Source: a virus | Direction: 5' to 3' (one strand) | Virus genome (UHGV): UHGV-0177389 | Length of the DNA stretch: 29,218 bases | In this document: positions 1-29,218 of the stretch, piece after piece | Numbering within the stretch: position 1 is the stretch's first letter | Layout of the letters: each line of letters starts with the position of its first letter | Notes under the pieces: model-generated | What the model was told of the DNA's origin: nothing | The model's input: only the letters and a program-made list of their open reading frames with translations | Databases searched by the model: none | Translations under genes and position numbers: made by a program

Positions 1-34
1 GACTATTGTATTACATGTAATCATTAAAAACCTA

Positions 35-349
35 ATGACAGTAAATAAAAATACAGACTTCAACGATAAAAATACAATACATCACAACAACAGCAAAACA
101 TTAATTTCTTATAGTAGCAACATCTATACGGATAAATACCTAAAATACATATCAGAAGATACAATAAAAGAAACCCGCGAAAAGTTAAAAAACATATATT
201 GTGCATCCGGCAGTTTTCACAAATTATCGCCGCAAGAGCGTTTATTCTACGAAGCAAGAAAACAACGTAAGTCAATAATATTACATTATTATGCTGATTC
301 AGGGGAGACACTCATATTTAATATTGGGGTTTCCCCTGAATCATGCTAA
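35..349 (+). CDS. hypothetical protein (104 aa), AT-rich moron-like ORF convergent with the virion gene
   Basis: ORF track 35..349 with ATG start; positions 1-360 are markedly AT-rich compared with the rest of the window; no recognisable motif. Confidence 0.35.
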   Translation: MTVNKNTDFNDKNTIHHNNSKTLISYSSNIYTDKYLKYISEDTIKETREKLKNIYCASGSFHKLSPQERLFYEARKQRKSIILHYYADSGETLIFNIGVSPESC

Positions 350-360
350 AGGTGTTTAAC

Positions 361-3300
361 TCACCGCATCACCGGATCCACCTGGTTTATTAGTGGCGCA
401 ATCCAGAACAGGTTATTGCCGGGTATCAGGGTTCGGACATTATGCACAATACGATCACCGGCATCACCATTCAACACTCCTGCGGTCACATCAATGATGC
501 TATCCGCAAGACCAAATGACGGTCCGAATAGAGATCCTACGAATCCACGACTGGCATACCTAGACTGTGTGCCAGTGCCAAATAAAGCCCCCAGCCCAAC
601 AGCACCACCAGTAGCCTTTTCAGCCATATTGTTATATTCCATCAATGGCCCAAGAATACCGGATCTATCTATACCCTCAAGCACCAGCTTCTCTGGTGAC
701 CAGTCAACATTTTTCCCTTTCGATGCTTCTTTAAGCGCATAGACCAGTGAGCCAAGAGCAATCTGAAATGCAGTGCCATAATAAAATTGCGCAGTTCCTT
801 CCTGTAACCCACCAAGTAGCGCACGGTTGTATGAAGCCGTTGTGAATGATTTAAACTGAAATATCGTTCGCCCCATTGGAGTACTCGCCCATAAAGGTGT
901 GTCACCAATACCGGGGGTAATGATAGTGTTATTAACGTCTTTCAGAACCGCTGACTGGAATACTCCGGCAACGTACTGATCGTCCCATTTATCAAAGTTA
1001 CCAATGTGCCATCCATCAATTACCTCACCATGTTTCTCGAACTCACTGCGAATACGCGCAGCCATATTGTCGTTGATACCGAGTTTTGCCATGCGACGTG
1101 CAGAAAACGCACCAGACAAAATACCGTCTGACGTGAGCATTCCGTTCATGGATTTGTTTATGTCATTAAATCGATCCATGAGTGTCAGCTTGCCGAAGGC
1201 ATCAGTAATTCGCTCCATTCCTGCTTCGACTGCTGTTGTCCTGGAAGAACTGTCAACAAGATCACCAATTGCACGAGAACGTGAATGTAGTACAGTTTCC
1301 AATCCAATCCCCATCTTCAACATCTCTTCTTTGCTGGCCTTAAATGCCGGTGATTGGGATATCTGAGAAGCATAGCCTTTCATGGAGTTACGGAAACCAT
1401 TAACCATAACCCCTCTGGCCAGATCTGGAATAGCTGATACTGTCATTCCACCGAGTTTTGTCGTGAAGTTCACATCCCGCAGAAAAGCGCCAGCACGAAC
1501 AAAAAACGAAGACGGGTCATCAGGCATACCATATGTACCAACAAGACGATCGCGTAATGCTGTTATGTCTCTGAGATCATTTGCTCTTGATTTTGAAAGT
1601 CTGGACTGTTCTTTCCGTAATTCCTTTTCGTACTTTCGCATTAATGAATCGAGTTTACCCTGAGGAACAACTTCACCATTGCTCTCATAACGTGCTTTCA
1701 GATTTGCCACACTTTCGTCATATTTTGCCTTTATTTTTTCAGGCACTTCCCGTAACAGACTGTCATATTCGTCCTCAATTAATTGCAGACGCTCTGTCAT
1801 AGTTCGTTTGCCAAATGTTCTCGTCAACTCAATTTCTGCTGCCGCTTCACGGATATGACGTTGTAGAACGTAATTCACATCACTTTCGAGATAATCCCTG
1901 ATAAGACTATCAGGCACATTTAATGTTCTTTCTTTCGTACTACCTGCGGCTTTTACAGAAAATACGCTGACAAAATCCTGTGGAACCTTAGCACCAGTAA
2001 TTTTATTAATTACGATATCCGCTGCAATTTCAGCATCCTCAGGATCCAGTGTTTTATTGCCTCTCGACCACCAGTCAACCAAAATACGTCGAAATTTATC
2101 GCGTTCACTGATTATTTTTCCAACTTTATATATACGTGGGAAATAGCTTGCCTGGCCTAATGCTTTCAGTTCTTCATCTGGCGGCAATAAACCAAGCTTT
2201 TGCATTTCAACCTTCACCCGATTTAATACAGTTCGCATCGCCTGCGCCGTTTCCTGAACAACAGGATTAGCATGCACATCACCGCTTCGCATAGCATTCC
2301 CAACCTGCTGACGAAATGAATCAAAACTCATGTCACCACCATCAGCTTTATACTTTGCGTATGCCTGTTTATTTCCGACAACAACAGCAGCTTCTTCACG
2401 CTGCCATCCACGTGTACGGGTTTCTACAGCTACCGGTGTTTCAATCCCCCTTTCATTTCCTTTAAGGGTGAAATTATTTTCGGCTAACTCCAGCGTTGTT
2501 TTTCGCACTGTCTTGGACGGAGACTCCATTAACCTTGTCAAAGGAGTAAGATAGCTCCCTGCTTTCCATGCAGCCTTTCCAACCACCCCACCGGAAACAG
2601 GGGTTAAATCATCCAGAGTCGCTGTATCAATTTTCATAGCACCAACACTACCACCATCAGAAAGCGAAGCGGCAGCCCTGTCAGTCGCTGATGTAATGCT
2701 CATATTATCAAGAGCATCAGCAACCTCACGCGTGGCTGCAGCCCGGACGGATGGCGAAAGCGCAACACCAGCACTGGCAAACACGCCGCTCATCATCGCA
2801 CCCGCTGCAATGTGAGCGGCACTTTCACCCCATGAGCGTGTTATTTGCTGATTATTCAGCACAACCTCGCTTAATGCTGTACCGGCTGCACCAATCGCAA
2901 TCTGTGAGCCAATACGCGCCAGTGCCCCTCCTTGAGCACCGGGGATAAACATTGACGCAACAGTAACCGGATCCATTCCCGCAGCAATACTGGCAAGGGT
3001 TCCAACTACGCCAGCATCAGACAATAAACGTCTGTCTTCATTTTCATCATCTATCTGCTGCTTAATCCACGCCGTTTCCTCTGGCGATCGGGAATCTGCA
3101 AATTTCGCCCCCCAGTATTCATAACCGTGCAACTCATTTTTATCAGCATATGGGTTATAACCTTCGACCGGTTCAAACTGTCTGGCTGGTCGGAAAAAAC
3201 CAGCCAGAATATTGTTCTGTCGCATTGCAGCCCCCCATACGGAAGGCTCCGGTGGCAATGGCTCAGGATTAGCCCCTTCCGGAAGGGCAACATCAAACCC

Positions 3301-3375
3301 AGTTTGTTCCGGCAAAACATTACCTGACGGGATCAGTCCGTTATTAAGATCTTCAGCTTGTGCATAAACTGGCAT
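361..3375 (-). CDS. large internal virion / DNA-ejection protein (1004 aa), T7 gp16-like by position
   Basis: ORF track; ATG at 3375 overlaps the stop of the upstream gene; last and largest gene of the tail/core module; Gly/Ala-rich segments. Confidence 0.55.
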   Translation of the reverse strand: MPVYAQAEDLNNGLIPSGNVLPEQTGFDVALPEGANPEPLPPEPSVWGAAMRQNNILAGFFRPARQFEPVEGYNPYADKNELHGYEYWGAKFADSRSPEETAWIKQQIDDENEDRRLLSDAGVVGTLASIAAGMDPVTVASMFIPGAQGGALARIGSQIAIGAAGTALSEVVLNNQQITRSWGESAAHIAAGAMMSGVFASAGVALSPSVRAAATREVADALDNMSITSATDRAAASLSDGGSVGAMKIDTATLDDLTPVSGGVVGKAAWKAGSYLTPLTRLMESPSKTVRKTTLELAENNFTLKGNERGIETPVAVETRTRGWQREEAAVVVGNKQAYAKYKADGGDMSFDSFRQQVGNAMRSGDVHANPVVQETAQAMRTVLNRVKVEMQKLGLLPPDEELKALGQASYFPRIYKVGKIISERDKFRRILVDWWSRGNKTLDPEDAEIAADIVINKITGAKVPQDFVSVFSVKAAGSTKERTLNVPDSLIRDYLESDVNYVLQRHIREAAAEIELTRTFGKRTMTERLQLIEDEYDSLLREVPEKIKAKYDESVANLKARYESNGEVVPQGKLDSLMRKYEKELRKEQSRLSKSRANDLRDITALRDRLVGTYGMPDDPSSFFVRAGAFLRDVNFTTKLGGMTVSAIPDLARGVMVNGFRNSMKGYASQISQSPAFKASKEEMLKMGIGLETVLHSRSRAIGDLVDSSSRTTAVEAGMERITDAFGKLTLMDRFNDINKSMNGMLTSDGILSGAFSARRMAKLGINDNMAARIRSEFEKHGEVIDGWHIGNFDKWDDQYVAGVFQSAVLKDVNNTIITPGIGDTPLWASTPMGRTIFQFKSFTTASYNRALLGGLQEGTAQFYYGTAFQIALGSLVYALKEASKGKNVDWSPEKLVLEGIDRSGILGPLMEYNNMAEKATGGAVGLGALFGTGTQSRYASRGFVGSLFGPSFGLADSIIDVTAGVLNGDAGDRIVHNVRTLIPGNNLFWIAPLINQVDPVMR

Positions 3376-6092
3376 TATTTAGATCCCCACGAAAAGTAAT
3401 CTTTAAATTTGTCCATACGTTCGTTATGCAGGCGCTGATACTGCTCATCCAGAGCGCGATGCTTGTCTTTGAAGTTTCGTATAGCCTGTCCACGCATAAT
3501 TTCTTCCTGCTCGTACTGCTCCCGTTCCTGCTGCATTTTCTTATAAGGTTCCCAATCTTCTAGTGATGGTTCCCAACGCATAGGACGCCCATGTTTGTTA
3601 TAAAACGGCTGGACCCGATCGATGCCATTTTCATCCTTAGTTCTTACCATAATGGCGTAATCACCATTACGAGGTGTTAACACGTCAGGGGTTATGAATA
3701 ATTCTCCATTAATACGACTCTCAGGGGTTTTTGTCTCAACTACAGGAGCATTACCTGACGTGATCCCAAGCAACGTCGGACTGGTTGTTATAATCTCTTT
3801 GCGCTCACCGTACATCAGCCGTTCTTTTTCAGCTTTCCACTGCGCCGCCTGCCAGCCTGACGGCCCATATTGATAAAGCGCCTCCGGTGCATATTTCATA
3901 AACTGCGCTTCTCCGTTAACCTCGCTGATACTCCAGGTGCGGGCTATCTGCTGGTTGGTCATTTGCTTCGCTACGTCAGCGTTACCACCAGCAACGCGGT
4001 AGTTAATGTCATACAGCGTCTGATAGTCATTACGGAATCTAGCTGCTTCCGGCGTCTGGTCATCCGCAGACGGATCCCAACGGAACCACTGCGCCATATT
4101 GCTGACAGCAGAATTCATCGCCTTGCTGCGATTATTTTTGTACTCTTTTGAACTCTGCGTTGATGCCAATTGAGCTTTAAGAGCATCGGTCTGGTTGTAC
4201 GTCAGGTTCTGCGCCTGCTCGATAGCCGCATCAGCAGACATGCCAGAATCTGTTAGTTGCTTAACAGTCAGATAAAAACCCTGCATATCCTTCGGCATAT
4301 TTCCAATAGATGCATTGTCTGTTTCATATAACCGACTAAACAAATTCGCTGCATTTTTAACCACTTCCTGATTGCTGGATCTGGATACTGCTGAAAGCTG
4401 CGTGATGACCTGCGAAGGCATGATGCCAGTCTGAGCCACAAGCCGAACAACCCCATCATGAGTGGAGGCATCATTAATACGAAAGTTCTGCGCCATTTCT
4501 GTGTAATCAGCAGCTTTCTGCATTGATTTGTTGCTTGGGTCTAATTTTTCACCTATTGTCAGCGCCTCATTGAATCTGCGTGAATCACGTTGCGCCTGAA
4601 TTGCTTCATTTGATCGCTGAAGCAATGCAGACAATTTTCCGTAAGCATCGAGTTTTAACGCATAGTGAGGATCGTTAACCTCAGGCTTCACTTTCTGCAT
4701 TTCTTCTTGCTGCTGAGAAGGAGGTAAATACTGAATTGCCTGGAATATTCTCGCGTTATCAATCGCTATATCCAGTTGATTGATTATTTTATCTGCATTT
4801 TTTCCATACCCCCTGATGATAGTCTCCTGAGCCGGTATATAATCTGGAACCTCACCGTTATATAGCTGGGCCATGGTGTTATTAATAGCTGGCTCAAGCT
4901 GTTCTAATATTAACTTCCTTTGCTTTTCTATCTGACTATTAGCAAGGTTATCTATTTGATAAATAGTCAGCGGATCCATTCCAGTTTTATTTTTTCTATA
5001 TCGGGAAAGCCACCCTTGTGTTTCTGATGGAAGATTTCGGATAAATTCTTCTTCTGATATTTCACCTTTACGTGGATCACCGACTTTGGCGATCAGTTTA
5101 TCCACGTTACCCATCCCCCAGTTATATGCTGCTCCGGTCAATATTTCGGAGCCGTACTTACCATACAGTTGATTTACATAGTCACTGGCGAGCATTTCAT
5201 GCTGTTGTTCGTCCGTAGGGTTGTATTTAACGCCACGCTTGGCCGCCAGTTCTTTCCCTGTGCCCGGCATTAACTGGTATTTCCCCTGGGCTCTCTCTCC
5301 AGAAGATGTTATCGGTCCTTCAAGAAGACTACCATCAGGATTAAAATGTCGATCACCTGATTCAACAAGGCGTATGGCACGCATGTCCATGCCTCCAGAA
5401 TCATTTTTCTGAAACAGACCATTTAGCCATCCTTCTGGATTGGCAGCGGCATAATTCTTCGCCCGCATTTCTGTGGCACGGCGATCATCACTTTCTATTT
5501 CTTCCAGAATGCGTTCTTGTGACCATCCCCTGGCAGCTCCATATCTGGCAATGGCTACCATTCTGGAATTTCTGGCTAAAGTGGCAGTTTGCGGGTCATT
5601 CCAGGCATCCGCTTCATTTTGTATCCATAATTTTCTCGTTGCCTGATATTGCTCATCTTCATAGGCATTTGTCTGCCCTATCTCATGTCTGAGAACTCCA
5701 GTACTGAACTGAATTTTCTGTGTTCTGGCTTGTTGCAAAAACATATTTCTTGCTGCTTCATCAGTCAATGAAGCAGCTATTTCTTCCACATCCTGATCAA
5801 ATCCAGATATGTACTCTTGCCCCTTACCAATCGCATTTTTGCCTTGTTGTGCATAAAAACCGGTTTGAGGGTTATAAAGACGTTCATTGCTGCGCTGATT
5901 AAGCTGAAGGATGGCATCCTGAGACAATGCAACATTCGCTTTCTGCCTGGCTTCACCATATGCCACCGCATACTGATCTGCGACATTCGCCAGCACCTGA
6001 CCTGCTTGAGGAACATCGAAGGTCTGAAAACCACCGGTTTGCACACCACGACTTTGCACCTGGCGTCCGGATACTGTTGGTACGACTGGCAT
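3375..6092 (-). CDS. internal virion protein with soluble lytic transglycosylase (SLT) domain
   Basis: ORF track 3375..6167 trimmed to ATG at 6092, which has GGAGGA 5 nt upstream and overlaps the upstream stop; SLT-like motifs ES...GKYQLM...AAYNWG. Confidence 0.7.
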   Translation of the reverse strand: MPVVPTVSGRQVQSRGVQTGGFQTFDVPQAGQVLANVADQYAVAYGEARQKANVALSQDAILQLNQRSNERLYNPQTGFYAQQGKNAIGKGQEYISGFDQDVEEIAASLTDEAARNMFLQQARTQKIQFSTGVLRHEIGQTNAYEDEQYQATRKLWIQNEADAWNDPQTATLARNSRMVAIARYGAARGWSQERILEEIESDDRRATEMRAKNYAAANPEGWLNGLFQKNDSGGMDMRAIRLVESGDRHFNPDGSLLEGPITSSGERAQGKYQLMPGTGKELAAKRGVKYNPTDEQQHEMLASDYVNQLYGKYGSEILTGAAYNWGMGNVDKLIAKVGDPRKGEISEEEFIRNLPSETQGWLSRYRKNKTGMDPLTIYQIDNLANSQIEKQRKLILEQLEPAINNTMAQLYNGEVPDYIPAQETIIRGYGKNADKIINQLDIAIDNARIFQAIQYLPPSQQQEEMQKVKPEVNDPHYALKLDAYGKLSALLQRSNEAIQAQRDSRRFNEALTIGEKLDPSNKSMQKAADYTEMAQNFRINDASTHDGVVRLVAQTGIMPSQVITQLSAVSRSSNQEVVKNAANLFSRLYETDNASIGNMPKDMQGFYLTVKQLTDSGMSADAAIEQAQNLTYNQTDALKAQLASTQSSKEYKNNRSKAMNSAVSNMAQWFRWDPSADDQTPEAARFRNDYQTLYDINYRVAGGNADVAKQMTNQQIARTWSISEVNGEAQFMKYAPEALYQYGPSGWQAAQWKAEKERLMYGERKEIITTSPTLLGITSGNAPVVETKTPESRINGELFITPDVLTPRNGDYAIMVRTKDENGIDRVQPFYNKHGRPMRWEPSLEDWEPYKKMQQEREQYEQEEIMRGQAIRNFKDKHRALDEQYQRLHNERMDKFKDYFSWGSK

Positions 6093-6637
6093 TATAATCC
6101 TCCGGGTAATCTGGTTCCTGCTGCTGCCCCGATTGGCGCAGGGGTGCTTTGAGTAAACGGACTCCACGTCCCACCAAACATCTGGTACGCACCGTATGCC
6201 TTCAGAGGCGCAGTGAGCAATGTTGTTGCTGATCCCACATTCCCCTGTTTACGGGCTGAACTGGCTTCTGCTTTATAGTTGGCAGCCTGAACCTGATAAC
6301 CGTAAGCCTCGCGTTGCGCGTTATTCACCGTCGTCAGAGAATCAAGAGCGCCAAACTGGGCAGTGTCGCCAAATATATCCAGCGCGTTACCTGTAGATAA
6401 ATCAGCGCCGGTAGCCCCCATTGTCGCCGCCTGTGTACCAAGCCGCTGTCGGGTCTCTCTGCGCCGTTGCTCAGCTTCAGCGTTACCTCTGTTTATTGCA
6501 TCATTTGCCTGAGCAGTGGCTATATCTGCGTTCGCTTCTGCAACCTTCGAGGCATACTTTCCCTGTTGGTACTGGGTGTATGCCTGAATGCCACTCATGG
6601 CGAGCATTGCGCCACCAGCAATAACCGGATCGCACAT
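6092..6637 (-). CDS. internal core protein (181 aa), T7 gp14-like by position
   Basis: ORF track; ATG overlaps upstream stop; GGAGAG upstream; Ala/Gln-rich small protein between tail and large core genes. Confidence 0.45.
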   Translation of the reverse strand: MCDPVIAGGAMLAMSGIQAYTQYQQGKYASKVAEANADIATAQANDAINRGNAEAEQRRRETRQRLGTQAATMGATGADLSTGNALDIFGDTAQFGALDSLTTVNNAQREAYGYQVQAANYKAEASSARKQGNVGSATTLLTAPLKAYGAYQMFGGTWSPFTQSTPAPIGAAAGTRLPGGL

Positions 6638-7101
6638 TATTTTCTCTCCATGTGAAATCTGTGGAAATTAAGACCAAGAGCACCATAAGGCGCGGCTTCT
6701 TCAAGCCTGAATCCAAGCCAGTGCAGCCATGCTTTGGCAACATGGTTTCGCTCGTCGACATAGTTTTCCAGGCGCGGATAAACTGCCAGCATCTGCTGCA
6801 ATACAGGTCGGCAGTGGCGAAGAAATGTCCTCTGATATTTTTCAATACGGCTGGTTCCGACCAGCCAGGGCGTACCATTGCCACCGATCATTGACGCCGG
6901 AGATACGCCAAACATGGTTACCAGTTCTCCGTTCGCGAACCCTGACCAGGCCATAGTCGCAGTGCGCAGACCAACACGCAGCGCATCTTTGGTAGTCATC
7001 AGCGATACCGCATACAGTTCGTCAATATCAGCCTGACGAACATCCGGCAAAATCATCTGAAGATGCTCTTCGGTAGCGGGAATAATTTGAACATCGATCA
7101 T
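6637..7101 (-). CDS. hypothetical virion protein (154 aa), T7 gp13-like by position
   Basis: ORF track; ATGA start/stop overlap with the tail tubular B-like gene. Confidence 0.4.
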   Translation of the reverse strand: MIDVQIIPATEEHLQMILPDVRQADIDELYAVSLMTTKDALRVGLRTATMAWSGFANGELVTMFGVSPASMIGGNGTPWLVGTSRIEKYQRTFLRHCRPVLQQMLAVYPRLENYVDERNHVAKAWLHWLGFRLEEAAPYGALGLNFHRFHMERK

Positions 7102-9572
7102 CAGAATCCCCCAACAGTAAGGCGAGGAATAACGGCAAGAACAGACAGCGGCAACGGATCAAGCTGACGGATTTTTACACGTCCGTTTTTGCCCCAGTTA
7201 CTGTCCAGTTTCACTTCTACTTTTCCGGTAGCATCATCAACAGGATCATCGTAGAACTCGAATTCACGCTGTGGATATTCGTACCATTTACCGCCGGGCG
7301 TAGTCGCCCAGATGCCGCGACTGGCATTCACAACCAGAGTAACGGACGGGATCACCTGTTTTTTGTCCAGCAGCGTTTCCTGTCCGTTAATGTTGATATC
7401 CAGTGTTTCGAATTCAGCAGTTATTGGCAGGCCGATGTGCACAACAGCTCCCGGTGATTCCAGCGTGACGGCACCTCCGGAAACCACTTTCTGTGGCTCC
7501 ACGTTCGCATCAGAGAGAATGTTTACGGTCTGGCCTTCAAGATGAGACAGGCCTCCAAATGTCCGGCGCGCCATCTGCCAGTTCGTGGTGGCCACATTCC
7601 TGAGGGATGGCGGGACGTTCCTGTTAGCGCGAACCACTACAGCGGTATTGCTGGTTACAGAAATAATGTCGCAACGTAATTCTTTTGACACTTCATCGCC
7701 AGTATCAGGATCAGTTCCGACATAAGGGAACTGTAGTTGCGCGCCGACATCACTACTGGTGAAGTACGCACCACCAGAAACACTGATTGTATATTCCGCG
7801 CGATAATCCCATTCGCCAGAACCACCAGTGATGGTCATCGTTCTGTCAGACGTATTTCTTCCATCATAGCTAAGGCCAGAATCAACAAAGAAAGCATCTT
7901 CATCGCTGGTAAATAAACGGCTGGACAGTCGCTCGATGTATCTCACTGTTTGCCCGTTAACGGTTCGGTTAACGACGAAATACACCGCATCTTCATTTCC
8001 TTCGCTGATACTGCATGTGCTTTCATATTTTCCGGTACTGGATTGTGGTGCCCATGCAAAAACCTGCTGATCACGCAAATAGGTCATCACCAGTAATTTA
8101 CCGTCATCACGAATGCAGAAGGCGCTGGAGTAAGGGACAATAGAGAAGCACCAGTCAACAATGCTGTGCTTCTGAAAAAGATGATTGGCAAGGATGGTCA
8201 GGTCGTTCCCCTGATAGCCGTCAACATCGAATGAGTAGGCCAGATCACGGACAACACTGCCTTTCTCCTGGACGAACAGAGCAATATTCGCCACGGCAAT
8301 TGGTGGGACATTGCTCGAGCCATTTGATCCCTGAGAGCTGAATGCAAATGATGATGGGGTTAACACTTTGTTCTGGTCGCCGGTGATGACGTACTCACCT
8401 CCGGAAGTCAGTGCCACCAGCGAACCGACATCAATCAGGTGGCGGATCTCATTAACCTGACGCCCGGCATAGGTGTAGATAATTCTGTCGTTATCCTGCG
8501 TAGGATTGCTTTTGCCAAAATCCTTATAATCCCCGGTACGGCTGGCCCAGATAGTCTGAGGAAACGCAGTCGATGCGGCGAAGTAAAGACGTTGTTGATA
8601 ATAAACAACAGTGCCAGGATAACCATTAACACTGTTCCAGGCATATTTAGCCCATTTATAGCTGGCATTATCCTCGCCAACGACCTGCGAAGGGATATAG
8701 GAAATCACCTCGGCAGTTGCAGTAGTGCCGTTTACAGCAGTGATACGGGCAATGCCAAACCCACTGTGCAGATACTCCCACTCAATGCCAGTATCATCAT
8801 CACCGGATCCGCCCCAGCCATCCCATGATGTGCCTTCTGTATGCGAAGGGCGCAAAGTACCAGTTTTGCCTGCTGTAACGGCGCGATAGTAGTTACTGTC
8901 TGCACGGCGAATATCGCCAATCGACGTACTCTTACTGGTTTCCCATACCGGCACTGAATCCACTGCTGGCTGTTCCAGATAGAACAATTTGCCTACCTGC
9001 TCCGCGCCAAAAATAGAGGCGCTTGCCGTTAACGTAATTGTCCCGGTGCTGGCGCTGGCATAAACCGTCACTGACTCGTCAATATTGATATCTTCAAATG
9101 GCCCGTTCTTCGTTACCACATCAACCAGTTGCCAGTTGTCATGCGCATAGCGACGCAACTCTTTCGGCGGGTATGCCGGGTGAACCAGCGTAAGCACGTC
9201 GGCGCTTTGCGTGAATTTAATTCGGAACAGATCGGCTTCAGTATATGGCGTGGCAATTTCATAAATAACATTGCTGCTGTTCAGCACCAACGCACCATCT
9301 TTGATAACGCGCATGTACTGGTGTCCGAACTCCAGAGCATAAGTCTGAACCGTCGAGAACTGGAACGGGATCAGGCGGCATTTCCGATTTGGGTATTTGG
9401 CGGCACCGACAAAACGCGTACCAGGTCGATTCTCAACGCCGCCATACTGCCGCACGATAAAGTTATCGCACTTGCGCAATGCCACCTGGTACTTCGCCAT
9501 GTCGATACGACCGTACAACGACGGTCCAATCTCACCACCGGCAAAGCTGGGCTGGATCCAACTGATAGCCAT
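7101..9572 (-). CDS. tail tubular protein B-like (nozzle), 823 aa
   Basis: ORF track; size and position immediately after the gp11-like adaptor; start overlaps upstream stop. Confidence 0.5.
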   Translation of the reverse strand: MAISWIQPSFAGGEIGPSLYGRIDMAKYQVALRKCDNFIVRQYGGVENRPGTRFVGAAKYPNRKCRLIPFQFSTVQTYALEFGHQYMRVIKDGALVLNSSNVIYEIATPYTEADLFRIKFTQSADVLTLVHPAYPPKELRRYAHDNWQLVDVVTKNGPFEDINIDESVTVYASASTGTITLTASASIFGAEQVGKLFYLEQPAVDSVPVWETSKSTSIGDIRRADSNYYRAVTAGKTGTLRPSHTEGTSWDGWGGSGDDDTGIEWEYLHSGFGIARITAVNGTTATAEVISYIPSQVVGEDNASYKWAKYAWNSVNGYPGTVVYYQQRLYFAASTAFPQTIWASRTGDYKDFGKSNPTQDNDRIIYTYAGRQVNEIRHLIDVGSLVALTSGGEYVITGDQNKVLTPSSFAFSSQGSNGSSNVPPIAVANIALFVQEKGSVVRDLAYSFDVDGYQGNDLTILANHLFQKHSIVDWCFSIVPYSSAFCIRDDGKLLVMTYLRDQQVFAWAPQSSTGKYESTCSISEGNEDAVYFVVNRTVNGQTVRYIERLSSRLFTSDEDAFFVDSGLSYDGRNTSDRTMTITGGSGEWDYRAEYTISVSGGAYFTSSDVGAQLQFPYVGTDPDTGDEVSKELRCDIISVTSNTAVVVRANRNVPPSLRNVATTNWQMARRTFGGLSHLEGQTVNILSDANVEPQKVVSGGAVTLESPGAVVHIGLPITAEFETLDININGQETLLDKKQVIPSVTLVVNASRGIWATTPGGKWYEYPQREFEFYDDPVDDATGKVEVKLDSNWGKNGRVKIRQLDPLPLSVLAVIPRLTVGGF

Positions 9573-10177
9573 CAGGACAACCTCGCAATGGTAAACTCGT
9601 CAACCGGTGGCAGTGGTTCCTGTGATTCATTCTGGCTATGCGAGCCAGCACTAAGAATCACGCGATTGTACATATTGAGGGCAAACGTACCGAGGTCTGC
9701 ATTCCCAGTCAGCGCCATGTTAATAGCTGCCGCAAGACGCCAGGCCAACGCCTCCATAAAAATGGCATCAAACATGTTCACATCTGTAACGCGAGATACA
9801 TACTTGAGCCATGCCTGCGGCTGGTCTGTGTAGATCAACTTTCCTGTTCCGTTGGTGTCTGCACCAACTTCGTACTGAACGCGCATTGCTGCTGTTGGAT
9901 TGCGTACACCAGGAAGCATAATTTCAGTAATGCGCAGACAATCGGACGGGTACTGGTACGCATATTCCCAGTCAGGCGGTGGATTGTTCGTATCTGCAAG
10001 CGCCACGCGTTTGGTAGCAAAGTTCCAGTCAAAATCAGAAAGCACAGCATCACGGCAGGCCTCAAAGTGCAGCGAACATTCCCCCGCTTCCTTGCTGGCT
10101 TCCGTCAGGCTGTTAATGCTGCGGCTATTGCCAATATTGGACAGCGCACGATTGCAGATCTCTACTACAGAGGCCAT
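9572..10177 (-). CDS. tail tubular protein A-like (adaptor), 201 aa
   Basis: ORF track; N-terminus resembles recalled T7 gp11 (ALSNIG...SLTE, DFDWNF); GGGGTGA RBS; followed by an about 800-aa gene. Confidence 0.55.
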   Translation of the reverse strand: MASVVEICNRALSNIGNSRSINSLTEASKEAGECSLHFEACRDAVLSDFDWNFATKRVALADTNNPPPDWEYAYQYPSDCLRITEIMLPGVRNPTAAMRVQYEVGADTNGTGKLIYTDQPQAWLKYVSRVTDVNMFDAIFMEALAWRLAAAINMALTGNADLGTFALNMYNRVILSAGSHSQNESQEPLPPVDEFTIARLS

Positions 10178-10500
10178 TACTCACCCCCATTGCCGTACAG
10201 GGTTTCAGCCGCTGATTTTTCTACATCCCCGGAAACAGGAGCGATCGCCATATCAGTGATCTGCAGATCGGCGCTGCGATTAACACCATCGTCAGTTTCT
10301 CTGGCAGACAGGCCTCGAATAACAGCCTTTGCAGTTATCATCACTTCTGTTCCGACGCCCTGAGGTTGCGCCTTCAGCTTATTCAATGTGTCGTTATTAA
10401 GAGTGATGCACAGCCCCCACGGGTATTCATCGCGAGTTCTGGTTTCTCCGCTCTCATCCTGGTAGCTGTCAGTGCCGGTTTTGAGGTTTACGAGTTCCAT
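10177..10500 (-). CDS. hypothetical protein (107 aa)
   Basis: ORF track 10177..10506 trimmed to ATG at 10500 with AGGAG 5 nt upstream. Confidence 0.45.
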   Translation of the reverse strand: MELVNLKTGTDSYQDESGETRTRDEYPWGLCITLNNDTLNKLKAQPQGVGTEVMITAKAVIRGLSARETDDGVNRSADLQITDMAIAPVSGDVEKSAAETLYGNGGE

Positions 10501-10550
10501 ATACACTCCTGCAATAAAGGGGCCGAAGCCCCTTGTCTGATCCGCGAGGC

Positions 10551-10886
10551 TTACACGCCCAGTTCTTTACGCTTATCTGCGATCTTCTCGCGGAGCGTTT
10601 CGGCTTTGGCGTTATGGTGTGGCTTCTCGTTAAAGAGCAATTCGTACTCTTCACGGAGCTTATCCAGTTCACCATCATCTGACACATCGTTGATGATTTT
10701 GGTGCTGGTTGCTGCCATTGACACCTTTCCTGCAATTTTTGCTTTTGCCTGTCTGGCTGCATCGTTAACAGGTTCCAGTGCGCTACCGGGCTCACCTTCG
10801 TATTCGATTTCTGCCCCCTCCGGCCACAGAGTGTTATGGATATGAGAGAGGCGCAGAACGCGGTATCTTGGTTTCTCACCTGACAT
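10551..10886 (-). CDS. hypothetical protein (111 aa)
   Basis: ORF track 10551..10895 trimmed to ATG at 10886 with AAGGTGA RBS. Confidence 0.45.
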   Translation of the reverse strand: MSGEKPRYRVLRLSHIHNTLWPEGAEIEYEGEPGSALEPVNDAARQAKAKIAGKVSMAATSTKIINDVSDDGELDKLREEYELLFNEKPHHNAKAETLREKIADKRKELGV

Positions 10887-10896
10887 CGATATCACC

Positions 10897-11334
10897 TTAA
10901 CCAGTTACTTTTGAGCGGATCGGATACGGCGTATTGGCATCAACATCAAGACTGATACCAGCAGTGAATTCGCCAGCCGTTAGTGGGCCAGTTGCGACGG
11001 AGTAGTTAACACGCAGATATCGCTGAACACCGGCAGGCACCTTTGCAGAAACAACTCGTTTACCTGCTGTCAGGGCGGTCTTTGCCAGTGCGCCACTATC
11101 ATAAATAGTGGTCCATGAGCTGTTATTCTCACTCGTCTGCAACTGGATGTTTACAGTTGCATCACCGCTTGCCGCGGCGGCTGTGTTAACCAGCGCCCAA
11201 AACTCAAGCGGGTAACCCACGCCGATATCACGACGTTTTCCGTCAATTGGACCGAGATCGATTACGTCAGTAGAAGCCGCGGTATTCGTAACCGCCTGAG
11301 CTTCGGAGAACATCAACAGTTTGTCGGTGATCAT
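10897..11334 (-). CDS. hypothetical virion protein (145 aa), possible capsid decoration protein
   Basis: ORF track; GGAGAAAG RBS; immediately downstream of the major capsid gene; Thr/Ala/Ser-rich. Confidence 0.45.
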   Translation of the reverse strand: MITDKLLMFSEAQAVTNTAASTDVIDLGPIDGKRRDIGVGYPLEFWALVNTAAAASGDATVNIQLQTSENNSSWTTIYDSGALAKTALTAGKRVVSAKVPAGVQRYLRVNYSVATGPLTAGEFTAGISLDVDANTPYPIRSKVTG

Positions 11335-11349
11335 CTTCTTTCTCCATTA

Positions 11350-11369
11350 GTGGGTCTGTTACGACCCAC
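11350..11369 (-). other. stem-loop downstream of the capsid gene (GTGGGTC/GACCCAC), no U-tract
   Basis: 7-bp inverted repeat with 6-nt loop seen in sequence, 17 nt after the capsid stop; possible RNA stability or partial termination element. Confidence 0.3.
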
Positions 11370-11385
11370 AGGTTAATAACAGGCG

Positions 11386-12372
11386 TTACACCACGCGGGC
11401 TTCTGTTTCCAGAAGCGCATCAGTTTCACGGATTGGTACACCACGGAATGAAGTCCACCACTCGCCTTCTGTCTCTTTTACGCTGATCGCCAGAGATGTT
11501 TTCTCCAGAGATTGCAGATCAAGAGCCTGGCCTACAGTGCGGTTCATGTAGAACACCGGGCGACCCATGCCACGATTTGGAATGCGATGCAGTGCTTTAA
11601 CCATCAACTTCGCAATATTTGCGGCAGAGGAAGGTTCTGAAAGATTGCTGACATCGATGTTTGCAATGCGAACAACATAACGCCAGTCACGCAGAGCAAG
11701 TCCGTTGTCCCATTTGTAATGGGTACGGTAGCCTTCGTACTTGCCGCCATTCGCATCTTCCAGTGTCACCTGGCCTTTATCTTCCATCTGGATGCCAGCC
11801 TTCTGCCCTTTCGGGAAGATGCCATGCACGGTGTTTTCGCCCCACACCACTAACCAGATTGAGGTGTTATCTGTACCCGTGCCACCAGCATCAATGATGT
11901 TCTGAGCATTACCCGCAGACAGGCTGGAATAGCGGGAGGACAGTCCCATAAACTGCTGAGGGTTAACGCTGGAATCACCATAAAACAGCGTCTGCGCCAT
12001 CTGCTGATTCATCGCTTCAATAAATGCGCGGTCTTCAGACAGGCGGAATTCAGCGGTATTGCCGTTCAGATCAGCCAGTGACTTATCGACTTCAGCATAG
12101 GTTTCCAGCATGCCAACGGAATCGGTTACCTGCACTGTGGTTGATTTGCTTGGCTGTACGCCATAGTTCAGCAAACGCCAGGTAGCTGAAGGTAAACCAG
12201 AACGAATGGTGGTTCGGTGTCCGGTAGGAAGGTTCCCTTCGACAAAAGGCATATCCTGAAGGATCGGGTTAGTTTGACCGAGAAGCTCGATAATCTTATC
12301 GACTTTCCCGTTTGGATCGACGCGCTTACCCCAGTCAGCCAGCGTTAGCGCAGTTAAGCCTTTAACAGCCAT
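11386..12372 (-). CDS. major capsid protein
   Basis: ORF track 11386..12378; second ATG at 12372 is better spaced from the GAGAGG RBS; about 330 aa, follows the scaffold gene. Confidence 0.7.
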   Translation of the reverse strand: MAVKGLTALTLADWGKRVDPNGKVDKIIELLGQTNPILQDMPFVEGNLPTGHRTTIRSGLPSATWRLLNYGVQPSKSTTVQVTDSVGMLETYAEVDKSLADLNGNTAEFRLSEDRAFIEAMNQQMAQTLFYGDSSVNPQQFMGLSSRYSSLSAGNAQNIIDAGGTGTDNTSIWLVVWGENTVHGIFPKGQKAGIQMEDKGQVTLEDANGGKYEGYRTHYKWDNGLALRDWRYVVRIANIDVSNLSEPSSAANIAKLMVKALHRIPNRGMGRPVFYMNRTVGQALDLQSLEKTSLAISVKETEGEWWTSFRGVPIRETDALLETEARVV

Positions 12373-12386
12373 TGTCATTTCCTCTC

Positions 12387-13082
12387 TTATTTGCCATAGA
12401 GCACTTCGGCCGCACTACGCTGGCCTTCATTACCACCGGTGACCATGCCATCTTCAGACATCGCCTTTCCGATTTTCACGAACGTTTTGACCAGATCAGG
12501 GTGATTACCCAGCCCGGTGGTGTTCAGATATTCTTTGAGTTCAGGTGTCCCGAACTGGTCAAGCGCACGCTGTGCGGCGCTAAGGTTAGAAATCAACTTG
12601 TCGCCACCGATTTCTTTGTCAGCTTTTACATCCGCAGCCCACTGCTCGGTTGTTTTCTGCCAGGCTTCTGCCTGGCGCTGCTGAACACCTGCCAGAATCT
12701 TCGGATAAGCATCAACCAGCTTTTGCGCTTGCTCGTTGGTCAGGTTAAGTTCTCGCGCCACAGGCTCGAATTCCTTCAACGCTTCTGTATCCAGCTCTAC
12801 GCCTTCGGCAGCCTGAAACTCGTACTTCTCAGGCGCACCCTCTGGTTTATTGCCGTCCTTTTTTTCATCCTGCTTATCGTTTTCAGGCTTTTTGTCATCA
12901 GCAGGTTTATCGCCATCAGCAACAGGTTGTGGCTTATCACCTTCCTGTTGTGATGGATCACCAACTGGAGCAGGGTTATCACCTGCAGGCGCTGACGGTT
13001 CTGACGCAGCCGGAGCTGCTCCACCATCGACTGGTTGCTCATTGCAAAGACGGCGATACAGCAAACGCTCAAATAAATTCAT
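12387..13082 (-). CDS. scaffolding protein
   Basis: ORF track 12387..13088 (GTG) trimmed to ATG at 13082 with AGGAG 5 nt upstream; acidic, Pro/Ala/Asp/Lys-rich N-terminal half; lies between portal and capsid genes. Confidence 0.55.
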   Translation of the reverse strand: MNLFERLLYRRLCNEQPVDGGAAPAASEPSAPAGDNPAPVGDPSQQEGDKPQPVADGDKPADDKKPENDKQDEKKDGNKPEGAPEKYEFQAAEGVELDTEALKEFEPVARELNLTNEQAQKLVDAYPKILAGVQQRQAEAWQKTTEQWAADVKADKEIGGDKLISNLSAAQRALDQFGTPELKEYLNTTGLGNHPDLVKTFVKIGKAMSEDGMVTGGNEGQRSAAEVLYGK

Positions 13083-13084
13083 GA

Positions 13085-13381
13085 TCACTCCTGTTCACTG
13101 GCCTCTTTGGCCATCTTCAAATACTGTTCAGGGCAATGCGCCATAACGCGCTGAAACAGTTCCAGCGCCAGATTGCGTTGCCCCTCATTAAATGCCATTG
13201 CCATAGCGTCCATCGGTGAGATAGCGGAAAACACACGGCCTTTCTCCAGCACCGACCAGACAACGCGACGCCCCTGTTCACTGCTCATGACAAAGCGAAT
13301 GTCATCAATTTCACGCTGCGCCATGTCACGTTGCTTACGGGCGTTTTCTTCTTTCAGTTGATCGTCTTCGTAATCTGTCAT
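13085..13381 (-). CDS. hypothetical protein (98 aa)
   Basis: ORF track; ATGA overlap with the portal stop. Confidence 0.45.
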   Translation of the reverse strand: MTDYEDDQLKEENARKQRDMAQREIDDIRFVMSSEQGRRVVWSVLEKGRVFSAISPMDAMAMAFNEGQRNLALELFQRVMAHCPEQYLKMAKEASEQE

Positions 13382-15057
13382 TGTGATTGCCCACCCTGAC
13401 CACTAACTGCATTCGCCATAGCTGACAAAACACTCGGATCCGAAGTTTTAGCTTCGCTTAGCGTCTTGGCACCCTGTGCCGCCGCCATTCCCATCGCCAT
13501 CATTTGTTGCTGCTGTTGCTGCTGTGCCCGTTGCTGGCGAGCCTGCTCAACCTGTTCCTGCGGAACAATGACGGTTGGAGACACTCCGGACATATCAGCG
13601 AATGCATCGATCGCCTGATCAACATTGAGTTTGTCGAGAGCTTCTGGTTTCGCTTGCGCAAGTTGACCAATGAAGTTGACCGTAGACGCCAGACTGGACA
13701 GGCCGATAGACTTCTGCGCCTGAGCCATGACGGAAATGTATTCGACCTTCAGGGGCATACCTTCCATCGCGTCAGGCGGTGGCGGCAGCATGTTTTTACG
13801 CACCATCATCGAGAAAGAGCGGTCAATGAGAGGATTAAGACATTCGTCGTTCAGACGCTCCAGAACCGGCCCCAACATCAGAAGTTTTTCTTCTTTCATT
13901 TCGATCACCGCTTCAACAGGCATCGAGCGGGTATTGATGTTCTGCAACATCATGAACAGATCGACAAAGTAGGCGCTGTTAATGATTTGACGGGTGTCCT
14001 GAATGTCTGCCACCAAATCTGCTGTACTGGGGTTAACCAGATAAGCAGGCCTGAAACCATCCTGACCAGTAATCTGATCGATATACGTGATGTCGCCAGG
14101 AAGAAGGGAGGCACGCTGATTCTTGAGGGAAGTCGGAGCAACCATCGGCGGATTGGTGGCTTTATCAATCAACTCCGACTTGCGCTTCTGGAGAAGCTGC
14201 AATGCCTTAACAGGTCCAAGCGCCAGCATACCCGGGCATGATGATCCATAAACATCTTCACCGTTAACTTCCCAGCGCGGAGCCATAATTGGAAACTCAT
14301 CGAATCCGGACTCACGCAACAACTTGTCGTTATCGCCACCAACCTCGTAATAAACCGATTTGAATGGCTTGTTCTTGCTATCCAGCTTCGATGTATCGCG
14401 GTCAATGTTCGGGTAAACCGAATGCATCACTTCAATCCACTTCTCGTAGGTGCCGCTTTCCCACATGCTTTTTACGGATTCGCTGACGTTATTTAGCCCG
14501 AACTCCTGAACAAGCTGACGAACAGTCATAGAGAACTTGCGAAAACAGGTGTCCACACTGCCACGAGGTGAGTTAGCCAGGTAGTAACTGCCTATCGGGA
14601 ATGGCATTGTGCGAATGATGTCCTCGTCATCCTCCAGCACTGCCATTGCACCAGTGCTGTATGTGCCGAGGCTTCCGTATAACTGCGGCAGCGACTGATA
14701 GAGATTCGACTTATTGAACATATCGTTCATACGGTTCTGCACCGCCTCAAGCCACAACTTAACAGGGCCATAATCCATCATTTCAGGATCTGGCGTAGCC
14801 AGGCGAAACCACGGACGCGCGGGGCTTGTGATGCCTGACATCATGCCGCTGGCGAGAGTGCGCGCCGCCATAGTCCCGGTCGAATCAATAATGCGTGTAT
14901 TGCGTCGATCGTTACGGTTGACCTCAGAAGTCAGAAAGCGGGAACCACGCGGGTTGATGTAATCACTCAACTCGCGCCAGTGCGGCTCGAACGACTGACG
15001 CTCGCTTTCAAGTTGTGCGAACTGTTTGTTCAATCGCTCTTTAGTTGTTTCCGCCAT
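13378..15057 (-). CDS. portal protein (559 aa)
   Basis: ORF track; GGAG RBS 8 nt upstream; size and position between terminase and scaffold/capsid; poly-Gln/Ala C-terminus. Confidence 0.75.
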   Translation of the reverse strand: MAETTKERLNKQFAQLESERQSFEPHWRELSDYINPRGSRFLTSEVNRNDRRNTRIIDSTGTMAARTLASGMMSGITSPARPWFRLATPDPEMMDYGPVKLWLEAVQNRMNDMFNKSNLYQSLPQLYGSLGTYSTGAMAVLEDDEDIIRTMPFPIGSYYLANSPRGSVDTCFRKFSMTVRQLVQEFGLNNVSESVKSMWESGTYEKWIEVMHSVYPNIDRDTSKLDSKNKPFKSVYYEVGGDNDKLLRESGFDEFPIMAPRWEVNGEDVYGSSCPGMLALGPVKALQLLQKRKSELIDKATNPPMVAPTSLKNQRASLLPGDITYIDQITGQDGFRPAYLVNPSTADLVADIQDTRQIINSAYFVDLFMMLQNINTRSMPVEAVIEMKEEKLLMLGPVLERLNDECLNPLIDRSFSMMVRKNMLPPPPDAMEGMPLKVEYISVMAQAQKSIGLSSLASTVNFIGQLAQAKPEALDKLNVDQAIDAFADMSGVSPTVIVPQEQVEQARQQRAQQQQQQQMMAMGMAAAQGAKTLSEAKTSDPSVLSAMANAVSGQGGQSQ

Positions 15058-15071
15058 TTCAATGACTCCGG

Positions 15072-15278
15072 TTACTGACCAAGCAGCGTTTTACCGCTGG
15101 TATTAGCGGTTGATGTGTCGCCCTGAGAACCGGTAAGCAGCGTAGAACTACGACCAGCAGCAGCGCGACGGCGACGAGTTTCTTCGTCGCGGGCATCAAC
15201 AACGGCGGCATCCTGCTCCTGTGGTGCTGCCTGAACTTCTGGTGTTGCAGGCACTGATGGTGAGCTACCCATGCACAT
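15072..15278 (-). CDS. small hypothetical protein (68 aa), low complexity
   Basis: ORF track; start context GGAGTCATTGATATG nearly identical to the portal start context GGAGTCATTGAAATG. Confidence 0.35.
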   Translation of the reverse strand: MCMGSSPSVPATPEVQAAPQEQDAAVVDARDEETRRRRAAAGRSSTLLTGSQGDTSTANTSGKTLLGQ

Positions 15279-15346
15279 ATCAATGACTCCGTACGCAATT
15301 AAATTATTACCAATTTAACCACATATGATTTATTTATCGTAGATGG

Positions 15347-15383
15347 TTGACATTTAATGCACGAATTATTACCCTTCAGGTAA
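15347..15383 (+). promoter_or_regulatory. TTGACA -35-like hexamer followed by a perfect TTACC-N5-GGTAA operator-type palindrome (15369-15383)
   Basis: Seen in sequence; the palindrome matches the immunity-region operators; strand of the promoter is uncertain. Confidence 0.35.
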
Positions 15384-15705
15384 GTAAATAGTTCATTCCG
15401 GTTATTAACCTGACTGGCTTGTCGTTAAATTGAACAGGTGGAGTGAGCTTTTATTTTGAGCAGTACGGCGTATGGCACATGCGCCGATAGCGGTCTGGAT
15501 ACGTTTAAGGGGCACCCTCCCTTGCTCGGGCAAACGAACCAGGTAGCCGGAATGTGCAAGTCGAGCGGTTTTATTCCGCGCACGGGGATTCACCATCCCG
15601 GCGATTCGGTGTGACGCCTCGGAAGAGACGAGGGTGCAACGATGAGAGCATTTATGGAGCCGCGACAAAGTGTGGCGCCTTAACAGGCTAAGTGCTCTCA
15701 GCGTT

Positions 15706-15782
15706 GTGGCATTAGCTCAGTTGGACAGAGCAACCGCCTTCTAAGCGGTTGGTCGCAGGTTCGAATCCTGCATGCCACGCCA
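15706..15782 (+). tRNA. tRNA-Arg (anticodon UCU)
   Basis: Manual cloverleaf: 7-bp acceptor stem GTGGCAT/ATGCCAC, D arm GCTC...GAGC, anticodon stem ACCGC/GCGGT with loop CTTCTAA (anticodon TCT), T arm GCAGG-TTCGAAT-CCTGC, encoded CCA. Confidence 0.9.
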
Positions 15783-15825
15783 GAATCACGCCTAAGGACC
15801 GTGATGCCAGAAGTTCCAGGGGCTT

Positions 15826-15867
15826 GGCGGTGATGGTTTCCCTTGAAGGACTATCACCGCCCTTTTT
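15826..15867 (+). terminator. intrinsic terminator candidate downstream of the tRNA
   Basis: 9-bp stem GGCGGTGAT/ATCACCGCC followed by TTTTT. Confidence 0.55.
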
Positions 15868-15945
15868 ACAGCAGGACGCCATTGCGATGACTTCATGCTG
15901 TAAACCAGTACAGCCACGGAAGGCATAACTCATTGCTTCCAGTTC

Positions 15946-15969
15946 GCCCGGTTCGCCGGGCATTTTTTT
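15946..15969 (+). terminator. intrinsic terminator candidate (GCCCGG-TTCG-CCGGGC plus T7 run)
   Basis: 6-bp GC stem with TTCG tetraloop followed by ATTTTTTT, ending about 16 nt before the ATG at 15986. Confidence 0.6.
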
Positions 15970-15985
15970 AAGGTGAGATTAGACT

Positions 15986-16357
15986 ATGAGTGACAAAGAC
16001 ATTGAATCTGAAATTCAGGCTAAAGGTTTAGCCGCGCCGCGCGTTACGCCAGACCATATCGAGAGCATTATTGCTCAGGAGGCATATTTCACAGCAGAAG
16101 ATGGTGTCTTTGGCGTAGCCATAAAAGCGAAACATACTGGCGGAGAGGTAAACTACCAGCCGCACGAATCACTTTCTCTGCTGACGTTCTGCGTTCTGGT
16201 GCTGCGCAACGGCTTCACCGTCACCGGAGAGAGCGCCTGTGCAAGCCCGGAAAACTTTGATGCGGAAATTGGTCGGAAGATTGCCCGGCAGAATGCTGTA
16301 AACAAAATCTGGATGCTTGAAGGTTACTTGCTGAAGCAGAAGTTAAGCGAGCAATAA
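15986..16357 (+). CDS. hypothetical protein (123 aa), opposite-strand moron inside the morphogenesis module
   Basis: ORF track; ATG preceded by AAGGTGAGA; followed by a palindrome and a terminator; function unknown. Confidence 0.55.
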   Translation: MSDKDIESEIQAKGLAAPRVTPDHIESIIAQEAYFTAEDGVFGVAIKAKHTGGEVNYQPHESLSLLTFCVLVLRNGFTVTGESACASPENFDAEIGRKIARQNAVNKIWMLEGYLLKQKLSEQ

Positions 16358-16361
16358 CACC

Positions 16362-16373
16362 GTGACATGTCAC
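16362..16373. repeat. perfect 12-bp palindrome GTGACATGTCAC, copy 1 (14-bp identity CGTGACATGTCACA with copy 2)
   Basis: Seen in sequence; lies between the 123-aa ORF stop and the terminase large subunit stop. Confidence 0.6.
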
Positions 16374-16377
16374 AAAC

Positions 16378-16404
16378 AGCCAGCCGATGAGCTGGCTTTG
16401 TTTT
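16378..16404 (+). terminator. intrinsic terminator candidate
   Basis: Stem AGCCAGC/GCTGGCT with 6-nt loop followed by TTGTTTT. Confidence 0.6.
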
Positions 16405-16447
16405 ATCCTCACCAGAGGATATCTCCGTCATTATCCCCGCTAACGGA

Positions 16448-17923
16448 TTAAGCATAGGGATCGTAATCTGTAATGGCCTTGCCTTGCTGGTTCTGCTGCC
16501 CGGGAATTCGCAGACGCTTAGACACAGGGAACGCAAACGTCAGCAGTAGCGCATCGCCTTTACCCGGCGAACGCCCAAGCCGCTCCTTGATATCTTCCTT
16601 CGGTTCGATAACGATTTTACCGTCCACTCGAACTTTGTACTCTGCCGCCGACAGGTCGTCTGCTGTTTCCTGGTCATCCAGCATCCCGCCCAGCCTCAGC
16701 CATGTCTTGCATGAGTTGAACATCTCCCCACGCTTGTTGAGCATCTGCGGGTCAGTAGACGCGCCACCGAACGGAACAAGTTGCCATGTACGACCCCAGC
16801 CGTCACCGATTGACTTCAGACCAGTTCCGTAACCGAAGTCGATGAACACTGCGTCAGCCTGGTACTGGTCTTCAAAGTCAGCGATACGCTTCGCCATTAT
16901 CAGATCGTCAGTGGTCTTGTTGCCAGTCCACAGCACCTTACTGTGCAGCCCCTGCCGCAGGTATATCACAGCGTCATCAACTCCGGAGTATGCCGGGTCA
17001 ACGCCGATTATCACCGGAGCATGTGCAACCTGCGCAGCGGTTACCACCCGTTTCATTGCCTCATCAGTAAGACCGGTAGGGATAAACTGCAATTCAGATG
17101 CATCAGGGAATATGCCGCGCACACGGATTTTAACGAAGTCGCTGTCTTCCCCGTAGTCATCAACCCATTTCTGCAACTGCTGTTTGTTAGTACCTTCCAC
17201 CGTCCGGCTGTCAATCTGCGCAGTTTTCCAGCGGTGTTTGTATTTGCGGAAACATTCGCGAAAACGCCCGGTATTACGTGTAGGGTTTCCGAACGCCACC
17301 CAGATAATCTCAGTGTCTTCGTCCGTAAGCGCACCCTCAGCAACTTCCCACACCAGATCCGCAATGTTCGACGCTTCATCGAATACCACGATGATGCGTT
17401 TGCGCTCGTTGTGTAGTCCGGCGAATGCCTCAGTGTTGTGCTCAGACCAGGGGATTGCGTCAGCTCGCCACCGCTTGTCGTGCCCAGGATCATTGCTGTA
17501 CATCGCAGTAGCGGTACAGGTAAACCAGTCTTTCGTGATAGCAAGGTTCGACCACTTGATAATTTCCGGCCAGGTCTTCGTTCGTAGCTGGTTGTCGGTG
17601 TTGGCGGTCACCACGACCTTACAATCCTCGCAAGTGGACATGCCCCAGTTGATCAGCATTGAGATGAATGCGGATTTACCAATACCGTGACCAGAAGCGC
17701 GTGCCAGCATAAGCGGCTGATAGCGCGTCTCTGGATTCTGCAGGTGATCACGTATCTCTCGGAACGCATCAGCCTGCCACTGACGTGGGCCGGTAGCATG
17801 TGCCAGTTCAGTCCCCTCTTCCCCCCACGGGAACGCATAGAGGGCATAGCCAAGCGGATCGTGAGTGAACCCTGCAATATCCTCGATCAACTGCTCTTCA
17901 GGAGATAACGCTGTATCTGTCAC
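16448..17923 (-). CDS. terminase large subunit
   Basis: ORF track (GTG start overlapping the terS stop); Walker A-like GHGIGKS and Walker B-like IIVVFDEAS; 491 aa, upstream of portal. Confidence 0.85.
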   Translation of the reverse strand: MTDTALSPEEQLIEDIAGFTHDPLGYALYAFPWGEEGTELAHATGPRQWQADAFREIRDHLQNPETRYQPLMLARASGHGIGKSAFISMLINWGMSTCEDCKVVVTANTDNQLRTKTWPEIIKWSNLAITKDWFTCTATAMYSNDPGHDKRWRADAIPWSEHNTEAFAGLHNERKRIIVVFDEASNIADLVWEVAEGALTDEDTEIIWVAFGNPTRNTGRFRECFRKYKHRWKTAQIDSRTVEGTNKQQLQKWVDDYGEDSDFVKIRVRGIFPDASELQFIPTGLTDEAMKRVVTAAQVAHAPVIIGVDPAYSGVDDAVIYLRQGLHSKVLWTGNKTTDDLIMAKRIADFEDQYQADAVFIDFGYGTGLKSIGDGWGRTWQLVPFGGASTDPQMLNKRGEMFNSCKTWLRLGGMLDDQETADDLSAAEYKVRVDGKIVIEPKEDIKERLGRSPGKGDALLLTFAFPVSKRLRIPGQQNQQGKAITDYDPYA

Positions 17924-18513
17924 TGATTACCATCCTGACGTTCTTTGAGTCGCTTCCTGGCTGCCGCTATGCGATCAGCAATTGTCACATTCACATTAAC
18001 ATCCAGGCGTTCTTTGAATGCATTGACGTCGACGTGCTTACCAATCAGTTCGAGGTTCTTCACCTTGTCAGGCCATTTAATTTTTTTGAGAATTGTCTCT
18101 ATCGAATCCTCGTTCATGTTCATGATGGTCGATGACAGATCAAAGCCACTAAGCGTAGTGCGCCAGATTTTCGGCCACTCGCGGATTGGCTTAAGGCTCC
18201 CATCGTCATTGAGGATATCAATCACGTCCATCTGGTCGATCTCCACCAGGCGCATGAGAACGTAATCGGCACTGACGCGCATTCGTTTGTTGCGCTCCTC
18301 CATCAACTCGGCAATCCGTTTTTGAATGCGTTCATCGCGCATCATGACACTGGCTTTAACTGCCGCTGTATTTGGGGAGAATCCTGCGTTAATCGCTGCC
18401 TGAGTCTGGTTTTCAGGCGTTTTGATGTATGACTGGCAATAAGCCTCCTGCATTGCGGTTAGTGGCTTAAATTGCGTTGATTTGCGTTTATAGGTTTTAG
18501 GTTCAGCAGGCAT
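17920..18513 (-). CDS. terminase small subunit
   Basis: ORF track 17920..18594 starts at TTG and its N-terminal extension covers a terminator hairpin; trimmed to ATG at 18513 (GGTGG 5 nt upstream; ATG at 18516 is the alternative); basic N-terminus; immediately upstream of terL. Confidence 0.6.
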   Translation of the reverse strand: MPAEPKTYKRKSTQFKPLTAMQEAYCQSYIKTPENQTQAAINAGFSPNTAAVKASVMMRDERIQKRIAELMEERNKRMRVSADYVLMRLVEIDQMDVIDILNDDGSLKPIREWPKIWRTTLSGFDLSSTIMNMNEDSIETILKKIKWPDKVKNLELIGKHVDVNAFKERLDVNVNVTIADRIAAARKRLKERQDGNQ

Positions 18514-18557
18514 CATAACCACCGTGGTAATAGTTACCGTTGTGGTAATAGTACCAT

Positions 18558-18585
18558 GCAAAATAAAGCCGCCATAGTTGGCGGC
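18558..18585 (-). terminator. intrinsic terminator candidate immediately upstream of terS
   Basis: 7-bp stem GCCGCCA/TGGCGGC with 4-nt loop, followed on the minus strand by TTTATTTT. Confidence 0.55.
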
Positions 18586-18626
18586 AGTATTCAAAACCCA
18601 TCAAATTCATCATGCATAATCTACTC

Positions 18627-18638
18627 GTGACATGTCAC
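18627..18638. repeat. perfect 12-bp palindrome GTGACATGTCAC, copy 2
   Basis: Seen in sequence; overlaps the stop of the 115-aa ORF, about 115 nt upstream of the terS start. Confidence 0.6.
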
Positions 18639-18982
18639 ACTATTAATTTCGTTTCATGCCAGCCTTTAGTCACCCAGCATTGCGAGTCACCATTACACGG
18701 GCATGAATTAACGGGAACTCTCTCGCCGCACTTACCGCAAAGTTTTCTGCTGATCGATTTTATACGCCCGCGCACACGTGCATCATCCTGGCGGATCAGC
18801 AGCGCGATGTACTCGGCCATTTCATAGGGATCGCGACCAGGGCGCCGGGCGGCGCAGTTCCGCGCCAGCATTTCCTGCTCCTGCTTATCCAGCACCAGTT
18901 CAATTTTGCGCTCACCGGCGGCGGACTGCCGAGCGCGCTGCGCGGCTTTGCGTTCTGCGGGGGATTTAGCCACGAATCGCAC
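18635..18982 (-). CDS. hypothetical Arg/Ala-rich protein (115 aa) with Cys-rich C-terminus
   Basis: ORF track (GTG start; start uncertain); C-terminal CGKCG...CPCNGDSQC suggests a zinc ribbon; last ORF before terS. Confidence 0.35.
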   Translation of the reverse strand: MRFVAKSPAERKAAQRARQSAAGERKIELVLDKQEQEMLARNCAARRPGRDPYEMAEYIALLIRQDDARVRGRIKSISRKLCGKCGERVPVNSCPCNGDSQCWVTKGWHETKLIV

Positions 18983-19088
18983 TCCACGCCAGATTGATTA
19001 ATGACTCCCAGGTAATATAAACCCGGATACCAGCAACCAGGCCGAAACCAATCACCATGGCATAAAGCAGAGCGTTGCACTTGTTCAT
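18966..19088 (-). CDS. small hydrophobic protein (40 aa), putative membrane peptide
   Basis: Manual translation MNKCNALLYAMVIGFGLVAGIRVYITWESLINLAWSAIRG; ATG overlaps the upstream stop (ATGA) with GGAGGTGA 7 nt upstream; below the ORF-track size cut-off. Confidence 0.4.
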   Translation of the reverse strand: MNKCNALLYAMVIGFGLVAGIRVYITWESLINLAWSAIRG

Positions 19089-19855
19089 CACTTCACCTCC
19101 TGCGGCGGTTCTGGTAGCGGCATCCAGTGGGTTACTTTCGATGCCGGTTCTTCCCCATCGTCAGTAACTGCCCACCATTTGTTTCTCGACCAATCGTAAT
19201 ACCCTTCGAAGGTATCGCACTCAGTCCAGCCGTAAGACTTACCCCAACACCAAACATACTGTTTATCGTTCGGCATTCGCTCACTACAGCTTATCCAACC
19301 ATCCGGAGTTGCCGGAGTTGGTCCATCGAATTCGGGCATGTCAGGACCTTTTCTGATAGCTTTAGCCAGCTCCAGCGGGTCATCGTAAAGCCAGTCGCCA
19401 GTTTGTGGGTGATTTGCTTCTGCAAGCTGCGCAGCCCATTCAAGACCATCTTTTTGACCTTGGAGATAATCAAGCGGCAACTCTTCATGATTACTTGCAG
19501 GTTCGGCACTATGAAGCATGGCAGCGCGGCAGGCGTTCCAGCCTCTTACCTCTGCAATAGCGGCAACCGCATCAACCGCGTACATGCTAAGAGGATTAGG
19601 AATTGGTTTTTCTTCCGGTACTACTGGCGCTGGAGGGGTGGCGTAGAGTGGAACTCCTCCCCCTCCACCAGAAAATTCATTGCGAGCGTTATACTCACGA
19701 CCATCTGCGTCATCACGCATCCACGCCACCGGCTCTGCTTCCAGCGATGCCAGAGCAATTTCATAAGCACGGCGCTCAATATTGTCTCGCACGTCCAGGC
19801 TGCCGATTCGCTCTTTGATTTCTTTAATCAGTTCTTTGTCGGTAAAAGTGGTCAT
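19088..19855 (-). CDS. DUF551-type prophage protein (255 aa)
   Basis: ORF track; Trp-rich C-terminal region (WISCSERMPNDKQYVWCWGK...WMPLPEPP) recalled as typical of DUF551; GGAGAG RBS. Confidence 0.6.
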   Translation of the reverse strand: MTTFTDKELIKEIKERIGSLDVRDNIERRAYEIALASLEAEPVAWMRDDADGREYNARNEFSGGGGGVPLYATPPAPVVPEEKPIPNPLSMYAVDAVAAIAEVRGWNACRAAMLHSAEPASNHEELPLDYLQGQKDGLEWAAQLAEANHPQTGDWLYDDPLELAKAIRKGPDMPEFDGPTPATPDGWISCSERMPNDKQYVWCWGKSYGWTECDTFEGYYDWSRNKWWAVTDDGEEPASKVTHWMPLPEPPQEVK

Positions 19856-19856
19856 G

Positions 19857-20675
19857 TCACTCTCCTTTGATGCGAATGCCAGCGTCAGACATCATATGCA
19901 GATACTCAACTGCATCCTGAACCCATTGACCGCCAATCCCGTAATAGCGATGCGTAATGATGTCGATAGTTACTAACGGGTCTTGTTCGATTAACTTCCG
20001 CAGAAACTCTTCCAGGTCACCAGTGCAGTGCTTGATGACAGGAGTTTTCCCAGGATGGCGAACAACAAGAAACTGATTTCCGACTTCACGGACTTCGTTG
20101 CTTTTCAGTTCTGCAATGCGCTTCTCTGAGGCTTCCAGCTTCTCTCGCATATCGTCAACGTACTCGACCAGAGAACCGCCAGCAGGAATTTCGCACTCCT
20201 CGACCAGTTGGAAGTAGATATCAGCTGCGGCCCGTGTGTTGCTATGCCTAGCGTCGCCCATCTCACCTTCACGAAGAGCATCGCGTTCGGCGGTAAGATT
20301 GGCTATTTTGCTGTCTTTGCCTTCCAGCTCAACGCGCAGCTTCCCTACCGTTAGCGCAATATCCTCGTTCTCCTGGTCGCGGCGTTTGATGTATTGCTGG
20401 TTTCTTTCCCGTTCATCCAGTAATGCCAAGACGGTAGCCGGATTAGCTGCGGCGATGAATTCAGCATTGGCCTGCTGTTCCATTTGGAAATCTTCATCGA
20501 AACCGCTTTCAGGATGCGCTCCTTCAATTCTGCAAATGGGAAGATATCCAACAACGTCACGATGAATTAGCGCATCATCACAATCAAATCGGCTCTCTCC
20601 ATATTCGAGCGACCATACACCACACGTTGCTTTTTCTGCCTTGGCACGCAGTGCCTGATAGTCAATCTTGCTCAT
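19857..20675 (-). CDS. Ea22/ead-like prophage protein (272 aa), probable
   Basis: ORF track; N-terminus MSKIDYQALRAKAEKAT recalled as Ea22-like; central coiled-coil-like region. Confidence 0.5.
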   Translation of the reverse strand: MSKIDYQALRAKAEKATCGVWSLEYGESRFDCDDALIHRDVVGYLPICRIEGAHPESGFDEDFQMEQQANAEFIAAANPATVLALLDERERNQQYIKRRDQENEDIALTVGKLRVELEGKDSKIANLTAERDALREGEMGDARHSNTRAAADIYFQLVEECEIPAGGSLVEYVDDMREKLEASEKRIAELKSNEVREVGNQFLVVRHPGKTPVIKHCTGDLEEFLRKLIEQDPLVTIDIITHRYYGIGGQWVQDAVEYLHMMSDAGIRIKGE

Positions 20676-20676
20676 G

Positions 20677-20976
20677 TCACATCACCCTGAATCCGTTGCA
20701 TTTACGTAAAAAATCGCAGATATAGCCCTTCATTTTTTCATGCCAATCCCGATCATTCCCATTGCACCAACCATCAGGTGGAGTCCAGTTTTCTATCAGA
20801 GCAGCCATTTTCTTTGCTTTCGCCGGAGTAGCTGTTGCGGTATCGCAGTAATGACGAGTGTCAACAAACTTATCCATGCCATCGATATCAAGTACGCAAA
20901 ACCATGTGTGATTCGGCATTTCAACAGATGGTATTTGTTGCCCACGTCGACGTTTATCAATAAGACATACAGTCAT
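20677..20976 (-). CDS. hypothetical protein (99 aa)
   Basis: ORF track; AAGGTGG RBS; ATGA overlap with the upstream gene. Confidence 0.45.
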   Translation of the reverse strand: MTVCLIDKRRRGQQIPSVEMPNHTWFCVLDIDGMDKFVDTRHYCDTATATPAKAKKMAALIENWTPPDGWCNGNDRDWHEKMKGYICDFLRKCNGFRVM

Positions 20977-21518
20977 GGTTCCACCTTCTCTATTTGCTTA
21001 AGACCGTCTCTCACTGCATTAAGTACGCGTTCCAGATACTGGTATTTCGGGTTTGGTATCGTTGGCCAGTTGGCATACCACGGCTCATCACCAAAGAGAT
21101 TCAGTAGTTTGTTACCGACGCCGAAACAGCAGCAGCTTTCTTTTACGTCATCGGCGTTTTCCGCCTCGTACCACATTTCGCGAGCCAGTACGGCGTCGAT
21201 TTCTCTCTCTCTTCGTAACTTTATGATTTCTGACTTCACGAAAAGCAGATTTGCATCGTTGTCATCGTCGACCGTGCTTCGCAGTTGAGGGTCGAAATTG
21301 TCGATTAGATAGTCGTTGCTGACTCGCTTAATGAACGTCTGCACATCATCACCGCCCATAGCAAACCAAGCCGCAGTCCACGCTTTTCCGTAGCAGGTGA
21401 TGGTGATTCTTCCCTTTCCAGGTTCATAGTTTTCAATCATCACTCGAACCGGATCTAGTCTCTCTGCACCGGTTATAACGAATGACAACACATCAATCTT
21501 TTCAACCGTTACACTCAC
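20973..21518 (-). CDS. hypothetical protein (181 aa)
   Basis: ORF track 20973..21551 trimmed to GTG at 21518, which overlaps the upstream stop with GGAGG upstream; acidic, contains CCC. Confidence 0.45.
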   Translation of the reverse strand: MSVTVEKIDVLSFVITGAERLDPVRVMIENYEPGKGRITITCYGKAWTAAWFAMGGDDVQTFIKRVSNDYLIDNFDPQLRSTVDDDNDANLLFVKSEIIKLRREREIDAVLAREMWYEAENADDVKESCCCFGVGNKLLNLFGDEPWYANWPTIPNPKYQYLERVLNAVRDGLKQIEKVEP

Positions 21519-21994
21519 TGGTTGCCTCCTTTGCGAAGCTGTTCCGCACAATGCAGCAGGGCGTCCGTCGCATATTTAAGCCTCACTAGCTCACCATCAT
21601 CCATTCCCGCGAGATTCGCGTGTTTAACGAACGCCGAGCAAAGGTCATTAAACGCCTGCGCACGTACTTCAGCCAGGAAAGCATCGGTGGCTGGAGTTTC
21701 GATATCGTTAATTTCAGGAAGAATCTCTTCCCATGTAGCGATATCGCCATTCAAATGCCATCCGGCAATTCCACTGGAGTTATCCGCAACACTCCGAACG
21801 GCTTCAATAGTTTCATGCATTGCCGCACTCTCCGCCGCCAGCGCATTAGCACGCACCAGTTGCACTTCCAGTTGCGTTGCCAAATCGCTGATCAGCTTTG
21901 CCACACTGCGCATATCAACGGCACCACATTCTGCTTTCAGTTCCGAAGCCATCTCATGCCCGGCGGCAACTAACCCTTTGATATTACTTTCCAT
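21515..21994 (-). CDS. hypothetical protein (159 aa), possibly Ea22/ead-like
   Basis: ORF track; GAGGG RBS; segment TDAFLAEVRAQ recalled from Ea22-like proteins. Confidence 0.45.
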   Translation of the reverse strand: MESNIKGLVAAGHEMASELKAECGAVDMRSVAKLISDLATQLEVQLVRANALAAESAAMHETIEAVRSVADNSSGIAGWHLNGDIATWEEILPEINDIETPATDAFLAEVRAQAFNDLCSAFVKHANLAGMDDGELVRLKYATDALLHCAEQLRKGGNQ

Positions 21995-22055
21995 CTTTAC
22001 CCTCGCTTATCCACATAACTTATTGATTACATTGATAACTAAATAGATCGTCGAT

Positions 22056-22403
22056 TCAGAACTCTTCGATGTTCCAGCCACCACCTGCTTTCTTTGGTTT
22101 AACCGTTACCCCGATGATTCGGAACGGATACTGATCTGCGGCGACTTTGGTTTTCACTCTGGCGTCATCGGTCCAGAATCCCCCTTTCACTTCGTGCAGC
22201 TCCATCTCGCCGGTGGCGAGCATCACAGCGAAATCGGGCGTATAGAACGTGTTATTAGCTAACCGCAGCTTGATACCCTCGAATCGATACCAGGCGATTT
22301 CCCCTGCACGTTTACGCAGCTCAAGGTGCTGGCAATACGCAGATTCTGTTTTGTTCATCTGGCCTGTTTTGAGTCGACCAAGAGCCTGTATCTGTTTTCT
22401 CAT
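22056..22403 (-). CDS. putative PD-(D/E)xK nuclease-fold protein (115 aa, DUF1064-like)
   Basis: ORF track; AAGGGG RBS; candidate motif TPDF...ELHEVKGG; first gene after the internal operator-flanked promoter. Confidence 0.45.
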   Translation of the reverse strand: MRKQIQALGRLKTGQMNKTESAYCQHLELRKRAGEIAWYRFEGIKLRLANNTFYTPDFAVMLATGEMELHEVKGGFWTDDARVKTKVAADQYPFRIIGVTVKPKKAGGGWNIEEF

Positions 22404-22406
22404 GAT

Positions 22407-22483
22407 TTACCCCTTAGGTAATTAAAAACCACATAAGACATGAAATCAATAGAGATTAGAACATTTTATTACCTTCCAGGTAA
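22407..22483 (-). promoter_or_regulatory. internal promoter flanked by two TTACC-N5-GGTAA operators
   Basis: Minus strand reads operator (22469-22483), 19 nt, -35 TTGATT (22444-22449), 17 nt, -10 TTTAAT (22421-22426), operator (22407-22421), AAGGGG RBS, ATG at 22403. Confidence 0.5.
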
Positions 22484-22496
22484 TCATATAGACGTA

Positions 22497-22515
22497 AAAA
22501 AATGCGCTATCGCGC
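22497..22515 (-). terminator. weak intrinsic terminator candidate after the P-like gene
   Basis: 4-bp GC stem with 4-nt loop followed on the minus strand by ATTTTTTT; stem is short. Confidence 0.3.
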
Positions 22516-22520
22516 TGGTA

Positions 22521-23306
22521 TTACTTGATAAATCCTGCCGCCTTTCCCCGCCTGTATTCCTCCATCAGCCACTGCGCCGGTGTTATTCCCCCAAGGGTGG
22601 CGGCGTTAGGCATGCACCCGAAACTTCGCCCTGGTGGATGGTAAACGTCTCTCCCTGTGTCCGGAGGCGTACTCATGGGCTCTGGCTTTGCCTGTATGCT
22701 GATCACCGGATCGGGTATCTGCTGTCCGGAAGCCACCTTTTTCGCCCAATCATCGAGCAGCCTGCGTGCGTGTTTCTCAACCTCAATCTCGCTAAGCTGG
22801 CGCTGATACATTGCACGGCGGGTATCACATACGACCCAGTACATAACCGGATGTCGCCACGGGAATCTTTCGGGACCACCAGGATATAAACTTTTTTCCT
22901 TGCTGTACCGGTGAAACTCCGCCATCACATCGTCAATGGTGACGCCAAGAACCATCTTGCTGTCTTTGCACCACTTGATAAATTGCCCTGGAGACGGCCA
23001 GAACGGAGATTCACTGGCGCGGGCGTGGCGCATACCAGCAGAAACCTGTTCACGGGTTCGGATCCCCCCTTCGGCAAACGCAGCAATCCACTGCTGTTTT
23101 GCAGCAACTTCCTGCTCTGGCGTCTTCAGGTTGGTTACCACTGCCGCCGGAAACAGTTGTTTCAGCTGTTTAAAAAGGGCATCAACAAGCCTCTCTGCTG
23201 ACATGTTCACCACATTGTCATTGTTGACGTACTGATGCTCATAACCTGACATGCGAGAAAGGGCTTCTCCGTCACGGTTTTGTATCGCGGTAAAAACGTT
23301 GTTCAC
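22521..23306 (-). CDS. replication protein P-like (helicase loader)
   Basis: ORF track 22521..23321; GTG at 23306 preferred because GGAGGA lies 6 nt upstream and it overlaps the O-like stop; core W(I/V)xAFxExGI...GMRxAR...PFxPSPGQFxxWC matches recalled lambda P. Confidence 0.7.
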   Translation of the reverse strand: MNNVFTAIQNRDGEALSRMSGYEHQYVNNDNVVNMSAERLVDALFKQLKQLFPAAVVTNLKTPEQEVAAKQQWIAAFAEGGIRTREQVSAGMRHARASESPFWPSPGQFIKWCKDSKMVLGVTIDDVMAEFHRYSKEKSLYPGGPERFPWRHPVMYWVVCDTRRAMYQRQLSEIEVEKHARRLLDDWAKKVASGQQIPDPVISIQAKPEPMSTPPDTGRDVYHPPGRSFGCMPNAATLGGITPAQWLMEEYRRGKAAGFIK

Positions 23307-24118
23307 AAGAAATCCTCCCATGCTTCAGGGCTGTTCCAGTGCGGAACGTTGTTATCAGGTAATGTTGATTGCTTCTGTCTGCTAATCTGCAGCCGCCTTG
23401 CCAGCTTCTGCTCCCACTGTGCCTGATGGTATGCCTTACCCTCAGCCATCCAGTAAATTCTGAACTCTGCAAGTTCCTGTGCCGTTGGCAGACTGTCCAG
23501 GTAGATCCCCTGCAATGAGCTTTTCCGAAGAAAGTCATCTGATGGCTGCCATTGTTCATGCATGACAAATTTGCCTAATTGCCCTGGCCCACCAGGAGGA
23601 ACAAAGTTATTCATCACGGCGTTGTTTGCTCCGGGGTCATGAGGCACAGAATCCCCGCTTTTTGTCCTGCTCTCCCTCTCTTGGTTAAATGACTGGTTAT
23701 ATGACTGGTTCTGGATCCCGTTTTTGGGATCATTCAACATCCCGTTTTTGGGATCATTCAACATCCCGTTTTTGGGTATATTCCCGTTTTCGGTAACATT
23801 ACCGTTTTCGGGTTCATTGCCCCCCTCCCGGTTGCCTTTAATGTTCCCGTTTTTGGTTATATTAAGAGAGAAAACCCGCACTCTTTTTGTCGCTCCCTTT
23901 CTCTCTCCGGTATCTGAAATAAGCCCCATTTTCATGAGCGATATAAGCCCGGCCTGCACGGTTTTTTTATTCAGGCAAGTGTCTTTAACGAGGCGTTCTA
24001 TGCTGGGGTAGCAGAGGTTATATTCATCGGCTCTGTCAGCCATCGAGAGCAGTATGAGCTTTAATGATGAGCTACCTGGATCTGTCTCCCAGGCCCAATC
24101 TGTTGCATGTCTGCTCAT
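23303..24118 (-). CDS. replication initiator O-like protein
   Basis: ORF track; GGAG RBS; directly upstream of and overlapping the P-like gene; iteron array inside the coding sequence encodes an Asn/Gly-rich repetitive linker, as in lambda O. Confidence 0.65.
   Translation of the reverse strand: MSRHATDWAWETDPGSSSLKLILLSMADRADEYNLCYPSIERLVKDTCLNKKTVQAGLISLMKMGLISDTGERKGATKRVRVFSLNITKNGNIKGNREGGNEPENGNVTENGNIPKNGMLNDPKNGMLNDPKNGIQNQSYNQSFNQERESRTKSGDSVPHDPGANNAVMNNFVPPGGPGQLGKFVMHEQWQPSDDFLRKSSLQGIYLDSLPTAQELAEFRIYWMAEGKAYHQAQWEQKLARRLQISRQKQSTLPDNNVPHWNSPEAWEDFL
23712..23862. repeat. iteron array, putative origin of replication inside the O-like gene
   Basis: At least six direct repeats with core CCCGTTTT(T)GG; the first three are 24-bp units starting at 23717, 23741 and 23765. 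Confidence 0.65.
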
Positions 24119-24133
24119 GATTAATCTCCGCTA

Positions 24134-24334
24134 TCAGCTTGAATGTTGTGGGGAGGAATTAATCATGATCTGCTTAATCTCTGCCCTGATACGACGGTTT
24201 GATTCCATGGTGCACTCAACACAGTGTCCGTTGTAAACCCAGCGTTCACTGTCATGTCCGTGCTTACATGTTTTTCCGGTGTAGTAGCGTTTAAGTCCGC
24301 GCTTTGCGGCATCAATACGTGTAATGATTTCCAT
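24134..24334 (-). CDS. small putative zinc-binding protein (66 aa) at the cII position
   Basis: ORF track 24134..24397 (TTG start) trimmed to ATG at 24334; motif CKHGH...CVEC; stop overlaps region just upstream of the O-like start. Confidence 0.4.
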   Translation of the reverse strand: MEIITRIDAAKRGLKRYYTGKTCKHGHDSERWVYNGHCVECTMESNRRIRAEIKQIMINSSPQHSS

Positions 24335-24414
24335 GGTAAGCCCTGTTATTAGTATTGGGATTACGGTCATTTTGTGCTGACACAAAAAAAATATCAACCA
24401 TATTTGGTTTTTTA

Positions 24415-24429
24415 TTACCTTTGAGGTAC
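24415..24429. promoter_or_regulatory. imperfect operator-like site TTACC-TTTGA-GGTAC with downstream -35-like TTGATA
   Basis: Seen in sequence; on the minus strand reads site, 18 nt, TTGATA, 17 nt, CAAAAT (weak -10). Confidence 0.3.
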
Positions 24430-24440
24430 GAATAGATATG

Positions 24441-24462
24441 AAAAGACCGCCGGGTGGCGGTC
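24441..24462 (-). terminator. intrinsic terminator candidate after the cro-like gene (tR1-like position)
   Basis: 7-bp stem GACCGCC/GGCGGTC followed on the minus strand by TTTTCATATCTATT, about 23 nt after the cro-like stop. Confidence 0.5.
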
Positions 24463-24484
24463 TACAGAGGGTTGTAGCTGGATA

Positions 24485-24715
24485 TCATGAGTAGAAGAAG
24501 TATGCCAGTTCTGCTTTTGAGCGCAGCCATTGTCTTGTTTTACAGGCTTTAAAAAGCCCATTCATCAATACTTTACCTGGCATTTTGCGCTTACCTGTTA
24601 AGTGAGTCTGGATATAGTGACTCGTCGTTCCGGCTTCCTGTGCGAAGGCTTCACGCTCATCCGGAGTAAGTGCAAGCCAGTGCTTTTTGAAATCGAAATG
24701 TCCGTTATCGCTCAT
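24485..24715 (-). CDS. Cro-like HTH DNA-binding protein (76 aa)
   Basis: ORF track; divergent from the repressor gene across an operator-containing intergenic region; HTH-like segment AGTTSHYIQTHLTGKR. Confidence 0.55.
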   Translation of the reverse strand: MSDNGHFDFKKHWLALTPDEREAFAQEAGTTSHYIQTHLTGKRKMPGKVLMNGLFKACKTRQWLRSKAELAYFFYS

Positions 24716-24751
24716 AGCTATTGCCTGATATTTATTTCAGATAATAAATAT

Positions 24752-24814
24752 TCACCCATAAGGTAACAAAAATCAAGGATAGTTACCCATGAGGTGCATT
24801 TACCTGTTGGGTAA
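24752..24814. promoter_or_regulatory. right operator region: three TTACC-N5-GGTAA-type sites plus cro-like promoter
   Basis: Sites at 24752-24766 (TCACC-CATAA-GGTAA), 24783-24797 (TTACC-CATGA-GGTGC) and 24800-24814 (perfect); minus-strand -35 TTGATT (24771-24776) and -10 GAATAT (24748-24753), 17-nt spacer. Confidence 0.55.
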
Positions 24815-24869
24815 TATTGCTTTAAATTGAATCATCTACTGATTCATATATGAGGCGATTTTCCAGAAA

Positions 24870-25454
24870 ATGAAAAGTATCCAGGACGTCCGCAGGCAAA
24901 ATCTCAACGACTTGATCGACCGTGAATTCAATGGTGTTCAGACGCGGATGGCTGAAAAACTTGGAACTCAGGCAAATCTGGTAAACCGCTGGGCTCTTGG
25001 TAAGAAGGTTATCGGCGATCAGGTTGCGCGAAAAATTGAAGCTGCCGCCAATAAACCCCGTAACTGGCTTGATATCGATCGCTCGCTTTCTCAGGAAGGT
25101 TTTCAGCCTGTCGGCCCAAGCGACATTGGCCAGCTGGCGGCTCACAACCTGGAACGCTGGATGAGCGAAAGCCGCGACCTTTCAACACAGGGAAAACTTC
25201 ACCGCGCATCCGGCGTAGCCCAGGTGACAATCAGCCGCCTGTTAAACAATGAGGTCAGCGTTTCCATTTCCACCCTGGAGAATGTTGCATCCGCATTCGG
25301 GCGTCACGGCTATGAATTACTGATTCACCCGCACGACCCTGCGACCATCAACTATGATCGCTCGCGCTACGCATTGTTACCCGAAACCGAGAAAGCAAAG
25401 ATCGAAAGTTACATTGAATTTGTCATCAACCAGAACGAAAAAAACAAACAATAA
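24870..25454 (+). CDS. prophage repressor (194 aa) with two predicted HTH segments and no recognisable S24 peptidase domain
   Basis: ORF track; HTH-like TRMAEKLGTQANLVNRW and ASGVAQVTISRLLNNE; divergent from the cro-like gene; operators on both sides. Confidence 0.6.
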   Translation: MKSIQDVRRQNLNDLIDREFNGVQTRMAEKLGTQANLVNRWALGKKVIGDQVARKIEAAANKPRNWLDIDRSLSQEGFQPVGPSDIGQLAAHNLERWMSESRDLSTQGKLHRASGVAQVTISRLLNNEVSVSISTLENVASAFGRHGYELLIHPHDPATINYDRSRYALLPETEKAKIESYIEFVINQNEKNKQ

Positions 25455-25475
25455 AACCATATTTTTCAGTAAGTA

Positions 25476-25499
25476 AGCCGCCTTATGGCGGCTTTTTTA
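25476..25499 (+). terminator. intrinsic terminator after the repressor gene
   Basis: 7-bp stem AGCCGCC/GGCGGCT with 4-nt loop followed by TTTTTTA, 22 nt after the stop. Confidence 0.65.
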
Positions 25500-25511
25500 T
25501 TGCCTATTCGA

Positions 25512-25588
25512 TTACCTAACGGGTAATTTTTTTAACTCATATCTATTGACATCAAACCATATACGCATAATTATTACCTCAACGGTAA
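25512..25588 (+). promoter_or_regulatory. left operator region: two perfect TTACC-N5-GGTAA sites flanking a promoter
   Basis: Sites at 25512-25526 and 25574-25588; -35 TTGACA at 25546-25551; -10-like AATTAT about 17 nt downstream; precedes the plus-strand early operon. Confidence 0.55.
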
Positions 25589-25607
25589 CAGACCGAGGTA
25601 ACAAGTT

Positions 25608-25760
25608 ATGCAGTGGAAAATCATCAACGGTTGGTACTGCGTTACTGCATGCGGATTCATGAGCTGGAAGTTCCGCACCTTACAGGAAGGCATTAAGTGG
25701 GCTTTCGTCAGCAAAGAAGCTCGCGATGTGGCCAACGATAACGAGATATGGGAGGGCTGA
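25608..25760 (+). CDS. small Trp/Cys-containing protein (50 aa), first ORF after the left promoter
   Basis: Manual translation MQWKIINGWYCVTACGFMSWKFRTLQEGIKWAFVSKEARDVANDNEIWEG; GAGGTAAC upstream of ATG; below the ORF-track size cut-off. Confidence 0.35.
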   Translation: MQWKIINGWYCVTACGFMSWKFRTLQEGIKWAFVSKEARDVANDNEIWEG

Positions 25761-25762
25761 TA

Positions 25763-26062
25763 ATGAACGTTAATCAGCAGAAAAATCTTCAAAAAATCAT
25801 GCTGGCATTCGACAAGGACTACCGTCTGTCAGAACAGCTATATGACCGACAAGTTGAACTGATTGAGAGTATCCGGCTTCATCAACTGGCATCAACTTTC
25901 GACGTTGTAACAGTTAAAGGCGTTCGCCAGGAAGTACTGGAGGCTGCTAAAGACAGCCCTGAGTTCGAAGAACTGATGGATGCCTATCGGCGAGAGGCAA
26001 TGGCAATTATCGCCCGCTGGGATCTGGCGGATCAGCTTGATGGACAGAGGGACGCGGCATGA
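25763..26062 (+). CDS. hypothetical protein (99 aa)
   Basis: ORF track 25748..26062 trimmed to ATG at 25763 with GGAGGG 6 nt upstream; ATGA overlap with the next gene. Confidence 0.45.
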   Translation: MNVNQQKNLQKIMLAFDKDYRLSEQLYDRQVELIESIRLHQLASTFDVVTVKGVRQEVLEAAKDSPEFEELMDAYRREAMAIIARWDLADQLDGQRDAA

Positions 26063-26880
26063 AACCGGGAATTTATTTCGACATCAGCAACGAAGACTAC
26101 CACGCCGGTGACGGCGTGAGTAAGTCGCAACTGGACATGGTTGCCAAGAATCCGGCGCTTCTTAAATGGGTTCAGGCAGCACCAGAAGACGAAGAGAAAA
26201 AGTCTGCACTGGATATGGGAACCGCATTGCACTGTCTGCTTCTGGAGCCTGGAGAGTTCGACAAACGCTTCATTGTTTCACCGAAATTCGATCGTCGGAC
26301 GAAACAAGGTAAAGCTGACGAAGAGGAATTTCTTCGTGATGTGGCGGATATGGGGATTACGGTACTTGATGCCGAGCAGTGGCGGAAACTGGAGCTGATG
26401 CGTGATAGCGCAATGGCTCACCCGGCGGCACGCTGGATGCTGGAAGCACCTGGTTACTGCGAAGCATCAATGTACTGGAACGATGAAGAGACGGGGGAGT
26501 TGTGCCGAATTCGTCCAGACAAATGGCTGAACGAGCACAACGTGATCGTCGACGTGAAAAAGGTTGCAGATATGGACCGTTTTGCACGCCACATCGAGGA
26601 ATTCCGCTACCACGTGCAGGACGCAATGTACCGCGAAGGCGCAATGAGGGTTACTGGTCAGCCGCATGGTTTTTTCTTTCTTGCCGTGAGCGAAAGCATT
26701 GATTGTGGTCGGTATCCGGTACGCGTGTTCGAGCTGGATGCGCAGGATGTCGATGCCGGGCACGCTCTGTTCCGCCGGGATCTGAATACCTATCACGAAT
26801 GCCGCATCAATGATGAATGGGGCGGTGTGGAAATCATTAAACGCCCTGAGTGGGCACGCAAACAGGATATGTACATATGA
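26059..26880 (+). CDS. RecE-type PD-(D/E)xK exonuclease (273 aa), probable
   Basis: ORF track; candidate motifs VDVKK and QDAMYREG (QxxxY); immediately upstream of and overlapping the RecT-like gene. Confidence 0.55.
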   Translation: MKPGIYFDISNEDYHAGDGVSKSQLDMVAKNPALLKWVQAAPEDEEKKSALDMGTALHCLLLEPGEFDKRFIVSPKFDRRTKQGKADEEEFLRDVADMGITVLDAEQWRKLELMRDSAMAHPAARWMLEAPGYCEASMYWNDEETGELCRIRPDKWLNEHNVIVDVKKVADMDRFARHIEEFRYHVQDAMYREGAMRVTGQPHGFFFLAVSESIDCGRYPVRVFELDAQDVDAGHALFRRDLNTYHECRINDEWGGVEIIKRPEWARKQDMYI

Positions 26881-27818
26881 GCAACGACATCGCAAACATC
26901 AACGCACCAGTAGACACAGCAATCGCTGGAACTGCTGCAACTATTTTCAGCCCAGACGGCTTGAACCAACTGATGAAATTCGCCGAGGTAATGGCGCAAA
27001 GCCGCGTAACGGTACCGGCGCACCTCGCCGGGAAACCAGCTGATTGCATGGCCGTGGCAATGCAGGCTGCGCAGTGGGGAATGAACCCGTTTGCCGTGGC
27101 TCAGAAAACCCATGTTGTGAACGGCACGCTAGGTTATGAAGCCCAATTAGTAAACGCAGTTATCTCAACGATGTCGCCAACAAAAGATCGCATCAACTAC
27201 GAGTGGTTCGGGCCGTGGGAACGCGTGATCGGTAAGTTTGTTGAGAAAACATCCAAAAACGGCAATCCATATATCGCACCAGGCTGGACTCTAAAAGACG
27301 AAGAAGGCTGCGGTGTTCGCGTATGGGCAACCATGAAGGGCGAGGATCAACCTCGAGTGCTTGAGTTAATGCTGTCTCAAGCACAGGTAAGAAACTCCAC
27401 ACTTTGGGCCAGTGATCCGAAACAACAACTCGCATACCTTGCGACAAAACGCTGGTCTCGCCTGCACTGTCCTGACGTAATCATGGGCGTCTACACCCCA
27501 GACGAATTACAGGAAACGGCACCGCGCGTTGAGCGAGACATTACTCCGCAAACGACCACTGCTGCGGGAATGAACAGTCTGATCAACGCTAAACCAGCGA
27601 AAAAGCCTGATGAGCAAACGCGTAAATCGGACAGCCGTGATCCAGAAGAAATGCTGATGGCCTTTACCAGCGCAGCGATGAATTACAGCACTGTCTCCGA
27701 ACTGGATAAGGCTTACAAATACATTGCACAAAAACTTTCAGATGATGACGAACTGCTGGCAAAAGCCACCGACGTTTACAGCGTTCGTCGGGAAGAATTA
27801 AACGAAACATCTATGTAA
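26877..27818 (+). CDS. RecT/Red-beta family single-strand annealing protein, probable
   Basis: ORF track 26850..27818 trimmed to ATG at 26877 (ATGA overlap with the exonuclease stop); segment AQWGMNPF resembles recalled lambda Bet QYGLNPW. Confidence 0.6.
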   Translation: MSNDIANINAPVDTAIAGTAATIFSPDGLNQLMKFAEVMAQSRVTVPAHLAGKPADCMAVAMQAAQWGMNPFAVAQKTHVVNGTLGYEAQLVNAVISTMSPTKDRINYEWFGPWERVIGKFVEKTSKNGNPYIAPGWTLKDEEGCGVRVWATMKGEDQPRVLELMLSQAQVRNSTLWASDPKQQLAYLATKRWSRLHCPDVIMGVYTPDELQETAPRVERDITPQTTTAAGMNSLINAKPAKKPDEQTRKSDSRDPEEMLMAFTSAAMNYSTVSELDKAYKYIAQKLSDDDELLAKATDVYSVRREELNETSM

Positions 27819-27826
27819 CCACCACC

Positions 27827-27845
27827 GCGGCGCCACGCGCGCCGC
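27827..27845. other. GC-rich hairpin (GCGGCGC/GCGCCGC) between the RecT-like and AlpA-like genes, no U-tract
   Basis: 7-bp inverted repeat seen in sequence; not followed by a T run. Confidence 0.3.
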
Positions 27846-27867
27846 ACTGCAACCAAGAGAGGTATTT

Positions 27868-28116
27868 ATGAAAGGTGCATTAGGTAAGAAGGAACTCCTG
27901 GCGGTGGTTCCACTGTCATGGAGCACTATCGACCGTATGGAGCGCGCAGGGGAATTTCCTAAACGCTGGTATATCACCGATAAACGCTGCGCATGGAACC
28001 GTGATGAAGTTGAGCGTTGGCTTGATGAACGTCAGGCAGCAAGCCCGGCAGAGTTCCAGGGTAAAAAACCTCCTGTTCAGCAACGTGTATATCGTCCCGT
28101 GAGCAACGCGGCATGA
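27868..28116 (+). CDS. AlpA-family HTH regulator / excisionase-like protein (82 aa)
   Basis: ORF track; AGAGAGG RBS; segment LSWSTIDRMERAGEFPK...WNRDEVERWL fits the recalled AlpA pattern. Confidence 0.6.
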   Translation: MKGALGKKELLAVVPLSWSTIDRMERAGEFPKRWYITDKRCAWNRDEVERWLDERQAASPAEFQGKKPPVQQRVYRPVSNAA

Positions 28117-28225
28117 GTGTGCTGCTAAGGCACTGGAGCAAATGGTCAGGATGGTACTTATTCCTGGCCTCTGTTTCAGCATGGCTTTATCTGCTGGCAT
28201 TAATTTTCAGAGAGGGTTGGATTAA

Positions 28226-28525
28226 GTGAGAAAGTTAAGCCGACTTGAAAAATATCACATGAACAAGGTTTCAATGCGCAGTCCGTCAAAGATTGTCGCC
28301 GTTACTCCTGCGGCGATAGAGATCGAAAAACGCGCGATTGAAAGAGAGAAAAAAGGGCAGTTCCGCATTGCCGCTCACCTTTGGCTTCAGTGTATGGATG
28401 TTGCTTCTGGTGATGTTGAGCGTGCAAGGATCGCGGTTCGCAGGGACCAATGTATCACAAAAGGTAACGGCCTTCGCCGTGGCGACTATAGCGGCATAGG
28501 ATGTTGTGGGGTGGTTTATGACTAA
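28226..28525 (+). CDS. ANR-family-like small regulator (99 aa), tentative
   Basis: ORF track (GTG start with GAGGG 9 nt upstream); segment FRIAAHLWLQCMDVA...RARIAVRRDQC resembles the recalled ANR pattern. Confidence 0.4.
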   Translation: MRKLSRLEKYHMNKVSMRSPSKIVAVTPAAIEIEKRAIEREKKGQFRIAAHLWLQCMDVASGDVERARIAVRRDQCITKGNGLRRGDYSGIGCCGVVYD

Positions 28526-29168
28526 GAAATACACACTAATCTATGCAGATCCACCCTGGGTATACCGGGACAAAGCCGCAGATGGTAATCGCGGTGCCGG
28601 TTTTAAATATCCGGTTATGAGTGTGCTGGATATCTGCCGCCTTCCTGTGTGGGATTTGGCCGATGAAAACTGTCTGTTGGCCATGTGGTGGGTGCCAACA
28701 CAACCACTCGAAGCACTAAAAGTTGTTGAGGCCTGGGGATTCCGTCTGATGACCATGAAGGGATTCACGTGGATAAAATGTGGTAGTCGACAACCAGATA
28801 AACTGGTTATGGGTATGGGTCACATGACTCGCGCCAATAGTGAAGATTGCCTGTTTGCAGTAAAGGGAAAACTACCTACGCGCATTAATGCAGGGATCGT
28901 TCAGTCATTTACCGCACCGCGGCTTGAGCATTCAAGAAAACCAGATATCGTTCGTGAAAAACTTGTGCAATTGTTAGGCGATGTTTCTCGCATTGAACTG
29001 TTCGCCCGCCAGTCGTCTCATGGTTTCGATGTTTGGGGTAATCAGTGCGAAGACCCGGCAGTGCAACTACACCCTGGATACGCGTTGGATATTGCCAGAT
29101 TAACAAATGCATTCAGCAATGCTCCGCTGTCACCAACAGACAACCAGGGGCGGGAGCGTGCAGCATGA
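28518..29168 (+). CDS. MT-A70 family DNA N6-adenine methyltransferase (orphan)
   Basis: ORF track 28506..29168 (GTG) trimmed to ATG at 28518; catalytic DPPW in LIYADPPWVY; no adjacent restriction endonuclease seen. Confidence 0.75.
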   Translation: MTKKYTLIYADPPWVYRDKAADGNRGAGFKYPVMSVLDICRLPVWDLADENCLLAMWWVPTQPLEALKVVEAWGFRLMTMKGFTWIKCGSRQPDKLVMGMGHMTRANSEDCLFAVKGKLPTRINAGIVQSFTAPRLEHSRKPDIVREKLVQLLGDVSRIELFARQSSHGFDVWGNQCEDPAVQLHPGYALDIARLTNAFSNAPLSPTDNQGRERAA

Positions 29169-29218
29169 ACAGGGCATCACCAGCAGATTTAAGGAAATGC
29201 CTTGAAACTGCAAACATG
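29165..29218 (+). CDS. 5-prime end of an unidentified ORF running off the window
   Basis: ATG at 29165 overlaps the methyltransferase stop (ATGA); only 18 codons visible. Confidence 0.25.
   Translation, partial: MNRASPADLRKCLETANM

Follow-up and report, generated by a model that had tools for sequence, protein, structure and literature searches.

Genes and base composition at the left end of the window

We analyzed a stretch of 29,218 nucleotides, referred to here as the window, that by its sequence is an epsilon15-like prophage of Escherichia coli, i.e. a temperate podophage. Its bases 1–3400 are 99.9% identical to prophages of complete E. coli genomes and 99.3% identical to Escherichia phage TL-2011b (NC_019445). 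The left end of the window holds the 3′ end of a gene that we call X. X converges on the last gene of the virion module, which encodes an internal virion (ejection) protein and is followed rightward by the genes for an SLT-domain internal virion protein, for a core protein of the T7 gp14 family and then for tail, capsid and portal proteins. The PHROG matched by the last virion protein is annotated as 'internal virion protein with endolysin domain'. The features are listed in Table 1, where positions outside the window refer to other copies of the locus, above all those of TL-2011b (L001) and of FDAARGOS_1300 (L002); window bases 1–349 are identical to the latter copy.

Table 1. Coordinates of the features at the X locus and in the remainder of the window, with the loci at which genes of the X family were found.
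Feature	Sequence	Position	Strand	Remarks
Gene X, 3′ part	window	1..349	+	349 nt; residues 73–187 and stop of a 564-nt, 187-codon gene
Gene X, full length	L002	13786..14349	+	equals window −214..349
Gene X, full length	L001	11786..12349		
Spacer between X and the 1004-aa gene	window	350..360		11 nt between stop codons, convergent genes
1004-aa internal virion (ejection) protein	window	361..3375	-	last virion-module gene; phrog_342, E 1e-209
45-bp junction	window	367..411		final 15 codons of the 1004-aa gene; conserved right border of the swappable slot
Weak terminator-like hairpin	window	371..386	+	within the 45-bp junction
930-aa internal virion protein, SLT lytic transglycosylase domain	window	3375..6167	-	Pfam SLT E 4e-7; phrog_1044
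Secondary low-GC patch	window	4725..5073		36.7% GC; within the SLT-domain internal virion gene
tRNA-Arg	window	15706..15782	+	anticodon TCT, rare AGA codon; between the portal/small-gene end and the terminase genes
Secondary low-GC patch	window	24531..24879		38.4% GC; in the early region
sar antisense RNA	L002	12905..12972	+	Rfam 44.8 bits against a gathering score of 43; between arc-like gene and ant; about 1.1 kb left of the window
mnt-like gene	L002	13264..13695	+	143 aa; directly upstream of X, same strand
E. coli type locus	L001, L002			
Locus of the 48%-identical relative	L003			
Serratia fonticola locus	L008			
Providencia loci	L010, L011			two prophages
Proteus locus	L012			
Metagenome locus	L013			
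Proteus cibi locus	L020			

The GC content of window 1–349 is 30.9%, compared with a mean of 49.4% (sd 4.0) for all 349-nt windows of the 29,218 nt. This value lies about 4.6 sd below the mean and is the minimum of the whole window, the second-lowest non-overlapping 349-nt stretch having 36.7%, and the change is abrupt, with GC back at 0.49 by bases 301–600. The drop in the first 360 nt that had been pointed out in a preliminary description of this DNA is thus real. When viewed more widely, it persists as an AT-rich patch of about 1.05 kb in total, with a GC of 0.29–0.33 from about position 13300 to 14350 of L002, as compared to 0.42–0.48 further left. The patch spans gene X and the 3′ two-thirds of the upstream mnt-like gene. 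As the C-terminal extension of the latter is itself AT-rich (29.8% GC), the patch begins inside the mnt-like gene and not at a gene boundary. The same description had expected an island that continues past the window. It does so leftward, for about 0.85 kb, but at this short total length it is no large cargo island.

X is a real and conserved gene

The + strand ORF that stops at 349 had been taken to encode 104 aa, a size that proved to be an artefact of the window edge. The reading frame stays open as far as the window edge, at base 2, the ATG at window position 35 is the internal Met84 of X, and in identical or near-identical public copies the gene starts with a TTG codon, 7 nt past an AAGGAG and 215 nt left of the window. 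It is in these first 215 nt that the N-terminal membrane anchor is encoded. This should be considered whenever an ORF is met at the edge of a window, as the edge can conceal the most informative part of the gene, as it did here with the anchor.

X is a real, conserved gene. All 36 complete E. coli genomes with the gene have it annotated as an intact CDS, and an identical protein is encoded on 767 contigs of E. coli, E. albertii and E. marmotae, always under the name 'hypothetical'. Its conservation is also evident from more distant relatives in other bacteria, which are described below. Among the carriers are pathogenic E. coli lineages (STEC O103, ETEC, APEC and K1 strains). The pN/pS values among the E. 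coli alleles (0.26–1.3) are uninformative, as they were obtained from very few differences. Upstream of X there are two promoter-like sites; promoter-like matches numbered 4, while 6.6 were expected in shuffled sequence, and the consensus scan for promoters and terminators around X gave matches no commoner than in shuffled sequence.

The gene has the public names F365_gp39 (in phage TL-2011b), WP_000849599.1 and phrog_8033, the match to the latter having an E-value of 1e-128. This is a PHROG of unknown function, and all database entries for X and its relatives read 'hypothetical protein'. No usable family match was obtained in Pfam, NCBIfam or PADLOC, with DUF3836 reaching only E 0.46. A literature search by accession, phrog_8033, TL-2011b and epsilon15 exclusion found no study of X.

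The junction with the virion module and the swappable slot

As had been described before, X and the 1004-aa virion gene are convergent and about 11 nt apart: their stops lie at 349 and 361, with 11 nt in between. This spacer leaves no room for an intergenic terminator. At the homologous Providencia and Proteus loci the spacer is 29–30 nt long and holds a clear GC hairpin. These hairpins (L010 7493–7521 and L012 7493–7522) are strong and GC-rich, e.g. GAGCCGAT-AAAC-ATCGGCTC. They are likely bidirectional terminators, whereas the E. coli locus, with just 11 nt, is without such a hairpin.

X is not found in every prophage of this kind. Among the 44 complete E. coli genomes with the 1004-aa gene, 36 have the mnt-like gene together with X. 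The approximately eight E. coli prophages that are without X keep the same ejection genes, with 95.5–99.7% identity over the 3′ 1.2 kb tested, and homology is lost exactly where the 1004-aa gene has its stop codon. Other genes were found to take this place: WP_000451652.1, a protein of 175 aa with one N-terminal transmembrane helix, and WP_001555166.1, a 98-aa two-helix hairpin (two transmembrane segments), both from E. coli prophages, as well as gp18 of epsilon15, with 64 aa, two hydrophobic helices and a GC content of 40.5% against 50.8% for the genome. They resemble X in occupying the same slot, in being small, in having a GC content under that of their flanks and in being predicted membrane proteins, while in sequence they are unrelated to it. 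Each occupant belongs to a PHROG of its own (phrog_21690, phrog_21905 and phrog_29212, respectively, compared with phrog_8033 for X), and two of these three genes lie on the virion-gene strand.

The slot after the last ejection gene is thus swappable, holding unrelated small membrane-protein genes in different prophages. The proposal that an accessory region has its edge at the end of the virion module was borne out by the homology break at the stop of the 1004-aa gene and by the three unrelated slot genes. X also presents two features of morons, namely a shift in composition (32% GC against 47%) and presence or absence between near-identical phages.

The 45 bp at the right border of the slot were also found elsewhere. 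Copies with 100% identity occur in about 36 other E. coli genomes, there as non-coding DNA, located between the 98-aa moron WP_001555166.1 and the virion genes (DUF919 protein) of another prophage type. This copy looks like a recombination scar, and the moron would then have travelled with its junction.

A P22-type immI region lies to the left of X

In an alignment with the whole of P22 Mnt (83 residues), residues 1–86 of the mnt-like protein show 32% identity (E 3e-14), and the protein matches Pfam Arc at 1e-14. It additionally has a C-terminal extension of approximately 60 residues, for which no family match was found. Genes for a homologue of Arc (E 4e-5) and for an antirepressor, Ant (38% identity, E 6e-35), run divergently from the mnt-like gene, with the sar antisense RNA between the two. 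In the divergent promoter region there is a perfect palindrome, GCCCCAC-C-GTGGGGC, at L002 13160–13175, along with CACCGTG/CACGGTG repeats; these palindromes look like operators. All components that define immI were therefore found, i.e. the mnt and arc ribbon-helix-helix repressors, divergent promoters, sar and ant, and the region left of X is a true and complete P22-type immI outside the P22-like phages.

In the deposited TL-2011b record, codon 9 of the mnt-like gene contains one extra G (L001 ~11288 compared with L002 13288; CTAAGGGATC vs CTAAGGATC). This G shifts the reading frame, so that the record annotates just a 113-aa product without the ribbon-helix-helix strand. Either the extra base is an error of sequencing, or mnt is truly defective in this phage, which would derepress Ant and favour induction.

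Further left of immI there are small variable genes, followed by a tailspike gene, lysis genes and an integrase. The tailspike and lysis genes that had been anticipated in this direction are hence both present, and the integrase was found in addition. The variable small genes between immI and the spike include a YafO-family toxin (in some copies), BRO-N, DUF2335 and ORF6N. The receptor modules differ between the near-identical prophages (L002 6414–9533 vs L001 3216–6486): the FDAARGOS_1300 tailspike is an endosialidase of the K1-capsule type, while TL-2011b has a different spike and an O-acetyltransferase.

Relatives of X and their genomic position

An exhaustive HMMER search of 1.84 billion representatives yielded 18 relatives of X, and a profile search of 5.8 billion sequences yielded 14. 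The relatives are 26–48% identical to X and come from E. coli, Serratia fonticola, Providencia, Proteus and metagenomes. A scan of species-representative genomes with a narrower family alignment added one further locus only, that of Proteus cibi, and among 50,697 phage records a tblastn search with three diverged members (E ≤ 0.01 to 0.1) found the family in TL-2011b only. By these searches, the X family is tiny and confined to a few Enterobacterales prophages. Common to the relatives are the motifs LSG..A.FF..Y.[IV]P, YC and YYD..G..L.F.[IV]G..P..C, and two cysteines are invariant across the family. It should be noted that the database ORF calls P0013 and P0017 read on into the antisense of the last virion gene.

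The position of the gene is the same throughout. At eight of eight distinct loci, the X-family gene and the virion genes are on opposite strands, and the former converges on the last virion gene (936–1133 aa), with a gap of 6–30 nt. At each locus examined, the GC content of the X-family gene is 7–19 points under that of its flank. X is, in view of this arrangement, a positionally conserved gene of this phage lineage in four genera and not a sporadic insertion.

Membrane topology and predicted fold of X

The sole hydrophobic segment of X covers residues ~3–27 and reads K2-TISILKVALGVAIILTLSILFYFY-HK. A hydropathy scan gave a single N-terminal hydrophobic segment in every full-length family member scanned; in the N-terminally short members P0020 and P0027, no hydrophobic segment rose above the threshold. 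Some relatives of X have a typical cleavable signal peptide, e.g. MKKTLLILLLSSPLATFA-ATD, whereas others, X included, have a longer anchor-like helix. By the positive-inside rule, the basic N-terminus followed by a hydrophobic helix indicates that the domain of about 160 residues after the anchor should face the periplasm. The two invariant cysteines of X (C139 and C187) fit such an oxidising compartment, and we infer a disulfide.

Two AlphaFold2 models of X were obtained. The first, with 2 sequences in the alignment, had a mean pLDDT of 59. The second, with 11 sequences, had a mean pLDDT of 78.6, with most core blocks at 85–96; residues 87–104, a subfamily-specific insertion, are disordered in it. 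The predicted alpha/beta fold is closest, by a moderate match, to PA3611 (PDB 3NPD) and to the pilotin AspS (PDB 4FTF), although one should take into consideration that this match involves only 9–15% identity and a small, common alpha/beta arrangement.

In AspS, three strands come after alpha1, and alpha2 and alpha3 are followed by two more strands and by alpha4; a conserved disulfide, which PA3611 has as well, connects alpha2 with alpha4, and both proteins are periplasmic (PMC3542185). The model of X likewise presents a helix, a beta hairpin, two helices, two strands and a C-terminal turn. One of its invariant cysteines is predicted to end alpha2 and the other lies at the C-terminus, positions that are topologically equivalent to those of the AspS/PA3611 disulfide and of the cysteines of YghG. 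Unlike AspS, X is without a lipobox and has no Cys in its N-terminal segment, and the E. coli subfamily has about 29 extra residues after the hairpin. The genomic context differs as well, as X is always found among phage genes and never in a T2SS operon, while yghG lies in a gsp cluster.

At the sequence level, neither X nor 10 of its relatives matched PF16549 (T2SSS_2) at E ≤ 1, whereas YghG matched at 1e-16. Comparison by hhalign of the X family with a 9-sequence AspS alignment gave an E-value of 0.29, the best local alignment being that of the equivalent beta hairpin, and comparison with YghG alone gave no significant relation. As there is no link at the sequence level, we regard X and AspS as having a predicted resemblance in fold and not as members of one family. 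A Foldseek search with X against the viral structures of BFVD gave no match at E ≤ 0.001.

Comparison with SieA and other exclusion proteins

In P22, gene 16 is followed by the convergent sieA, orf59a and mnt, then by arc, sar, ant and gene 9. X is in the exact position of sieA: on one side it converges on the last ejection gene, and on the other it is found beside mnt, downstream of it on the same strand, with the tailspike gene lying beyond. This is the position that characterizes the SieA family. Like X, P22 sieA is AT-rich (33.7% GC vs 47.4% for gene 16). Both proteins are small membrane proteins found in only some members of their phage group, and both families split into types of less than 30–50% identity within the same enterobacterial genera. 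For SieA, it was reported that the gene is present in only a third of P22-like phages, in three types with less than 30% identity and in much the same genera as X, and that mutations allowing escape map to the C-terminal parts of the ejection proteins gp16 and gp20 (Leavitt et al. 2024, PMC10883804).

The proteins themselves are different. No homology between X and SieA was found by BLASTP (E 0.25) or hhalign (probability 0.4%), and the SieA motif FxRYPxEAxxFNK is absent from X. The hydropathy scan shows one N-terminal segment in X and three hydrophobic regions in SieA; X would thus consist of this segment and a periplasmic domain, in contrast to the 3–4 transmembrane helices and conserved cytoplasmic motif of SieA. 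The phages that carry them also differ, being epsilon15-like with T7-like core proteins in the case of X and P22-like in the case of SieA. X is a positional analogue of SieA, not a homologue.

Several other small exclusion proteins block the entry of the genome after adsorption, namely Sp and Imm of T4, Sim of P1, the lactococcal Sie2009 and Ltp of TP-J34. In these phage- or prophage-encoded proteins, an extracytoplasmic domain is combined with an anchor, a signal or a lipid tail at the N-terminus, and a similar arrangement is predicted for X. Their targets and folds differ from those considered for X, and no homology to X was found in PHROGs, PADLOC or Pfam. The preliminary description had mentioned superinfection exclusion and surface modification as roles of genes at such loci. 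Our homology searches did connect X to relatives in enterobacterial prophages, but did not connect it to any known exclusion protein (BLASTP, hhalign, PADLOC, Pfam and NCBIfam).

Proposed function of X

From its place in the sieA slot, X would most likely block the entry of DNA from related phages. We tentatively propose, with a confidence that stays somewhat under an even chance, that X is a prophage-expressed, periplasm-facing exclusion protein that acts on the ejection-protein conduit of incoming epsilon15-like phages. The lysogen would produce X by way of the mnt-like transcript or from a promoter of the gene's own; that X is expressed there is suggested by its linkage to the mnt-like gene. 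It would reside in the inner membrane with its domain towards the periplasm, and would interfere with the trans-envelope conduit through which incoming phages of the same kind deliver their DNA and which their ejection proteins build, resulting in superinfection exclusion. The 930-aa SLT protein is a candidate target. The adjacency of X to the ejection genes should be read as an analogy and does not prove the function.

A more specific form of this proposal, which we consider unlikely though conceivable, is that X represents a new exclusion class. A tethered 'pilotin'-fold domain would capture the C-terminal segment of an incoming ejection protein, much as pilotins take the S-domain helix of a secretin, and would thereby stop conduit assembly in epsilon15-like and T7-core-type podophages. 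That X is always placed against the 3′ end of the last ejection gene would in this case mean that blocker and target are inherited together.

According to their annotations, epsilon15-like phages carry small membrane proteins that inhibit O-antigen enzymes of the host, and the O-acetyltransferase of TL-2011b is encoded a few kb from X. As X is also predicted to face the periplasm and is non-enzymatic in appearance, it could be a lysogenic-conversion factor that acts on the biogenesis of the host envelope, e.g. an inhibitor or modulator of O-antigen or capsule assembly. Such a protein would alter the receptors for many phages, or the fitness of the host. We regard this role as improbable, since in this lineage the conversion genes that are known are neighbours of the tailspike gene and not of the ejection genes. 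Moreover, X is kept beside wholly different tailspikes (the endosialidase in one prophage, and the TL-2011b spike with its O-acetyltransferase in the other) and occurs in four genera with different surface polysaccharides, which argues against a receptor-specific role.

The invariable linkage of X to the last ejection gene across genera would also fit a role in the lytic cycle of the phage itself. Llp of T5, for example, keeps progeny virions from wasting their DNA on infected or lysing cells. X might similarly spare the DNA of progeny from such cells, or might help the phage's own ejection proteins, and it would then be expressed during infection and not from the prophage. We find such a role quite improbable, as X lies opposite to the late-operon strand and, in E. 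coli, is joined to the mnt-like gene of lysogeny maintenance. In addition, about eight E. coli prophages with the same ejection genes do without X, and the tblastn search found it neither in epsilon15 nor in any other phage record apart from TL-2011b.

The resemblance to AspS and PA3611 raises the possibility that X is a pilotin-like binder of secretins, using an AspS/PA3611-like groove for the S-domain of the T2SS GspD or of a related protein and so modulating secretion. This reading is very unlikely. X has no sequence-level link to T2SSS_2, and in lacking a lipobox it could not reach the outer membrane by the sorting route of pilotins. Its gene has phage ejection genes beside it in every case and never those of a T2SS operon, and the fold match itself, at such low identity, is to a small arrangement that is common among alpha/beta proteins. 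The chance that X acts inside the cell in abortive infection, as a TIR effector like ThsB, which a PADLOC match to ThsB TIR-like proteins (E 0.005, residues 54–128) might suggest, is close to negligible, and we rejected this reading on fold and topology, since neither the TIR/flavodoxin-like fold nor the cytoplasmic location that define the Thoeris protein ThsB is predicted for X and the fold result effectively refutes it.

Implications

That a moron occupies a slot of a known type is no surprise to a phage biologist. What is new is that an unrelated podophage lineage also has the sieA slot together with the immI region next to it, and that the slot is filled there by a different, positionally conserved family with a domain predicted to be periplasmic and AspS/PA3611-like. 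If X does exclude incoming phages as we propose, temperate podophages in general would have a sieA slot, used by unrelated proteins in different lineages. Conduit assembly could in that case also be studied with the periplasmic domain of X, which would be soluble and should be easier to handle than the multi-pass SieA. In pathogenic E. coli, X could narrow the range of strains open to phages of this type that are used for typing or therapy.

Follow-up and report, generated by a model that had tools for sequence, protein, structure and literature searches.

Organization of the locus

We analyzed a 29,218-nt stretch of viral DNA, the genome UHGV-0177389 (the window), which is 99.3% identical to phiV10. 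A first-pass annotation had described a plus-strand unit between the minus-strand terminase and portal genes, and the coordinates of the flanking genes confirm this island. Its features and flanks are:

13378-15057, minus strand: portal gene, island flank
15072-15278, minus strand: gp3-like ORF, island flank
15348-15376, plus strand: predicted sigma-70 promoter, read from the sequence (-35 TTGACA at 15348-15353, 17-nt spacer, -10 TACCCT at 15371-15376)
15369-15383, no strand assigned: predicted repressor operator TTACCCTTCAGGTAA, which overlaps both the -10 hexamer and the expected transcription start
15464-15636, plus strand: structured RNA core of 173 nt with five helices and pseudoknots (covariance model R1, covariation)
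15637-15706, plus strand: module A, a long hairpin CAACGAUGAGAGCA…UGCUCUCAGCGUUG with a variable insert inside, the last pair of which uses tRNA nucleotide +1
15706-15782, plus strand: tRNA-Arg(UCU) (ARAGORN; Rfam RF00005)
15785-15806, plus strand: trailer hairpin AUCACG-CCUAAGGAC-CGUGAU, 3' of the tRNA and conserved in many loci
15826-15869, plus strand: predicted terminator T1, a 14-bp stem followed by CUUUUUAC (terminator scan, 15826-15861; folding)
15887-15928, plus strand: mini-ORF of 13 codons, MTSCCKPVQPRKA and a stop, beginning within the conserved hairpin 15866-15903
15946-15969, plus strand: predicted terminator T2, GCCCGG-UUCG-CCGGGC followed by AUUUUUUU (terminator scan, 15946-15961, UUCG loop; folding)
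15971-16357, plus strand: Shine-Dalgarno sequence (SD) AAGGUGA at 15971-15977 and ORF123 at 15986-16357, 123 aa, Acb4-family (PF13876)
16378-16404, no strand assigned: predicted terminator T3, where ORF123 (plus) and terL (minus) converge (scan, 16378-16397, plus strand; folding)
16448-17923, minus strand: terL, island flank

In a synteny comparison, the position of the island is fixed across Uetakevirus phages of E. coli, Salmonella, Klebsiella and Enterobacter, and its GC content is 0.498 compared to 0.493 for the window. Because the Uetakeviruses of four host genera share this position and the base composition is like that of the window, the island as a whole does not appear to be a recent acquisition, and the comparison indicates that its framework is ancestral to the genus. 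The earlier description of the island as acquired cargo nevertheless holds for the protein-coding slot, in which ORFs are swapped exactly at the conserved SD-ATG junction, and for the tRNA, which is present in some relatives and absent from others. It had also been proposed that the late transcript must run antisense through the tRNA gene. T3, annotated in phiV10 as the terminase terminator, forms a hairpin of -13 kcal/mol with a good U-tract on the plus strand and a stable hairpin of -15 kcal/mol with a poor U-tract on the minus strand, and could work on both strands. With operator sites also present upstream of terS (18516 and 18534) and a conserved stretch at 15281-15383 that could contain a separate leftward promoter, antisense passage of the late transcript is possible rather than certain.

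Predicted promoter and repressor operator

A consensus promoter scan of the region does not call the island promoter because its -10 hexamer is weak, with just 3 of the 6 bases matching. Four relatives (L022, L106, L128 and L080) keep the -35 hexamer and the operator, whereas the spacer varies among them. The window contains 10 copies of the operator palindrome, TTACC-N5-GGTAA, compared to 0.48 expected, and these copies cluster round the cro-like and HTH-repressor genes of the immunity region at 24.4-25.6 kb, the HTH protein being encoded at 24870-25454. The corresponding region of the epsilon15 GenBank record, which we matched by position at equal distance from the gp3 start, is annotated 'repressor, lysogeny'. 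This pattern suggests that the promoter is active and that the phage repressor controls the island. Given a phage operator over the promoter, expression would be expected upon induction or infection and not in the lysogen, and the island resembles an early unit kept off in the lysogen rather than a lysogenic moron.

These observations bear on a model that follows the first-pass annotation, in which ORF123 is attenuated via the 13-codon mini-ORF 5' of the UUCG terminator and the island is acquired cargo, a moron that the prophage expresses. Like Hendrix-type morons, the island has its own predicted promoter and terminators (T3 in particular), lies inserted between conserved genes (gp3/portal and terL), and carries a cargo ORF that differs among relatives. 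A typical moron, however, is expressed while the prophage is repressed, whereas the island promoter carries the immunity operator. The island also differs in being mostly non-coding RNA by length and in having a framework that is ancestral to the genus, conserved genus-wide and not deviant in GC. Together with the properties of the mini-ORF described below, these points make the moron model quite improbable.

A structured RNA core supported by covariation

The structured RNA at 15464-15636, the most unusual part of the island, was overlooked in the first-pass annotation. Covariance model R1 has a single match in the window (144.6 bits), and the core contains the following elements:

15466-73/15479-86, plus strand: helix P1
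15491-98 with 15539-42 and 15546-49, plus strand: helix P2
15585-88/15596-99, plus strand: helix P5
15617-21/15629-33, plus strand: helix P6
15475-78/15554-57, plus strand: pseudoknot PK1
15591-94/15608-11, plus strand: pseudoknot PK2

Covariation supports this fold. An alignment of 27 core sequences is 96.5% paired, with double changes at 11 pairs; none of 500 shuffles is equally good, and slid controls are about 30% paired. When 100 matches (80 distinct sequences) are considered, 96.7% of cells are paired, and compensatory double changes are seen at 14 pairs (231 cells among the 80 distinct sequences). A pseudoknot pair in this set covaries between CG (58) and AU (15) and is never broken. 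About 55 positions of the core are invariant.

Conservation of the locus might instead be ascribed to minus-strand coding, either by PhiV10p04 (15712-15963) or by an 87-aa ORF (15405-15668), or to a DNA-level packaging or late-promoter signal. Indeed, phiV10 carries a minus-strand CDS annotation at 15712-15963 that PHROG 4647 matches at E 9e-54, and the locus adjoins the terminase genes. This CDS, however, would cover the entire tRNA gene as well as T1 and T2 in antisense, and neither PhiV10p04 nor the 87-aa ORF has a Pfam match. Moreover, the compensatory pair changes in the core, its G-U pairs, which are compatible with the plus strand only, and the indels of any length that the alignment shows in its variable loops all argue against both coding and a DNA signal, and the core is also found in PL leaders and the P1 ban operon, far from terminase genes. 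Explanations of this kind are therefore extremely improbable.

Searches of Rfam 15 with positions 14500-17000 at E<=1 return the tRNA only and no family on the core. At E<=10, positions 15380-15990 likewise give no match on 15464-15636; the extra matches obtained (RyhB, sau-6072 and anti-hemB, which at 12.9-18.1 bits come nowhere near their gathering scores) lie in the T2 region at 15893-15969. Nine related loci also lack any Rfam match on the core, and the papers searched, on put RNA, on structured RNAs of phages and on epsilon15 or by sequence words, do not describe it, the catalogue of 10,006 candidate phage RNAs (PMC10690425) not being among them. The core is apparently a new RNA family, previously unannotated.

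We rejected a riboswitch because interchangeable modules separate the core from T1, at distances that differ by hundreds of nucleotides; a CsrA sponge because GGA motifs do not exceed the chance frequency (by eye, about 7 over 520 nt); and a retron, CRISPR or omega-RNA-type guide because an associated protein gene is absent. A boxA/boxB nut site is unsupported, given that an N-like gene is unannotated and that the boxA-like word GCUCUUU is present only in some module A variants, where it is base-paired.

The tRNA, the terminators and the mini-ORF

The assignment of the tRNA in the first-pass annotation is borne out by ARAGORN (Arg, anticodon TCT, plus strand) and by a match to RF00005 of 73.3 bits compared to a gathering score of 29, and its 3' CCA is encoded in the sequence (…ATGCCACGCCA). 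AGA codons, at 7.4 per 1000, are concentrated in tail genes (361-6167) and replication genes, and the tRNA may supplement their decoding. In some relatives the same slot is occupied by an STnc100-like sRNA module or by a tRNA-like element. Upstream of the tRNA, module A (-34.1 kcal/mol, z -5.0) has arms that covary between phages around an insert of 42 to about 110 nt, and its stem stops precisely where the tRNA begins. Downstream, the trailer hairpin is weak by itself (-5.9 kcal/mol, z -0.9). A local attenuator in which an arm of this hairpin pairs with the 5' arm of T1 was rejected, the complementarity not being kept in relatives.

T1, T2 and T3 are predicted intrinsic terminators, each with a G+C-rich hairpin followed by a U-tract on the transcribed strand. 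T1 folds at -22.8 kcal/mol (z -4.4) and T2 at -12.7 kcal/mol (z -3.4); a T1-type terminator lies downstream of the core in most non-P1 loci, and T2 is conserved directly 5' of the SD in relatives. The scan for hairpins with T-runs finds 4 sites in the region compared to 1.9 +/- 1.4 in shuffles, a count that is weak evidence when taken alone. The scan positions, the folding z-scores and the conservation of the T1 and T2 sequences across many phages together indicate that the tandem terminator-like hairpins reported ahead of the ORF are real. So is the 123-aa ORF itself, the ATG of which is separated by 24 nt from the T2 stem and by 16 nt from where the U-tract ends.

Because ORF123 lies behind two terminators, some read-through is required, as had been suggested. 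Attenuation had also been suggested, but a peptide type of attenuation is unlikely because the mini-ORF is conserved in neither length nor frame and has no SD; in relatives it varies from 5 to >30 codons with indels that are not multiples of three. The mini-ORF, which had been placed at 15878-15919, is correctly located at 15887-15928. Its ATG is conserved, as the moron model would have it, but the hairpin at 15866-15903 (-12 kcal/mol, z -2.9) explains this conservation, and we judge the mini-ORF to be non-functional as a peptide on the basis of these alignments.

ORF123 and the exchangeable accessory slot

By profile match, ORF123 is a member of PF13876 (E 2.4e-35; 121.3 bits compared to a cut-off of 27; profile positions 1-82 of 82), and phmmer aligns it to PDB 9E4W, 'anti-CBASS 4', with E 0.0068; PADLOC gives no match for ORF123 or gp3. 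The PF13876/Acb4 family of anti-CBASS sponges has been defined previously, with all 8 of the 8 members tested binding 3'3'-cGAMP, and the nucleotide contacts of SPO1 Acb4 are K36, F48, E49, V56, Y57, F62, N63, I66, T70 and K81 (PMC11722364). ORF123 aligns directly to the beta3-alpha4 region (ENF-x-EIGR), conserving F48, F62 and I66 but differing at E49 (T), V56 (C), Y57 (A) and T70 (I); N63, a backbone contact, becomes D. K36 and K81 are outside the phmmer alignment, and an extrapolated register would put L65 of ORF123 at K36 (K36 to L). ORF123 is also longer (123 aa compared to 96 aa), with an N-terminal extension. ORF123 is probably an anti-CBASS cyclic-dinucleotide sponge, although its ligand is uncertain because five of the SPO1 Acb4 ligand contacts, counting K36, are substituted. 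A Klebsiella relative has a Tad2-like gene (PF11195) in the same slot, and comparison of the relatives indicates that T2/SD-ATG is the standard junction behind which accessory genes are exchanged.

Distribution of the core in other phages

The core is present in 1064 of 5426 complete E. coli genomes, and PGAP places no annotation over it in any of the 1064. When genome contigs were scanned with the 14-mer CCGGAATGTGCAAG, 1 of 120 among the matches listed was genuine (Kosakonia sacchari), the others being due to chance. The core lies 3' of the cI terminator in cdtI, mEp460, 1720a-02, mEp390, BUCT708 and Stx2a_WGPS2, and is also downstream of the PL promoter in the five of these lambdoid phages examined. 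The OL region and OR share words of at least 9 nt in four of these five, and a similar operator-like sequence is visible by eye in cdtI. The core precedes an early-left operon without annotated N in cdtI and Stx2a_WGPS2, and this operon reaches xis in cdtI. Since the core heads the early-left operon of many N-less lambdoid phages, including Shiga-toxin phages, it may control early transcription. According to PMC12315714, the lambdoid phage LLS lacks an N homolog and may depend on a put-like RNA; 2H10, which that paper names as its closest relative by Q protein, carries the core.

Outside the lambdoids, P1 has the core within the C1-controlled ban operon, 5' of ban, and epsilon15 retains only a 71-nt remnant (37 bits), this phage still being viable. 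Each phage record has a single copy at one place, with no PR-side copy found; one IMG/VR locus has two tandem cores. Strong terminators occur within 750 nt downstream of the core on the same strand in 65 of 105 loci compared to 12 of 105 on the opposite strand, a stricter threshold that discriminates where a looser one of -9 kcal/mol does not (forward 97/105, reverse 85/105). In P1-type loci the core is kept with no terminator behind it, so that terminator read-through cannot be its sole role.

Relation to known systems and proposed role

The put RNA of HK022 exerts its effect on RNA polymerase in cis, needs no protein factors and works over a distance (PMC9378689), a mode of action that would tolerate variable spacing between the core and the terminators. 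Like putL/putR, the core lies just 3' of a repressor-controlled early promoter (PL), its lambdoid hosts being without annotated N, and both share a layout in which intrinsic terminators are followed by genes that need to be expressed. HK022 put, however, is about 70 nt with two stem-loops and has copies at PL and PR, whereas the core folds its 173 nt into five helices and two pseudoknots, is present in single copy, occupies only the PL position in lambdoids, and is also found in a podovirus morphogenesis region and the P1 ban operon. Model R1 has no match in a 12-kb stretch of HK022 (record positions 24000-36000), which should span the early region.

In lambda, nutL occupies the same genomic position, the PL leader, as the core. 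The nutL boxB hairpin is GCCCU-GAAGA-AGGGC. Hairpin P6 of the core (CCUCG-GAAGAGA-CGAGG) is superficially similar, but its loop has 7 nt compared to 5 nt, and no N-like protein is annotated in core-bearing cdtI or Stx2a_WGPS2.

STnc100/PasD and tRNA 3'ETS sRNAs derive from prophage leaders, stop at an intrinsic terminator and build up as sRNAs that bind Hfq. The 'module B + T1' segment of relative L049 matches STnc100 (RF02076) over its whole length at 38.4 bits, below the gathering score of 47. The Rfam search of the window finds no STnc100 match, and the slot there holds tRNA-Arg and a terminator-ended trailer. Known STnc100/PasD copies sit in late (Q-side) regions (bioRxiv 10.64898/2026.05.13.724894).

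We consider it probable that the island is a conserved rightward unit of phiV10/epsilon15-like phages, combining a repressor-controlled early RNA, a tRNA and an accessory gene. The unit would be switched on once the phage repressor is removed, with the operator-bearing promoter driving an untranslated, highly structured leader of about 600 nt that would consist of the 173-nt pseudoknotted domain, the long hairpin with its variable insert, tRNA-Arg(UCU), the trailer to T1, and T2, in that order. The 5' RNA core would then act in cis on the transcribing polymerase, by put-like processive antitermination or by anti-Rho protection, and a fraction of the transcripts would pass T1 and T2 into the accessory gene, here an Acb4-family protein that may sequester the cyclic dinucleotides of CBASS. 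What we observe is the set of parts and its conservation, the covarying fold and the protein family; that the core lets polymerase through T1 and T2 in this way is our best guess, unproven and put forward tentatively.

A stable non-coding RNA operon is a possible but somewhat doubtful alternative. Here, the core would be processed, by RNase P at the tRNA 5' end and by other nucleases elsewhere, to give a discrete early RNA that works in trans, perhaps within an RNP, as a decoy or against defence systems. The tRNA and a trailer sRNA that stops at a terminator would be its co-products; the unit would truly end at T1 and T2, and ORF123 would be expressed by leak-through only. The neighbors of the core are RNAs that accumulate (the tRNA here, an STnc100-like Hfq sRNA in relatives), which this model fits equally well, and the invariant positions and two pseudoknots resemble those of partner-binding RNAs. 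The module A stem that stops exactly at the tRNA, the P1 copy with no terminator to overcome, and the locus with tandem cores are also in its favor. The core, however, is without a defined 3' end, running straight into an SD and ORF as a direct 5'UTR in P1 ban and L090; it consistently heads operons whose downstream genes need expression, and no partner protein gene co-occurs with it.

The cis-acting model, if extended to the other hosts, would make the core a new class of RNA that confers resistance to termination with no phage protein devoted to it, replaces N/nut in a large group of N-less lambdoids, and has been reused by podoviruses and P1-like phage-plasmids, a generalization that we regard as possible rather than likely. 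If the core is such a substitute for N/nut, the lambdoids that use it would include the Stx2c-converting and some of the Stx2a-converting phages of E. coli O157:H7; in epsilon15-like podoviruses and P1-like phage-plasmids, the core would carry transcription past built-in terminators into early accessory and anti-defence genes. If it acts in trans instead, the core would be a new early phage non-coding RNA. About one-fifth of complete E. coli genomes carry this strongly conserved, unannotated pseudoknotted RNA, as do P1-like phage-plasmids and Shiga-toxin phages. The island also illustrates how a tRNA, small RNAs and anti-defence genes for nucleotide sponges (Acb4, Tad2) are combined by temperate phages behind what appears to be one early promoter. 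The location of the core, where lambda has nutL and HK022 has putL, makes it a testable candidate for early terminator passage without N, which would also gate excision in cdtI given that xis lies downstream.

Organization and cargo of the island

The window represents a phage or prophage of the phiV10 type (Uetakevirus); over 15059-16460 it shares 99.3% identity with Escherichia phage phiV10 and with O157 typing phages 9 and 10. The first-pass annotation described a plus-strand tRNA-Arg(UCU), tandem terminators and a 123-aa ORF between the minus-strand portal and terminase genes, and these parts are all recovered by our scans and ORF calls.

Features of the island and its flanks (window positions)
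13378-15057, minus strand, portal gene flanking the island
15072-15278, minus strand, gp3-like ORF flanking the island
15706-15782, plus strand, tRNA-Arg(UCU) (ARAGORN; Rfam tRNA, 73.3 bits)
15712-15963, minus strand, PhiV10p04 CDS annotated in phiV10 (83 aa; PHROG 4647, E 9e-54)
15826-15861, plus strand, terminator-like hairpin T1 (terminator scan; -22.8 kcal/mol)
15887-15928, mini-ORF
15946-15961, plus strand, terminator-like hairpin T2 with UUCG loop (terminator scan; -12.7 kcal/mol)
15986-16357, plus strand, ORF123 (123 aa; ORF call)
16378-16397, plus strand, terminator-like hairpin T3 (terminator scan; -13 kcal/mol)
16448-17923, minus strand, terL flanking the island

PhiV10p04 is antisense to the whole tRNA-Arg gene and to both T1 and T2, and is most likely a spurious gene call on which the PHROG family was built. 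The mini-ORF exists, 9 nt from where it was first placed, and its ATG is kept in relatives because it lies inside a conserved hairpin (15866-15903). Its reading frame varies from 5 to more than 30 codons, is broken by indels and has no Shine-Dalgarno (SD) sequence, so that an attenuating leader peptide is not credible.

ORF123 covers the entire Pfam profile PF13876 (Phage_gp49_66; E 2.4e-35) and aligns directly to PDB 9E4W, "anti-CBASS 4 (Acb4)" (E 0.0068). SPO1 Acb4 is a tetrameric sponge for 3'3'-cGAMP (Chang et al., PMC11722364); the Acb4 family has been equated with PF13876, all 8 homologs tested binding cGAMP (PMC11722364). Among the Acb4 contact residues, F48, F62 and I66 are kept in ORF123, and E49, V56, Y57, T70 and K36 are not. 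The predicted membership of the PF13876/Acb4 family is solid, with the ligand being uncertain.

The use of AGA codons, to which the first-pass annotation had also pointed, is uneven. These codons number 7.4 per 1000 in window ORFs, compared to about 2 per 1000 in E. coli, and are concentrated in replication genes and large tail genes (10 in 361-3375, 14 in 3375-6167), and are missing from head, portal and terminase genes. On these counts, it is plausible that the tRNA supplements AGA decoding. Across the large tail/tailspike ORFs on the minus strand (361-9572), the counts are 10, 14, 3, 2 and 4, with none in 10897-17923 (minus strand); the tail module may differ in evolutionary origin or expression needs. 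The tRNA and the Acb4-family gene are each a new member of an already known kind.

Recent acquisition of the island is not borne out. The terL-island-gp3/portal order is shared with Salmonella phages E15, SPN1S/SPN9TCW and PAT1, Klebsiella phages Kp4865-1 and ST512-KPC3phi13.3, and Enterobacter phage Tyrion, and the GC content of the island is 0.498 versus 0.493 for the window. On this comparison, the island is a conserved slot rather than a recent insertion. Of the first-pass interpretation, exchangeable cargo and read-through control hold up, and recent acquisition and peptide attenuation do not. Phages phiV10, SPN9TCW and Klebsiella ST512 have the tRNA, and E15, Kp4865-1 and Tyrion lack it; the gene behind T2 varies by phage, with a constant start junction in the alignment of relatives (UUUUUUU-AAGGUGA-(5-10 nt)-AUG). 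A Klebsiella relative has a Tad2-like protein (PF11195), another nucleotide sponge, in the ORF123 slot, and other relatives have proteins of unknown function, some apparently membrane-anchored. Given this cargo (PF13876, Tad2-like and others), the slot behaves as an anti-defence/accessory hot spot.

A structured RNA core upstream of the tRNA

An alignment of 27 sequences of the 173-nt RNA core, less than 93% identical to each other, contains invariant single-stranded blocks (GGCAC, AGCGGUC, GGUAGCCGGAAUGUGCAAG, CACCA, GGCG, GGUGUGAC and GGAAGAG) separated by covarying helices. Five helices and two pseudoknots give 96.5% paired cells in these sequences, 11 pairs being changed on both sides, and the pairing score is matched by none of 500 shuffles; sliding the structure by 1-3 columns as a control leaves only about 30% paired. 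With R1, the covariance model of the core, the window has a single match (15464-15636, 144.6 bits), and 100 sources yield 100 full-length matches. These comprise 80 distinct sequences, in which double changes affect 14 pairs (231 cells). The pseudoknot pairing the P5 loop CACC with downstream GGUG becomes AACC/GGUU in 15 sequences and is never broken, and the G-U pairs of the core are compatible with the plus strand only.

Unannotated DNA with 71-83% identity to the 240 nt preceding the tRNA occurs in unrelated phages, including lambdoid phages (cdtI, mEp460, mEp390, 1720a-02, 2H10, Ayreon, Stx2c-converting and some Stx2a-converting phages), P1/P7/D6/SJ46/RCS47, Klebsiella phage SopranoGao and a phage listed for Stenotrophomonas. 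At least 120 IMG/VR contigs contain the 14-mer CCGGAATGTGCAAG, and about 105 among the matches listed have the whole element. The core is present in 1064 of 5426 complete E. coli genomes, with 276 places on plasmids, and PGAP annotates nothing over it in these 1064 genomes except the adjacent tRNA-Arg. No Rfam 15 family matches the core and our literature search found no description, and the 173-nt RNA apparently forms a widespread family without earlier description.

Epsilon15-type Salmonella phages have a 71-nt core remnant (37 bits; L010 1549-1619 in epsilon15, L003 2035-2105 in VB_ST_E15) and no tRNA, yet retain a terminator and an Acb4-like ORF; in the epsilon15 record, the strand opposite the remnant carries an "RNaseIII" site annotation. 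IMG/VR contig L038 has two tandem cores in the same orientation (3997-4154 and 4804-4959, minus strand), about 650 nt apart.

Downstream of the core, module A (15637-15706) is a hairpin with a 14-bp stem around a variable insert (-34.1 kcal/mol, z -5.0), the last pair of which includes tRNA nucleotide +1. In some phages the tRNA slot is filled by a unit GUGGUGAAUGCGC…CACCGG-CACCACAAC plus terminator. In one core leader (L049 1183-1390, minus strand), this unit, "module B + terminator", aligns to the whole Rfam model of STnc100, an Hfq-binding prophage sRNA, at 38.4 bits, below the cut-off of 47, which suggests that leaders of this kind include STnc100/PasD-type sRNAs among their modules. P1 has a sub-threshold, full-length STnc100 match between upl and tciA (L008 1558-1677). 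In another contig, the tRNA-Arg slot holds a 127-nt tRNA-like element (L120 1077-1203, minus strand) scoring 43.9 bits with the tRNA model, above the gathering score, for which ARAGORN makes no tRNA call; it could be either a tRNA carrying a large insertion or an RNA that resembles tRNA. The tRNA or alternative slot is followed by a conserved trailer hairpin, T1, a further hairpin and T2. The leader is a series of RNA modules, closed by long-range stems and ending at terminators, with a protein gene behind.

Predicted promoter and probable repressor control

A predicted promoter (TTGACA-17 nt-TACCCT, 15348-15376) lies upstream of the leader, and the palindrome TTACCCTTCAGGTAA (15369-15383) overlaps its -10 hexamer. 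The window contains 10 copies of TTACC-N5-GGTAA (15369, 18516, 18534, 22407, 22469, 24415, 24752, 24800, 25512 and 25574) versus 0.48 expected, a count reached in none of 100 shuffles. Five copies surround the cro-like and HTH repressor genes (24.4-25.6 kb), two lie upstream of terS, and by eye all 10 apparently lie within or close to the spaces separating the longest ORFs. Relatives keep the -35 hexamer and the operator with a variable spacer, and the epsilon15 GenBank record labels the region equally far from the gp3 start "repressor, lysogeny". Judged from these positions, the motif appears to be the phage's immunity operator, which would place the terminase operon, too, directly under the repressor. 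The island is probably not expressed in the lysogen. With the putative operator over the predicted promoter, whose -10 hexamer is weak, we infer from the sequence a unit that would be silent in the lysogen and fire on induction or infection, the opposite of a classical moron.

Five loci (L046, L019, L041, L122 and L106) have an extra TTACC-N5-GGTAA-like operator after T2, such as GTTACCTTGAAGGTAAG, replacing the SD-ATG junction and accompanying apparently membrane-anchored cargo (hydrophobic stretches, by eye); such cargo genes thus seem to be transcribed from a repressor-controlled promoter of their own. The stretch 15281-15347, from the gp3 start to the plus-strand promoter (AAATTATTACCAATTTAACCA…), is 82-86% conserved genus-wide between variable neighbours, and the promoter for leftward transcription of gp3 and portal may lie in it; no clear promoter hexamers were identified there.

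In cdtI, mEp460, 1720a-02, mEp390 and BUCT708, the core follows the repressor-gene terminator and a promoter, which is TTGACA-type in cdtI, mEp390 and BUCT708. The OL region shares words of at least 9 nt with OR in four of these five phages, cdtI having operator-like sequence by eye only. By this layout, the core lies in the PL leader of these lambdoid phages. Stx2a_WGPS2 is arranged as cdtI, in which the operon behind the core (orf39, YfdQ etc. to xis) contains no annotated N gene and Q is present. The lambdoid phage LLS has no N homolog and has been suggested to use put-like RNA (PMC12315714); phage 2H10, named there as its closest relative by Q protein, also carries the core. The P1 core is part of the ban operon, which is under C1 control; it is preceded by tRNA-Ile2 at a distance of 14 nt and followed directly by ban. 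In every context that can be interpreted, the core therefore belongs to an early transcript under repressor control. The cdtI stretch preceding the gene for the Rha-like regulator (L009 277-478, minus strand) matches C4 antisense RNA with 68 bits and isrK with 60 bits; the rightward early region of these core-bearing lambdoid phages has a c4/ant immunity module of the P1 type.

Possible function of the core

Of the 105 loci among the matches listed, 65 have a strong terminator on the core strand no more than 750 nt downstream of the core, versus 12 of 105 for the opposite strand, and genes needing expression sit beyond these terminators. Core-to-terminator distances differ by hundreds of nucleotides, which rules out a riboswitch-type expression platform. 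Such spacing fits an element modifying the elongating polymerase, as the antiterminator RNA put of HK022 does (PMC9378689). The mechanism that we tentatively prefer is that the core might act in cis, allowing polymerase to pass T1 and T2, and possibly also to withstand Rho along the long untranslated leader; terminated transcripts would then supply the tRNA and a trailer sRNA. Counting against such read-through in cis are the single core copy per phage, rather than two, the P1 core without a terminator behind it, and epsilon15, which keeps only the 71-nt remnant. The main rival, in which the operon encodes several RNAs and the core itself is a stable early RNA acting in trans, seems to us only slightly less probable than this cis step. 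The core is not a member of the put family, from which it differs in size, fold and copy number, and R1 has no match in the HK022 stretch searched. From its position, we suggest that the core represents a new variation on RNA-based control of transcription in early phage operons.

Follow-up and report, generated by a model that had tools for sequence, protein, structure and literature searches.

A 15-bp palindrome, TTACC-N5-GGTAA, recurs along the 29,218-nucleotide stretch of viral DNA analyzed here (the window), which is a phiV10/epsilon15-like (Uetakevirus) prophage. The question raised by this recurrence was whether one repressor directly controls several dispersed promoters, as had been proposed by a sequence-only reading. 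Our analysis indicated that the palindromes are very probably operators for Rep, the master repressor that the prophage itself encodes and that belongs to the epsilon15/SPC32H family. They head nearly every transcription unit. Binding of Rep to the palindromes is suggested by homology, position, and prior annotation.

Recurrence of the Palindrome in the Window

Seven exact copies were found in the window (15369, 18534, 22407, 22469, 24800, 25512, and 25574), against 0.00 expected from 100 dinucleotide shuffles. Three one-mismatch copies (18516, 24415, and 24752) raised the count at one mismatch or fewer to 10, against an expectation of 0.48 and a highest single shuffle of 3. The sequence-only reading had named shuffled sequence and unrelated host DNA as controls, and the palindrome exceeded both. 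In 50 kb of unrelated E. coli chromosome, there were one exact copy and four copies at one mismatch or fewer, all within genes, and a further 15 kb of host sequence next to a sister prophage held no exact copy; host DNA thus showed a background frequency only, and only in coding sequence. The member at 24783, TTACCCATGAGGTGC, carries two mismatches and was accepted as degenerate but real because its aligned counterpart in epsilon15, SPC32H, and BUCT711 is an exact operator. This gave 11 sites (7 exact, 3 with one mismatch, and 1 with two). All nine sites listed in the sequence-only reading were recovered at their positions; its count of about nine was too low, the adjacent pair 18516/18534 having been missed within its own range. 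Every one of the 11 sites was non-coding, while non-coding DNA made up 7.2% of the window by the first gene list and 6.1% once an open reading frame at 35-349 was added. The remaining two-mismatch matches were coding in 16 of 16 cases, at approximately 0.58 per kb versus 0.66 per kb in host DNA.

In its full form, the palindrome spans 15-17 bp, (A)TTACC-N5-GGTAA(T), with its half-sites set one helical turn from each other around a center that is A/T-rich and not conserved. When 46 exact sites from five genomes were tabulated by position, each in both orientations (92 entries), the flanking A/T was present in 66 entries and the central base was A or T in 88.

A chance or compositional recurrence, or a restriction-modification or methylation target, was also considered, as the phage encodes DNA methyltransferases and Type I systems have bipartite recognition sequences. 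None of the 100 shuffles reached the observed count, the sites were exclusively intergenic, and their positions and spacings were conserved in seven relatives; moreover, a restriction target would normally be avoided rather than accumulate at promoters. With the shuffle, host-DNA, and conservation controls together, this explanation was effectively refuted.

Layout of Predicted Operators, Promoters, and Terminators

The regulatory features of the window are collected in Table 1.

Table 1. Regulatory genes, predicted operators, promoters, and terminators of the window.
Feature	Position	Strand	Remarks
gp3 operator, single, exact	15369..15383	.	Upstream of minus-strand gp3/portal (head) operon
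terS operator, one mismatch	18516..18530	.	Abuts/overlaps likely terS ATG (18516-18514, minus strand) and its Shine-Dalgarno
terS operator, exact	18534..18548	.	18 bp from 18516 site, just 3' of intrinsic terminator
Terminator-like hairpin	18568..18585	-	Between gp49-like regulator gene and terS operators; kept in phiV10 and Tyrion
gp49-like regulator gene	18635-18982
Post-replication operator, promoter-proximal, exact	22407..22421	.	Post-replication unit (DUF1064 gene onward)
Post-replication promoter, sigma-70-like, TTGATT-17-TTTAAT	22421..22449	-	Bracketed by 22407 and 22469 operators; read from sequence
Post-replication operator, promoter-distal, exact	22469..22483	.	62 bp center-to-center from 22407 site
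Operator, one mismatch	24415..24429	.	Just past terminator of cro-like gene, upstream of TTGATA-17-CAAAAT promoter-like site
Terminator of cro-like gene	24444..24463	-	3' of cro-like gene
cro-like small HTH repressor gene (epsilon15 gp39 homologue)	24485..24715	-	Divergent from rep; phrog_35 'transcriptional repressor', E 5.6e-13
OR operator O3, one mismatch	24752..24766	.	Overlaps -35/spacer of leftward cro-like promoter TTGTTA-17-TATTAT
OR operator O2, two mismatches	24783..24797	.	17 bp from O1
OR operator O1, exact	24800..24814	.	Closest to rep start
Rep, master repressor	24870..25454	+	N-terminal HTH, middle HTH_3-like dimerization domain, C-terminal tetramerization/Ant-binding segment
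Terminator after rep	25475..25494	+	3' of rep
OL operator, distal, exact	25512..25526	.	Centered ~-62 from predicted start
PL-like promoter, TTGACA-17-AATTAT (10/12)	25546..25574	+	Drives recE/recT-side early operon
OL operator, proximal, exact	25574..25588	.	Covers predicted transcription start; 62 bp from 25512 site

As had been proposed, the sites flank the repressor gene in the manner of OR and OL, with a tripartite OR (24752, 24783, and 24800) and a bipartite OL (25512 and 25574). The tripartite OR was conserved in five phages, O3 had one half-site off consensus in all five aligned phages, and O1 kept an identical offset from rep in 80 of 80 IMG/VR loci. The only conserved candidate for the rep -10 element was TTTAAATT at ~24821-24828. 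At both the PL-like and the post-replication promoters, one operator lies over -10/+1 and a second 62 bp upstream; the first base of the 22407 operator is the last base of the -10 hexamer. The promoter cores were invariant as well, in five phages for the PL-like promoter (TTGAC of the -35 and ATTAT of the -10) and in six for the post-replication promoter (TTGA and AAT, respectively).

The occurrence of sites well outside the immunity region was also borne out, with six further sites at four other loci or transcription units of the window. Apart from the 62-bp pairs and OR, the single or adjacent sites stood at the start of other transcription units, mostly directly after an intrinsic terminator. 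The single site at 15369 had an exact orthologue in phiV10, epsilon15, SPC32H, Tyrion, and BUCT711, and the 24415 site had orthologues in phiV10, Tyrion, and BUCT711 and was absent from epsilon15 and SPC32H. The 18516/18534 pair, just upstream of terS, was kept in phiV10, Tyrion, epsilon15, and a further prophage locus (L090). The sites of this pair were the only ones in a probable leader, and the remaining sites were all intergenic too. The description of the sites as promoter-associated stood only in part: it did not fit the terS pair, because no recognizable sigma-70 promoter lies between the terminator and the start codon there. The terS start in phiV10 is probably mis-annotated.

In the full phiV10 genome, sites occurred in five more intergenic regions than the window shows. 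Two of these regions belong to the stretch of Bro-N, ant homologue, and tail fibre; the other three are the region ahead of the tail-fibre gene, the divergent oac/lysis region, and the region upstream of int.

The sites at gp3 and 24415 lie ~60-80 bp upstream of the likely starts, and simple promoter occlusion is not expected at these two sites or at the terS pair. Such poor placement would suit an explanation in which the sites outside OR and OL are non-regulatory, serving as module-boundary sequences that aid recombination of mosaic relatives or as Rep "sinks". The sites do stand at junctions of exchangeable modules, and the 62-bp post-replication pair stayed intact while the adjoining replication module varied in length among 80 loci. 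However, this pair shares the exact operator/-35/-10 geometry of the PL-like promoter, itself clearly placed for regulation, and 15-bp sites are too short for homologous exchange. In addition, overexpression of the phage ZX5 repressor cut lysis-gene mRNA ~10,000-fold, an effect that is possibly indirect (PMC9782041). We considered a non-regulatory role very unlikely.

A "GGTAAT" that closely precedes both gp3 and the tail-fibre gene was examined as a proximal Rep half-operator and rejected. Its distance to the full site was 62 bp at gp3 versus 50 bp at the phiV10 tail-fibre promoter, and the simpler view is that it belongs to a -10-like TAATAA/TAATAG.

A second palindrome, AACCATATATGGTT, was observed at late-type promoters and beside the terminator of the cro-like gene. 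Palindromes like AACCATATATGGTT also stood at fixed offsets of ~+20 to +53 bp from single Rep operators.

Conservation Among Relatives

Orthologous sites with the same spacings were found in seven relatives from five host genera, with Reps down to 42% identical. The shared spacings comprised the 62-bp pairs bracketing two early promoters, the 17-18-bp adjacent pairs at OR and terS, and the tripartite OR. At one mismatch or fewer, phiV10, epsilon15, SPC32H, BUCT711, and Tyrion carried 13-18 sites per genome, and the 20-kb loci L090 and L091 (the latter of a Serratia prophage) carried 10-11, with 0.2-0.7 expected from shuffles in each case. Positions and spacings were kept though the intergenic DNA and Rep of the relatives had strongly diverged. 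In intergenic alignments, the invariant columns included all operator half-sites and the promoter-hexamer cores; the 5-bp operator center was not conserved, with four variable positions at some sites and five at others. The 62-bp spacing held at OL and at the post-replication locus of the aligned phages (six aligned sequences at the latter), except for 63 bp at the BUCT711 OL, and a majority of 80 IMG/VR loci showed it as well, including loci with a different intervening replication module.

In the GenBank record of epsilon15 (AY150271/NC_004775), seven dispersed orthologues of these sites carry the label 'protein_bind, repressor, lysogeny'. These annotated positions align with the terS, gp3, OL, and post-replication loci of the window, as epsilon15 12-27 for the 18534 site, 2931-2947 for 15369, 35906-35922 for 22469, and 32554-32570 and 32616-32632 for the OL pair. 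The epsilon15 features are annotations and may themselves be predictions. Together with the conserved positions and spacings, they supported the proposal of one repressor acting on several dispersed promoters; because the record already marks seven scattered repressor-binding sites, the proposal is not new.

Rep as the Probable Cognate Repressor

Rep was homologous to the crystallized Rep of SPC32H (PDB 5d50, E 4e-42 over residues 1-190) and 100% identical to the repressors of phiV10 and ZX5. Its domain roles in Table 1 follow PMC9986798. Pfam placed HTH_3 at residues 106-147 and gave a sub-threshold YdaS-type HTH match at 21-61; the domain search matched HTH families only, and a Peptidase_S24 (LexA-like autocleavage) domain was not among them. 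In SPC32H, F187 and F190 form the tetramer interface (PMC9986798), and the Rep alignment kept the aromatic character of the equivalent residues as Y and F. When a repressor identical to that of the window was overexpressed in ZX5, free phage was abolished, and holin and endolysin mRNA fell by 99.97-99.99% (PMC9782041).

The predicted recognition-helix block, NLVNRW, was invariant across five aligned Reps, matching the invariant half-site. An IMG/VR scan with the Rep alignment returned 100%-identical Reps only, while a protein search gave 86 Rep homologues, including the small helix variants NLVSRW, NLINRW, and NLISRW. At two loci with a variant helix (L090 and the Serratia locus L091), the TTACC-N5-GGTAA core was unchanged; every homologue examined kept this core, and none paired a changed half-site with a changed helix. 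The most distant match, cI of Pseudomonas phage PseuP_224, shared the N-terminal domain only, its helix being different and its long C-terminal part unrelated. A repeat search of that phage gave a single inverted repeat (2749-2776, arms of 12 nt), which closely follows the cI gene.

The assignment of the motif to Rep draws on homology, position, and annotation, and the palindromes might instead be bound mainly by the cro-like or the gp49-like regulator, Rep having a different target or only the OR/OL subset. The cro-like protein belongs to an HTH 'transcriptional repressor' family and is encoded divergently from rep, and lambda-type Cro and CI share operators, making joint use plausible. Against this, the recognition-helix block of Rep and the half-sites were both invariant across genera, and the epsilon15 record names the repressor as the binder of the sites. 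The second, AACCATATATGGTT-like palindrome would be a more natural target for a second regulator, and the two-operator geometry suits a tetramer with two DNA-binding pairs. Another regulator as the main binder is therefore unlikely in our judgment.

Proposed Mechanism of Prophage Silencing

With Rep as the binder, each site would be occupied by a pair of N-terminal HTH domains. The SPC32H Rep is a tetramer on palindromic DNA, with DNA-binding pairs drawn from different dimers, and Ant breaks this tetramer up (PMC9638917). Because a tetramer of this family carries two DNA-binding pairs, one tetramer can hold two operators at once, and since 62 bp corresponds to about six helical turns, both operators of such a pair lie on the same DNA face. 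A single Rep tetramer may thus clamp each promoter that has a 62-bp pair. However, a 62-bp loop is energetically costly, and the geometry could come from promoter layout, with one site at +1 and one just upstream of an A/T-rich UP-like stretch. The three graded sites between rep and the cro-like gene would act as an OR-like switch. As operators head the other units, Rep in a lysogen would itself silence the operons of the early, replication, packaging, and head classes. In the complete phage, its direct action would extend to the tail-fibre, lysis, int, and ant-region units, and this direct repression, late units included, could stand in for a lambda-style N/Q cascade.

Induction is expected to proceed through a LexA-controlled small antirepressor, Ant, which would pull Rep off the DNA. 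The ant gene is not in the window, the left end of which is an unrelated AT-rich open reading frame. In phiV10, p24 (phiV10p24) was 88% identical to SPC32H Ant and had a LexA-type box, CTGT-N8-ACAG, upstream. A search of the window for this box gave two matches (11356 and 15898), a count reached by 3 of 100 shuffles, and neither was at a definable promoter.

Comparison with Known Systems

The closest arrangement was that of epsilon15, a phage of the same genus with a homologous repressor, the same core, the 62-bp and 18-bp spacings, and sites ahead of terS and gp3, next to the repressor gene, and past the replication genes. It differs in that its Rep is only ~42% identical to that of the window, it has a third OL site 76 bp away, and it has no site after the cro-like terminator. 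Of its 15 sites with no more than one mismatch, the record annotates 7, and it leaves all three OR sites unmarked; the phiV10 record annotates no operators, though its repressor is identical to that of the window. Kropinski et al. (2007, Virology 369:234) reportedly gave the consensus of the epsilon15 repressor sites as roughly ATTACCWDWWNGGTAAT. A literature search for the consensus string returned no match.

In SPC32H (PDB 5d50 and 5d4z), Rep has the same three-part architecture and likewise lacks an autocleavage domain, and the operator core recurs at matching loci; the SPC32H Rep is 42% identical to ours, and the ant gene lies outside our window. Kim and Ryu (2013, J Virol) and Kim et al. 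(2016, PNAS) are said to have described the Rep/Ant lytic switch of Salmonella phage SPC32H.

As in lambda, the repressor and cro-like genes diverge from a region with three graded operators, and on the far side of the repressor gene another cluster stands at a leftward-type early promoter. Unlike in lambda, OL consists of two sites 62 bp apart that bracket the promoter rather than three adjacent sites, and the strongest OR site adjoins rep while the weakest lies over the cro-like promoter. Operators also stand at the replication, packaging, and head units and, in phiV10, beside tail-fibre, lysis, int, and ant-region genes. With these operators outside the immunity region and no S24 autocleavage domain in Rep, the departure from the standard lambda arrangement noted earlier was upheld; it is the arrangement already recorded for epsilon15-like phages.

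The C1 repressor of phage P1 likewise acts at many unlinked promoters genome-wide within an antirepressor-based immunity circuit. In P1, a monomer binds asymmetric operators of 17 bp, whereas the sites here are perfect or near-perfect palindromes and Rep-family members are tetramers; the two systems have no sequence relationship. In mycobacteriophage L5, many sites for the gp71 repressor are also spread through the prophage, and these stoperators are asymmetric, orientation-dependent, ~30 in number, and inside operons, unlike the palindromic, intergenic sites here, which number ~15 per genome and stand at operon heads. By analogy with L5, the terS pair might serve as a roadblock from its place behind a terminator in a probable transcribed leader.

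Significance

The motif, the scattered layout, and the repressor assignment are already known in epsilon15, and the repressor family is structurally characterized; our finding is mainly a transfer of known biology to this prophage. Increments over this are the strictness of the 62-bp pairing, a full list of sites that takes in OR and terS, the invariance of the core across genera, and the second palindrome, which is so far unannotated. A broader joint reading, possible but held with considerable doubt, is that Rep tetramers silence the whole prophage directly, with the 62-bp pairs as one-tetramer clamps, the single operators bridged in trans, and the AACCATATATGGTT-like palindromes marking the late-type promoter set of a separate regulator. 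The trans-bridged single operators would be those of the head, packaging, tail-fibre, lysis, int, and ant-region units. If such direct silencing were true, no antitermination cascade would be needed. A repressor sitting directly on every transcription unit and removed by an antirepressor, not by cleavage, would be a design unlike that of lambda.

On this broader reading, with the core unchanged in Reps down to 42% identity across five genera, either the specificity of immunity would lie elsewhere than in half-site recognition or these prophages would be broadly cross-immune. The immunity region was found in 562 of 5426 complete E. coli genomes, so that this control logic would concern a prophage type that is very common and includes the phiV10-type phages of O157:H7. 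It could be used in predicting induction, in annotating prophages, and in engineering reporter phages, a use to which phiV10 has been put.

Besides the regulatory features, the window held origin-like iterons and a tRNA-Arg, the sole find of the Rfam and tRNA scans.

Prophage identity and layout

The entire window consisted of prophage DNA, and its gene order was that of phiV10 in reverse. The 4.4-kb immunity region was 97-98% identical to that of Escherichia phages phiV10, PAS61, phiv142-3, and ZX5, all of the genus Uetakevirus (epsilon15-like podophages), and was also present in 562 of 5426 complete E. coli genomes. The prophage adjoined guaA in one E. coli genome carrying the region; a guaA-adjacent site has likewise been reported for ZX5 (PMC9782041). 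Past the last virion gene, the left edge holds an ORF of 104 codons (35-349, plus strand) that is very AT-rich and gave no match in a Pfam search. It is probably a moron, as it sits where phiV10 has small genes and a Bro-N protein.

Positions of genes, operator loci, and related elements (window coordinates unless another phage is named; operators are given by first base)
Feature	Position	Strand	Details
Virion and head genes	361 to 15278	minus	order as in phiV10, reversed
gp3/portal operon operator	15369		single, exact; ~90 bp upstream of gp3 start
terL and terS	16448-18516		
terS operator pair	18534/18516		18 bp apart; between terminator hairpin (18585-18568) and ATG (18516-18514)
Small early genes and replication genes	18635-24337		
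Post-replication locus	22469, 22407	minus	operator 22469, TTGATT-17-TTTAAT, then operator 22407; layout same as OL
Operator past cro-like gene	24415		one mismatch; immediately past terminator (24463-24444)
cro-like gene	24485-24715	minus	
OR	24800, 24783, 24752		exact, two mismatches, and one mismatch; 17 and 31 bp apart
Repressor gene	24870-25454	plus	
OL promoter	25546-25574		strong sigma-70-type TTGACA-17-AATTAT; an exact operator on either side
recE/recT-side early operon	after repressor gene	plus	
Second palindrome, window	24396-24409, 15317-15330		
Second palindrome, phiV10	20539, 20918, 24736, 33132		
Second palindrome, Tyrion	21435, 26452, 34215, 35385		
Second palindrome, SPC32H	3228, 24826, 34799		
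epsilon15 annotated features	12-27, 2931-2947, 19895-19911, 32479-32494, 32554-32570, 32616-32632, 35906-35922		

Enrichment and placement of the operator motif

A search for the palindrome TTACC-N5-GGTAA with shuffled controls, as suggested in the sequence-only reading, returned seven exact sites in the window against 0.00 expected (100 dinucleotide-preserving shuffles), and 10 sites at ≤1 mismatch against 0.48 expected, with a shuffle maximum of 3. All nine sites listed in that reading were present (24415 and 24752 with one mismatch, 24783 with two); its total was low, as two neighbouring sites, 18516 (one mismatch) and 18534 (exact), had been overlooked, and there were 11 in all. For comparison with host DNA, 50 kb of unrelated E. 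coli chromosome held one exact match and four at ≤1 mismatch, every one intragenic. When the window was divided by a gene list drawn from ORFs and the phiV10 annotation, all 11 operators lay in the non-coding part, 6-7% of the window, and the other 16 two-mismatch matches were all coding, at 0.58 per kb vs a host DNA background of 0.66 per kb. From 46 exact sites in five genomes, with both orientations counted, the extended consensus was W-A-TTACC-WWWWW-GGTAA-T-W, and the central base was A or T in 88 of 92 counts.

Controls based on shuffles, host DNA, location, and conservation ruled out both a chance origin and a restriction-modification target.

The repressor

The repressor gene product (Rep) had 194 residues and was 100% identical to the phiV10 and ZX5 repressors and 42% identical to those of epsilon15 and SPC32H. 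It matched the SPC32H Rep crystal entries 5d50 (E 4e-42, residues 1-190) and 5d4z. The Pfam search placed HTH_3 at 106-147 and a weaker, sub-threshold YdaS/Cro-type HTH at 21-61, and found no S24 peptidase domain. In secondary literature, SPC32H Rep is described as binding DNA through its N-terminal domain, dimerising through its middle domain, and using its C-terminal domain for tetramerisation and Ant binding; it binds palindromic DNA as a tetramer, with each DNA-binding pair drawn from different dimers, and is disassembled by Ant, a tetrameric antirepressor (PMC9638917; PMC9986798). When five Reps were aligned, the block N36-L-V-N-R-W41, which is predicted to form the recognition helix, was invariant, in accord with the invariant half-site, and the aromatic residues at the positions of the tetramer-interface residues F187 and F190 were retained as Y and F. 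Overexpression of the identical repressor in ZX5 abolished free phage and lowered holin and endolysin mRNA by 99.97-99.99%, in a study that left the repressor operators unmapped (PMC9782041).

Operator loci and promoters

At OL, the proximal operator began at the final base of the -10 hexamer and spanned the predicted start, while the distal operator lay 62 bp upstream of it, past an A/T-rich stretch. The same 62-bp spacing was found at the post-replication locus, where the first base of operator 22407 was the last of the -10 hexamer and the DUF1064 gene started four bases past that operator. Within OR, site 24752 overlapped the -35/spacer of a leftward promoter-like sequence, TTGTTA-17-TATTAT, which would serve the cro-like gene, and ~25 bp separated operator 24415 from the -35 of a downstream TTGATA-17-CAAAAT site. 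The earlier description of the sites as promoter-associated did not extend to the terS pair, as no credible sigma-70 promoter was found in the ~50 bp between hairpin and ATG. Outlying sites that are poorly placed may be non-regulatory, serving as module-boundary sequences or repressor sinks, although for the outlying sites as a set this is an unlikely reading; the post-replication pair, whose geometry is an exact copy of the PL-like promoter's, does not fit it.

An intrinsic terminator or terminator-like hairpin preceded four of the six operator loci; the post-replication hairpin was weak and unlisted by the terminator scan, yet matched an annotated phiV10 terminator. The genome can therefore be read as successive short units with operators at the head of each.

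In phiV10 and in PGAP's annotation of the ST648 prophage, terS begins at a TTG 78 nt upstream (window 18516-18594; phiV10 41-118), which would put the hairpin and both operators within the CDS. In epsilon15, SPC32H, and Tyrion, terS starts at the ATG right after the operators, and the shorter start (18516) is more likely.

Conservation in related phages

The window was compared with phiV10, epsilon15, SPC32H, Klebsiella phage BUCT711, Enterobacter phage Tyrion, and two 20-kb loci, a metagenomic E. coli prophage (L090) and a Serratia prophage (L091). Sites at ≤1 mismatch numbered 13-18 per complete genome (n=5) and 10-11 in the two loci, vs 0.2-0.7 in shuffles. Relatives shared sites at terS, gp3, OL, OR, and the post-replication locus, and the complete genomes had further sites in the ant/tail-fibre and oac/lysis divergent regions and upstream of int. 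In alignments of the five shared loci, the invariant columns included all operator half-sites and the promoter-hexamer cores; the central five bases were unconserved, and four or all five of them varied, according to the site. The 62-bp spacing was kept at both bracketed promoters of the aligned phages, save for 63 bp at OL of BUCT711. Most of 80 IMG/VR loci with an identical Rep retained both 62-bp pairs, and the post-replication pair stayed at 62 bp while its distance from rep shifted with the replication module. At OR, the middle site (24783), degenerate in the window, was exact in epsilon15, SPC32H, and BUCT711, and the site at 24752 had one degenerate half-site in all five aligned phages, which suggests that graded affinity is under selection.

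The operator core was unusually stable across Escherichia, Salmonella, Klebsiella, Enterobacter, and Serratia prophages, being identical to that of the window in epsilon15, SPC32H, BUCT711, Tyrion, L090, and L091, with Reps 42-78% identical. Rep relatives with a changed recognition helix were also sought, to see if the half-site changed with it. The helix varied slightly among 86 homologues (down to 52% identity), as NLVSRW, NLINRW, NLISRW, or NVISRW, and in the two helix-variant loci examined, operator core and layout were unchanged. These phages either share broad cross-immunity or owe their immunity specificity to something other than half-site recognition, such as the central bases, the spacing, or the pairing of Rep with Ant.

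The ST648 prophage, a sister of the one in the window, carried an additional exact operator (10878-10892) immediately before a gene inserted on the plus strand (10925-11488) next to tRNA-Arg, so an operator can also be placed ahead of recently gained cargo genes.

Relation to existing annotation

The GenBank and RefSeq records of epsilon15 hold seven features marked "protein_bind / repressor / lysogeny", each of which coincides with a TTACC-N5-GGTAA site; those at terS, gp3, OL, and the post-replication locus are orthologous to window sites. The annotation reportedly originated with Kropinski et al. in 2007, with the 17-bp hyphenated inverted-repeat consensus ATTACCWDWWNGGTAAT. The motif, its scattered distribution, and the repressor assignment are therefore already public for a phage of the same genus. 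None of these operators is annotated in the phiV10 record, and the three OR sites and several others are unannotated in that of epsilon15. The proposal that one repressor controls several dispersed promoters was supported by Rep homology, the conserved scattered sites, and the epsilon15 annotation, with binding by Rep predicted from homology, site position, and that annotation. The arrangement does differ from that of lambda, as had been claimed; it is the known arrangement of epsilon15-like phages. Our analysis adds a complete list of sites for a prophage of the phiV10 type, together with the strict pairing at 62 bp, the tripartite OR, and the invariance of the operator core across genera.

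Proposed mechanism of repression and induction

The sites, their enrichment, their placement over or near promoter elements, their conservation, and the homology of Rep were observed directly, and we infer with good support that two paired N-terminal HTH domains of Rep bind each palindrome, whose half-site centres are 10 bp, or one helical turn, apart. Use of the operators exclusively by another protein is unlikely, given the invariant Rep helix and the epsilon15 annotation; that another regulator, such as the cro-like protein (phrog_35), uses them along with Rep at OR is quite plausible.

With moderate support, a single Rep tetramer would hold both operators at each of the two bracketed promoters. 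A distance of 62 bp is ~5.9 turns, so both operators face the same side of the DNA. The published tetramer has its two dimerisation-domain pairs ~100 Å apart (PMC9986798), vs ~210 Å for an unbent 62-bp stretch, so bending of the DNA is required. Such a tetramer would, with similar support, block the -10/+1 region and hold the promoter within a small loop or wrap. More speculatively, the single upstream operators (gp3, 24415) could form bridges to other operators or block upstream contacts at the promoter, and the terS pair, in the leader just past the terminator and over the ribosome-binding site, may form a transcriptional roadblock.

Induction is expected to occur through LexA-controlled Ant, not cleavage. 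The ant gene is located outside the window; phiV10p24, annotated merely as hypothetical, was 88% identical to SPC32H Ant.

A LexA-type box, CTGTATAAATACACAG, was observed in phiV10 (20822-20837), outside the window and just upstream of phiV10p24, with a Rep operator of the ant/tail-fibre divergent region (20877) ~40 bp away. The window held two matches to CTGT-N8-ACAG, at 11356-11371 and at 15898-15913 (0.28 expected; 3 of 100 shuffles reached two), the latter in the variable stretch that separates tRNA-Arg from the gp66-like gene.

A second palindrome and other elements

A second palindrome, with the approximate consensus A(A/T)CCATAT(A/G)TGGTT, recurred near Rep operators, and its offset from the operator was fixed for each place: +52.5 bp for the gp3 promoter in five phages, +43.5 for the oac/lysis region, ~+41 for both the ant-region and the tail-fibre sites, and +19.5 past the cro-like terminator. 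AACCA-N4-TGGTT at ≤1 mismatch was found six times in the window (0.93 expected) and nine times in phiV10 (1.24 expected). At the lysis promoter and the tail-fibre promoter, 7 nt separated the palindrome from a downstream -10-like hexamer, and at gp3 ~7-8 nt did so, which puts it where a -35 is expected. Unannotated in every record examined, it may be the site of a second regulator, such as the cro-like, gp49-like, or PerC-like protein.

A stretch of ~45 nt that precedes gp3 (15278-15072), ATATGTGGTTAAATTGGTAATAATTTAA...CGTA.GGAG (15285-15335, minus strand), was near-invariant in six phages while the adjacent intergenic DNA had diverged; it may represent a late promoter plus leader or some other conserved element. 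A tRNA-Arg (anticodon TCT; 15706-15782, plus strand) was detected by Rfam (73 bits) and ARAGORN and is annotated in the same region of SPC32H and the ST648 prophage. Overlapping this tRNA gene is the minus-strand ORF 15712-15963 (phiV10 hypothetical protein p04), which may be spurious.

Within the DnaT-like replication-initiation gene (23303-24118, minus strand), an 18-24-nt repeat, (A/T)TCCCGTTTT(T/C)GG..., occurred in six copies (23715-23867), the first two 24-mers being identical. These repeats resemble origin iterons located within an initiator gene, like those of lambda O.

Follow-up and report, generated by a model that had tools for sequence, protein, structure and literature searches.

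A short gene on the plus strand lies among the minus-strand virion genes of the viral DNA analysed here (29,218 nucleotides, referred to as the window), which raises the question of what its 123-residue product does and when in the phage life cycle it is made. The preliminary description of the locus had regarded the gene as a moron, had considered its family not assignable from sequence, and had proposed an accessory role in either defence or anti-defence. The open reading frame was confirmed exactly: it occupies 15986..16357 on the plus strand, starts with the ATG at 15986, ends with the TAA at 16355-16357, and encodes 123 amino acids plus a stop codon.

Family membership of the 123-residue protein

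In Pfam, the protein matched PF13876 with an E-value of 2.4e-35 and 121.3 bits, compared with the curated gathering cut-off of 27 bits, and residues 20-120 covered positions 1-82 of the 82 profile positions. The family was thus assignable after all. This match and the existence of at least 8000 homologous protein clusters place the open reading frame far beyond chance, and the gene is real. In Pfam, PF13876 is named the 'Phage protein (N4 Gp49/phage Sf6 gene 66) family', Phage_gp49_66. In PHROGs, the protein was assigned to phrog_322, and only families of 'unknown function' were retrieved. A search of NCBIfam gave no match, and Pfam revealed no second domain of the Tad2 (PF11195) or Sequestin (PF21825) type. 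Homology to a structural or housekeeping phage protein, which the preliminary description had named as a ground for abandoning the accessory role, was looked for and was not found.

The family is large and widespread. The homologues detected among 5.8 billion proteins formed at least 8000 protein clusters, and all 120 of the 120 listed carry PF13876; the NCBI label of the homologues listed is 'Gp49 family protein'. One homologue cluster, P0052, carries a fused PF21825. With tblastn, the family was found in 623 phage records from many host genera, almost always annotated as 'hypothetical protein', and its members include proteins of strictly lytic phages, e.g. N4 and SPO1.

PF13876 is the Acb4 family, which has 1,331 members in Pfam and the founding member of which is Acb4 of Bacillus phage SPO1 (Chang et al., bioRxiv 10.1101/2024.12.30.630793). 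According to the same study, SPO1 Acb4 has 96 amino acids and forms a pinwheel tetramer, as seen in a crystal structure with cGAMP and by SEC-MALS. The tetramer takes up four 3'3'-cGAMP molecules (Kd about 157 nM), and three protomers contribute to each pocket; further ligands are 2'3'-cGAMP, 3'2'-cGAMP and cUA, but not c-di-GMP. In vitro, SPO1 Acb4 blocks a CBASS effector, and it also rescues a T4 mutant from CBASS that signals with cUA. All eight of the eight diverse homologues tested bound 3'3'-cGAMP, those from phages of Gram-negative hosts also bound 3'3'-c-di-AMP, and AF3 yielded confident tetramers for all eight homologues modelled (Chang et al.). Table S3 of that study lists proteins of phiV10 (Q287B5), the O157 typing phages 9 and 10, epsilon15 (A0AR14), Sf6 (Q716B1) and N4 (A0MZD7). 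A single residue of the 123 distinguishes Q287B5 from the window protein, an A where the window protein has V at position 105 (V105A).

The similarity to Acb4 proteins was recovered by several routes. A phmmer search of the PDB gave one meaningful match, chain A of 9E4W, 'anti-CBASS 4 (Acb4)' (E 0.0068), in which residues 67-108 of the window protein align without gaps to chain residues 39-80. A family alignment of 64 homologues, each at least 70% identical overall to the window protein, was compared with SPO1 Acb4 using hhalign, and a probability of 95.2 (E 2.4e-8) was obtained. N4 Acb4 is 46% identical to the window protein over 107 residues (E 6e-30). Two direct orthologues are closer still: p50 of Salmonella phage epsilon15 occupies the same slot and is 79% identical, and the C-terminal half of gp66 (gene 66) of Shigella phage Sf6 is nearly identical to residues 65-123. 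The orthologues of phiV10 (p03), epsilon15 and Sf6 differ from the window protein mainly in a hypervariable insert, and their public records give no function ('hypothetical protein' or 'Gp49 family protein').

By its sequence, the gene is a member of the Acb4 family (PF13876) and, because of this membership, a phage anti-defence gene of a known kind rather than a new one; it is referred to as acb4 in the following. The gene is of phage origin, lying between terL and portal in a phiV10-like window. The anti-defence branch of the earlier proposal is therefore upheld, also by the listing of the phiV10 orthologue as an Acb4 homologue. The defence branch is not: a search of PADLOC-DB v2 with the protein returned 0 defence families at E <= 1, and the Acb4 family acts in counter-defence. 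That PF13876 is Acb4 and that the phiV10 orthologue is among its homologues had already been published. The present analysis established family membership, predicted fold, locus anatomy and operator distribution, and it adds to the published work a cargo hot spot, the absence of an adjacent promoter, an operator-overlapped promoter candidate and the hypervariable insert. Our literature search found no experiment on an Acb4 orthologue of a Uetakevirus; in Chang et al., the identities of the homologues tested are given only in a figure.

Taken at a probability of about 0.8, our main reading is that the protein would act as an Acb4-family sponge for CBASS dinucleotides, encoded by a lytic-cycle cargo gene of a Uetakevirus.

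Predicted fold, ligand pocket and hypervariable insert

An AlphaFold2 monomer model was generated from the 64-sequence alignment (mean pLDDT 85.9, pTM 0.73). It contains helices at residues 3-16, 22-28, 37-51, 61-65 and 93-122 and strands at 29-36, 67-73 and 78-83, and the predicted fold is that of Acb4, with helices at the N terminus, a sheet of three antiparallel strands and long helices at the C terminus. The protein can thus be divided into an N-terminal helix extension (1-17), beta1 (29-36), the hypervariable insert (38-62), beta2-beta3 (67-83) and the long C-terminal helix (93-122). When the model was compared with the PDB using Foldseek, the top 13 matches were the 13 chains of 9E4W, each with a probability of 1.00, E-values from 3.6e-3 to 1.1e-2 and TM-scores of 0.60-0.70 normalised on the target. 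The next match had a probability of 0.18, and none of the others exceeded 0.25. The structure prediction proposed in the preliminary description thus led to Acb4 as the top match.

SPO1 Acb4 and the window protein are both small stand-alone phage proteins of one Pfam family with a core of helix, three-stranded sheet and long C-terminal helix, and the conserved motif region N-G-F...G.S...P.NF..E.G aligns without gaps at window residues 67-108. Overall similarity is modest, with 25% identity, which was weighed against our main reading; the window protein exceeds SPO1 Acb4 in length by 27 residues, and SPO1 is a lytic Bacillus myovirus, whereas the window protein comes from a temperate podovirus of a Gram-negative host. 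The ligand contacts of SPO1 Acb4 were transferred to the window protein with a constant offset: within window residues 67-108, the SPO1 number is the window number minus 29. Three of the ten contacts, at aromatic and hydrophobic positions, are kept (F48>F77, F62>F91 and I66>I95). The other seven are changed: the guanine-specific contacts (K36>L65 and E49>T78), the phosphate contacts (Y57>A86, T70>I99 and K81>M110), and V56>C85 and N63>D92. The contact of N63 in SPO1 Acb4 is made by the backbone.

The pocket was also compared with that of N4 Acb4 (A0MZD7, the 'N4 Gp49' of the Pfam name). N4 also infects E. coli, its Acb4 has an insert between beta1 and beta2 at the matching position, and it carries F, T, C and F at the positions of F77, T78, C85 and F91. 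Because N4 Acb4 matches at these four positions, the pocket of the window protein is, judged by its residues, of the Gram-negative type. In E. coli, N4 Acb4 acts as a sponge for cyclic nucleotides, as seen from activation of the defence system Panoptes; it is both necessary and sufficient to trigger Panoptes, which senses the loss of 2'3'-c-di-AMP. Since this functional protein shares the pattern around T78 and C85, the divergence from SPO1 is no argument against binding. PanS/PanE, a DAC-based system, also responds to phages that encode Acb4, and a Pseudomonas Acb4-Sequestin fusion acts as a sponge as well. The N4 protein differs from the window protein at both ends, as the N-terminal MSDKDIESEIQAKGL helix is missing and the C-terminal tail is rich in Cys, and its gene lies in an anti-defence hot spot in the early region of a lytic phage, whereas the window gene lies between terL and portal.

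In our view, the loss of the guanine-reading pair K36/E49 fits the broader purine tolerance reported for members from Gram-negative phages, and with seven of ten SPO1 contact residues changed, the residues of the pocket do not spell out a ligand set. These changes, including both guanine-reading residues, also leave room for an Acb4-fold sponge for a ligand outside CBASS, such as a cyclic trinucleotide, the Thoeris signals gcADPR or His-ADPR, or a cyclic oligoadenylate of type III CRISPR, with a specificity tuned by the insert. Specificity does shift within the family, c-di-AMP being bound only by members from Gram-negative phages, and the insert at 38-62 is hypervariable in both sequence and length. 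However, eight of eight diverse homologues bound 3'3'-cGAMP, and N4 Acb4, with the same insert position and the same pocket pattern, acts on signals of the c-di-AMP type. Moreover, binding of Thoeris signals has been reported for fused Tad2 or Sequestin domains and not for stand-alone Acb4 domains; the window protein has no second domain. We therefore regard a ligand outside CBASS as unlikely.

A sponge for CBASS dinucleotides is thus the reading that we prefer, and its mechanism, the tetramer and the ligands are taken from the literature. By homology, four copies of the protein would assemble into a pinwheel tetramer, the inter-subunit pockets of which would sequester 3'3'-cGAMP and related cyclic dinucleotides used as CBASS signals. 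Species of c-di-AMP would probably also be bound, as in other members from Gram-negative phages. The dinucleotides that host CD-NTases make upon infection would be withdrawn, the CBASS effector would never be switched on, and the phage would complete its cycle. Acb2, Tad1, Tad2 and Sequestin follow the same logic, being small homo-oligomers that sequester immune second messengers in interface pockets, but their folds are unrelated to that of Acb4.

Two parts of the window protein go beyond SPO1 Acb4, namely the 17-residue N-terminal helix MSDKDIESEIQAKGLAA and the 25-residue insert (38-62) between beta1 and beta2. Across the 64 homologues, the mean identity to the window protein is 0.78 for residues 1-37 and 0.91 for residues 63-123, compared with 0.35 for the insert, the length of which varies from 14 to 30 residues. 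At the DNA level, the 3' two-thirds of the gene are about 94% identical to genes of unrelated lambdoid and Stx phages, and the gene itself is therefore mosaic. A conserved N-terminal helix and a hypervariable insert of 14-30 residues between beta1 and beta2 characterize the enterobacterial clade of Acb4 proteins that includes the window protein.

The interval between terL and portal

The window is, as judged from genome alignments, a mosaic phiV10-like relative within the genus Uetakevirus. Positions 6019-18634 correspond to the reverse complement of phiV10 1-12616 (98.4% identity) and positions 21823-29218 to phiV10 28322-35727 (97.9% identity); most of the segments 1-6018 and 18973-21822 does not resemble phiV10. 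The neighbours of acb4 are all encoded on the minus strand: portal (13378..15057) and the 68-residue gp3 homologue (15072..15278) on one side, terL (16448..17923) and terS (17920..18594) on the other. In the phiV10 record, the orthologue PhiV10p03 is annotated as 'hypothetical protein, similar to gene 66 of Sf6' and is the sole opposite-strand protein gene among p01-p21. The description of acb4 as the only opposite-strand protein gene of the structural module thus holds for its surroundings, with one qualification for the window: a second opposite-strand open reading frame, which is AT-rich (GC 0.32) and occupies 35..349, is found immediately beyond the last virion gene.

The interval from terL to gp3 was aligned across five Uetakeviruses, represented by the window/phiV10, epsilon15, phiv142-3, TL-2011b and SPN1S. 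A fixed scaffold is common to all five; its 5' part extends to a hairpin (T2) and an AAGGTG ribosome-binding site, and its 3' part consists of a palindrome and a terminator. What lies between the two parts differs. The window/phiV10 slot holds acb4 with 123 codons and the epsilon15 slot an acb4 gene of 121 codons (PF13876, E 3.8e-37); the slot of phiv142-3 contains only an 8-codon open reading frame, that of TL-2011b a 115-residue protein of PHROG 3163, the function of which is not known, and that of SPN1S a 125-residue lipoprotein-like protein (PHROG 11227/200). The interval between terL and gp3/portal is thus a cargo hot spot that is occupied by acb4, by other small genes or by nothing.

The signals that flank acb4 belong to the scaffold. 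The gene does have a ribosome-binding site and a terminator, as described earlier. The Shine-Dalgarno-like sequence AAGGTGAG (15970..15977, plus strand) precedes the ATG by 8 nt. Conservation of the TTTTTTTAAGGTG segment extends to phiv142-3, SPN1S and epsilon15 regardless of the gene that comes after it, and the Shine-Dalgarno sequence is part of the conserved scaffold, not of the cargo. On the 3' side, the variable cargo is bounded by a perfect palindrome (GTGACATGTCAC, 16362..16373), which epsilon15 and SPN1S share and which phiv142-3 has in the form GTGACACGTCAC. The palindrome is followed by an intrinsic terminator detected by a terminator scan at 16378..16406 on the plus strand, which has a 7-bp stem (hairpin 16378-16397, 21 nt after the acb4 stop codon) and an TTGTTTTAT tail. 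This terminator is annotated as such in phiV10, is conserved in five of the five phages compared, and is convergent with terL; it belongs to the shared 3' scaffold, not to the cargo, and is possibly weakly bidirectional.

Two additional terminator-like hairpins were found upstream of the gene in the terminator scan, both on the plus strand. T1 (14 base pairs followed by CTTTTTAC) is located at 15826..15871, and T2 (GCCCGG-TTCG-CCGGGC followed by ATTTTTTT) at 15946..15969. The acb4 start codon begins 24 nt after the T2 stem and 16 nt after the end of T2. In SPN1S and epsilon15, the T2 stem is kept by a compensatory change from GG/CC to AC/GT, and the T2 counterpart is annotated as a rho-independent terminator in the epsilon15 record. 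The phiV10 open reading frame p04 (15712..15963, minus strand) was considered as an explanation for the conservation between the hairpins and was rejected; it is disrupted by 1-nt and 4-nt indels in relatives and runs antisense to the tRNA.

This tRNA gene, a tRNA-Arg with the anticodon UCU, was detected by ARAGORN at 15706..15782 on the plus strand, 204 bp upstream of acb4 and upstream of T1, and was the only hit in an Rfam search of 15000-16600 (RF00005, 73 bits). The tRNA gene and acb4 do not travel together, contrary to the preliminary description: phiv142-3, TL-2011b and SPN1S have the tRNA without acb4, and epsilon15 has acb4 without the tRNA. The idea of a linked unit was rejected for this independent occurrence and for the codon usage of acb4, which contains neither AGA nor AGG.

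The location of acb4 downstream of a tRNA and of a structured 322-nt leader (z = -2.96) could also suggest that the protein binds RNA like a dsRBD and serves the processing of phage RNA, i.e. the tRNA precursor or the leader, instead of antagonizing immunity. The Acb4 monomer indeed resembles a dsRNA-binding domain (Chang et al.), and an RNase III site is predicted for the corresponding intergenic region in the epsilon15 record. We regard such a role as scarcely credible, as the tRNA is found without acb4 and acb4 without the tRNA, Acb4 is the closest match in structure, no dsRBD protein was among the significant Foldseek matches in the PDB, and family members bind cyclic dinucleotides in pockets at oligomer interfaces, not RNA.

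Candidate promoter, operators and predicted timing of expression

A strict scan of 15000-16600 did not reveal a sigma-70-like promoter, and a loose scan found none between 15431 and 15985 and none between the tRNA and acb4; after both scans, the idea that acb4 has its own promoter was dropped. The absence of an adjacent promoter, together with a canonical terminator directly before the Shine-Dalgarno sequence, was counted against our main explanation. The loose scan did uncover a candidate sigma-70 promoter farther upstream, TTGACA-N17-TACCCT at 15347..15375 on the plus strand, which reads toward the tRNA and acb4. Its TTGACA at 15347 is a perfect -35 hexamer, which no other plus-strand promoter-like site in 15250-16000 has.

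The -10 region of this candidate overlaps a palindromic operator, TTACC-N5-GGTAA, at 15369..15383. The motif occurs ten times in the window, compared with an expectation of 0.48. Pairs of sites flank an HTH repressor gene (24870..25454) at 24752/24800 and 25512/25574, and further sites are located before terS (18516/18534) and at 22407/22469 and 24415. Epsilon15 contains 15 sites, of which three precede and three follow its repressor gene, and the epsilon15 record annotates the equivalent of the site at 15369 as 'repressor; lysogeny'. Across the five phages, the TTGACA and the operator half-sites are invariant, and the operator spacer varies. A search for published operator or transcript data on phiV10, ZX5 and SPC32H found none; it did not extend to the genome paper on epsilon15 or to the papers on the repressor of SPC32H.

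Because the repressor operator overlaps the only promoter-like site upstream, lytic rather than lysogenic expression is predicted. From the positions of the motifs, the rightward transcript of the tRNA and acb4 should be silent in the lysogen and should be made after infection or induction. Both the timing and the route of expression are what we infer from this arrangement: transcription of acb4 would take place in the lytic cycle and start at the repressor-controlled promoter 640 bp before the gene. It would extend into acb4 only if the two terminator-like hairpins T1 and T2 are passed through read-through or antitermination, and it would not occur in the repressed prophage. The palindrome at 15369-15383 could equally control the divergent gp3/portal unit. 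Expression in the lytic cycle fits an early anti-defence role and argues against lysogenic conversion.

Lysogenic conversion would be the function of a classical moron, i.e. a gene expressed from the prophage to the benefit of the lysogen, for example by excluding superinfecting phages or by damping abortive-infection signalling of the host. Several features of the locus are compatible with such a function: the content of the cargo slot differs between related phages, acb4 has its own Shine-Dalgarno sequence and terminator, the alternative cargo of SPN1S is lipoprotein-like and thus of a type often involved in exclusion, and the whole tRNA-gene locus is found as prophage in 223 of 5,426 complete E. 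coli genomes. The designation as a moron is supported by the variable presence between the same flanks and by the terminator. It is not supported by the promoter scans, nor by base composition, as the GC content of acb4 (0.495) is not atypical for the window (0.493; terL 0.541, portal 0.515). In the strict sense of Hendrix/Juhala, an autonomous accessory transcription unit within the late region of a phage, acb4 is hence no moron. Further evidence against prophage expression is that a repressor operator contains the -10 region of the sole promoter-like site upstream, that no PADLOC defence model matched the protein, and that the family occurs in the strictly lytic phages N4 and SPO1, in which lysogenic conversion is impossible. 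Taken together, we consider lysogenic conversion very improbable, and we retain the reading of acb4 as a lytic-cycle anti-CBASS gene.

A more speculative extension of this reading, to which we assign a low probability, combines three elements. The enterobacterial Acb4 clade would differ from the SPO1 and N4 proteins in its ligand range or by a second activity, its insert would be diversifying under pressure from sponge-sensing systems of the Panoptes/Panoptoo type, and the gene would be wired into repressor-controlled early expression of Uetakeviruses via terminator read-through. If true, such early wiring would be an unusual regulation for an anti-defence gene inside the late region.

The assignment has consequences for annotation as well as for the use of these phages. 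acb4 and about 8000 or more relatives that are currently labelled 'hypothetical protein' or 'Gp49 family protein' can be relabelled as Acb4-family anti-CBASS sponges. The terL-portal junction of the Uetakeviruses, a fixed scaffold in which accessory genes are swapped, is a convenient place to seek further counter-defence genes. Lastly, phages of the phiV10 type serve as reporter and typing phages for E. coli O157; the presence of Acb4 predicts that they resist hosts with CBASS and that they are sensitive to the sponge-sensing systems Panoptes and Panoptoo, which could affect their host range.

Mosaicism relative to phiV10 and within acb4

The window was compared with phiV10 using blastn. Nucleotides 1-6018 and 18973-21822 had almost no match in phiV10, apart from 149 bp (20323-20471), and the remaining window was 98% identical to it. 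By this comparison, the genes for the two largest virion/ejection proteins (930 and 1004 aa) as well as part of the early region are replaced, which makes the window a mosaic genome related to phiV10 rather than phiV10 itself. At the positions where the phiV10 record begins and ends, the window sequence continued without a break, a pattern consistent with a prophage or with a genome whose permutation differs.

Sequence exchange seems to have reached the putative anti-CBASS gene acb4 (15986..16357, + strand) itself. The 3'-two-thirds of the gene (16035-16351) had about 94% DNA identity to genes of the unrelated phages vB_EcoS_ASO78B and Stx2_112991, a Stx2a-converting phage, and the 5'-third lacked such identity. 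Because the identity is confined to one part of the gene, the alignment indicates recombination inside acb4.

The leader and the T1-T2 segment upstream of acb4

The 322-nt leader from the candidate promoter to the tRNA (15384-15705) had a minimum free energy of -120.4 kcal/mol (z = -2.96) and was more stable than its shuffled versions, 0 of 100 of which were equally good. A search of the leader against Rfam yielded no match. In the epsilon15 record, IHF and RNase III sites are predicted in the equivalent region.

The segment of about 100 nt between the terminator-like hairpins T1 and T2 (15862-15969) was strongly conserved in all five Uetakeviruses, including epsilon15, which has no tRNA. It carries 1-nt and 4-nt indels among these phages and is therefore not coding, and a compensatory change was found in the stem of T2. 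The segment could act as a regulatory element or encode a small RNA. The p04 ORF annotated in phiV10 (15712..15963, - strand) is probably spurious, given that it is antisense to the tRNA and that the conserved segment contains indels.

Borders of the cargo slot and other accessory candidates

At the 3'-border of the variable cargo, a perfect 12-bp palindrome was found (GTGACATGTCAC, 16362-16373), which was kept in epsilon15 and SPN1S and, with one change, in phiv142-3. A protein could bind there, or the palindrome could serve as a site of recombination. In phiv142-3, which lacks acb4, an 8-codon mini-ORF (MKYEFDGF, L003 about 2090-2120) directly follows the common SD motif, and in epsilon15 a similar one (MKDEFDRF, L006 about 2363-2390) overlaps the acb4 stop codon (ATGA). 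The mini-ORF, absent from the window, may be what is left of the ancestral slot, or a scar of recombination.

Two other phages carry different cargo in the slot. The SPN1S ORF (L005 2338-2715, 125 aa), which its record annotates merely as a 64-aa fragment, has a lipobox-like N-terminus and was assigned to PHROG 11227 'protease' and PHROG 200 'lipoprotein'. The TL-2011b protein (L004 2180-2527, 115 aa) is repeat-rich and belongs to PHROG 3163 (unknown). Each of these two proteins is a candidate for an accessory or conflict-related role. Judged by composition, a better 'moron' candidate than acb4 is a second opposite-strand ORF (35-349, + strand, 104 aa), directly beyond 361..3375 (- strand), the last of the large virion genes. 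This ORF is very AT-rich (GC 0.32 versus 0.49 in the window) and had no match in Pfam.

TTACC-N5-GGTAA sites and the terS start

The 15-bp palindrome TTACC-N5-GGTAA (extended form ATTACC...GGTAAT) occurred ten times in the window, at 15369, 18516, 18534, 22407, 22469, 24415, 24752, 24800, 25512, and 25574, versus 0.48 expected copies; epsilon15 contains 15 sites. Two sites (18516-18548) fall inside the long terS ORF (17920-18594, - strand, TTG start at 18594). The true terS start is probably downstream of both, because terS is annotated shorter (594 nt) in the record of O157 typing phage 9. Sites border the HTH repressor gene (24870..25454) on either side, and others lie ahead of terS, of the gp3/portal unit, and of two units in the early region. 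Such a distribution suggests a network of operators extending over the whole genome, through which a single repressor would directly silence several operons.

Follow-up and report, generated by a model that had tools for sequence, protein, structure and literature searches.

The lac repressor LacI, bound to operator O3 at the 3′ end of lacI, is said since the work of Abo et al. in 2000 to act as a roadblock, which gives rise to non-stop lacI mRNA and to SsrA tagging. Half-sites of the sequence considered here are known from matS, a 13-bp element of the form GTGAC[AG]N[TC]GTCAC (PMC3603311). The literature on epsilon15/phiV10 and SPC32H, searched together with the half-site strings, contained the 12-mer described below in no paper and nothing on the motif or its presumed protein partner. 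The window, that is, the whole stretch of 29,218 nucleotides analyzed, is an epsilon15/phiV10-like (Uetakevirus) Escherichia coli prophage. The two copies of the palindrome and the elements around them are arranged as follows.

15986-16357, plus strand: converging accessory gene (PF13876, N4 gp49 / Sf6 gp66 family)
16362-16373, no strand assigned: site 1, GTGACATGTCAC, between the stop of the converging gene and the terminator after terL
16378-16405, no strand assigned: bidirectional terminator hairpin (AGCCAGC...GCTGGCT with A-run and T-run), directly abutting site 1
16448-17923, minus strand: terL, large terminase subunit
17920-18594, minus strand: terS open reading frame (PF03592)
18560-18585, minus strand: intrinsic terminator (GCCGCCAACTATGGCGGC plus T-run), between site 2 and terS
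18627-18638, no strand assigned: site 2, GTGACATGTCAC, enclosing the TGA of the gp49-family gene
18635-18982, minus strand: gene of the gp49/N15-gp46 family (PHROG 536, labeled "transcriptional regulator")

Two of the gene starts were revised. The gp49-family gene is likely to begin with the GTG at 18973, judging from its 112-amino acid homologues. For terS, the ATG near 18516 (MMPAEPK...) is probably the real start, because the 5′ extension of the open reading frame holds the terminator and an operator-like repeat; TerS of epsilon15 has 198 amino acids. A stem-loop homologous to the terminator preceding terS is annotated in epsilon15, and the hairpin after terL is annotated as a terminator in phiV10. 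The palindrome itself was also considered as an intrinsic terminator or stable RNA hairpin and was rejected as too weak (−2.7 kcal/mol), the real terminators being the adjacent hairpins.

The original prediction of two perfect copies of GTGACATGTCAC at 16362-16373 and 18627-18638 was confirmed, and there is no third copy in the window. It had described a palindromic element of 14 bp; the 14-mer CGTGACATGTCACA is indeed identical at both places, but the palindrome is restricted to the inner 12 bp, and the outer C...A pair is not self-complementary. The placement of the copies had to be refined as well. Copy 1 lies beyond the terL stop as proposed, but at a distance of 74 nt and with the bidirectional terminator in between, and it follows the stop of the converging plus-strand gene after only 4 nt. 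Copy 2 precedes terS, but it overlaps the TGA (18637-18635, minus strand) of the preceding gene and is separated from terS by a terminator at 18585-18568 of the minus strand. No copy of the 12-mer is expected in shuffled sequences compared to the two observed. The window holds six perfect 12-bp palindromes, and a duplicated one arose in 1.35% of Markov-simulated windows, so that the duplication, which had been called unlikely by chance, is only moderately unlikely when the window is taken by itself. Decisive support came from comparison: the same 12-mer occupies both homologous positions in epsilon15 (approximately 80% identical overall) and in many relatives. Epsilon15, phiV10, and 51 of 77 close relatives have site 1 at the corresponding position. 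Relatives carry unrelated genes at the accessory position, and these end at the same TAA-CRCC-site junction. The register of site 2 with the stop codon is the same in 77 out of 80 close homologue loci.

The motif can be generalized to (Y)GTGAC-NN-GTCAC(R), that is, GTGAC-N2-GTCAC. Its enrichment was quantified in 66 loci of different species (1.22 Mb), which were fetched solely by homology to the gp49-family protein. These contained 87 copies compared to approximately 1.4 expected, the expectation being the mean (1.37) over all 1024 analogous 5-mer motifs, the runner-up of which reached 14. The spacing of the half-sites is strict: a spacing of 2 was found 87 times, spacings of 0, 1, and 3-6 one to four times each, and the reversed arrangement of the half-sites zero to two times. 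At least one site was present in 62 of the 66 loci, whereas the remaining four carry the family gene without a site in the fetched DNA; the number of sites per genome ranges from one to three. A control for presence and absence was obtained from 80 loci picked via the neighboring DUF551 gene. All 14 loci with the family gene had a site, compared to none in the 66 loci lacking it (869 kb). Among the eight site-bearing phage types compared, which included Uetakevirus, lambdoid, N15, P2-like, Vibrio, and Yersinia phages, the gp49-family gene was the only open reading frame of the window common to all. An exception is the lambdoid locus L028: its 14 kb contain two sites but lack the family gene. 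The motif tracks the gp49-family gene, not the terminase. In a separate scan of IMG/VR with the exact 14-mer, 120 loci were retrieved, about half of which probably represent chance or unrelated contexts, for example, a conserved gene family (L058-L120) or arrays of iteron-like GTCACG repeats in the replication genes of high-GC phages.

The gp49-family protein comprises approximately 112 amino acids. Its N-terminal helix is rich in Arg and Lys, four cysteines in the C-terminal part are conserved, and its gene is found in about 13% of complete E. coli genomes. PHROG 536 is the sole family match; searches against Pfam, NCBIfam, PADLOC, and the sequences of the PDB gave none. The AlphaFold2 monomer reached a pLDDT of only 69 and had no significant Foldseek match in the PDB. 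A ribbon–helix–helix fold is a guess from the pattern of secondary structure alone. When the Vibrio homologue served as the query, only two loci were found.

The two central bases of the motif change with the protein clade, and they do so in a concerted manner at all copies of a genome. The center is AT in 66 of the 87 enterobacterial sites and TG/CA in 101 of 105 sites from 49 N15-like loci, there across three different genomic contexts. In a Yersinia clade, the center is GC and extra GCGTCAC half-sites are present, and the Vibrio phages have AC, GC, or CC. Sites within coding regions keep the 12-mer, while the flanking codons vary (e.g., R or C before the site in the cII-like gene), which indicates that the constraint acts on the DNA. 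Both the strict co-occurrence of the motif with a single small gene of regulator-like type and its variation with the clades of this gene support the original suggestion of regulator-binding sites.

The location of the sites was analyzed with respect to the surrounding genes. Sites usually lie at gene or operon ends, often next to terminators and variable "moron" DNA; 76% are located within 5 nt of a stop codon of an open reading frame, compared to 15% of random positions. In 33 of the 66 loci of different species, the site and the stop codon of the homologue itself are in the exact G|TGA|C register, and in 44 of 66 the site lies within 30 nt of this stop, an arrangement also seen in N15 and phiKO2. 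A hairpin with a T-run follows within 70 nt in 13 of these 44 cases compared to 3% of control stops. Epsilon15 has three sites, all at operon ends beside terminators, the third of them 17 kb away at the end of gp18. In the other carriers (lambdoid, N15-like, P2-like, and Vibrio phages), sites are located next to xis/int, in the cII-like gene, at the start of Q, or in repA, and those of N15 include the repA interior and the antirepressor locus. Many sites are situated between convergent genes or inside open reading frames, where a promoter is not expected. Within the window, the inspection for promoters yielded nothing beyond GTGACA, a weak match to a −35 box with a spacer of 18 bp. Some relatives have the site 6-7 bp upstream of the −35 box of a LexA-box promoter, and one site of N15 follows a TATAAA.

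Taken together, the palindromes are probably the cognate binding sites of the protein encoded at 18635-18982, a prediction from sequence comparison according to which they would act on transcription at operon junctions, likely as a roadblock or insulator. The protein would bind as a symmetric dimer to double-stranded DNA. Most sites lie inside or at the end of transcription units and not at promoters, namely, at stop codons, beside terminators, between convergent genes, or in early-operon genes close to the promoter. The target of the protein is therefore probably RNA polymerase in the course of elongation, for which it would serve as a roadblock or insulator; the roadblock mechanism is read from the site positions alone. 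At site 2, transcription of the early operon would be halted at the end of the gp49-family gene, before the terminator and terS, in a self-limiting arrangement resembling that of LacI and O3. At site 1, transcription across the convergent junction of terL and the accessory gene would be halted, so that the terS-terL operon would be insulated on both sides. The bracketing of the two terminase genes is incidental, as both sites lie at operon ends. About one third of the close relatives dispense with site 1, and where a site directly precedes a strong terminator, as at the ends of gp49 and gp18, a roadblock gains little and the loading of an antitermination factor fits equally well. In a broader and rather doubtful extension, this widespread, undescribed family of temperate-phage proteins (Uetakevirus, lambdoid, N15-like, P2-like, and Vibrio phages) would constitute a system that controls operon boundaries. 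Its small DNA-binding protein would recognize the sites at stop codons, between convergent genes, and in promoter-proximal early genes and would govern elongating polymerase there, be it by blocking or insulating or by loading an antitermination function, and the copy at the protein's own stop codon would mediate autoregulation via non-stop transcripts.

Such loading was considered as an explanation in its own right. The site would be a DNA loading point comparable to the lambda Q-binding element or RfaH/ops, from which the protein makes polymerase read through the next terminator, and early transcription would then run into terS-terL and on to the later structural genes. Two of the three epsilon15 sites lie directly before strong terminators in the late direction (gp49 stop/terS and gp18 stop/tail-fiber gene), and among the early genes, the gp49-family gene stands last, ahead of the late genes, as Q does in lambda. 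Neither epsilon15 nor phiV10 has an annotated Q-like gene, a convincing sigma-70 promoter was not found between the terminator and terS, and the lambdoid sites flank the immunity region like nutL and nutR, lying on one side in the gene that opens the leftward early operon and on the other in the cII-like gene. However, the site after terL follows its terminator instead of preceding it, and antitermination at the converging accessory gene would lead to antisense transcription into terL. Repeats resembling repressor operators (ATTACC-N5-GGTAA) are located ahead of terS and of the gp3 homologue and suggest regulated promoters that belong to these operons themselves, and lambdoid and N15-like carriers have a Q protein of their own already. 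We regard antitermination as unlikely.

A function of the element in RNA is clearly improbable. As a small hairpin with a CNNG loop on a stem of 4-5 bp, present in early transcripts or 3′ UTRs, the palindrome would then be bound by the Arg-rich N-terminus in the manner of boxB and N or would serve as a 3′-UTR signal for stability or processing. The N-terminus (AERKAAQRARQ...) resembles arginine-rich motifs, the sites usually lie in transcribed regions between stop codon and terminator, and the clade-specific central bases would correspond to the bases of the loop. Yet the hairpin is weak, with a stem of 4 bp and a z-score of −1.1 at the folding energy given above, and site 1 is located beyond the terminator of terL. 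Moreover, the three sites of N15 are identical as duplexes, whereas in the sense transcript the one inside repA reads CA and the others read UG. Asymmetric centers likewise occur in both orientations at homologous stop sites (AC and GT; CT and AG).

The original prediction had also considered the boundaries of an exchanged terminase cassette, for which there is partial support. Mosaic sequence indeed begins directly on one side of each copy, but the variable DNA lies downstream of each site and not outside terS-terL, and sites that have nothing to do with the terminase show this pattern, too. More generally, the palindrome might be a recombination boundary or hot spot (linker) that lacks a trans-acting partner and travels with the gp49-family gene by linkage only. 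After ...GTCACG(A) at site 2, the sequences diverge immediately into at least six unrelated continuations, at least six unrelated converging genes follow site 1 plus GGYGTTA, and in the relative L201 the junction is located inside the palindrome. Mosaic joints are, however, to be expected beside any selected intergenic site. Linkage fails for the second and third copies, which lie kilobases away and include conserved coding regions (cII-like gene, Q, and repA of N15), and it explains neither the strict spacing of the half-sites nor the concerted clade-specific center at all copies of a genome nor the pattern of presence and absence (14/14 compared to 0/66). This explanation has little probability.

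Packaging-related sites were also among the original suggestions. Packaging signals (pac/cos) or binding sites of the small terminase subunit for the terS-terL pair are highly improbable, and the distribution of the motif largely refutes them. Two copies flank terS-terL in Uetakeviruses, and a copy of a Vibrio phage lies 31 nt upstream of its terS. In contrast, the motif accompanies the gp49-family gene in lambdoid, N15-like, P2-like, and Vibrio phages with unrelated terminases and unrelated neighbors (xis/int, repA, Q) and is also found far from any terminase. Nor does it always flank the terminase genes, as 26 of 77 close relatives with a TerL that is at least 96% identical lack site 1 or have a mutated copy. 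The phiV10 record ends inside the palindrome; this was rejected as a cos or pac end, since the cut directly follows the stop codon of the last coding sequence and thus reflects an arbitrary linearization.

Binding by a host protein such as MatP has a similarly minute probability: matS shares the GTGAC/GTCAC half-sites in the same orientation, but the spacing is 2 and not 3 (the form with a spacing of 3 occurs once in 1.22 Mb compared to 87), prophages avoid matS (PMC3603311), the center differs between phage clades infecting the same host genera, which speaks against a host factor, not a single copy of the motif occurs in the 869 kb of related prophage DNA without the phage gene, and homology was not detectable when the family alignment was compared by hhalign (probability 0.1%) with E. 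coli MatP, the sequence of which was checked against PDB 4d8j.

A concrete partner DNA motif can now be proposed for a protein family that is labeled only "hypothetical" or "transcriptional regulator" in databases and is common in prophages of E. coli, Salmonella, Klebsiella, Yersinia, Xenorhabdus, and Vibrio. Where the sites lie suggests that transcription is regulated between operons and not at promoters. Should this be confirmed, the lysis–lysogeny and early–late programs of several model phage groups, including the late-gene control of epsilon15-like phages, would gain a new layer of control, and the clustering of mosaic joints and accessory genes at the sites would be explained.

Among the described systems, LacI and O3 share with this locus a palindromic operator-like site overlapping the gene of the regulator itself at its 3′ end, where the bound protein would stall polymerase before the stop codon and block read-through into the next operon. 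Unlike O3, the site of the gp49 family encloses the stop codon itself and is the most conserved site of the family, and a promoter-proximal primary operator is not evident. P22 Arc and Mnt and lambda Cro are likewise small phage proteins with short dyad sites in few copies per genome and with a specificity that co-varies with the clade. In contrast to these, the sites of the gp49 family are found mostly at stop codons, operon ends, and inside genes instead of at recognizable promoters, and a similarity of the family to known DNA-binding folds was not detectable. MatP and matS resemble the present system in the inverted GTGAC/GTCAC half-sites and the few dispersed copies, but they differ in the spacer (3 bp compared to 2 bp) and in the partner, which is encoded by the host and not by the phage. 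With lambda Q and its binding element and with N and nut, the gp49 family has in common the last early gene, sites before terminators, and lambdoid sites on both sides of the immunity region; the gp49 site is, however, not part of a late promoter and is read as a duplex, not in a single orientation of RNA, one of the sites comes after its terminator, and carriers often have a Q of their own. The partition sites of SopB in N15 and phiKO2 are also short, perfectly palindromic, and dispersed over the operon boundaries of a temperate phage genome, but their sequence (GTGCGACCACGGTCGCAC in phiKO2) and their partner protein are different, and the gp49 motif occurs in integrating phages without a partition system as well.

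As originally predicted, two identical palindromes, exact copies of the 12-mer GTGACATGTCAC, are located near terS and terL, at 16362–16373 (site 1) and 18627–18638 (site 2). These are the only copies in the 29,218-bp window, and none is expected from shuffled sequences. The element had been described as a 14-bp palindrome; the identity between both copies indeed covers 14 bp (CGTGACATGTCACA) including the flanking bases, but self-complementarity is limited to the inner 12 bp. The window contains six perfect 12-bp palindromes, and a duplicated one was also found in 1.35% of Markov-simulated windows. The assumption that the pair is unlikely by chance is in accordance with the shuffles, but the duplication taken alone is therefore suggestive and not compelling.

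The window represents an epsilon15/phiV10-like (Uetakevirus) prophage. It is 100% identical to a chromosome stretch of E. coli KC-Dl-1, and the region shares 97–99% identity with E. coli O157 typing phages and with phiV10. The late genes are encoded on the minus strand, and the features next to the sites are, in minus-strand reading order:

18982/18973–18635, minus strand, gp49-family gene (112–115 aa; PHROG 536 'transcriptional regulator'; homologue of epsilon15 gp49 and N15 gp46), the TGA stop of which falls within palindrome 2
18585–18568, minus strand, intrinsic terminator after the gp49-family gene and before terS
18549–18534, repressor-operator-like repeat ATTACC-N5-GGTAA, of the kind annotated upstream of epsilon15 terS
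17920–18594, minus strand, terS ORF, start probably near 18516
17923–16448, minus strand, terL, following terS
16405–16378, bidirectional terminator between terL and palindrome 1
15986–16357, plus strand, converging gene of the N4 gp49/Sf6 gp66 family, preceded by tRNA-Arg(TCT), stop 4 nt from palindrome 1

In the phiV10 annotation, terS has a TTG start and 224 aa, and its first 26 codons span the operator-like repeat as well as the intrinsic terminator. Translation probably begins at the ATG near 18516 instead, similar to the 198-aa terS of epsilon15. The tRNA predicted by ARAGORN (15706–15782, plus strand) overlaps an 83-aa ORF on the opposite strand (15712–15963, minus strand), which is an annotated CDS in phiV10 (PhiV10p04, PHROG 4647); either the tRNA or the CDS may be misannotated. 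The repeat ATTACC-N5-GGTAA is a second dispersed motif with nine matches in the window versus 0.02 expected, among them 15368–15383, 18534–18549, 22407–22422, 22468–22484, 24800–24815, 25511–25527, and 25573–25588. It equals the sites annotated as 'repressor' binding in epsilon15. Copies precede terS and the gp3 homologue and also occur in the immunity region, which suggests direct action of the prophage repressor on the late operons.

In epsilon15 (approximately 80% identical overall), the same 12-mer is present at both homologous positions, and a third copy encloses the TGA stop of gp18 directly before the terminator closing the structural operon. phiV10 contains the terL-distal copy and another one where the structural operon ends; the copy at the stop of gp55, which corresponds to gp49, has one mismatch. 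Among 80 IMG/VR loci coding for close homologues of the gp49-like protein of the window, 77 carry the palindrome at the stop codon, the remaining three comprising one deletion, one case in a different phage, and one locus cut by the contig end. Decayed copies of site 1 (L201, after terL, and L129, L130, L156, and L162; L-numbers denote related phage or prophage loci compared with the window) include a recombination joint mid-palindrome, TGTGACAT joined to TTAAAA, and single-base changes (GTGATATGTCAC, GTGACATGCCAC).

A scan of IMG/VR with the exact 14-mer led to gp49-family homologues with approximately 50% identity in lambdoid prophages. Here, the palindrome overlaps or directly follows the stop of the homologue, and xis and int, not terminase genes, come next. 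An invariable association with the terminase, which was to be checked in relatives, was not found, neither in these prophages nor in 77 relatives with essentially the same terL, 26 of which lack site 1 or have a mutated copy. The scan also detected the 14-mer in loci from high-GC phages (L023, L042, L052, L071, and L109) within GTCACG/CGTGAC arrays in replication-initiator-like ORFs; these look like iterons of a replication origin and probably have nothing to do with the gp49-family system.

More distant homologues are accompanied by copies or variants of the palindrome. In phiKO2 (39% identity), GTGACTGGTCAC covers the TGA stop of the homologue, and the same 12-mer occurs in N15 at the stop of the family member gene 46, within repA, and in the antirepressor locus a short distance downstream of TATAAA. 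In a Yersinia P2-like phage (38% identity), the homologue gene is followed 3.4 kb downstream by a perfect copy, and Vibrio phage K308 (35% identity) has two copies of GTGACACGTCAC, one of them 31 nt upstream of terS. On the basis of these copies, the motif was defined as GTGAC-N2-GTCAC.

The enrichment of the motif was determined in 66 loci from genomes of different species (Klebsiella, Citrobacter, Pantoea, Xenorhabdus, Providencia, Yersinia, Serratia, a Pseudomonas, and others; 1.22 Mb), chosen purely by protein homology (40–86% identity). It occurs 87 times, compared with a mean of 1.37 for all 1024 motifs of the same form and 14 for the runner-up; other spacings (0, 1, 3–6) gave one to four copies and the reversed half-site order zero to two. 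At least one site is present in 62 of the 66 loci, within 30 nt of the homologue stop in 44 and in the exact G/TGA/C register with it in 33. As a presence/absence control, 80 loci were picked via a neighboring DUF551 gene: all 14 loci with a family member contain the motif (18 sites in 235 kb), and no copy was found in the 66 loci without one (869 kb). When the ORFs of eight site-bearing phage types were compared all against all, the gp49-family protein was the only window ORF common to all.

The two middle bases (the centre) vary with the phage group. AT was found in 66 of the 87 enterobacterial sites, TG/CA in 101 of 105 sites of 49 N15-like loci in three separate genomic contexts, GC in a Yersinia clade, where additional GCGTCAC half-sites are located close by, and AC/GC/CC in Vibrio phages. 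N15-like phages and Uetakeviruses share host genera; the specificity determinant is therefore phage-borne. Protein and motif strictly co-occur and co-vary, with one to three sites per genome, one of which normally encloses the stop codon of the gene. Of the options proposed originally, this association with a single gene favors putative regulator-binding sites.

The gp49-family proteins comprise about 108–118 aa. In the alignment, an N-terminal segment rich in Arg/Lys (AERKAAQRARQ) is invariant; two more helices are present, and four cysteines close to the C-terminus are conserved (CxxC...C...C). Sequence searches against Pfam, NCBIfam, PADLOC, and PDB gave no match, and the 120 homologues listed are nameless or termed 'hypothetical', 'uncharacterised', or 'phage protein'. 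An AlphaFold2 monomer model (pLDDT 69) with helices at 8–21, 33–46, and 55–77 had no significant structural neighbor. The predicted DNA binding is therefore based on genomics and not on the fold. Of 5426 complete E. coli genomes, 696 (approximately 13%) contain a close copy of the gene.

The sites are located at most 5 nt from an ORF stop (ORFs of ≥60 aa) in 76% of cases, compared with 15% of random positions, and a hairpin with a T-run follows within 70 nt after 13 of 44 stop-sites, compared with 3% of control ORF stops. Apart from the stop of the regulator itself, sites recur where other operons end (epsilon15 gp18), at the junction behind terL at which genes converge, and, in some relatives, at the end of an antirepressor (immI-like) operon that lies between the tailspike and injection-protein genes. 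They also recur upstream of xis/int, directly upstream of the −35 box of a LexA-box promoter driving a small inserted gene before terS, and within three genes: a cII/YdaT-like gene, the gene that opens the leftward early operon, and a Q antiterminator gene (codons 2–5). Inside genes, the 12-mer is invariant while adjacent codons vary, and the constraint therefore acts on DNA. These coding sites are always in one frame, xGT-GAC-ATG-TCA-Cxx (R/C-D-M-S-H/Q), in the cII/YdaT-like gene (L029:1499, L036:1398, L252:6144, L262:5441), the Q gene (L073:1238, L250:256), and the first leftward early gene (L222:3890, L262:3259). The constant frame may be due to chance, given only three to four independent contexts. 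In L033, L061, and L075, the central ATG of the site is the start codon of a gene.

Immediately on one side of each copy, the sequence turns variable. Site 2 is followed after ...GTCACG(A) by at least six unrelated continuations, and site 1 plus GGYGTTA by at least six unrelated converging genes, all with the same stop nucleotide; in one relative, the joint is located mid-palindrome. The proposed boundaries of an exchanged cassette agree with this variability, but the mosaicism does not show terS-terL to be the bounded cassette. In our reading, selected intergenic sites at operon ends coincide with places tolerating accessory genes. In many relatives (L006, L007, L024, L035, L122, L209, L210, L213, and L215), a module is inserted between terS and the palindrome at the gp49 stop; it opens with a −35 box (TTGACT or TTGACG) 6–7 bp past the site and a LexA box (TACTGT-N8-ACAGTA). 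We take it to be probably the SOS-controlled antirepressor module of SPC32H-like phages; the window does not contain it.

Because the sites are located within transcription units or at their ends and not at obvious promoters, the gp49-family protein, which would bind duplex DNA as a symmetric dimer, may act on elongating polymerase. We prefer the reading that the protein would serve as a roadblock or insulator at its sites. In the window prophage, early transcription would be halted at the end of the gp49-family gene, ahead of the terminator and terS, which would limit the synthesis of the protein itself and prevent run-on into late genes. At the convergent junction of terL and the accessory gene, the terL-side hairpin has a poor U-run in the terL direction, and site 1 abuts this hairpin.

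The main rival explanation has the opposite sign, the sites being Q- or RfaH-like loading sites that enable read-through of the next terminator. The sites at the ends of gp49 and gp18 are indeed followed by strong terminators, and the annotations of epsilon15- or phiV10-like phages list no late regulator; however, site 1 comes after the terminator of terL, and operator-like repeats are located ahead of terS and of the gp3 homologue. Action at the RNA level is disfavored by the weak hairpin (−2.7 kcal/mol) and by asymmetric centres in both transcript orientations, including the N15 repA site.

The gp49 family and the motif thus form a candidate pair of a sequence-specific regulator and its sites with an unusual site placement, which we consider new since full-text literature searches retrieved no paper with the 12-mer or on the function of the protein. 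In scale, the pair is similar to phage repressor/operator pairs. The layout resembles the dispersed partition palindromes of N15, which differ in sequence. The annotated partition sites of phiKO2, GTGCGACCACGGTCGCAC, are likewise a distinct dispersed palindrome (L205:629–646 and 5668–5685), and one of them is located just upstream of an annotated late promoter. The motif shares its half-sites with matS, but they are separated by one base fewer, and the partner proteins are unrelated (no detectable relationship between the gp49-family protein and MatP). LacI at O3 would be an analogous roadblock, and there the operator, like the putative one of the gp49 family, is located at the regulator's own 3′ end.

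Follow-up and report, generated by a model that had tools for sequence, protein, structure and literature searches.

What switches on the packaging genes terS and terL in epsilon15/phiV10-type phages, a group that includes O157 typing and reporter phages as well as serotype-converting Salmonella phages? Our literature search found no account of late-gene switch-on in these phages and no transcript data for any Uetakevirus. The DNA analysed here (UHGV-0177389; 29,218 nt, hereafter the window) is a Uetakevirus (epsilon15/phiV10-like) prophage of the temperate podophage type, and its interval 18513-24485 appears to be the early/late junction of such a phage, without a Q gene. The terS counterpart in phage EC.W1-9, which is 99.6% identical, is annotated as terminase small subunit, and the epsilon15 equivalent is gp1. 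Coordinates of the features discussed below are collected in Table 1.

Table 1. Features of the early/late junction, the flanking late region and the immunity region, in window coordinates.
Feature	Position	Strand	Remarks
Repressor operator	15369..15383	.	Between moron cluster and gp3/portal late unit; equivalent to epsilon15 2932
Moron ORF	15986-16357	+	
Site B, second exact copy of GTGACATGTCAC	16362..16373	.	Between plus-strand moron ORF stop and moron terminator
Moron terminator	16378-16397		Abuts terL end
terL	16448..17923	-	
terS	17920..18513	-	197 aa from ATG 18513; alternative ATG at 18516
Second, degenerate operator copy	18516-18530		Overlaps terS ribosome-binding site
Prophage-repressor operator ATTACCACAACGGTAAC	18533..18549 (18549-18533)	.	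Overlaps last 2 nt of -10-like hexamer
Extended -10-like element TGgTACTAT	18548..18556	-	TG 18556-18555, hexamer 18553-18548
Intrinsic terminator, end of early-right operon	18558..18585	-	Stem 18585-18568, U-tract 18567-18558
Spacer, 41 nt	18586..18626	-	Between palindrome and terminator
Site A, perfect 12-bp palindrome GTGACATGTCAC	18627..18638	.	Presumed binding site of 115-aa protein
115-aa ORF, epsilon15 gp49 / N15 gp46 family	18635..18982	-	
Two repressor operators	22407-22421 and 22469-22483	.	Just downstream of weak terminator, upstream of DUF1064 gene
Weak terminator after P-like gene	about 22515-22496		
One-mismatch operator	24429-24415		14 nt past cro-like gene terminator
Terminator after cro-like gene	24463-24444	-	
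pR-like promoter	24769-24741	-	Operators 24752-24766, 24800-24814
Prophage repressor, SPC32H Rep homolog	24870..25454	+	
pL-like promoter	25546-25574	+	Operators 25512-25526, 25574-25588

An earlier note on this DNA had recognised no Q-like antiterminator here, and this holds: when the 13 ORFs in 18635-24715 were scanned against Pfam, PHROGs and NCBIfam, none matched Q, Ogr/Delta or any other known late-regulator family, nor was there a PDB sequence match to the Q antiterminator families (lambda, 82 and 21 types). The families that did match were DUF551, Ead/Ea22, DUF7739, DUF1064 (resolvase-like), lambda-P, DnaT/O-like and a Cro-like PHROG. The minus-strand terminator that the same note placed just before terS is likewise real and conserved. 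It consists of a GCCGCCA/TGGCGGC stem, the loop ACTA and the tail TTTATTTTGC, with a hairpin dG of -12.6 kcal/mol (-15.8 with flanks), and ends 42-45 nt from the terS ATG (18516/18513); the phiV10 and epsilon15 records carry an annotation of the same terminator, which is kept in relatives. Most likely, it merely closes the early operon, with terS-terL forming a separate, repressor-gated unit.

The note had further concluded that little room was left for a conventional promoter, so that late expression would need read-through or an unrecognised activator. This was wrong as to the room, since the 44-nt gap contains an extended -10-like element and a repressor operator, and with these two fused between terminator and terS the sequence demands neither read-through nor an activator. 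Among 14 distinct variants of the -10-like element, the TG and hexamer positions T1, A2, A5 and T6 hardly change or not at all; free variation is seen at the n, at hexamer position 3 and at the -16 base, and position 4 differs in three. Such a substitution pattern is what would be expected of a working promoter, and it suggests promoter activity, with a predicted start near 18541 and a 5' untranslated region of ~25-28 nt for terS. The element lacks a -35 and its hexamer matches the consensus at only 4/6 positions; as a promoter it may therefore have little strength or require assistance, and a consensus promoter scan did not flag it. The adjoining operator repeats the geometry of the pL operator at 25574-25588, where the -10 AATTAT is fused to TTACC, and the epsilon15 record annotates the equivalent terS-proximal site as 'repressor' binding; Rep is a candidate to bind here as well. 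A further promoter-like match (18638-18609; 9/12) reaches into the spacer upstream of the terminator and is probably fortuitous: it lies within a gene remnant, as the 3' two-thirds of the spacer derive from the 3' end of a 70-aa ORF present here in relatives (...GATGAATTTGATGGACTTTGAATACTGCCGCC in locus L083), and it is not conserved in the epsilon15-type, L010, L012 and L014 contexts.

The terS-proximal operator belongs to a genome-wide set. The window's repressor matches Rep of SPC32H, an epsilon15-like Salmonella phage, over its full length (PDB 5d50; E 4e-42), palindromic operators are present at both pL and pR, and exact TTACC-N5-GGTAA occurs seven times in the window versus none in 100 shuffles. 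In the epsilon15 record, copies of this motif at OL/OR and ahead of the genes for terS, gp3 and the tail fibre are annotated as repressor-binding, and we found an additional operator before the lysis cassette, at 24704. EC.W1-9 carries 17 operators, most of them in gaps at transcription-unit starts, late units included, and in complete relatives the same operator lies ahead of every lytic transcription unit. Along the rightward path of the window, a terminator is followed 13-19 nt later by an operator three times. The conserved -10-like element fused to an operator, together with an operator before every lytic unit, therefore points to a simpler route to late expression than the one formerly proposed. 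Some operators have no recognisable promoter alongside and may, by analogy with the 'stoperators' of mycobacteriophage L5, act as roadblocks instead of promoter operators. Brown and colleagues reportedly described in 1997 many gp71 repressor sites in intergenic gaps of L5, by which late regions are silenced directly; these are said to be asymmetric and orientation-dependent and to block elongation. The phages studied here likewise have repressor sites scattered over the intergenic gaps of the lytic genome, but their sites are palindromic, lie behind terminators, and at pL and terS overlap the -10 as ordinary operators do.

The earlier note singled out the Cys-rich 115-aa ORF as the nearest candidate for a late activator. 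This ORF closes the early-right operon, and probably starts at the second GTG (18973), giving 112 aa, as in most relatives. The ORF is real and conserved, with 728 matches, 147 clusters at 50% identity and about 560 relatives in IMG/VR, and it is labelled 'transcriptional regulator' by PHROG 536 as well as in the phiV10 and epsilon15 RefSeq records. The protein is predicted to have a ribbon-helix-helix (RHH)-like N-terminal half that includes the conserved basic helix RKxxQRxR, besides a long helix and a 4-Cys zinc knuckle, in which C82, C85 and C102 are invariant or nearly so and the fourth Cys lies in a variable 93-96 stretch (family spacing C-X2-C-X8-10-C-X5-7-C). This C-terminal zinc-knuckle domain is new and has no structural match. 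Neither the Ogr/Delta zinc-finger activators of P2/P4 (~70-80 aa, C-X2-C-X22-C-X4-C), for which Cys spacing differs and no Pfam or PHROG match was found, nor the DksA/TraR C4 zinc-finger factors of the RNA-polymerase secondary channel, whose family profile the protein does not match and whose fold, built of a long helix, a zinc globule and a C-terminal helix, its C-terminal domain does not share, account for it. Its place immediately upstream of terS recalls the small RinA/Ltr late activators of Gram-positive phages. There is no homology, however, and the RinA/Ltr-type proteins switch on a promoter ahead of terS, whereas in the window the gene is separated from terS by a terminator and a repressor operator.

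A probable DNA site accompanies the gene. The TGA (18637-18635) within palindrome site A doubles as the ORF's stop codon, and GTGAC-NN-GTCAC is found at the 3' end of the gene in 76/80 IMG/VR loci and 10/12 genome loci, an 11th genome locus (L011) having its copy ~200 nt further downstream. The same palindrome accompanies homologs in phiKO2, PhiR46_1, a Yersinia P2-like phage and Vibrio phages, so that the pairing of gene and site recurs in ~90 independent contexts, drawn from four or five types of phage. This linkage suggests that the protein binds the palindrome, and a basic N-terminal segment, a strand and two helices, all predicted, combined with a short symmetric target are also what characterizes RHH regulators such as Arc, Mnt, CopG, MetJ, omega and ParG, and MatP, a site-specific organiser that contains an RHH. 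The window protein differs from these in its extra conserved 4-Cys domain, and in that its presumed operator lies at the 3' end of its own gene, not at its promoter. The half-sites GTGAC/GTCAC are those of MatP's matS (13-bp GTGACRNYGTCAC), but their spacing is 2 rather than 3 bp, no 13-bp matS occurs within the window, and no profile similarity to MatP was found (hhalign probability 0.2%). The second copy, site B, recurs in the same layout in epsilon15 and many relatives, its variable side carrying different morons; it is absent from EC.W1-9, which has site A only. The earlier reading of the locus was only partly right because it missed three conserved elements of the 121-bp gap, namely this palindrome, the operator and the -10-like element.

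Taking these elements together, we propose with moderate confidence a Q-less genome of short units, a Rep-gated terS-terL promoter and a 115-aa protein acting as an auxiliary boundary regulator. The lytic genome would be split into several short transcription units, most starting near TTACC-N5-GGTAA and several ending at a terminator; the early-right unit would end at the terminator before terS. Transcription of terS-terL would begin ~25 nt past it, at an extended -10 promoter that has no -35 and whose final two bases also open the operator ATTACCACAACGGTAAC. Bound there in the lysogen, Rep would, together with the upstream terminator, silence the packaging genes, and once an antirepressor removed Rep, as in SPC32H, the late unit would fire without antitermination. 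Relatives carry LexA-box-controlled genes beside the palindrome, and these fit an antirepressor induction route as in the SPC32H Rep/Ant system (PDB 5d50/5d4z); the published work that we found on SPC32H covers its immunity region, not late-unit operators or a gp49-family protein. The Cys-rich protein would be a dimeric RHH-type DNA binder with a new zinc-knuckle domain, most likely binding GTGAC-NN-GTCAC at its own stop codon and modulating RNA polymerase at the boundary, rather than a master late switch. The sequence suggests a non-lambda architecture, with a prophage-repressor operator ahead of every lytic unit, late units too, which would put late-gene silencing directly under the repressor without a Q cascade. 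Were all units to fire on derepression, nothing in this layout would obviously time them; temperate phages are not usually arranged in this way, and this counts against the proposal.

It is possible, if unlikely, that the 115-aa protein is instead a sequence-unrelated Q analog that, at the palindrome, modifies or joins polymerase so that the terminator before terS and later obstacles are read through, leaving only basal activity to the gated promoter. The arrangement resembles lambda Q/qut/pR'-tR' (also Q82 and Q21) in that the regulator is last in the early-right operon, the site lies directly downstream and an intrinsic terminator precedes the first late gene; phage cis sites also usually adjoin the gene whose product acts there. 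At the epsilon15-type sites A and C the palindrome lies ahead of a terminator in the late direction, a terminator occurs within 60 nt at 44% of all distinct sites versus 9% of random positions, and Vibrio phages that encode a homolog also have their first late gene directly behind strong terminators, which lie downstream of regulator and palindrome. The protein, however, resembles no Q family in sequence or fold. A Q-binding element is set within a constitutive promoter that has a promoter-proximal sigma-dependent pause, ahead of the terminator, whereas the site of this protein is a symmetric 12-bp palindrome without a conserved promoter or sigma-dependent pause element, at an unconstrained distance from the terminator (22 nt, 41 nt, ~250 nt with an intervening gene, >600 nt). 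Read in the late direction, the hairpin at site B comes ahead of the palindrome; EC.W1-9 has site A only; and in the window, unlike lambda, a repressor operator and a promoter-like element follow the terminator. To our knowledge, RHH proteins are nearly all repressors, which also counts against this explanation. In N15-like phiKO2, moreover, the homolog and the same palindrome adjoin a Q-like gene with its own annotated late promoter and terminator, and in the Yersinia P2-like phage they stand alongside a 72-aa regulator that occupies the Ogr position. Because of this co-occurrence the gp49 family is probably not a general late activator. The note's candidate is still the sole regulator-like protein at the boundary, with a likely cognate DNA site between it and the terminator. 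We regard as rather doubtful the broader idea that protein and palindrome form an undescribed, widely exchanged module in which elongating polymerase picks the protein up and reads through terminators as a Q-like late switch. Were it true, such a module would need neither a dedicated promoter nor a sigma-dependent pause, and would explain late-gene timing in Q-less Uetakeviruses and several Vibrio siphophages.

Also unlikely, in our view, is an ordinary RHH repressor or roadblock that, from the palindrome, stops or insulates transcription at unit boundaries and has no positive late role. It could act on transcription leaking out of the early operon, on antisense transcription from morons into late genes, or, in relatives, on LexA-controlled antirepressor promoters adjoining the palindrome. 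The predicted fold class agrees with this, and so does the placement of the palindrome in several settings. At B-type sites it is followed after 0-4 nt by the terminator of a moron converging on a late gene; in relatives the -35 of LexA-box promoters comes 6-7 nt past its end; and in N15-like and other contexts it precedes the next gene's start codon by ~10 nt. Yet a roadblock at site A would counter useful read-through into terS, one at site B would also stop late transcription leaving terL, and one would not usually look for an autoregulatory operator at the 3' end of the gene it controls.

A non-transcriptional pair of cis-site and protein, comparable to terS-pac, ParB-parS or MatP-matS and serving packaging initiation, replication mode or genome organisation, seems to us very improbable. 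There is usually one universal site per genome, adjoining the gene; it precedes terS by 120 bp here and by 31 nt in Vibrio phage K308, and in the Yersinia P2-like phage it falls at the early-operon end, which from P2's map would be P2's own cos position. Against this, N15-like phages have the site ~8 kb from cos, and the mismatches to MatP and matS described above apply. Processive antitermination from pR by an N-like protein or a put-like RNA, through all three rightward terminators between pR and terS as in lambda N-dependent operons, is in our view extremely improbable: neither of the first pL genes (50 and 104 aa) encodes an arginine-rich motif or matches any family, an Rfam scan of 17800-25600 gave nothing at E <= 1, and the operator after every terminator argues for separate units.

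Apart from the question of late-gene control, the analysis defines a protein family and, with it, a probable DNA site, the site being conserved from Vibrio to Escherichia phages. The palindrome also marks the exact junctions of moron exchange, LexA-controlled antirepressor-like genes included.

By megablast against phage records, the region 17800-25500 was assigned to Uetakevirus-type phages, with EC.W1-9 as the top match (99.6% identity), phiv142-3, PAS61, phiV10 and TL-2011b as further relatives, and Enterobacter phage Tyrion as a more distant one. The gene order and the elements discussed here are listed in the table. None of the 13 ORFs from 18635 to 24715 matched the Q family, Ogr/Delta or other known late regulators in Pfam, PHROGs or NCBIfam, in agreement with the earlier note, which had recognised no Q-like antiterminator. 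At the cII position, the small Cys-containing ORF has a C-x-H...C-x2-C motif as well as weak similarity to endonuclease VII-like families. The strong minus-strand terminator described ahead of terS is likewise real: its stem (GCCGCCA/TGGCGGC, 18585-18568) is followed by the tail TTTATTTTGC up to 18558, the hairpin has a dG of -12.6 kcal/mol, and it is kept in relatives, with the phiV10 and epsilon15 records annotating the same terminator. With these two results the observation is confirmed in all but one point: the gap does have room for a promoter, since an extended -10-like element and an operator fit after the terminator.

Features of the early/late boundary, the lytic gene order and other elements of the window
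Feature	Position	Strand	Remark
Repressor (Rep) gene	24870-25454	+	pL-like operon likewise on plus strand
pR-like promoter	24769-24741	-	head of lytic gene order
cro-like gene	24485-24715	-	after pR-like promoter
Module 1	terminator 24463-24444; operator 24429-24415		after cro-like gene
Small Cys-containing ORF	24134-24397	-	cII position; 87 aa, probably 66 aa; PHROG 1081
O/DnaT-like gene	23303-24118	-	
Tandem repeat, 18-bp unit x3.1	23764-23818		inside O/DnaT-like gene
Tandem repeat, 24-bp unit x2.6	23715-23776		inside O/DnaT-like gene; 100% identity
Tandem repeat, 12-bp unit x2.4	23682-23710		inside O/DnaT-like gene
lambda-P-like gene	22521-23321	-	
Module 2	terminator ~22515-22496; operators 22483-22469 and 22421-22407		after P-like gene
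DUF1064, Eae-like, DUF7739, Ead/Ea22, DUF551 genes	after lambda-P-like gene	-	in that order
41-aa membrane ORF	between DUF551 gene and 115-aa ORF	-	
115-aa (Cys-rich) ORF	18635-18982	-	final early gene before terS
Site A, GTGACATGTCAC	18638-18627		minus-strand reading; its TGA is the 115-aa ORF stop codon
41-nt spacer	between site A and terminator		minus-strand reading of the 121-bp gap before terS
Module 3	terminator 18585-18558; operator 18549-18533		after 115-aa ORF
TGgTACTAT, extended -10-like	18556-18548	-	directly past terminator
Operator, ATTACCACAACGGTAAC	18549-18533		minus-strand reading; ahead of terS
Degenerate second operator copy, TTACCACGGTGGTTA	18530-18516		includes ribosome-binding site
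terS start codons ATGATG	end of 121-bp gap		minus-strand reading
terS	17920-18513	-	then terL
terL	16448-17923	-	then head and tail genes
Moron cluster	15706-16397	+	between terL and portal unit, opposite to late genes
Moron terminator	16378-16397	+	of the 15986-16357 ORF; abuts terL end
Site B, second palindrome copy	16362-16373		between moron stop and moron terminator, which adjoins terL end
N4-gp49-like/Sf6-gp66-family ORF (PF13876)	15986-16357	+	moron before site B
Two terminators	15826-15861; 15946-15961	+	moron cluster
tRNA-Arg(UCU)	15706-15782	+	moron cluster
AlpA-family protein (PF05930)	27868-28116	+	pL operon
PerC-family 'transcriptional activator' (PF06069, PHROG 868)	28226-28525	+	pL operon

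Over its full length, the repressor of the window is homologous to SPC32H Rep, a protein of known crystal structure (5d50, E 4e-42). Its operator motif, TTACC-N5-GGTAA, occurs in seven exact copies in the window versus none in 100 shuffles, with three more copies at one mismatch, and copies flank both the pL-like and the pR-like promoters. The epsilon15 depositors annotate the same motif as repressor-binding at OL/OR and before terS, gp3, the tail fibre gene and gp43. Scanning the whole epsilon15 genome, we found a perfect operator, TTACCATATGGGTAA, upstream of the lysis cassette (24704-24718; unannotated in the record) and a copy with one mismatch before int (26882). EC.W1-9 has 17 copies, which mostly occupy the gaps where transcription units begin, those of late units among them. 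A module consisting of a terminator and, 13-19 nt later, an operator is found three times in the rightward direction through the window.

At pL, the -10 hexamer AATTAT shares two bases with the operator; the operator near terS has a pL-like geometry, and its hexamer TACTAT is preceded by TGg, forming an extended -10 element. No -35 match was found for this element, the corresponding position falling inside the terminator stem. Among 14 distinct versions of the segment, taken from about 75 loci, the TG and hexamer positions 1, 2, 5 and 6 show no or almost no variation, while the base at -16, the spacer base and the third hexamer position are free to change and position 4 differs in three versions. 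Such variation is what one would expect of a functioning extended -10 promoter, with common descent also contributing. Transcription would start near 18541, and the resulting 5' UTR, some 25-28 nt long, would include GGTGG. Because of this substitution pattern and the geometry shared with pL, terS and terL probably constitute a separate Rep-gated transcription unit, the terminator merely closing the early-right unit, and we infer that the promoter is active and that Rep binds this operator copy. A pR'-like match, GTGACA-18-CATGAT (18638-18609), lies inside the remnant of a 70-aa ORF, is not conserved and is most likely fortuitous.

Repressor gating of each lytic unit is the most economical reading, giving an architecture unlike that of lambda: the prophage repressor would gate every lytic unit, packaging operon included, at its own promoter just past the preceding terminator. 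The earlier note had instead proposed read-through or an unrecognised activator for late expression, with the Cys-rich ORF as the nearest candidate. This interpretation is partly correct: that ORF stands as a putative regulator at the boundary, and a repressor-gated terS-terL promoter would probably take the place of the rest. The ZX5 paper holds no data on late regulation. As RNA, minus-strand 18510-18660 has a fold z of -3.7, the segment before the terminator pairing with the downstream -10/operator and enclosing the terminator hairpin. By inspection this long-range pairing is not conserved in epsilon15-type spacers; the fold could be a processing site within read-through transcripts. A search of 17800-25600 for RNA elements in Rfam, among them put, nut-like elements and riboswitches, gave no match at E <= 1.

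No homolog of Q, the Cys-rich ORF is a member of a widespread but uncharacterised family of predicted RHH/zinc-knuckle type, whose probable DNA site is well defined. It matches PHROG 536 only ('transcriptional regulator', E 1e-53), and RefSeq gives this name also to phiV10 p55 and epsilon15 gp49. The gp49 family counts 728 matches in a large database (147 clusters at 50% identity) and about 560 IMG/VR relatives. Its consensus comprises RKxxQRxR...G......L...E...L, PY...EY...LI..D, a long helix and CxKCG..LP..C.G...GD..CW.T; C82 and C85 are invariant in the family alignment, and R11, R16, E57, L62, P90, G98 and C102 nearly so. The AlphaFold model built from this alignment (pLDDT 93.5) places helices at 8-22, 33-45, 55-77 and 103-110, with the knuckle spanning 78-102. 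A Foldseek search of the full model against the PDB gave no match. Homology to MatP was rejected at the sequence level and is kept as a resemblance only.

The probable site is the palindrome at the end of the gene, GTGACATGTCAC, present twice in the window (18627 and 16362) where base counts predict about 0.03 exact copies. Of 12 species-representative genome loci with proteins 62-86% identical, 10 carry GTGAC-NN-GTCAC at the gene's 3' end, among them loci with unrelated downstream DNA; in an eleventh, L011, the copy is about 200 nt further downstream. Among the closest 80 IMG/VR loci, 76 have the palindrome at the 3' end of the gene, as do the N15-like phages phiKO2 and PhiR46_1, a P2-like Yersinia phage and Vibrio phages 10N.237 and VPHZ6. 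In VPHZ6 the palindrome begins two bases after a TAA stop, and in another group it lies 7 nt past a TAA, so its conservation is not that of coding sequence. Three copies are present in Vibrio phage K308: one lies 226 nt beyond the gene, and the other two each precede a gene by 31 nt, terS in one case and a different gene in the other. The half-sites are constant, with AT, AG, CT, AC, GC or TG as the central pair; covariation of protein and palindrome in distant homologs was thus rejected, and gene and site are linked without it. Two fixed half-sites and this linkage fit a predicted dimeric protein reading both half-sites, and the invariant basic-helix residues are the best candidates for contacting DNA, because the strand residues vary. 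The palindrome string was not found in the literature searched. The matS site of E. coli is GTGACRNYGTCAC; both half-sites are common to it and the phage palindrome, whose centre is 2 bp. Phages of the gp49 family infect Enterobacterales, Vibrio and Aeromonas, groups that have MatP.

What follows site A differs among relatives. The arrangement of the window, a 41-nt spacer and then terminator, operator and terS, is found in 45 of 80 loci; in 28, a 70-aa ORF starting 10 nt past the palindrome precedes the same three elements. The window spacer ends with the final 26 nt of that ORF and is therefore a deletion remnant. The remaining types have AlpA-like genes, other terminators, or antirepressor-like or UmuD-like genes inserted straight after the palindrome, with perfect LexA boxes (TACTGT-N8-ACAGTA) in promoters whose -35 begins 6-7 nt past it (L007, L008, L026, L027, L030, L044, L055, L136, L142). 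Given these differing inserts, palindrome and terminator stand at no fixed distance from each other.

Further copies lie at moron junctions. Epsilon15 has an equivalent of site B and also a site C at the gp18 stop, 2 nt before a terminator. An exact scan of IMG/VR with TGTGACATGTCACG returned at least 120 loci, 46 with a gp49-family gene ending at the match and about 25 others being junctions of the B/C type, with a late gene and hairpin constant on one side and at least seven different variable genes on the other. Four B/C-junction contigs fall among the 80 listed of about 560 gp49-encoding contigs, close to the number predicted if every B/C-junction contig encodes a gp49-family protein. A terminator lies within 60 nt of 44% of 152 distinct palindrome sites versus 9% of random positions. 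These extra sites are optional, because EC.W1-9, a complete and nearly identical phage, has site A only, which also weakens a requirement for them in late transcription. In six IMG/VR loci (L043, L091, L129, L062, L072, L077) the palindrome sits inside dense GTGAC/GTCAC(G) half-site arrays, and the contig stretches inspected gave no sign of a gp49-family gene; such arrays could be bound, in the manner of iterons, by a different protein.

Could the 115-aa protein act like Q, by read-through into the late genes? It is the product of the last early gene, its site is followed by the terminator and the late genes, and phage cis sites as a general rule adjoin the gene whose product uses them. Vibrio siphophages with a homolog share this layout: K308 (33227-33514) and the locus L022 (3758-4470) have one or two strong terminators directly ahead of the holin or first late/lysis gene, a few hundred nt downstream of regulator and palindrome, the two of L022 being identical copies. 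However, the free palindrome-terminator spacing, the optional nature of the extra sites and a predicted fold class made up mostly of repressors all speak against it, as do the lack of any promoter or pause element conserved at the site and, at site B, the order in which hairpin and palindrome stand. Moreover, phiKO2 has family and palindrome beside a Q-like gene with annotated late promoter and terminator, and the P2-like Yersinia phage has them alongside a 72-aa regulator that occupies the Ogr position. The conserved pair presumably does one molecular job everywhere, compatible with phages having their own late regulators, and for this reason we consider a Q-like role unlikely. We give similar weight to a plain repressor or roadblock. 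That the pair serves a non-transcriptional cis-site function seems very improbable.

Outside the interval covered by the earlier note, the AlpA-family and PerC-family proteins of the pL operon are further gene-control candidates for this phage; one AlpA-family member in Pseudomonas has antiterminator activity. No N-like protein was found at the start of that operon. Within the O/DnaT-like replication gene, the tandem repeats at 23682-23818 encode a repeated PKNGMLND motif and look like origin iterons set within the initiator gene, in the fashion of lambda.

What the first reader, a model, noticed from the sequence alone, without database searches (positions are those of the whole stretch)
22404..22520. 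Operator-sandwiched internal promoter with upstream terminator between the P-like gene and the accessory block
On the minus strand the order is P-like stop, U-tract hairpin, operator, -35 TTGATT, 17 nt, -10 TTTAAT, operator, RBS, ATG at 22403. The same operator/-35/-10/operator layout is seen at the left promoter (25512-25588). The early-right arm therefore appears split into terminator-bounded units, each with its own repressor-controlled promoter.
Basis: partly seen in the sequence, partly recalled or inferred. Interest (0 to 1): 0.6.

Follow-up and report, generated by a model that had tools for sequence, protein, structure and literature searches.

The report
Repressor-guarded internal promoter in phiV10-like phage
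The spacer between the replication gene and the accessory genes of this phiV10/epsilon15-type E. coli phage holds a conserved weak terminator, then a promoter flanked by two repressor-binding palindromes; this is an ordinary, partly annotated piece of phage wiring, not a new kind of element.

Summary
On the minus strand, the P-like stop (22521) is followed by a 4-bp GCGC hairpin with a T7 run. Next come the palindrome TTACCTGGAAGGTAA, TTGATT, 17 nt, TTTAAT, the palindrome TTACCTAAGGGGTAA and the ATG at 22403.

The window is a Uetakevirus (phiV10/epsilon15 group). Its 194-aa repressor is a homologue of the solved SPC32H Rep. TTACC-N5-GGTAA occurs 10 times in the window against 0.48 expected.

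The internal cassette has exactly the geometry of PL (operators 62 bp apart). It is 52% identical to PL outside the half-sites, so it is a paralogous terminator-operator-promoter-operator module.

It aligns without gaps in 12 relatives from four host genera. It sits between at least three downstream gene families and several upstream ones. Hairpin, T-run, -35 and -10 vary less than synonymous sites.

Best reading: a repressor-controlled secondary early promoter behind a leaky terminator.

Caveats:
- The hairpin is weak.
- The -10 lacks the canonical A at position 2 in this lineage.
- No transcript data exist.

The epsilon15 record already marks the orthologous upstream palindrome as a repressor site, and phiV10 marks the terminator. 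Interest is modest.

The parts
22521..23321 (-). Lambda-P-like replication gene. Its stop codon opens the spacer.
   Evidence: Pfam Phage_lambda_P, E 1.5e-56. ORF listed.
22496..22515 (-). Weak intrinsic-terminator-like hairpin: GCGC-GATA-GCGC, then A, then T7.
   Evidence: Sequence. The RNA fold gives a 4-bp inner stem and -8.4 kcal/mol for 43 nt (z -2.1), against -15 and -21 kcal/mol for the cro and rep terminators. Stem and T7 are invariant in 12 relatives while the loop varies. Entropy is 0.03 bit. phiV10 annotates it as a putative terminator.
22469..22483 (-). Distal (upstream) Rep-type operator TTACCTGGAAGGTAA. With its flanks it is a perfect ATTACC-N5-GGTAAT.
   Evidence: The orthologous site in epsilon15 (35906-35922) is annotated 'protein_bind repressor'. 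Half-sites are invariant and the N5 core is hypervariable.
22444..22449 (-). -35 hexamer TTGATT, inside the conserved CTATTGA shared with PL.
   Evidence: Entropy is 0.03 bit.
22421..22426 (-). -10 hexamer TTTAAT after a 17-nt spacer. It matches 5 of 6 positions but has T instead of A at position 2.
   Evidence: It is invariant in 32 unique E. coli-lineage cassettes.
22407..22421 (-). Proximal Rep-type operator TTACCTAAGGGGTAA. It overlaps the last base of the -10, the predicted start site (about 22414-22413) and the Shine-Dalgarno purines (22415-22410).
22056..22403 (-). First gene of the accessory block, a 115-aa DUF1064 protein.
   Evidence: Pfam DUF1064, E 1e-5 and 26.3 bits against a cutoff of 24.7. 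In relatives it is replaced by a RuvC-like or another gene behind the same cassette.
24870..25454 (+). Rep, the prophage repressor with two HTH-type domains. It is the presumed binder of the palindromes.
   Evidence: Pfam HTH hits at residues 21-61 and 106-147. PDB 5D50 (SPC32H repressor), E 4e-42 over residues 1-190. The N-terminal stretch NLVNRW..G.K.IG is invariant across the genus.
25475..25588 (+). PL cassette, the paralogous module: rep terminator (25475-25494), operator 25512-25526, TTGACA 25546-25551, AATTAT 25569-25574, operator 25574-25588.
   Evidence: Outside the half-sites 49 of 95 positions are identical to the internal cassette in an ungapped alignment; the null is 23.9 +/- 4.3.
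24752..24814 (.). Operator pair, 48 bp apart, in the divergent rep / cro-like control region.
24369..24463 (-). Third, partly decayed module: strong cro terminator (24463-24444), 1-mismatch palindrome GTACCTCAAAGGTAA (24429-24415), then TTGATA-17-CAAAAT (24397-24369).
   Evidence: Fold is -15 kcal/mol, z -4.8. Conserved across the genus.
18516..18548 (-). Two adjacent palindromes between a terminator hairpin and the small-terminase start.
   Evidence: Conserved in ZX5, TL-2011b, phiv142-3 and PAT1.

Best explanation
The spacer 22404-22520 is one of three paralogous 'terminator - operator - promoter - operator' modules in the early region of a phiV10/epsilon15-type temperate phage.

Proposed mechanism:

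1. Transcripts coming from the replication genes meet a short GCGC hairpin and a U7 tract. This probably stops only part of them.
2. Directly behind it, a sigma-70-type promoter (TTGATT, 17 nt, TTTAAT) starts a very short-leadered mRNA at about 22414-22413. This mRNA covers the DUF1064 nuclease-like gene and the roughly 3.8-kb accessory block.
3. In the lysogen the phage repressor Rep, a homologue of the SPC32H Rep that citing literature describes as binding DNA as a tetramer, occupies the two TTACC-N5-GGTAA palindromes.
4. These palindromes bracket the promoter 62 bp apart, about six helical turns, so they face the same side of the helix.
5. The proximal site covers the -10 edge, the start site and the ribosome-binding site. 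One tetramer bridging both sites would trap the promoter in a small loop.
6. When Rep is inactivated, this promoter fires together with PL and PR. The accessory block therefore does not depend on read-through.

What is shown: the sequence anatomy, the paralogy with PL, conservation and purifying selection across the genus, and the homology of Rep to SPC32H Rep.

What is inferred: Rep binding at these two sites, bridging or looping, promoter activity, the start site, and partial termination.
For: - Exact anatomy.
- Motif enrichment: 10 sites against 0.48 expected.
- Geometry identical to PL, with distances of 34, 28 and 62 nt.
- Ungapped identity to PL outside the half-sites is 49 of 95. The null is 23.9 +/- 4.3, and only the cassette itself and PL reach this value among 58,206 placements.
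- Twelve relatives found by BLAST, not by the motif, keep both palindromes at 62 bp. They also keep CTATTGA, the AT-rich -10, the hairpin and the T7 in an ungapped alignment, although the upstream gene (P-like, DnaT-like or other) and the downstream gene (DUF1064 or RuvC) differ.
- IMG/VR gave 72 unique cassettes, with three downstream gene families (DUF1064, RuvC-like, one other) and 22 distinct upstream C-terminal 8-mers falling into several unrelated groups.
- In 32 unique E. coli-lineage copies, entropy is 0.03 bit for hairpin+T7, 0.03 for the -35 and 0.00 for the -10. Third codon positions of the adjacent P gene have 0.23.
- Spacings between adjacent palindromes in 120 loci fall into discrete classes: 17/18, 48, 62/63 and 76 bp. 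Those loci were selected for having a 62-bp pair.
- Rep matches PDB 5D50 at E 4e-42 and has an invariant N-terminal motif across the genus.
- Rep of SPC32H is described as binding DNA as a tetramer whose DNA-binding pairs come from different dimers (PMC9638917).
- epsilon15 RefSeq annotates the orthologous distal palindrome as a repressor site.
Against: - No transcript, footprint or reporter data are available for any member.
- The -10 TTTAAT has T at position 2, the most conserved base of sigma-70 -10 elements (my own knowledge). No register with a 16-18 nt spacer has both A2 and T6 in this lineage (34 of 64 unique cassettes). The other 30 have TAAATT or TATATT at an 18-nt spacing. The generic scan did not call the promoter.
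- The hairpin has only four pairs. It is far weaker than the two neighbouring terminators and shows no covariation, because the stem never varies.
- The predicted leader is only about 11 nt, with the Shine-Dalgarno sequence at its extreme 5' end.
- The invariance of the half-sites in the IMG/VR set is forced by the search pattern. Only the 12 BLAST-derived phages are an independent test.
- A 62-bp loop needs strong DNA bending, and nothing here tests that.
Confidence: 0.66

Rival explanations
1. Insulator or roadblock only. The hairpin with U7 and the two Rep-bound palindromes serve to stop leaky transcription from the replication genes entering the accessory block in the lysogen. No initiation occurs here, and lytic expression of DUF1064 comes from read-through of the weak terminator.
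For: - The -10 is defective at position 2 in this lineage.
- The hairpin is weak, so read-through is likely.
- Upstream of terS the same palindromes sit behind a terminator with no visible -35. Rep sites without an obvious promoter therefore exist in this genome.
Against: - The -35 (CTATTGA) and the -10 block are invariant and more conserved than synonymous sites. A pure roadblock does not explain that.
- The geometry and sequence are paralogous to PL, which must be a promoter because it follows the strong rep terminator.
- Relatives carry better -10 elements at the same place.
Confidence: 0.17
2. The palindromes at this site are mainly targets of the small cro-like protein (24485-24715, minus strand). 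That protein would turn the accessory promoter down later in lytic growth, rather than Rep silencing it in the lysogen.
For: In lambdoid phages Cro and the repressor share operators (my own knowledge). A 76-aa gene sits in the cro position, divergent from rep.
Against: - The protein has no Pfam HTH hit, so DNA binding is not established.
- This reading adds to Rep control and does not exclude it.
- Pairs of sites fit the tetrameric Rep described in the literature.
Confidence: 0.1
3. RNA-level element. On read-through transcripts the palindromes fold into hairpins that mask the ribosome-binding site or act as processing sites.
For: The proximal palindrome contains the Shine-Dalgarno purines and can form a small hairpin.
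Against: - The fold of 22395-22430 is -4.2 kcal/mol with z -0.14. The whole spacer gives z -0.76, no better than shuffles.
- There is no Rfam match.
- The arms never vary, so there is no covariation.
- The same motif occurs in both transcriptional orientations and in untranscribed control regions.
Confidence: 0.03
4. A non-functional relic: a duplicated copy of the PL region that now serves only as a homologous linker for mosaic recombination between gene modules.
For: The cassette boundaries coincide with the points where flanking genes are exchanged, directly 5' of the hairpin and at the ATG.
Against: The functional sub-elements show much lower entropy than synonymous sites, while the non-contacted N5 core is free to vary. 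That is the signature of selection on function, not of a relic.
Confidence: 0.04

Closest known systems
Repressor-binding sites annotated in Salmonella phage epsilon15 (NC_004775: 32479-32632 and 35906-35922) and the terminator annotated in phiV10 (35038-35057)
   Same: This is the orthologous spacer. The epsilon15 site ATTACCAAAAGGGTAAT aligns column for column with the window's distal palindrome, and the phiV10 terminator is the same hairpin with T7.
   Different: Those records annotate only one palindrome (epsilon15) or only the terminator (phiV10). Neither annotates the proximal palindrome, the promoter, the 62-bp sandwich or the paralogy with PL. All of these annotations are predictions. 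I could not read the epsilon15 genome paper (PMC2698709), so I do not know how much it discusses.
SPC32H Rep/Ant switch (PDB 5D50, 5D4Z; Kim & Ryu 2013, Kim et al. 2016, known to me only through citing papers)
   Same: The window's repressor is a full-length homologue (E 4e-42). SPC32H carries the same internal cassette with two palindromes 62 bp apart (L004 4534 and 4596). Tetrameric DNA binding with two DNA-binding pairs fits operators that come in pairs.
   Different: About 43% identity. As far as I could check, the published work concerns the immunity region and the antirepressor. Binding at the internal site is not documented in anything I could read.
Lambda OL/PL and OR/PR (CI and Cro operators)
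   Same: Palindromic operators of a prophage repressor overlap early promoters. The gene order (leftward operon, PL, repressor, PRM/PR, cro, replication genes) is the same.
   Different: Lambda has adjacent operators overlapping the -35 and -10, only two operator regions, and relies on N antitermination to pass terminators. Here the operators flank the promoter 62 bp apart, further guarded promoters sit behind internal terminators, and no N-like function was identified (not tested).
Auxiliary-operator looping by tetrameric repressors (lac O1/O3, gal OE/OI with GalR and HU)
   Same: Two operators bracket a promoter at an in-phase distance, and the repressor has two DNA-binding pairs. Lac repressor is known to form loops with operator spacings around 60-80 bp (my own knowledge).
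   Different: Looping is not shown here. The protein fold is unrelated. Both operators lie within 70 bp of the start site.
Dispersed repressor regulons of phage P1 (C1 operators) and mycobacteriophage L5 (gp71 stoperators)
   Same: One prophage repressor has many sites spread through the genome, beyond the immunity region, guarding several transcription units.
   Different: P1 and L5 sites are asymmetric, and L5 stoperators act on elongation in one orientation. Here the sites are symmetric, paired, and mostly placed around recognisable promoters.

Membership tests
Sigma-70-type promoter | -35 hexamer close to TTGACA | tested here: met
   TTGATT, 4 of 6, at 22449-22444. CTATTGA is invariant in 12 relatives and shared with PL.
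Sigma-70-type promoter | Spacer of 16-18 nt | tested here: met
   17 nt, 22443-22427.
Sigma-70-type promoter | -10 hexamer with A at position 2 and T at position 6 | tested here: not met
   TTTAAT matches 5 of 6 but has T at position 2. No 16-18 nt register has both key bases in this lineage. Relatives have TAAATT at 18 nt. The scan did not call it.
Sigma-70-type promoter | Mapped primary transcription start | not testable with these tools
   No transcript data are available.
Operator of the SPC32H/epsilon15-type Rep repressor | Palindrome TTACC-N5-GGTAA, as in the sites annotated as repressor-binding in epsilon15 | tested here: met
   Two exact copies at 22483-22469 and 22421-22407. The epsilon15 annotated sites have the same sequence form.
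Operator of the SPC32H/epsilon15-type Rep repressor | Cognate repressor encoded by the same element | tested here: met
   The 194-aa protein at 24870-25454 matches PDB 5D50 at E 4e-42.
Operator of the SPC32H/epsilon15-type Rep repressor | Half-sites conserved while the central spacer varies across relatives | tested here: met
   In 12 phages found by BLAST the half-sites are invariant and N5 is free. N5 entropy is 1.18 bit.
Operator of the SPC32H/epsilon15-type Rep repressor | Demonstrated binding by Rep | not testable with these tools
   This needs gel-shift or footprinting. The primary SPC32H papers are not held.
Intrinsic (rho-independent) terminator | G+C-rich stem of at least about 5 pairs | tested here: not met
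   Only 4 G-C pairs with a tetraloop. The scan needs 5 pairs or more and did not call it.
Intrinsic (rho-independent) terminator | Run of U directly 3' of the stem | tested here: met
   A plus T7 at 22503-22496, invariant in relatives.
Intrinsic (rho-independent) terminator | Position just after a stop codon, and conservation | tested here: met
   It starts 6 nt after the P-like stop. It is kept behind unrelated upstream genes and has entropy 0.03 bit.
Intrinsic (rho-independent) terminator | Stem supported by compensatory changes | tested here: inconclusive
   The stem never varies and only the loop does, so covariation says nothing either way.
L5-type stoperator | Asymmetric site acting in one orientation within transcribed DNA, without an associated promoter | tested here: not met
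   The sites are symmetric and bracket a conserved -35/-10 pair.

The most novel reading that the evidence does not exclude
The whole Uetakevirus genome may be run as a distributed Rep regulon without antitermination. It would contain at least five Rep-guarded nodes, most placed directly behind a terminator: PL, PR/PRM, post-cro, post-replication and pre-terS, plus a site in a tRNA/moron island. At the sandwich nodes a single Rep tetramer would clamp both palindromes and wrap the promoter in a 62-bp micro-loop. The hypervariable N5 core of the distal palindrome would tune affinity or reflect a mutational hotspot at the protein-bound or hairpin-prone centre.
Probability: 0.3. Interest if true: 0.5.

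Novelty: new member of a known kind. Interest (0 to 1): 0.3.

Why it matters
Prophages carrying this cassette are in about one in ten complete E. coli genomes (528 of 5426). They also occur in Salmonella, Klebsiella and Enterobacter.

If the model holds, three things follow:

- Induction switches on several promoters at once, so accessory and nuclease genes do not depend on read-through from PR.
- The tetrameric Rep of this group, already an unusual structural case, gets a natural substrate: paired operators at fixed, in-phase spacing.
- The compact, about 115-bp terminator-operator-promoter-operator module could be reused as a tightly repressible expression cassette. It is also worth knowing for engineering phiV10-type reporter phages.

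None of this overturns current understanding of temperate-phage regulation.

Tried and rejected
- **Primary literature.** I tried to read the epsilon15 genome paper (DOI and PMC2698709) and both SPC32H Rep papers (PMC3807360, PMC4983836). None is held. What is known about operators comes only from GenBank feature tables and citing papers.
- **ZX5 paper (PMC9782041).** It mentions four predicted promoters and repressor/antirepressor effects, but gives no operator or position data.
- **Other literature searches.** Searches for Uetakevirus, phiV10, epsilon15 and operator found nothing further.
- **Generic promoter/terminator scan.** It missed both internal elements. This is explained by its thresholds and is not evidence of absence.
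- **Rfam.** The scan of 21800-25800 at E up to 1 gave only chance hits on the rep terminator.
- **RNA-structure reading of the palindromes.** Rejected, with z -0.14 and -0.76.
- **Antisense promoter on the plus strand of the spacer.** I looked by eye and found no convincing hexamer pair. This was not tested further.
- **IMG/VR pattern scan.** It forces the half-sites and the 62-bp spacing, so I did not use it as evidence for their conservation. I used it only for the unforced columns and for flanking-gene diversity.

Full report
**What the window is.** The 4.7 kb around the finding is 97-98% identical to Escherichia phages phiV10, vB_EcoP_PAS61, phiv142-3 and relatives, genus Uetakevirus, the epsilon15 group. 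The 136-nt spacer is 100% identical to phage EC.W1-9.

The gene order is lambda-like, as shown by ORFs, Pfam and the phiV10 annotation:
- A leftward operon runs on the plus strand from 25608.
- The repressor gene lies at 24870-25454 (+).
- A divergent cro-like gene lies at 24485-24715 (-).
- These are followed on the minus strand by a small gene, a DnaT/O-like gene (23303-24118) and a lambda-P-like gene (22521-23321; Phage_lambda_P, E 1.5e-56).
- Next comes the spacer in question, and then a DUF1064 gene (22056-22403) heading a block of Eae/Ead-type accessory genes that ends before the small terminase.

**Check of the observation.**
- Stop codon at 22523-22521.
- Hairpin GCGC-GATA-GCGC at 22515-22504, then A and T7 at 22503-22496.
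- Palindrome TTACCTGGAAGGTAA at 22483-22469.
- TTGATT at 22449-22444, a 17-nt spacer, and TTTAAT at 22426-22421.
- Palindrome TTACCTAAGGGGTAA at 22421-22407.
- ATG at 22403.

The only correction is that the Shine-Dalgarno purines lie inside the proximal palindrome.

TTACC-N5-GGTAA with up to one mismatch occurs 10 times in the window against 0.48 expected, and no shuffle of 100 reached 10. The sites come in pairs: 25512/25574, 24752/24800, 22407/22469 and 18516/18534. There are also singles at 24415 and 15369.

The PL region has the same layout. In both cassettes the distal palindrome starts 34 nt before the -35. The -35 starts 28 nt before the proximal palindrome, and the palindromes are 62 bp apart.

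**The two cassettes are paralogues.** I aligned 115 nt of each without gaps, from the terminator stem to just past the proximal palindrome. Outside the masked half-sites, 49 of 95 positions are identical. Random placements in the window give 23.9 +/- 4.3. Among 58,206 placements only the cassette itself and PL reach 49. The similarity includes the position of the terminator, the T-run, the stretch before the distal palindrome and CTATTGA.

PL must be a real promoter because it follows the strong terminator of the repressor gene (-21.1 kcal/mol, z -5.5). The paralogy therefore argues that the internal copy is also a promoter module.

**Who binds.** The 194-aa protein at 24870-25454 has two HTH-type domains. 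It matches the solved repressor of Salmonella phage SPC32H over its full length (5D50, E 4e-42).

Across five Reps from four host genera, overall identity to the window protein is 43-78%. An N-terminal stretch (NLVNRW..G.K.IG) is invariant. That fits the shared half-site.

A citing paper summarises that SPC32H Rep binds DNA as a tetramer. The pairs of DNA-binding domains that contact a palindrome come from different dimers, and one tetramer suffices for repression (PMC9638917). A tetramer with two such pairs fits operators that occur in pairs.

I could not read the primary papers. Rep binding to this particular spacer therefore remains an inference.

**Comparative evidence.** BLAST with the spacer, which is not a motif search, found 36 phage records. 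I fetched 11 relatives plus phiV10 and epsilon15.
- All 12 phages (the window plus 11 relatives) carry both palindromes with exact half-sites, exactly 62 bp apart.
- The whole cassette aligns without a single gap from the hairpin to the ATG.
- Invariant or nearly invariant blocks are GCGC...GCGC, T7-AC, both half-site pairs, an A-rich stretch after the distal site, CTATTGA, T.TGG, the AT-rich -10 block and GGTAAA.
- The hairpin loop, the N5 cores and the stretch between the distal site and the -35 vary.
- The flanks are not conserved. The upstream gene is P-like in the E. coli, Enterobacter and some Klebsiella phages, and a DnaT-like or other replication gene in the Salmonella group and others.
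- The downstream gene is DUF1064 in some relatives and a RuvC-type resolvase in epsilon15, Tyrion and PAT1.

From these I obtained 72 unique internal cassettes. They have three downstream gene families (DUF1064, RuvC-like, one other) and 22 distinct upstream C-terminal 8-mers that fall into several unrelated groups. That scan forces the half-sites and the spacing, so I used it only for the unforced columns.

**Selection.** I analysed 32 unique E. coli-lineage copies with the same flanking genes. Mean column entropies, in bits, were:

| Region | Entropy (bit) |
|---|---|
| Hairpin + T7 | 0.03 |
| -35 | 0.03 |
| -10 | 0.00 |
| -35 to -10 spacer | 0.20 |
| Third codon positions, adjacent P gene | 0.23 |
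| Third codon positions, DUF1064 gene | 0.48 |
| N5 core of the distal palindrome | 1.18 |

The hairpin, T-run and promoter hexamers are therefore under purifying selection. The N5 core of the distal palindrome varies far more than synonymous sites. I have no tested explanation for that.

**Weak points.**
- The hairpin has only four G-C pairs. The 43-nt fold is -8.4 kcal/mol (z -2.1), against -15.0 (z -4.8) for the cro terminator and -21.1 for the rep terminator. The scan, which requires five pairs, did not call it. I read it as a partial terminator or pause.
- The -10 TTTAAT matches 5 of 6 but has T at position 2, normally the most conserved base (my own knowledge). In 34 of 64 unique cassettes, including this one, no register with a 16-18 nt spacer has both A2 and T6. 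The other 30 have TAAATT or TATATT at 18 nt. In this lineage the promoter is probably weak, or helped by something not identified.
- The predicted leader is about 11 nt.
- No transcript data exist for any member that I could find.

**The wider layout.**
- After the cro-like gene there is a strong terminator (24463-24444). It is followed by a one-mismatch palindrome (24429-24415) and TTGATA-17-CAAAAT (24397-24369).
- Across the genus this region keeps the hairpin, a half-decayed palindrome ending in GGTAAT, TTGATC and CAAAAT. In several phages a TTACC half-site directly follows the -10. This is a third, partly decayed copy of the same module.
- Before the small terminase gene, a good hairpin with a T-run is followed by two adjacent palindromes that reach the start codon. 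No -35 is visible there.
- In the 120 IMG/VR loci, which were selected for having a 62-bp pair, spacings between adjacent palindromes fall into discrete classes: 17/18, 48, 62/63 and 76 bp.

**Rivals.**
- A pure roadblock or insulator reading explains the operators and the hairpin. It does not explain the invariant -35 and -10 or the paralogy with PL.
- An RNA-structure reading is not supported (z -0.14 and -0.76; no Rfam family).
- A relic or linker reading is contradicted by the selection profile.
- Binding by the cro-like protein is possible in addition to Rep. It cannot be assessed, because the protein has no recognisable domain.

**Comparison with what is known.** The closest precedent is the element itself in the type phages.
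- The epsilon15 RefSeq record marks ATTACCAAAAGGGTAAT at 35906-35922, between the replication gene and the resolvase gene, as a repressor-binding site.
- The phiV10 records mark the hairpin as a putative terminator.
- Neither record marks the proximal palindrome or a promoter.

In mechanism it resembles lambda-type operator control combined with auxiliary-operator bridging by a tetramer, as in lac or gal. In genome-wide layout it resembles the dispersed repressor regulons of P1 and L5. It is a new, well-supported member of a known kind and is already partly annotated.

**Prevalence.** The cassette is present in 528 of 5426 complete E. coli genomes.

**Verdict.** Novelty is low to moderate, and I score interest at 0.3.

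Noticed in passing
window 18516-18585 (minus strand): Two adjacent Rep-type palindromes (TTACCACAACGGTAA, 3 bp, TTACCACGGTGGTTA) fill the gap between a good hairpin with a T-run (GCCGCC-AACTAT-GGCGGC-TTTATTTT) and the small-terminase start codon. A TACTAT abuts the first palindrome as at PL, but there is no -35. Entry into the late genes may therefore also be Rep-guarded, or may use an activator-dependent promoter. The pair is conserved in ZX5, TL-2011b, phiv142-3 and PAT1.
   Followed up: partly
window 24369-24463 (minus strand): A third, partly decayed copy of the terminator-operator-promoter module lies after the cro-like gene. It has a strong terminator, the palindrome GTACCTCAAAGGTAA and TTGATA-17-CAAAAT. 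It is conserved across the genus, and some relatives keep a TTACC half-site right after the -10.
   Followed up: partly
window 15058-16447; palindrome at 15369-15383: A 1.4-kb island lies between the portal-like and large-terminase-like genes and is transcribed the opposite way. It holds tRNA-Arg(TCT) at 15706-15782 (+) and a 123-aa ORF at 15986-16357 (+). Upstream, a perfect TTGACA (about 15346-15351, +) is followed 17 nt later by TACCCT inside an exact Rep palindrome. This could be a Rep-controlled moron promoter.
   Followed up: partly
window 22469-22483 and 25512-25526, and the homologous columns in L013-L132: The five central bases of the distal palindrome, and a few bases just upstream of it, are hypervariable among otherwise near-identical E. 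coli-lineage phages. Their entropy is 1.18 bit against 0.23 at third codon positions of the neighbouring gene. By eye, PL shows the same pattern. The proximal palindrome core is much less variable. The cause is unknown; candidates are affinity tuning, a mutational hotspot at the centre of a palindrome, or recombination.
   Followed up: partly
window 22056-22403 and the homologous position in L002, L005, L011 and IMG/VR loci: Behind the same cassette the first gene is either a DUF1064 protein (114-117 aa), a RuvC-type Holliday-junction resolvase (153-154 aa) or, rarely, a 100-aa protein. This non-orthologous replacement suggests that DUF1064 is a structure-specific nuclease doing the resolvase's job.
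   Followed up: no
window 24870-25454 (Rep) compared with L002, L004, L005, L006: The N-terminal domain of Rep is much better conserved than the C-terminal half across host genera, and all these phages use the same half-site. They may therefore be homo-immune at the operator level while differing in the antirepressor-binding domain.
   Followed up: no
window 23725-23768 (plus strand): The terminator scan lists a tandem duplicate, TGGGATCATTCAACATCCCG-TTTTTGG, twice and 24 bp apart, on the strand antisense to the DnaT/O-like replication gene. These could be iteron-like origin repeats inside the initiator gene, as in lambda O.
   Followed up: no

Follow-up and report, generated by a model that had tools for sequence, protein, structure and literature searches.

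Rep, the main repressor of a phiV10-like Escherichia coli prophage, has two helix-turn-helix-like segments and is probably a non-cleaving repressor of the SPC32H type under antirepressor control

A prophage repressor that carries two helix-turn-helix (HTH)-like segments and no recognisable autocleavage domain raises two questions: which of the segments reads the operator, and by what route is such a protein switched off when the prophage is induced? We considered both for Rep, the product of a gene in UHGV virus genome UHGV-0177389, of which a stretch of 29,218 nucleotides was analysed at its full length and is called the window throughout.

The window is an E. coli phiV10/epsilon15-like podophage prophage of the genus Uetakevirus. 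Among complete E. coli genomes its best match is MSB1_8B (99.0% identity over 91% of the window), and it represents a mosaic variant with structural and accessory genes unlike those of phiV10, ZX5 and O157 typing phages 9 and 10. Related prophages in E. coli chromosomes are adjoined by guaA. The rep region was matched in 566 of 5,426 complete genomes, and the DNA of the locus is 100% identical to that of phage EC.W1-9 and 98% identical to that of phiV10. The rep gene and a cro-like gene are transcribed divergently (Table 1), with a DnaT/O-like replication operon on one side of the pair and, on the other, beyond the hairpin that follows rep, the early-left operon with PD-(D/E)XK/RecT recombination genes. 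An antisense open reading frame of 107 aa (24822-25145), counted as lying entirely within rep and unannotated in the records examined, was treated as spurious.

Table 1 Features of the rep locus and operator dyads in the window
Feature	Coordinates	Strand	Basis and remarks
Head/portal operon dyad, perfect	15369..15383		~90 nt upstream of operon (-)
terS tandem dyads	18534-18548 (perfect), 18516-18530 (1 mismatch)	-	abut small-terminase ATG at 18513
DUF1064-gene dyads, both perfect	22407-22421, 22469-22483	-	62 bp apart, bracket TTGATT-17-TTTAAT
Replication-operon dyad (1 mismatch)	24415..24429		~18 nt upstream of promoter-like TTGATA-17-CAAAAT (-); conserved in Tyrion
Terminator-like hairpin 3' of cro-like gene	24463-24444		sequence scan
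cro-like gene, 76 aa	24485..24715	-	ORF; phrog_35 'transcriptional repressor', E 5.6e-13; equivalent of phiV10 p41
Promoter-like site of cro-like gene, TTGTTA-17-TATTAT	24741..24769	-	consensus scan; putative function; dyad 24752-24766 within spacer
Operator dyads between rep and cro-like gene	24752-24766 (1 mismatch), 24783-24797 (2 mismatches), 24800-24814 (perfect)
rep, 194-aa prophage repressor	24870..25454, stop codon included	+	ATG-start ORF; homology
Rep N-terminal HTH domain, aa 1-72	24870..25085	+	Cro/YdaS-type HTH; PHROG; predicted operator-reading head
Rep flexible linker, aa ~65-83	25062..25118	+	pLDDT <50; many indels; 21% identity to SPC32H
Rep second HTH_3-like segment, aa ~86-152	25125..25325	+	Pfam HTH_3; 5D4Z match; equivalent of SPC32H MDD
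Rep C-terminal ~40 aa	25326..25451	+	5D50/5D4Z alignment up to aa 190; equivalent of SPC32H CAD
Intrinsic terminator-like hairpin 3' of rep	25475..25494	+	terminator annotated at equivalent spot in phiV10
Early-left promoter region	25512..25588	+	perfect dyads 25512-25526, 25574-25588, 62 bp apart

At the protein level Rep shows no difference (100% identity) from phiV10 gp40, vB_EcoP_ZX5 ORF21 and the repressors of E. coli O157 typing phages 9 and 10, and it is equally identical to that of phiv142-3 and to others. The repressors of epsilon15, SPN1S and SPC32H are 42% identical to it, the BLASTP alignment with the SPC32H protein covering 196 columns. A phmmer search of the PDB matched SPC32H Rep (5D50_A) over Rep aa 1-190 (E 4e-42), and 5D4Z, the SPC32H Rep(92-198) fragment, matched the second HTH_3-like segment (E 3e-9). 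An AlphaFold2 model of Rep was built with 36 homologues as input (mean pLDDT 75); Foldseek searches with this model ranked 5D50 ('Rep-Ant complex') and 5D4Z above generic XRE proteins, and the comparison with 5D4Z gave a target-normalised TM score of 0.74. By these matches Rep is assigned as the orthologue of Rep from Salmonella phage SPC32H and as the main repressor of the Uetakevirus prophage, and it is placed in the SPC32H-type Rep/Ant system, with the antirepressor gene ant seen only in near-identical genomes.

Overexpression of the identical Rep in ZX5 abolished free phage and lowered holin and endolysin mRNA by ~99.97-99.99%, and the ZX5 lysogen is inducible with mitomycin C (PMC9782041). 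The protein has therefore been published and functionally tested, and the system is already known. The observation of two HTH segments is not new either, since the phiV10 GenBank record for the identical protein already states 'two helix-turn-helix motifs'.

Both HTH-like segments named in the preliminary description were recovered, at aa ~21-61 and 106-147, by Pfam, PHROG and the AlphaFold2 model. Pfam HTH_3 (PF01381) matched Rep with E 1.2e-9 (38.5 bits, with the cut-off at 23) over two stretches, the better one being aa 106-147, and this score above the gathering threshold assigns the protein to the XRE/Cro-C1 HTH superfamily. A weaker Cro/YdaS-type HTH at aa 21-61 (E 3e-4) fell short of its own Pfam cut-off, while PHROG repressor families matched aa 1-76 (E 2.8e-11) and the full protein (phrog_8, E 4.5e-27). 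The model consists of two helical bundles, H4-59 and H85-151, with a low-confidence linker (aa 65-83) between them. The N-terminal domain has a net charge of +5 and 53% identity to its SPC32H counterpart, and its recognition helix NLVNRW (N36-W41) is invariant in five phages of E. coli, Enterobacter, Klebsiella and Salmonella. The second segment has a net charge of 0 and 34% identity to SPC32H. In the C-terminal ~40 aa the identity to the SPC32H CAD is 47%, and residues I160, Y162, D163, Y167, L170, P171, E174, K175, K177, I178, F184, Q188 and N189 are invariant (n=5 phages).

Papers citing the SPC32H work describe its Rep in three parts (PMC9986798): the N-terminal domain binds DNA, a middle domain (MDD) dimerises, and the CAD serves tetramerisation and binding of the antirepressor Ant; the role of the CAD is also described in PMC9638917. 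The middle segment of SPC32H Rep scores as HTH_3 in Pfam as well (E 2.8e-8), in the same pattern as Rep, and because this dimerisation domain does so, the second HTH-like segment of Rep is equated with it. By analogy, the second segment is predicted to be a dimerisation module and not a DNA reader.

The dyad-symmetric operator with a 5-bp spacer, on which the preliminary description had built its suggestion of two DNA-reading heads, held up when counted over the whole window: 10 sites match TTACC-N5-GGTAA with no more than one mismatch, where 0.48 are expected, and none of 100 shuffles reached 10. With its flanks the consensus is the 17-bp ATTACC-N5-GGTAAT, the half-sites of which are identical inverted repeats with centres 10 bp apart. 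A literature search for an earlier description of the ATTACC/GGTAAT operator returned only irrelevant papers. In phiV10, 12 of the 14 dyads lie in non-coding DNA, which makes up 6.5% of the genome (binomial P ~5e-13), and in these phages dyads precede essentially every transcription unit, namely terS, the head operon, the lysis cassette, int, replication, the DUF1064 gene and ant/tailspike.

The layout of the sites is conserved as well. Enterobacter phages Tyrion and BUCT554 have counterparts of the dyads at 24752 and 24800 at the same place between rep and the cro-like gene, likewise 48 bp apart, and this interval of SPC32H contains a 30+17-bp operator triplet. The early-left pair brackets a near-consensus promoter, TTGACA-17-AATTAT (25546-25574), and its 62-63-bp arrangement recurs in Tyrion, BUCT554, Klebsiella BUCT711 and SPC32H, so that five phages from four host genera share it. 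A pair of the DUF1064 type is also present in phiV10 (35070/35132) and SPC32H (35972/36034), the tandem dyads at terS recur in EC.W1-9 (6369/6387, terS at 6404), and the phiV10 equivalent of the head/portal dyad lies at 3252, before p06. A partner for the dyad at 24415 was sought by inspection 62 bp downstream and none was found, so this dyad is regarded as a single site. The 62-bp pairs are compatible with one tetramer holding two dyads, and we infer that a single Rep tetramer clamps each pair.

Identical, inverted half-sites point to a single kind of domain bound twice on the same face of the helix, and they fit two N-terminal heads contributed to each dyad by separate Rep chains. The citing papers (PMC9986798, PMC9638917) give a like picture for SPC32H, where a Rep tetramer binds DNA and the two heads on each palindrome come from different dimers. 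The 'two heads' of the preliminary description, taken as the two HTH segments of one chain, are not supported by this comparison. It is improbable that both segments of each chain read DNA, with one subunit spanning the operator or contacting a second kind of site. The second segment is indeed a solid HTH_3 match, and its helix has the canonical form Q-x-T-I-S-R, Q118 and R123 being the same in all 36 close relatives, but symmetric dyads with identical half-sites 10 bp apart are the mark of one domain used twice, and the SPC32H counterpart scores as HTH_3 and is nevertheless called a dimerisation domain in PMC9986798. The second segment is variable in its putative recognition helix (Q118 is replaced by P in SPC32H), whereas the TTACC half-site and NLVNRW are invariant, and the charge of 0 contrasts with +5 in the N-terminal domain. 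An asymmetric operator with two types of half-site and conservation of both helices, the features of a tandem-HTH reader, were not found. It is even harder to credit that Rep is an antitoxin or an XRE-type regulator other than the immunity repressor, as the label 'VapI antidote' in the phage BP9 record and a below-threshold Pfam YdaS_toxin match might suggest: the gene lies where a phage repressor gene is classically found, transcribed away from a cro-like gene and between replication and recombination genes, operators surround it, overexpression in ZX5 blocks lytic growth, and the protein is orthologous to SPC32H Rep and to an epsilon15 gene annotated 'repressor'. An equally slight chance is left to inactivation of Rep by RecA-stimulated cleavage at a non-canonical site, in the manner of lambda CI and LexA. 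Mitomycin C induction of the ZX5 lysogen with the identical Rep agrees with it, yet alone does not separate the routes, and against it stand the missing S24 domain and AG/CG site, the homology of the C-terminal half of Rep to a solved dimerisation/tetramerisation module, and the induction of SPC32H through a LexA-controlled Ant, as given in reviews (PMC7380047).

The preliminary description had seen no autocleavage domain in Rep, and the searches agree with it. Pfam gave no Peptidase_S24 match to Rep even at E<=1, no Ala-Gly or Cys-Gly dipeptide occurs in its 194 aa, and no S24 domain was present among 86 clusters of Rep homologues, all of ~190-200 aa and from Enterobacterales. The C-terminal half is homologous to 5D4Z and not to an S24 peptidase. 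As judged from its sequence, Rep is not a member of the LexA/lambda CI S24 family. SPC32H Rep itself reportedly remains uncleaved during the SOS response, in work attributed to Kim and Ryu (2013).

The suggestion that induction may use an antirepressor agrees with the route established for SPC32H Rep (5D50; PMC7380047) and with the presence of a LexA-boxed Ant in four relatives. According to the same review, SPC32H Rep is induced through the LexA-controlled antirepressor Ant, and PMC9638917 describes an Ant tetramer that binds two Rep dimers and breaks the Rep tetramer. The search for a LexA-boxed antirepressor, proposed with the preliminary description, succeeded in the four relatives examined in detail and yielded none within the window. 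There, tblastn with SPC32H Ant gave nothing better than E 0.36, and the LexA core CTGT-N8-ACAG with at most one mismatch occurs at the chance level (9 sites against 10.3 expected). Perfect cores at 11356 and 15898 were considered as antirepressor boxes and rejected: their centres are G+C-rich, and the gene after 15898 belongs to the Phage_gp49_66 family. In SPC32H, ant adjoins the tailspike gene, and the equivalent region lies just past the left end of the window. phiV10 and EC.W1-9, the Rep proteins of which are identical to that studied here, have beside the tailspike gene an 85-aa open reading frame with 88% amino-acid identity to Ant of SPC32H. In both phages its ATG is preceded at ~20 nt by a perfect LexA box (TACTGT-N8-ACAGT; TACTGTGTATTTATACAGT or TACTGTATAAACATACAGT), and a Rep dyad lies ~40 nt upstream of the box. 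E. coli prophages FDAARGOS_1300 and MSB1_8B, which run on past the left end of the window, are arranged in the same way, with the LexA-boxed ant ~4-5 kb beyond window position 1; FDAARGOS_1300 is 99.9% identical to the first 6 kb of the window and its Rep differs at 3 residues. An exact match to the entire window was not found in any complete E. coli genome, so it is from these near-identical prophages that the source genome is presumed to encode ant.

ZX5, with an identical Rep, has a 100% identical Ant match, and Ant was found in 35 of 36 phage records with a full-length Rep and in none without it, a co-occurrence that partly reflects shared ancestry because nearly all records are from one genus. 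The records of most relatives, those of ZX5 and phiV10 included, still list the 85-aa gene as 'hypothetical', and Ant has no Pfam family.

Proteins other than the small Ant may feed into the same switch. Near-identical prophages encode two larger proteins, one with a BRO-N and one with a P22_AR_N domain, each ending in ~75 aa that share 42% identity with Ant (E 8e-16 and 4e-16); the gene of the P22_AR_N protein adjoins an Arc repressor gene. The 'anti-repressor' of the ZX5 study, ORF4, is the BRO-N protein and not the small Ant; its overexpression lowered prophage titres ~1000-fold and promoted lytic growth (PMC9782041). With such Ant-module proteins in relatives, and ORF4 of ZX5 being of the BRO-N type, several induction inputs are possible. 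That the small LexA-controlled Ant is not the sole or main inducer, and that the BRO-N and P22_AR_N fusions add inputs of which some would be LexA-independent, is nonetheless rather unlikely. In L004, over the ~10 kb scanned to the left of the window, the only perfect CTGT-N8-ACAG core lies before the small ant; the fusions are candidate Rep binders, encoded outside the window; and their presence varies among relatives, SPC32H having the small Ant only. This reading adds to the main explanation and does not exclude it.

With high probability, then, Rep is a repressor of the SPC32H type, composed of an N-terminal reader, an HTH_3-derived dimeriser and a C-terminal tetrameriser, which is not cleaved and is switched off by a LexA-boxed Ant. 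The homology, the domains, the absence of S24, the operators and the occurrence of a LexA-boxed Ant in genomes encoding this Rep are results of the present comparison. In the proposed mechanism, pairs of N-terminal Rep heads would bind the 17-bp ATTACC-N5-GGTAAT dyads, and a Rep tetramer would hold the two dyads 62 bp apart around the early-left promoter and block RNA polymerase; similar Rep sites would act in the rep/cro-like interval and ahead of other transcription units. Upon DNA damage LexA would be cleaved and the 85-aa Ant made from the LexA-boxed gene beside the tailspike gene, whereupon Ant would bind the C-terminal domains of Rep, break the tetramer and release the DNA. The tetramer, the domain roles and the mechanism of Ant are taken from the literature on the SPC32H homologue, by way of citing papers, PDB titles and GenBank annotation, and it is by analogy with SPC32H that we infer inactivation of this Rep by its Ant after LexA cleavage.

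The likeness to SPC32H Rep (PDB 5D4Z, 5D50) extends over the full length of the homologue, its size, its three-part architecture and its genome position; neither protein has an S24 domain, and both phages have ATTACC-N5-GGTAAT operators and the 62-bp early-left pair. The two differ in that overall identity is only 42%, the host is Salmonella in one case and E. coli in the other, Ant binding, the tetramer and resistance to RecA are predicted for Rep, and relatives of the window phage encode additional Ant-module fusions of which SPC32H has none. With lambda CI, LexA and P22 C2 the system shares divergent rep and cro genes, an N-terminal HTH that reads dyad operators, cooperativity in higher-order binding and a link between SOS and induction, but Rep is without the S24 domain, the Ala-Gly site and the Ser/Lys dyad; its C-terminal half is an HTH-derived dimeriser with a small tetramerisation domain, and SOS would enter through a LexA-controlled antirepressor. 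The CI and Tum proteins of coliphage 186 and the proteins of the Gifsy prophages (Lemire et al. 2011) are not known to have detectable homology to Rep or Ant. Common to these systems is a non-cleavable repressor inactivated by a small LexA-repressed antirepressor (PMC7380047). PMC9986798 groups SPC32H Rep with Rco of the Bacillus plasmid pLS20, which likewise has an N-terminal HTH, a small C-terminal tetramerisation domain (p53-like 'TetDloop') and control by a protein partner. Rco differs in having no middle HTH-like dimerisation domain, its sequence similarity is confined to the DNA-binding domain, and it governs a conjugation switch, not a phage switch.

A wider reading can be offered tentatively, at a little under even confidence: Rep would be a direct genome-wide silencer with a 62-bp tetramer bracket, ant would be under dual control by the LexA box and a Rep dyad, and the Ant module would have spread to proteins of the BRO-N and P22_AR_N types, so that induction could be triggered in several ways. 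Mildly novel leads may lie in the dispersal of operators over the genome with a conserved 62-bp bracket, in the Rep dyad next to the LexA box at ant, and in the occurrence of the Ant module on BRO-N and P22_AR_N proteins. For annotation, the present assignment means that Rep is described as an Ant-controlled repressor of the SPC32H type and is not mistaken for an orphan regulator of the XRE type or for a novel DNA binder with two heads. For the engineering of phiV10-type reporter phages and the induction of guaA-integrated prophages it points to the 85-aa gene beside the tailspike gene as the likely SOS-responsive inducer, and whoever engineers phiV10-type phages will meet Rep sites spread across the entire genome.

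Dyads of the ATTACC-N5-GGTAAT type, the inferred operator of the repressor Rep, are dispersed genome-wide in the window as well as in phage phiV10 and precede almost all transcription units, with coordinates given in the table. Non-coding DNA makes up 6.5% of phiV10 and holds 12 of the 14 Rep-type dyads. In the window the promoter-proximal dyads 22407-22421 and 18516-18530 each overlap the ribosome-binding region of the gene that follows: the spacer of the former contains AAGGGG, 4 nt 5′ of the ATG, and GGTGG lies inside the latter, directly ahead of the terS ATG.

Coordinates of Rep-type dyads and other features in the window and in related genomes
Feature	Position	Strand	Remarks
Rep-type dyads	window 15369-15383, 18516-18548, 22407-22483, 24415-24429		before terS and the head, replication and DUF1064 operons
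Rep-type dyads	phiV10 20497, 20877, 24692, 26870		before BRO-N gene, ant/tailspike, lysis cassette and int
tRNA-Arg, anticodon TCT	15706-15782	+	between head operon and terminase region
Perfect CTGT-N8-ACAG cores (n = 2)	11356-11371, 15898-15913		both intergenic, centres G+C-rich
DnaT/O-like replication gene	23303-24118	-	
Tandem repeats of 24 bp, perfect, 2.6 copies	23715-23776		inside DnaT/O-like replication gene
18-bp repeats, 3.1 copies, 78% matches	after 24-bp repeats		block overall 23715-23818
Ant-module region incl. Arc-family gene	L004 9729-9986, 10302-10997, 11965-12867, 13264-13695; L009 4669-9983		4-5 kb past window position 1

The rep ATG (24870) is not preceded by a good Shine-Dalgarno sequence at the usual distance, the nearest GAGG lying 14 nt 5′ of it. 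A consensus promoter for rep was likewise not detected. The rep promoter may be weak or activated, or the transcript near-leaderless, as with lambda PRM. Public assemblies contain truncated or frameshifted Rep variants (database proteins P0077 and P0083-P0086) which retain the N-terminal head only; P0077, present on 10 contigs, corresponds to Rep residues 1-106 followed by a stop. Such variants may represent decaying prophages or sequencing errors.

Among the other features of the window, a non-coding stretch of about 300 bp (15400-15700) is located upstream of the tRNA-Arg gene, and the second CTGT-N8-ACAG core is situated 88 bp ahead of a gene of the Phage_gp49_66 family (15986-16357). Neither core is likely to be a strong LexA site. 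The repeats within the replication gene code for the repeated peptide PKNGMLND and probably constitute origin iterons, as in lambda O.

Three Ant-module proteins have been found in the relatives, E. coli prophages L004 and L009: the 85-aa LexA-boxed antirepressor Ant, a BRO-N protein and a P22_AR_N protein whose gene is adjoined by an Arc-family gene. The C-terminal ~75 amino acids of the BRO-N and P22_AR_N proteins are identical and share 42% identity with Ant. The set looks like modular antirepressors with differing inputs. The small Ant of the SPC32H type is encoded at 2092-2346 of vB_EcoP_ZX5 [GenBank: MW722083.1], where it is labeled merely "hypothetical protein", as it is in phiV10 (p24), EC.W1-9 and most relatives; the anti-repressor assayed in the ZX5 study was the BRO-N "ORF4", not the small Ant (PMC9782041). 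Between E. coli and Salmonella phages (phiV10 and two further phages, L001 and L003) identity amounts to 88% for Ant versus 42% for Rep, and to 47% for the Ant-binding C-terminal domain of Rep. Ant is far better conserved than its target, a hint that diverged Reps may be targets of a single Ant (cross-talk), or else that Ant is under some other constraint.
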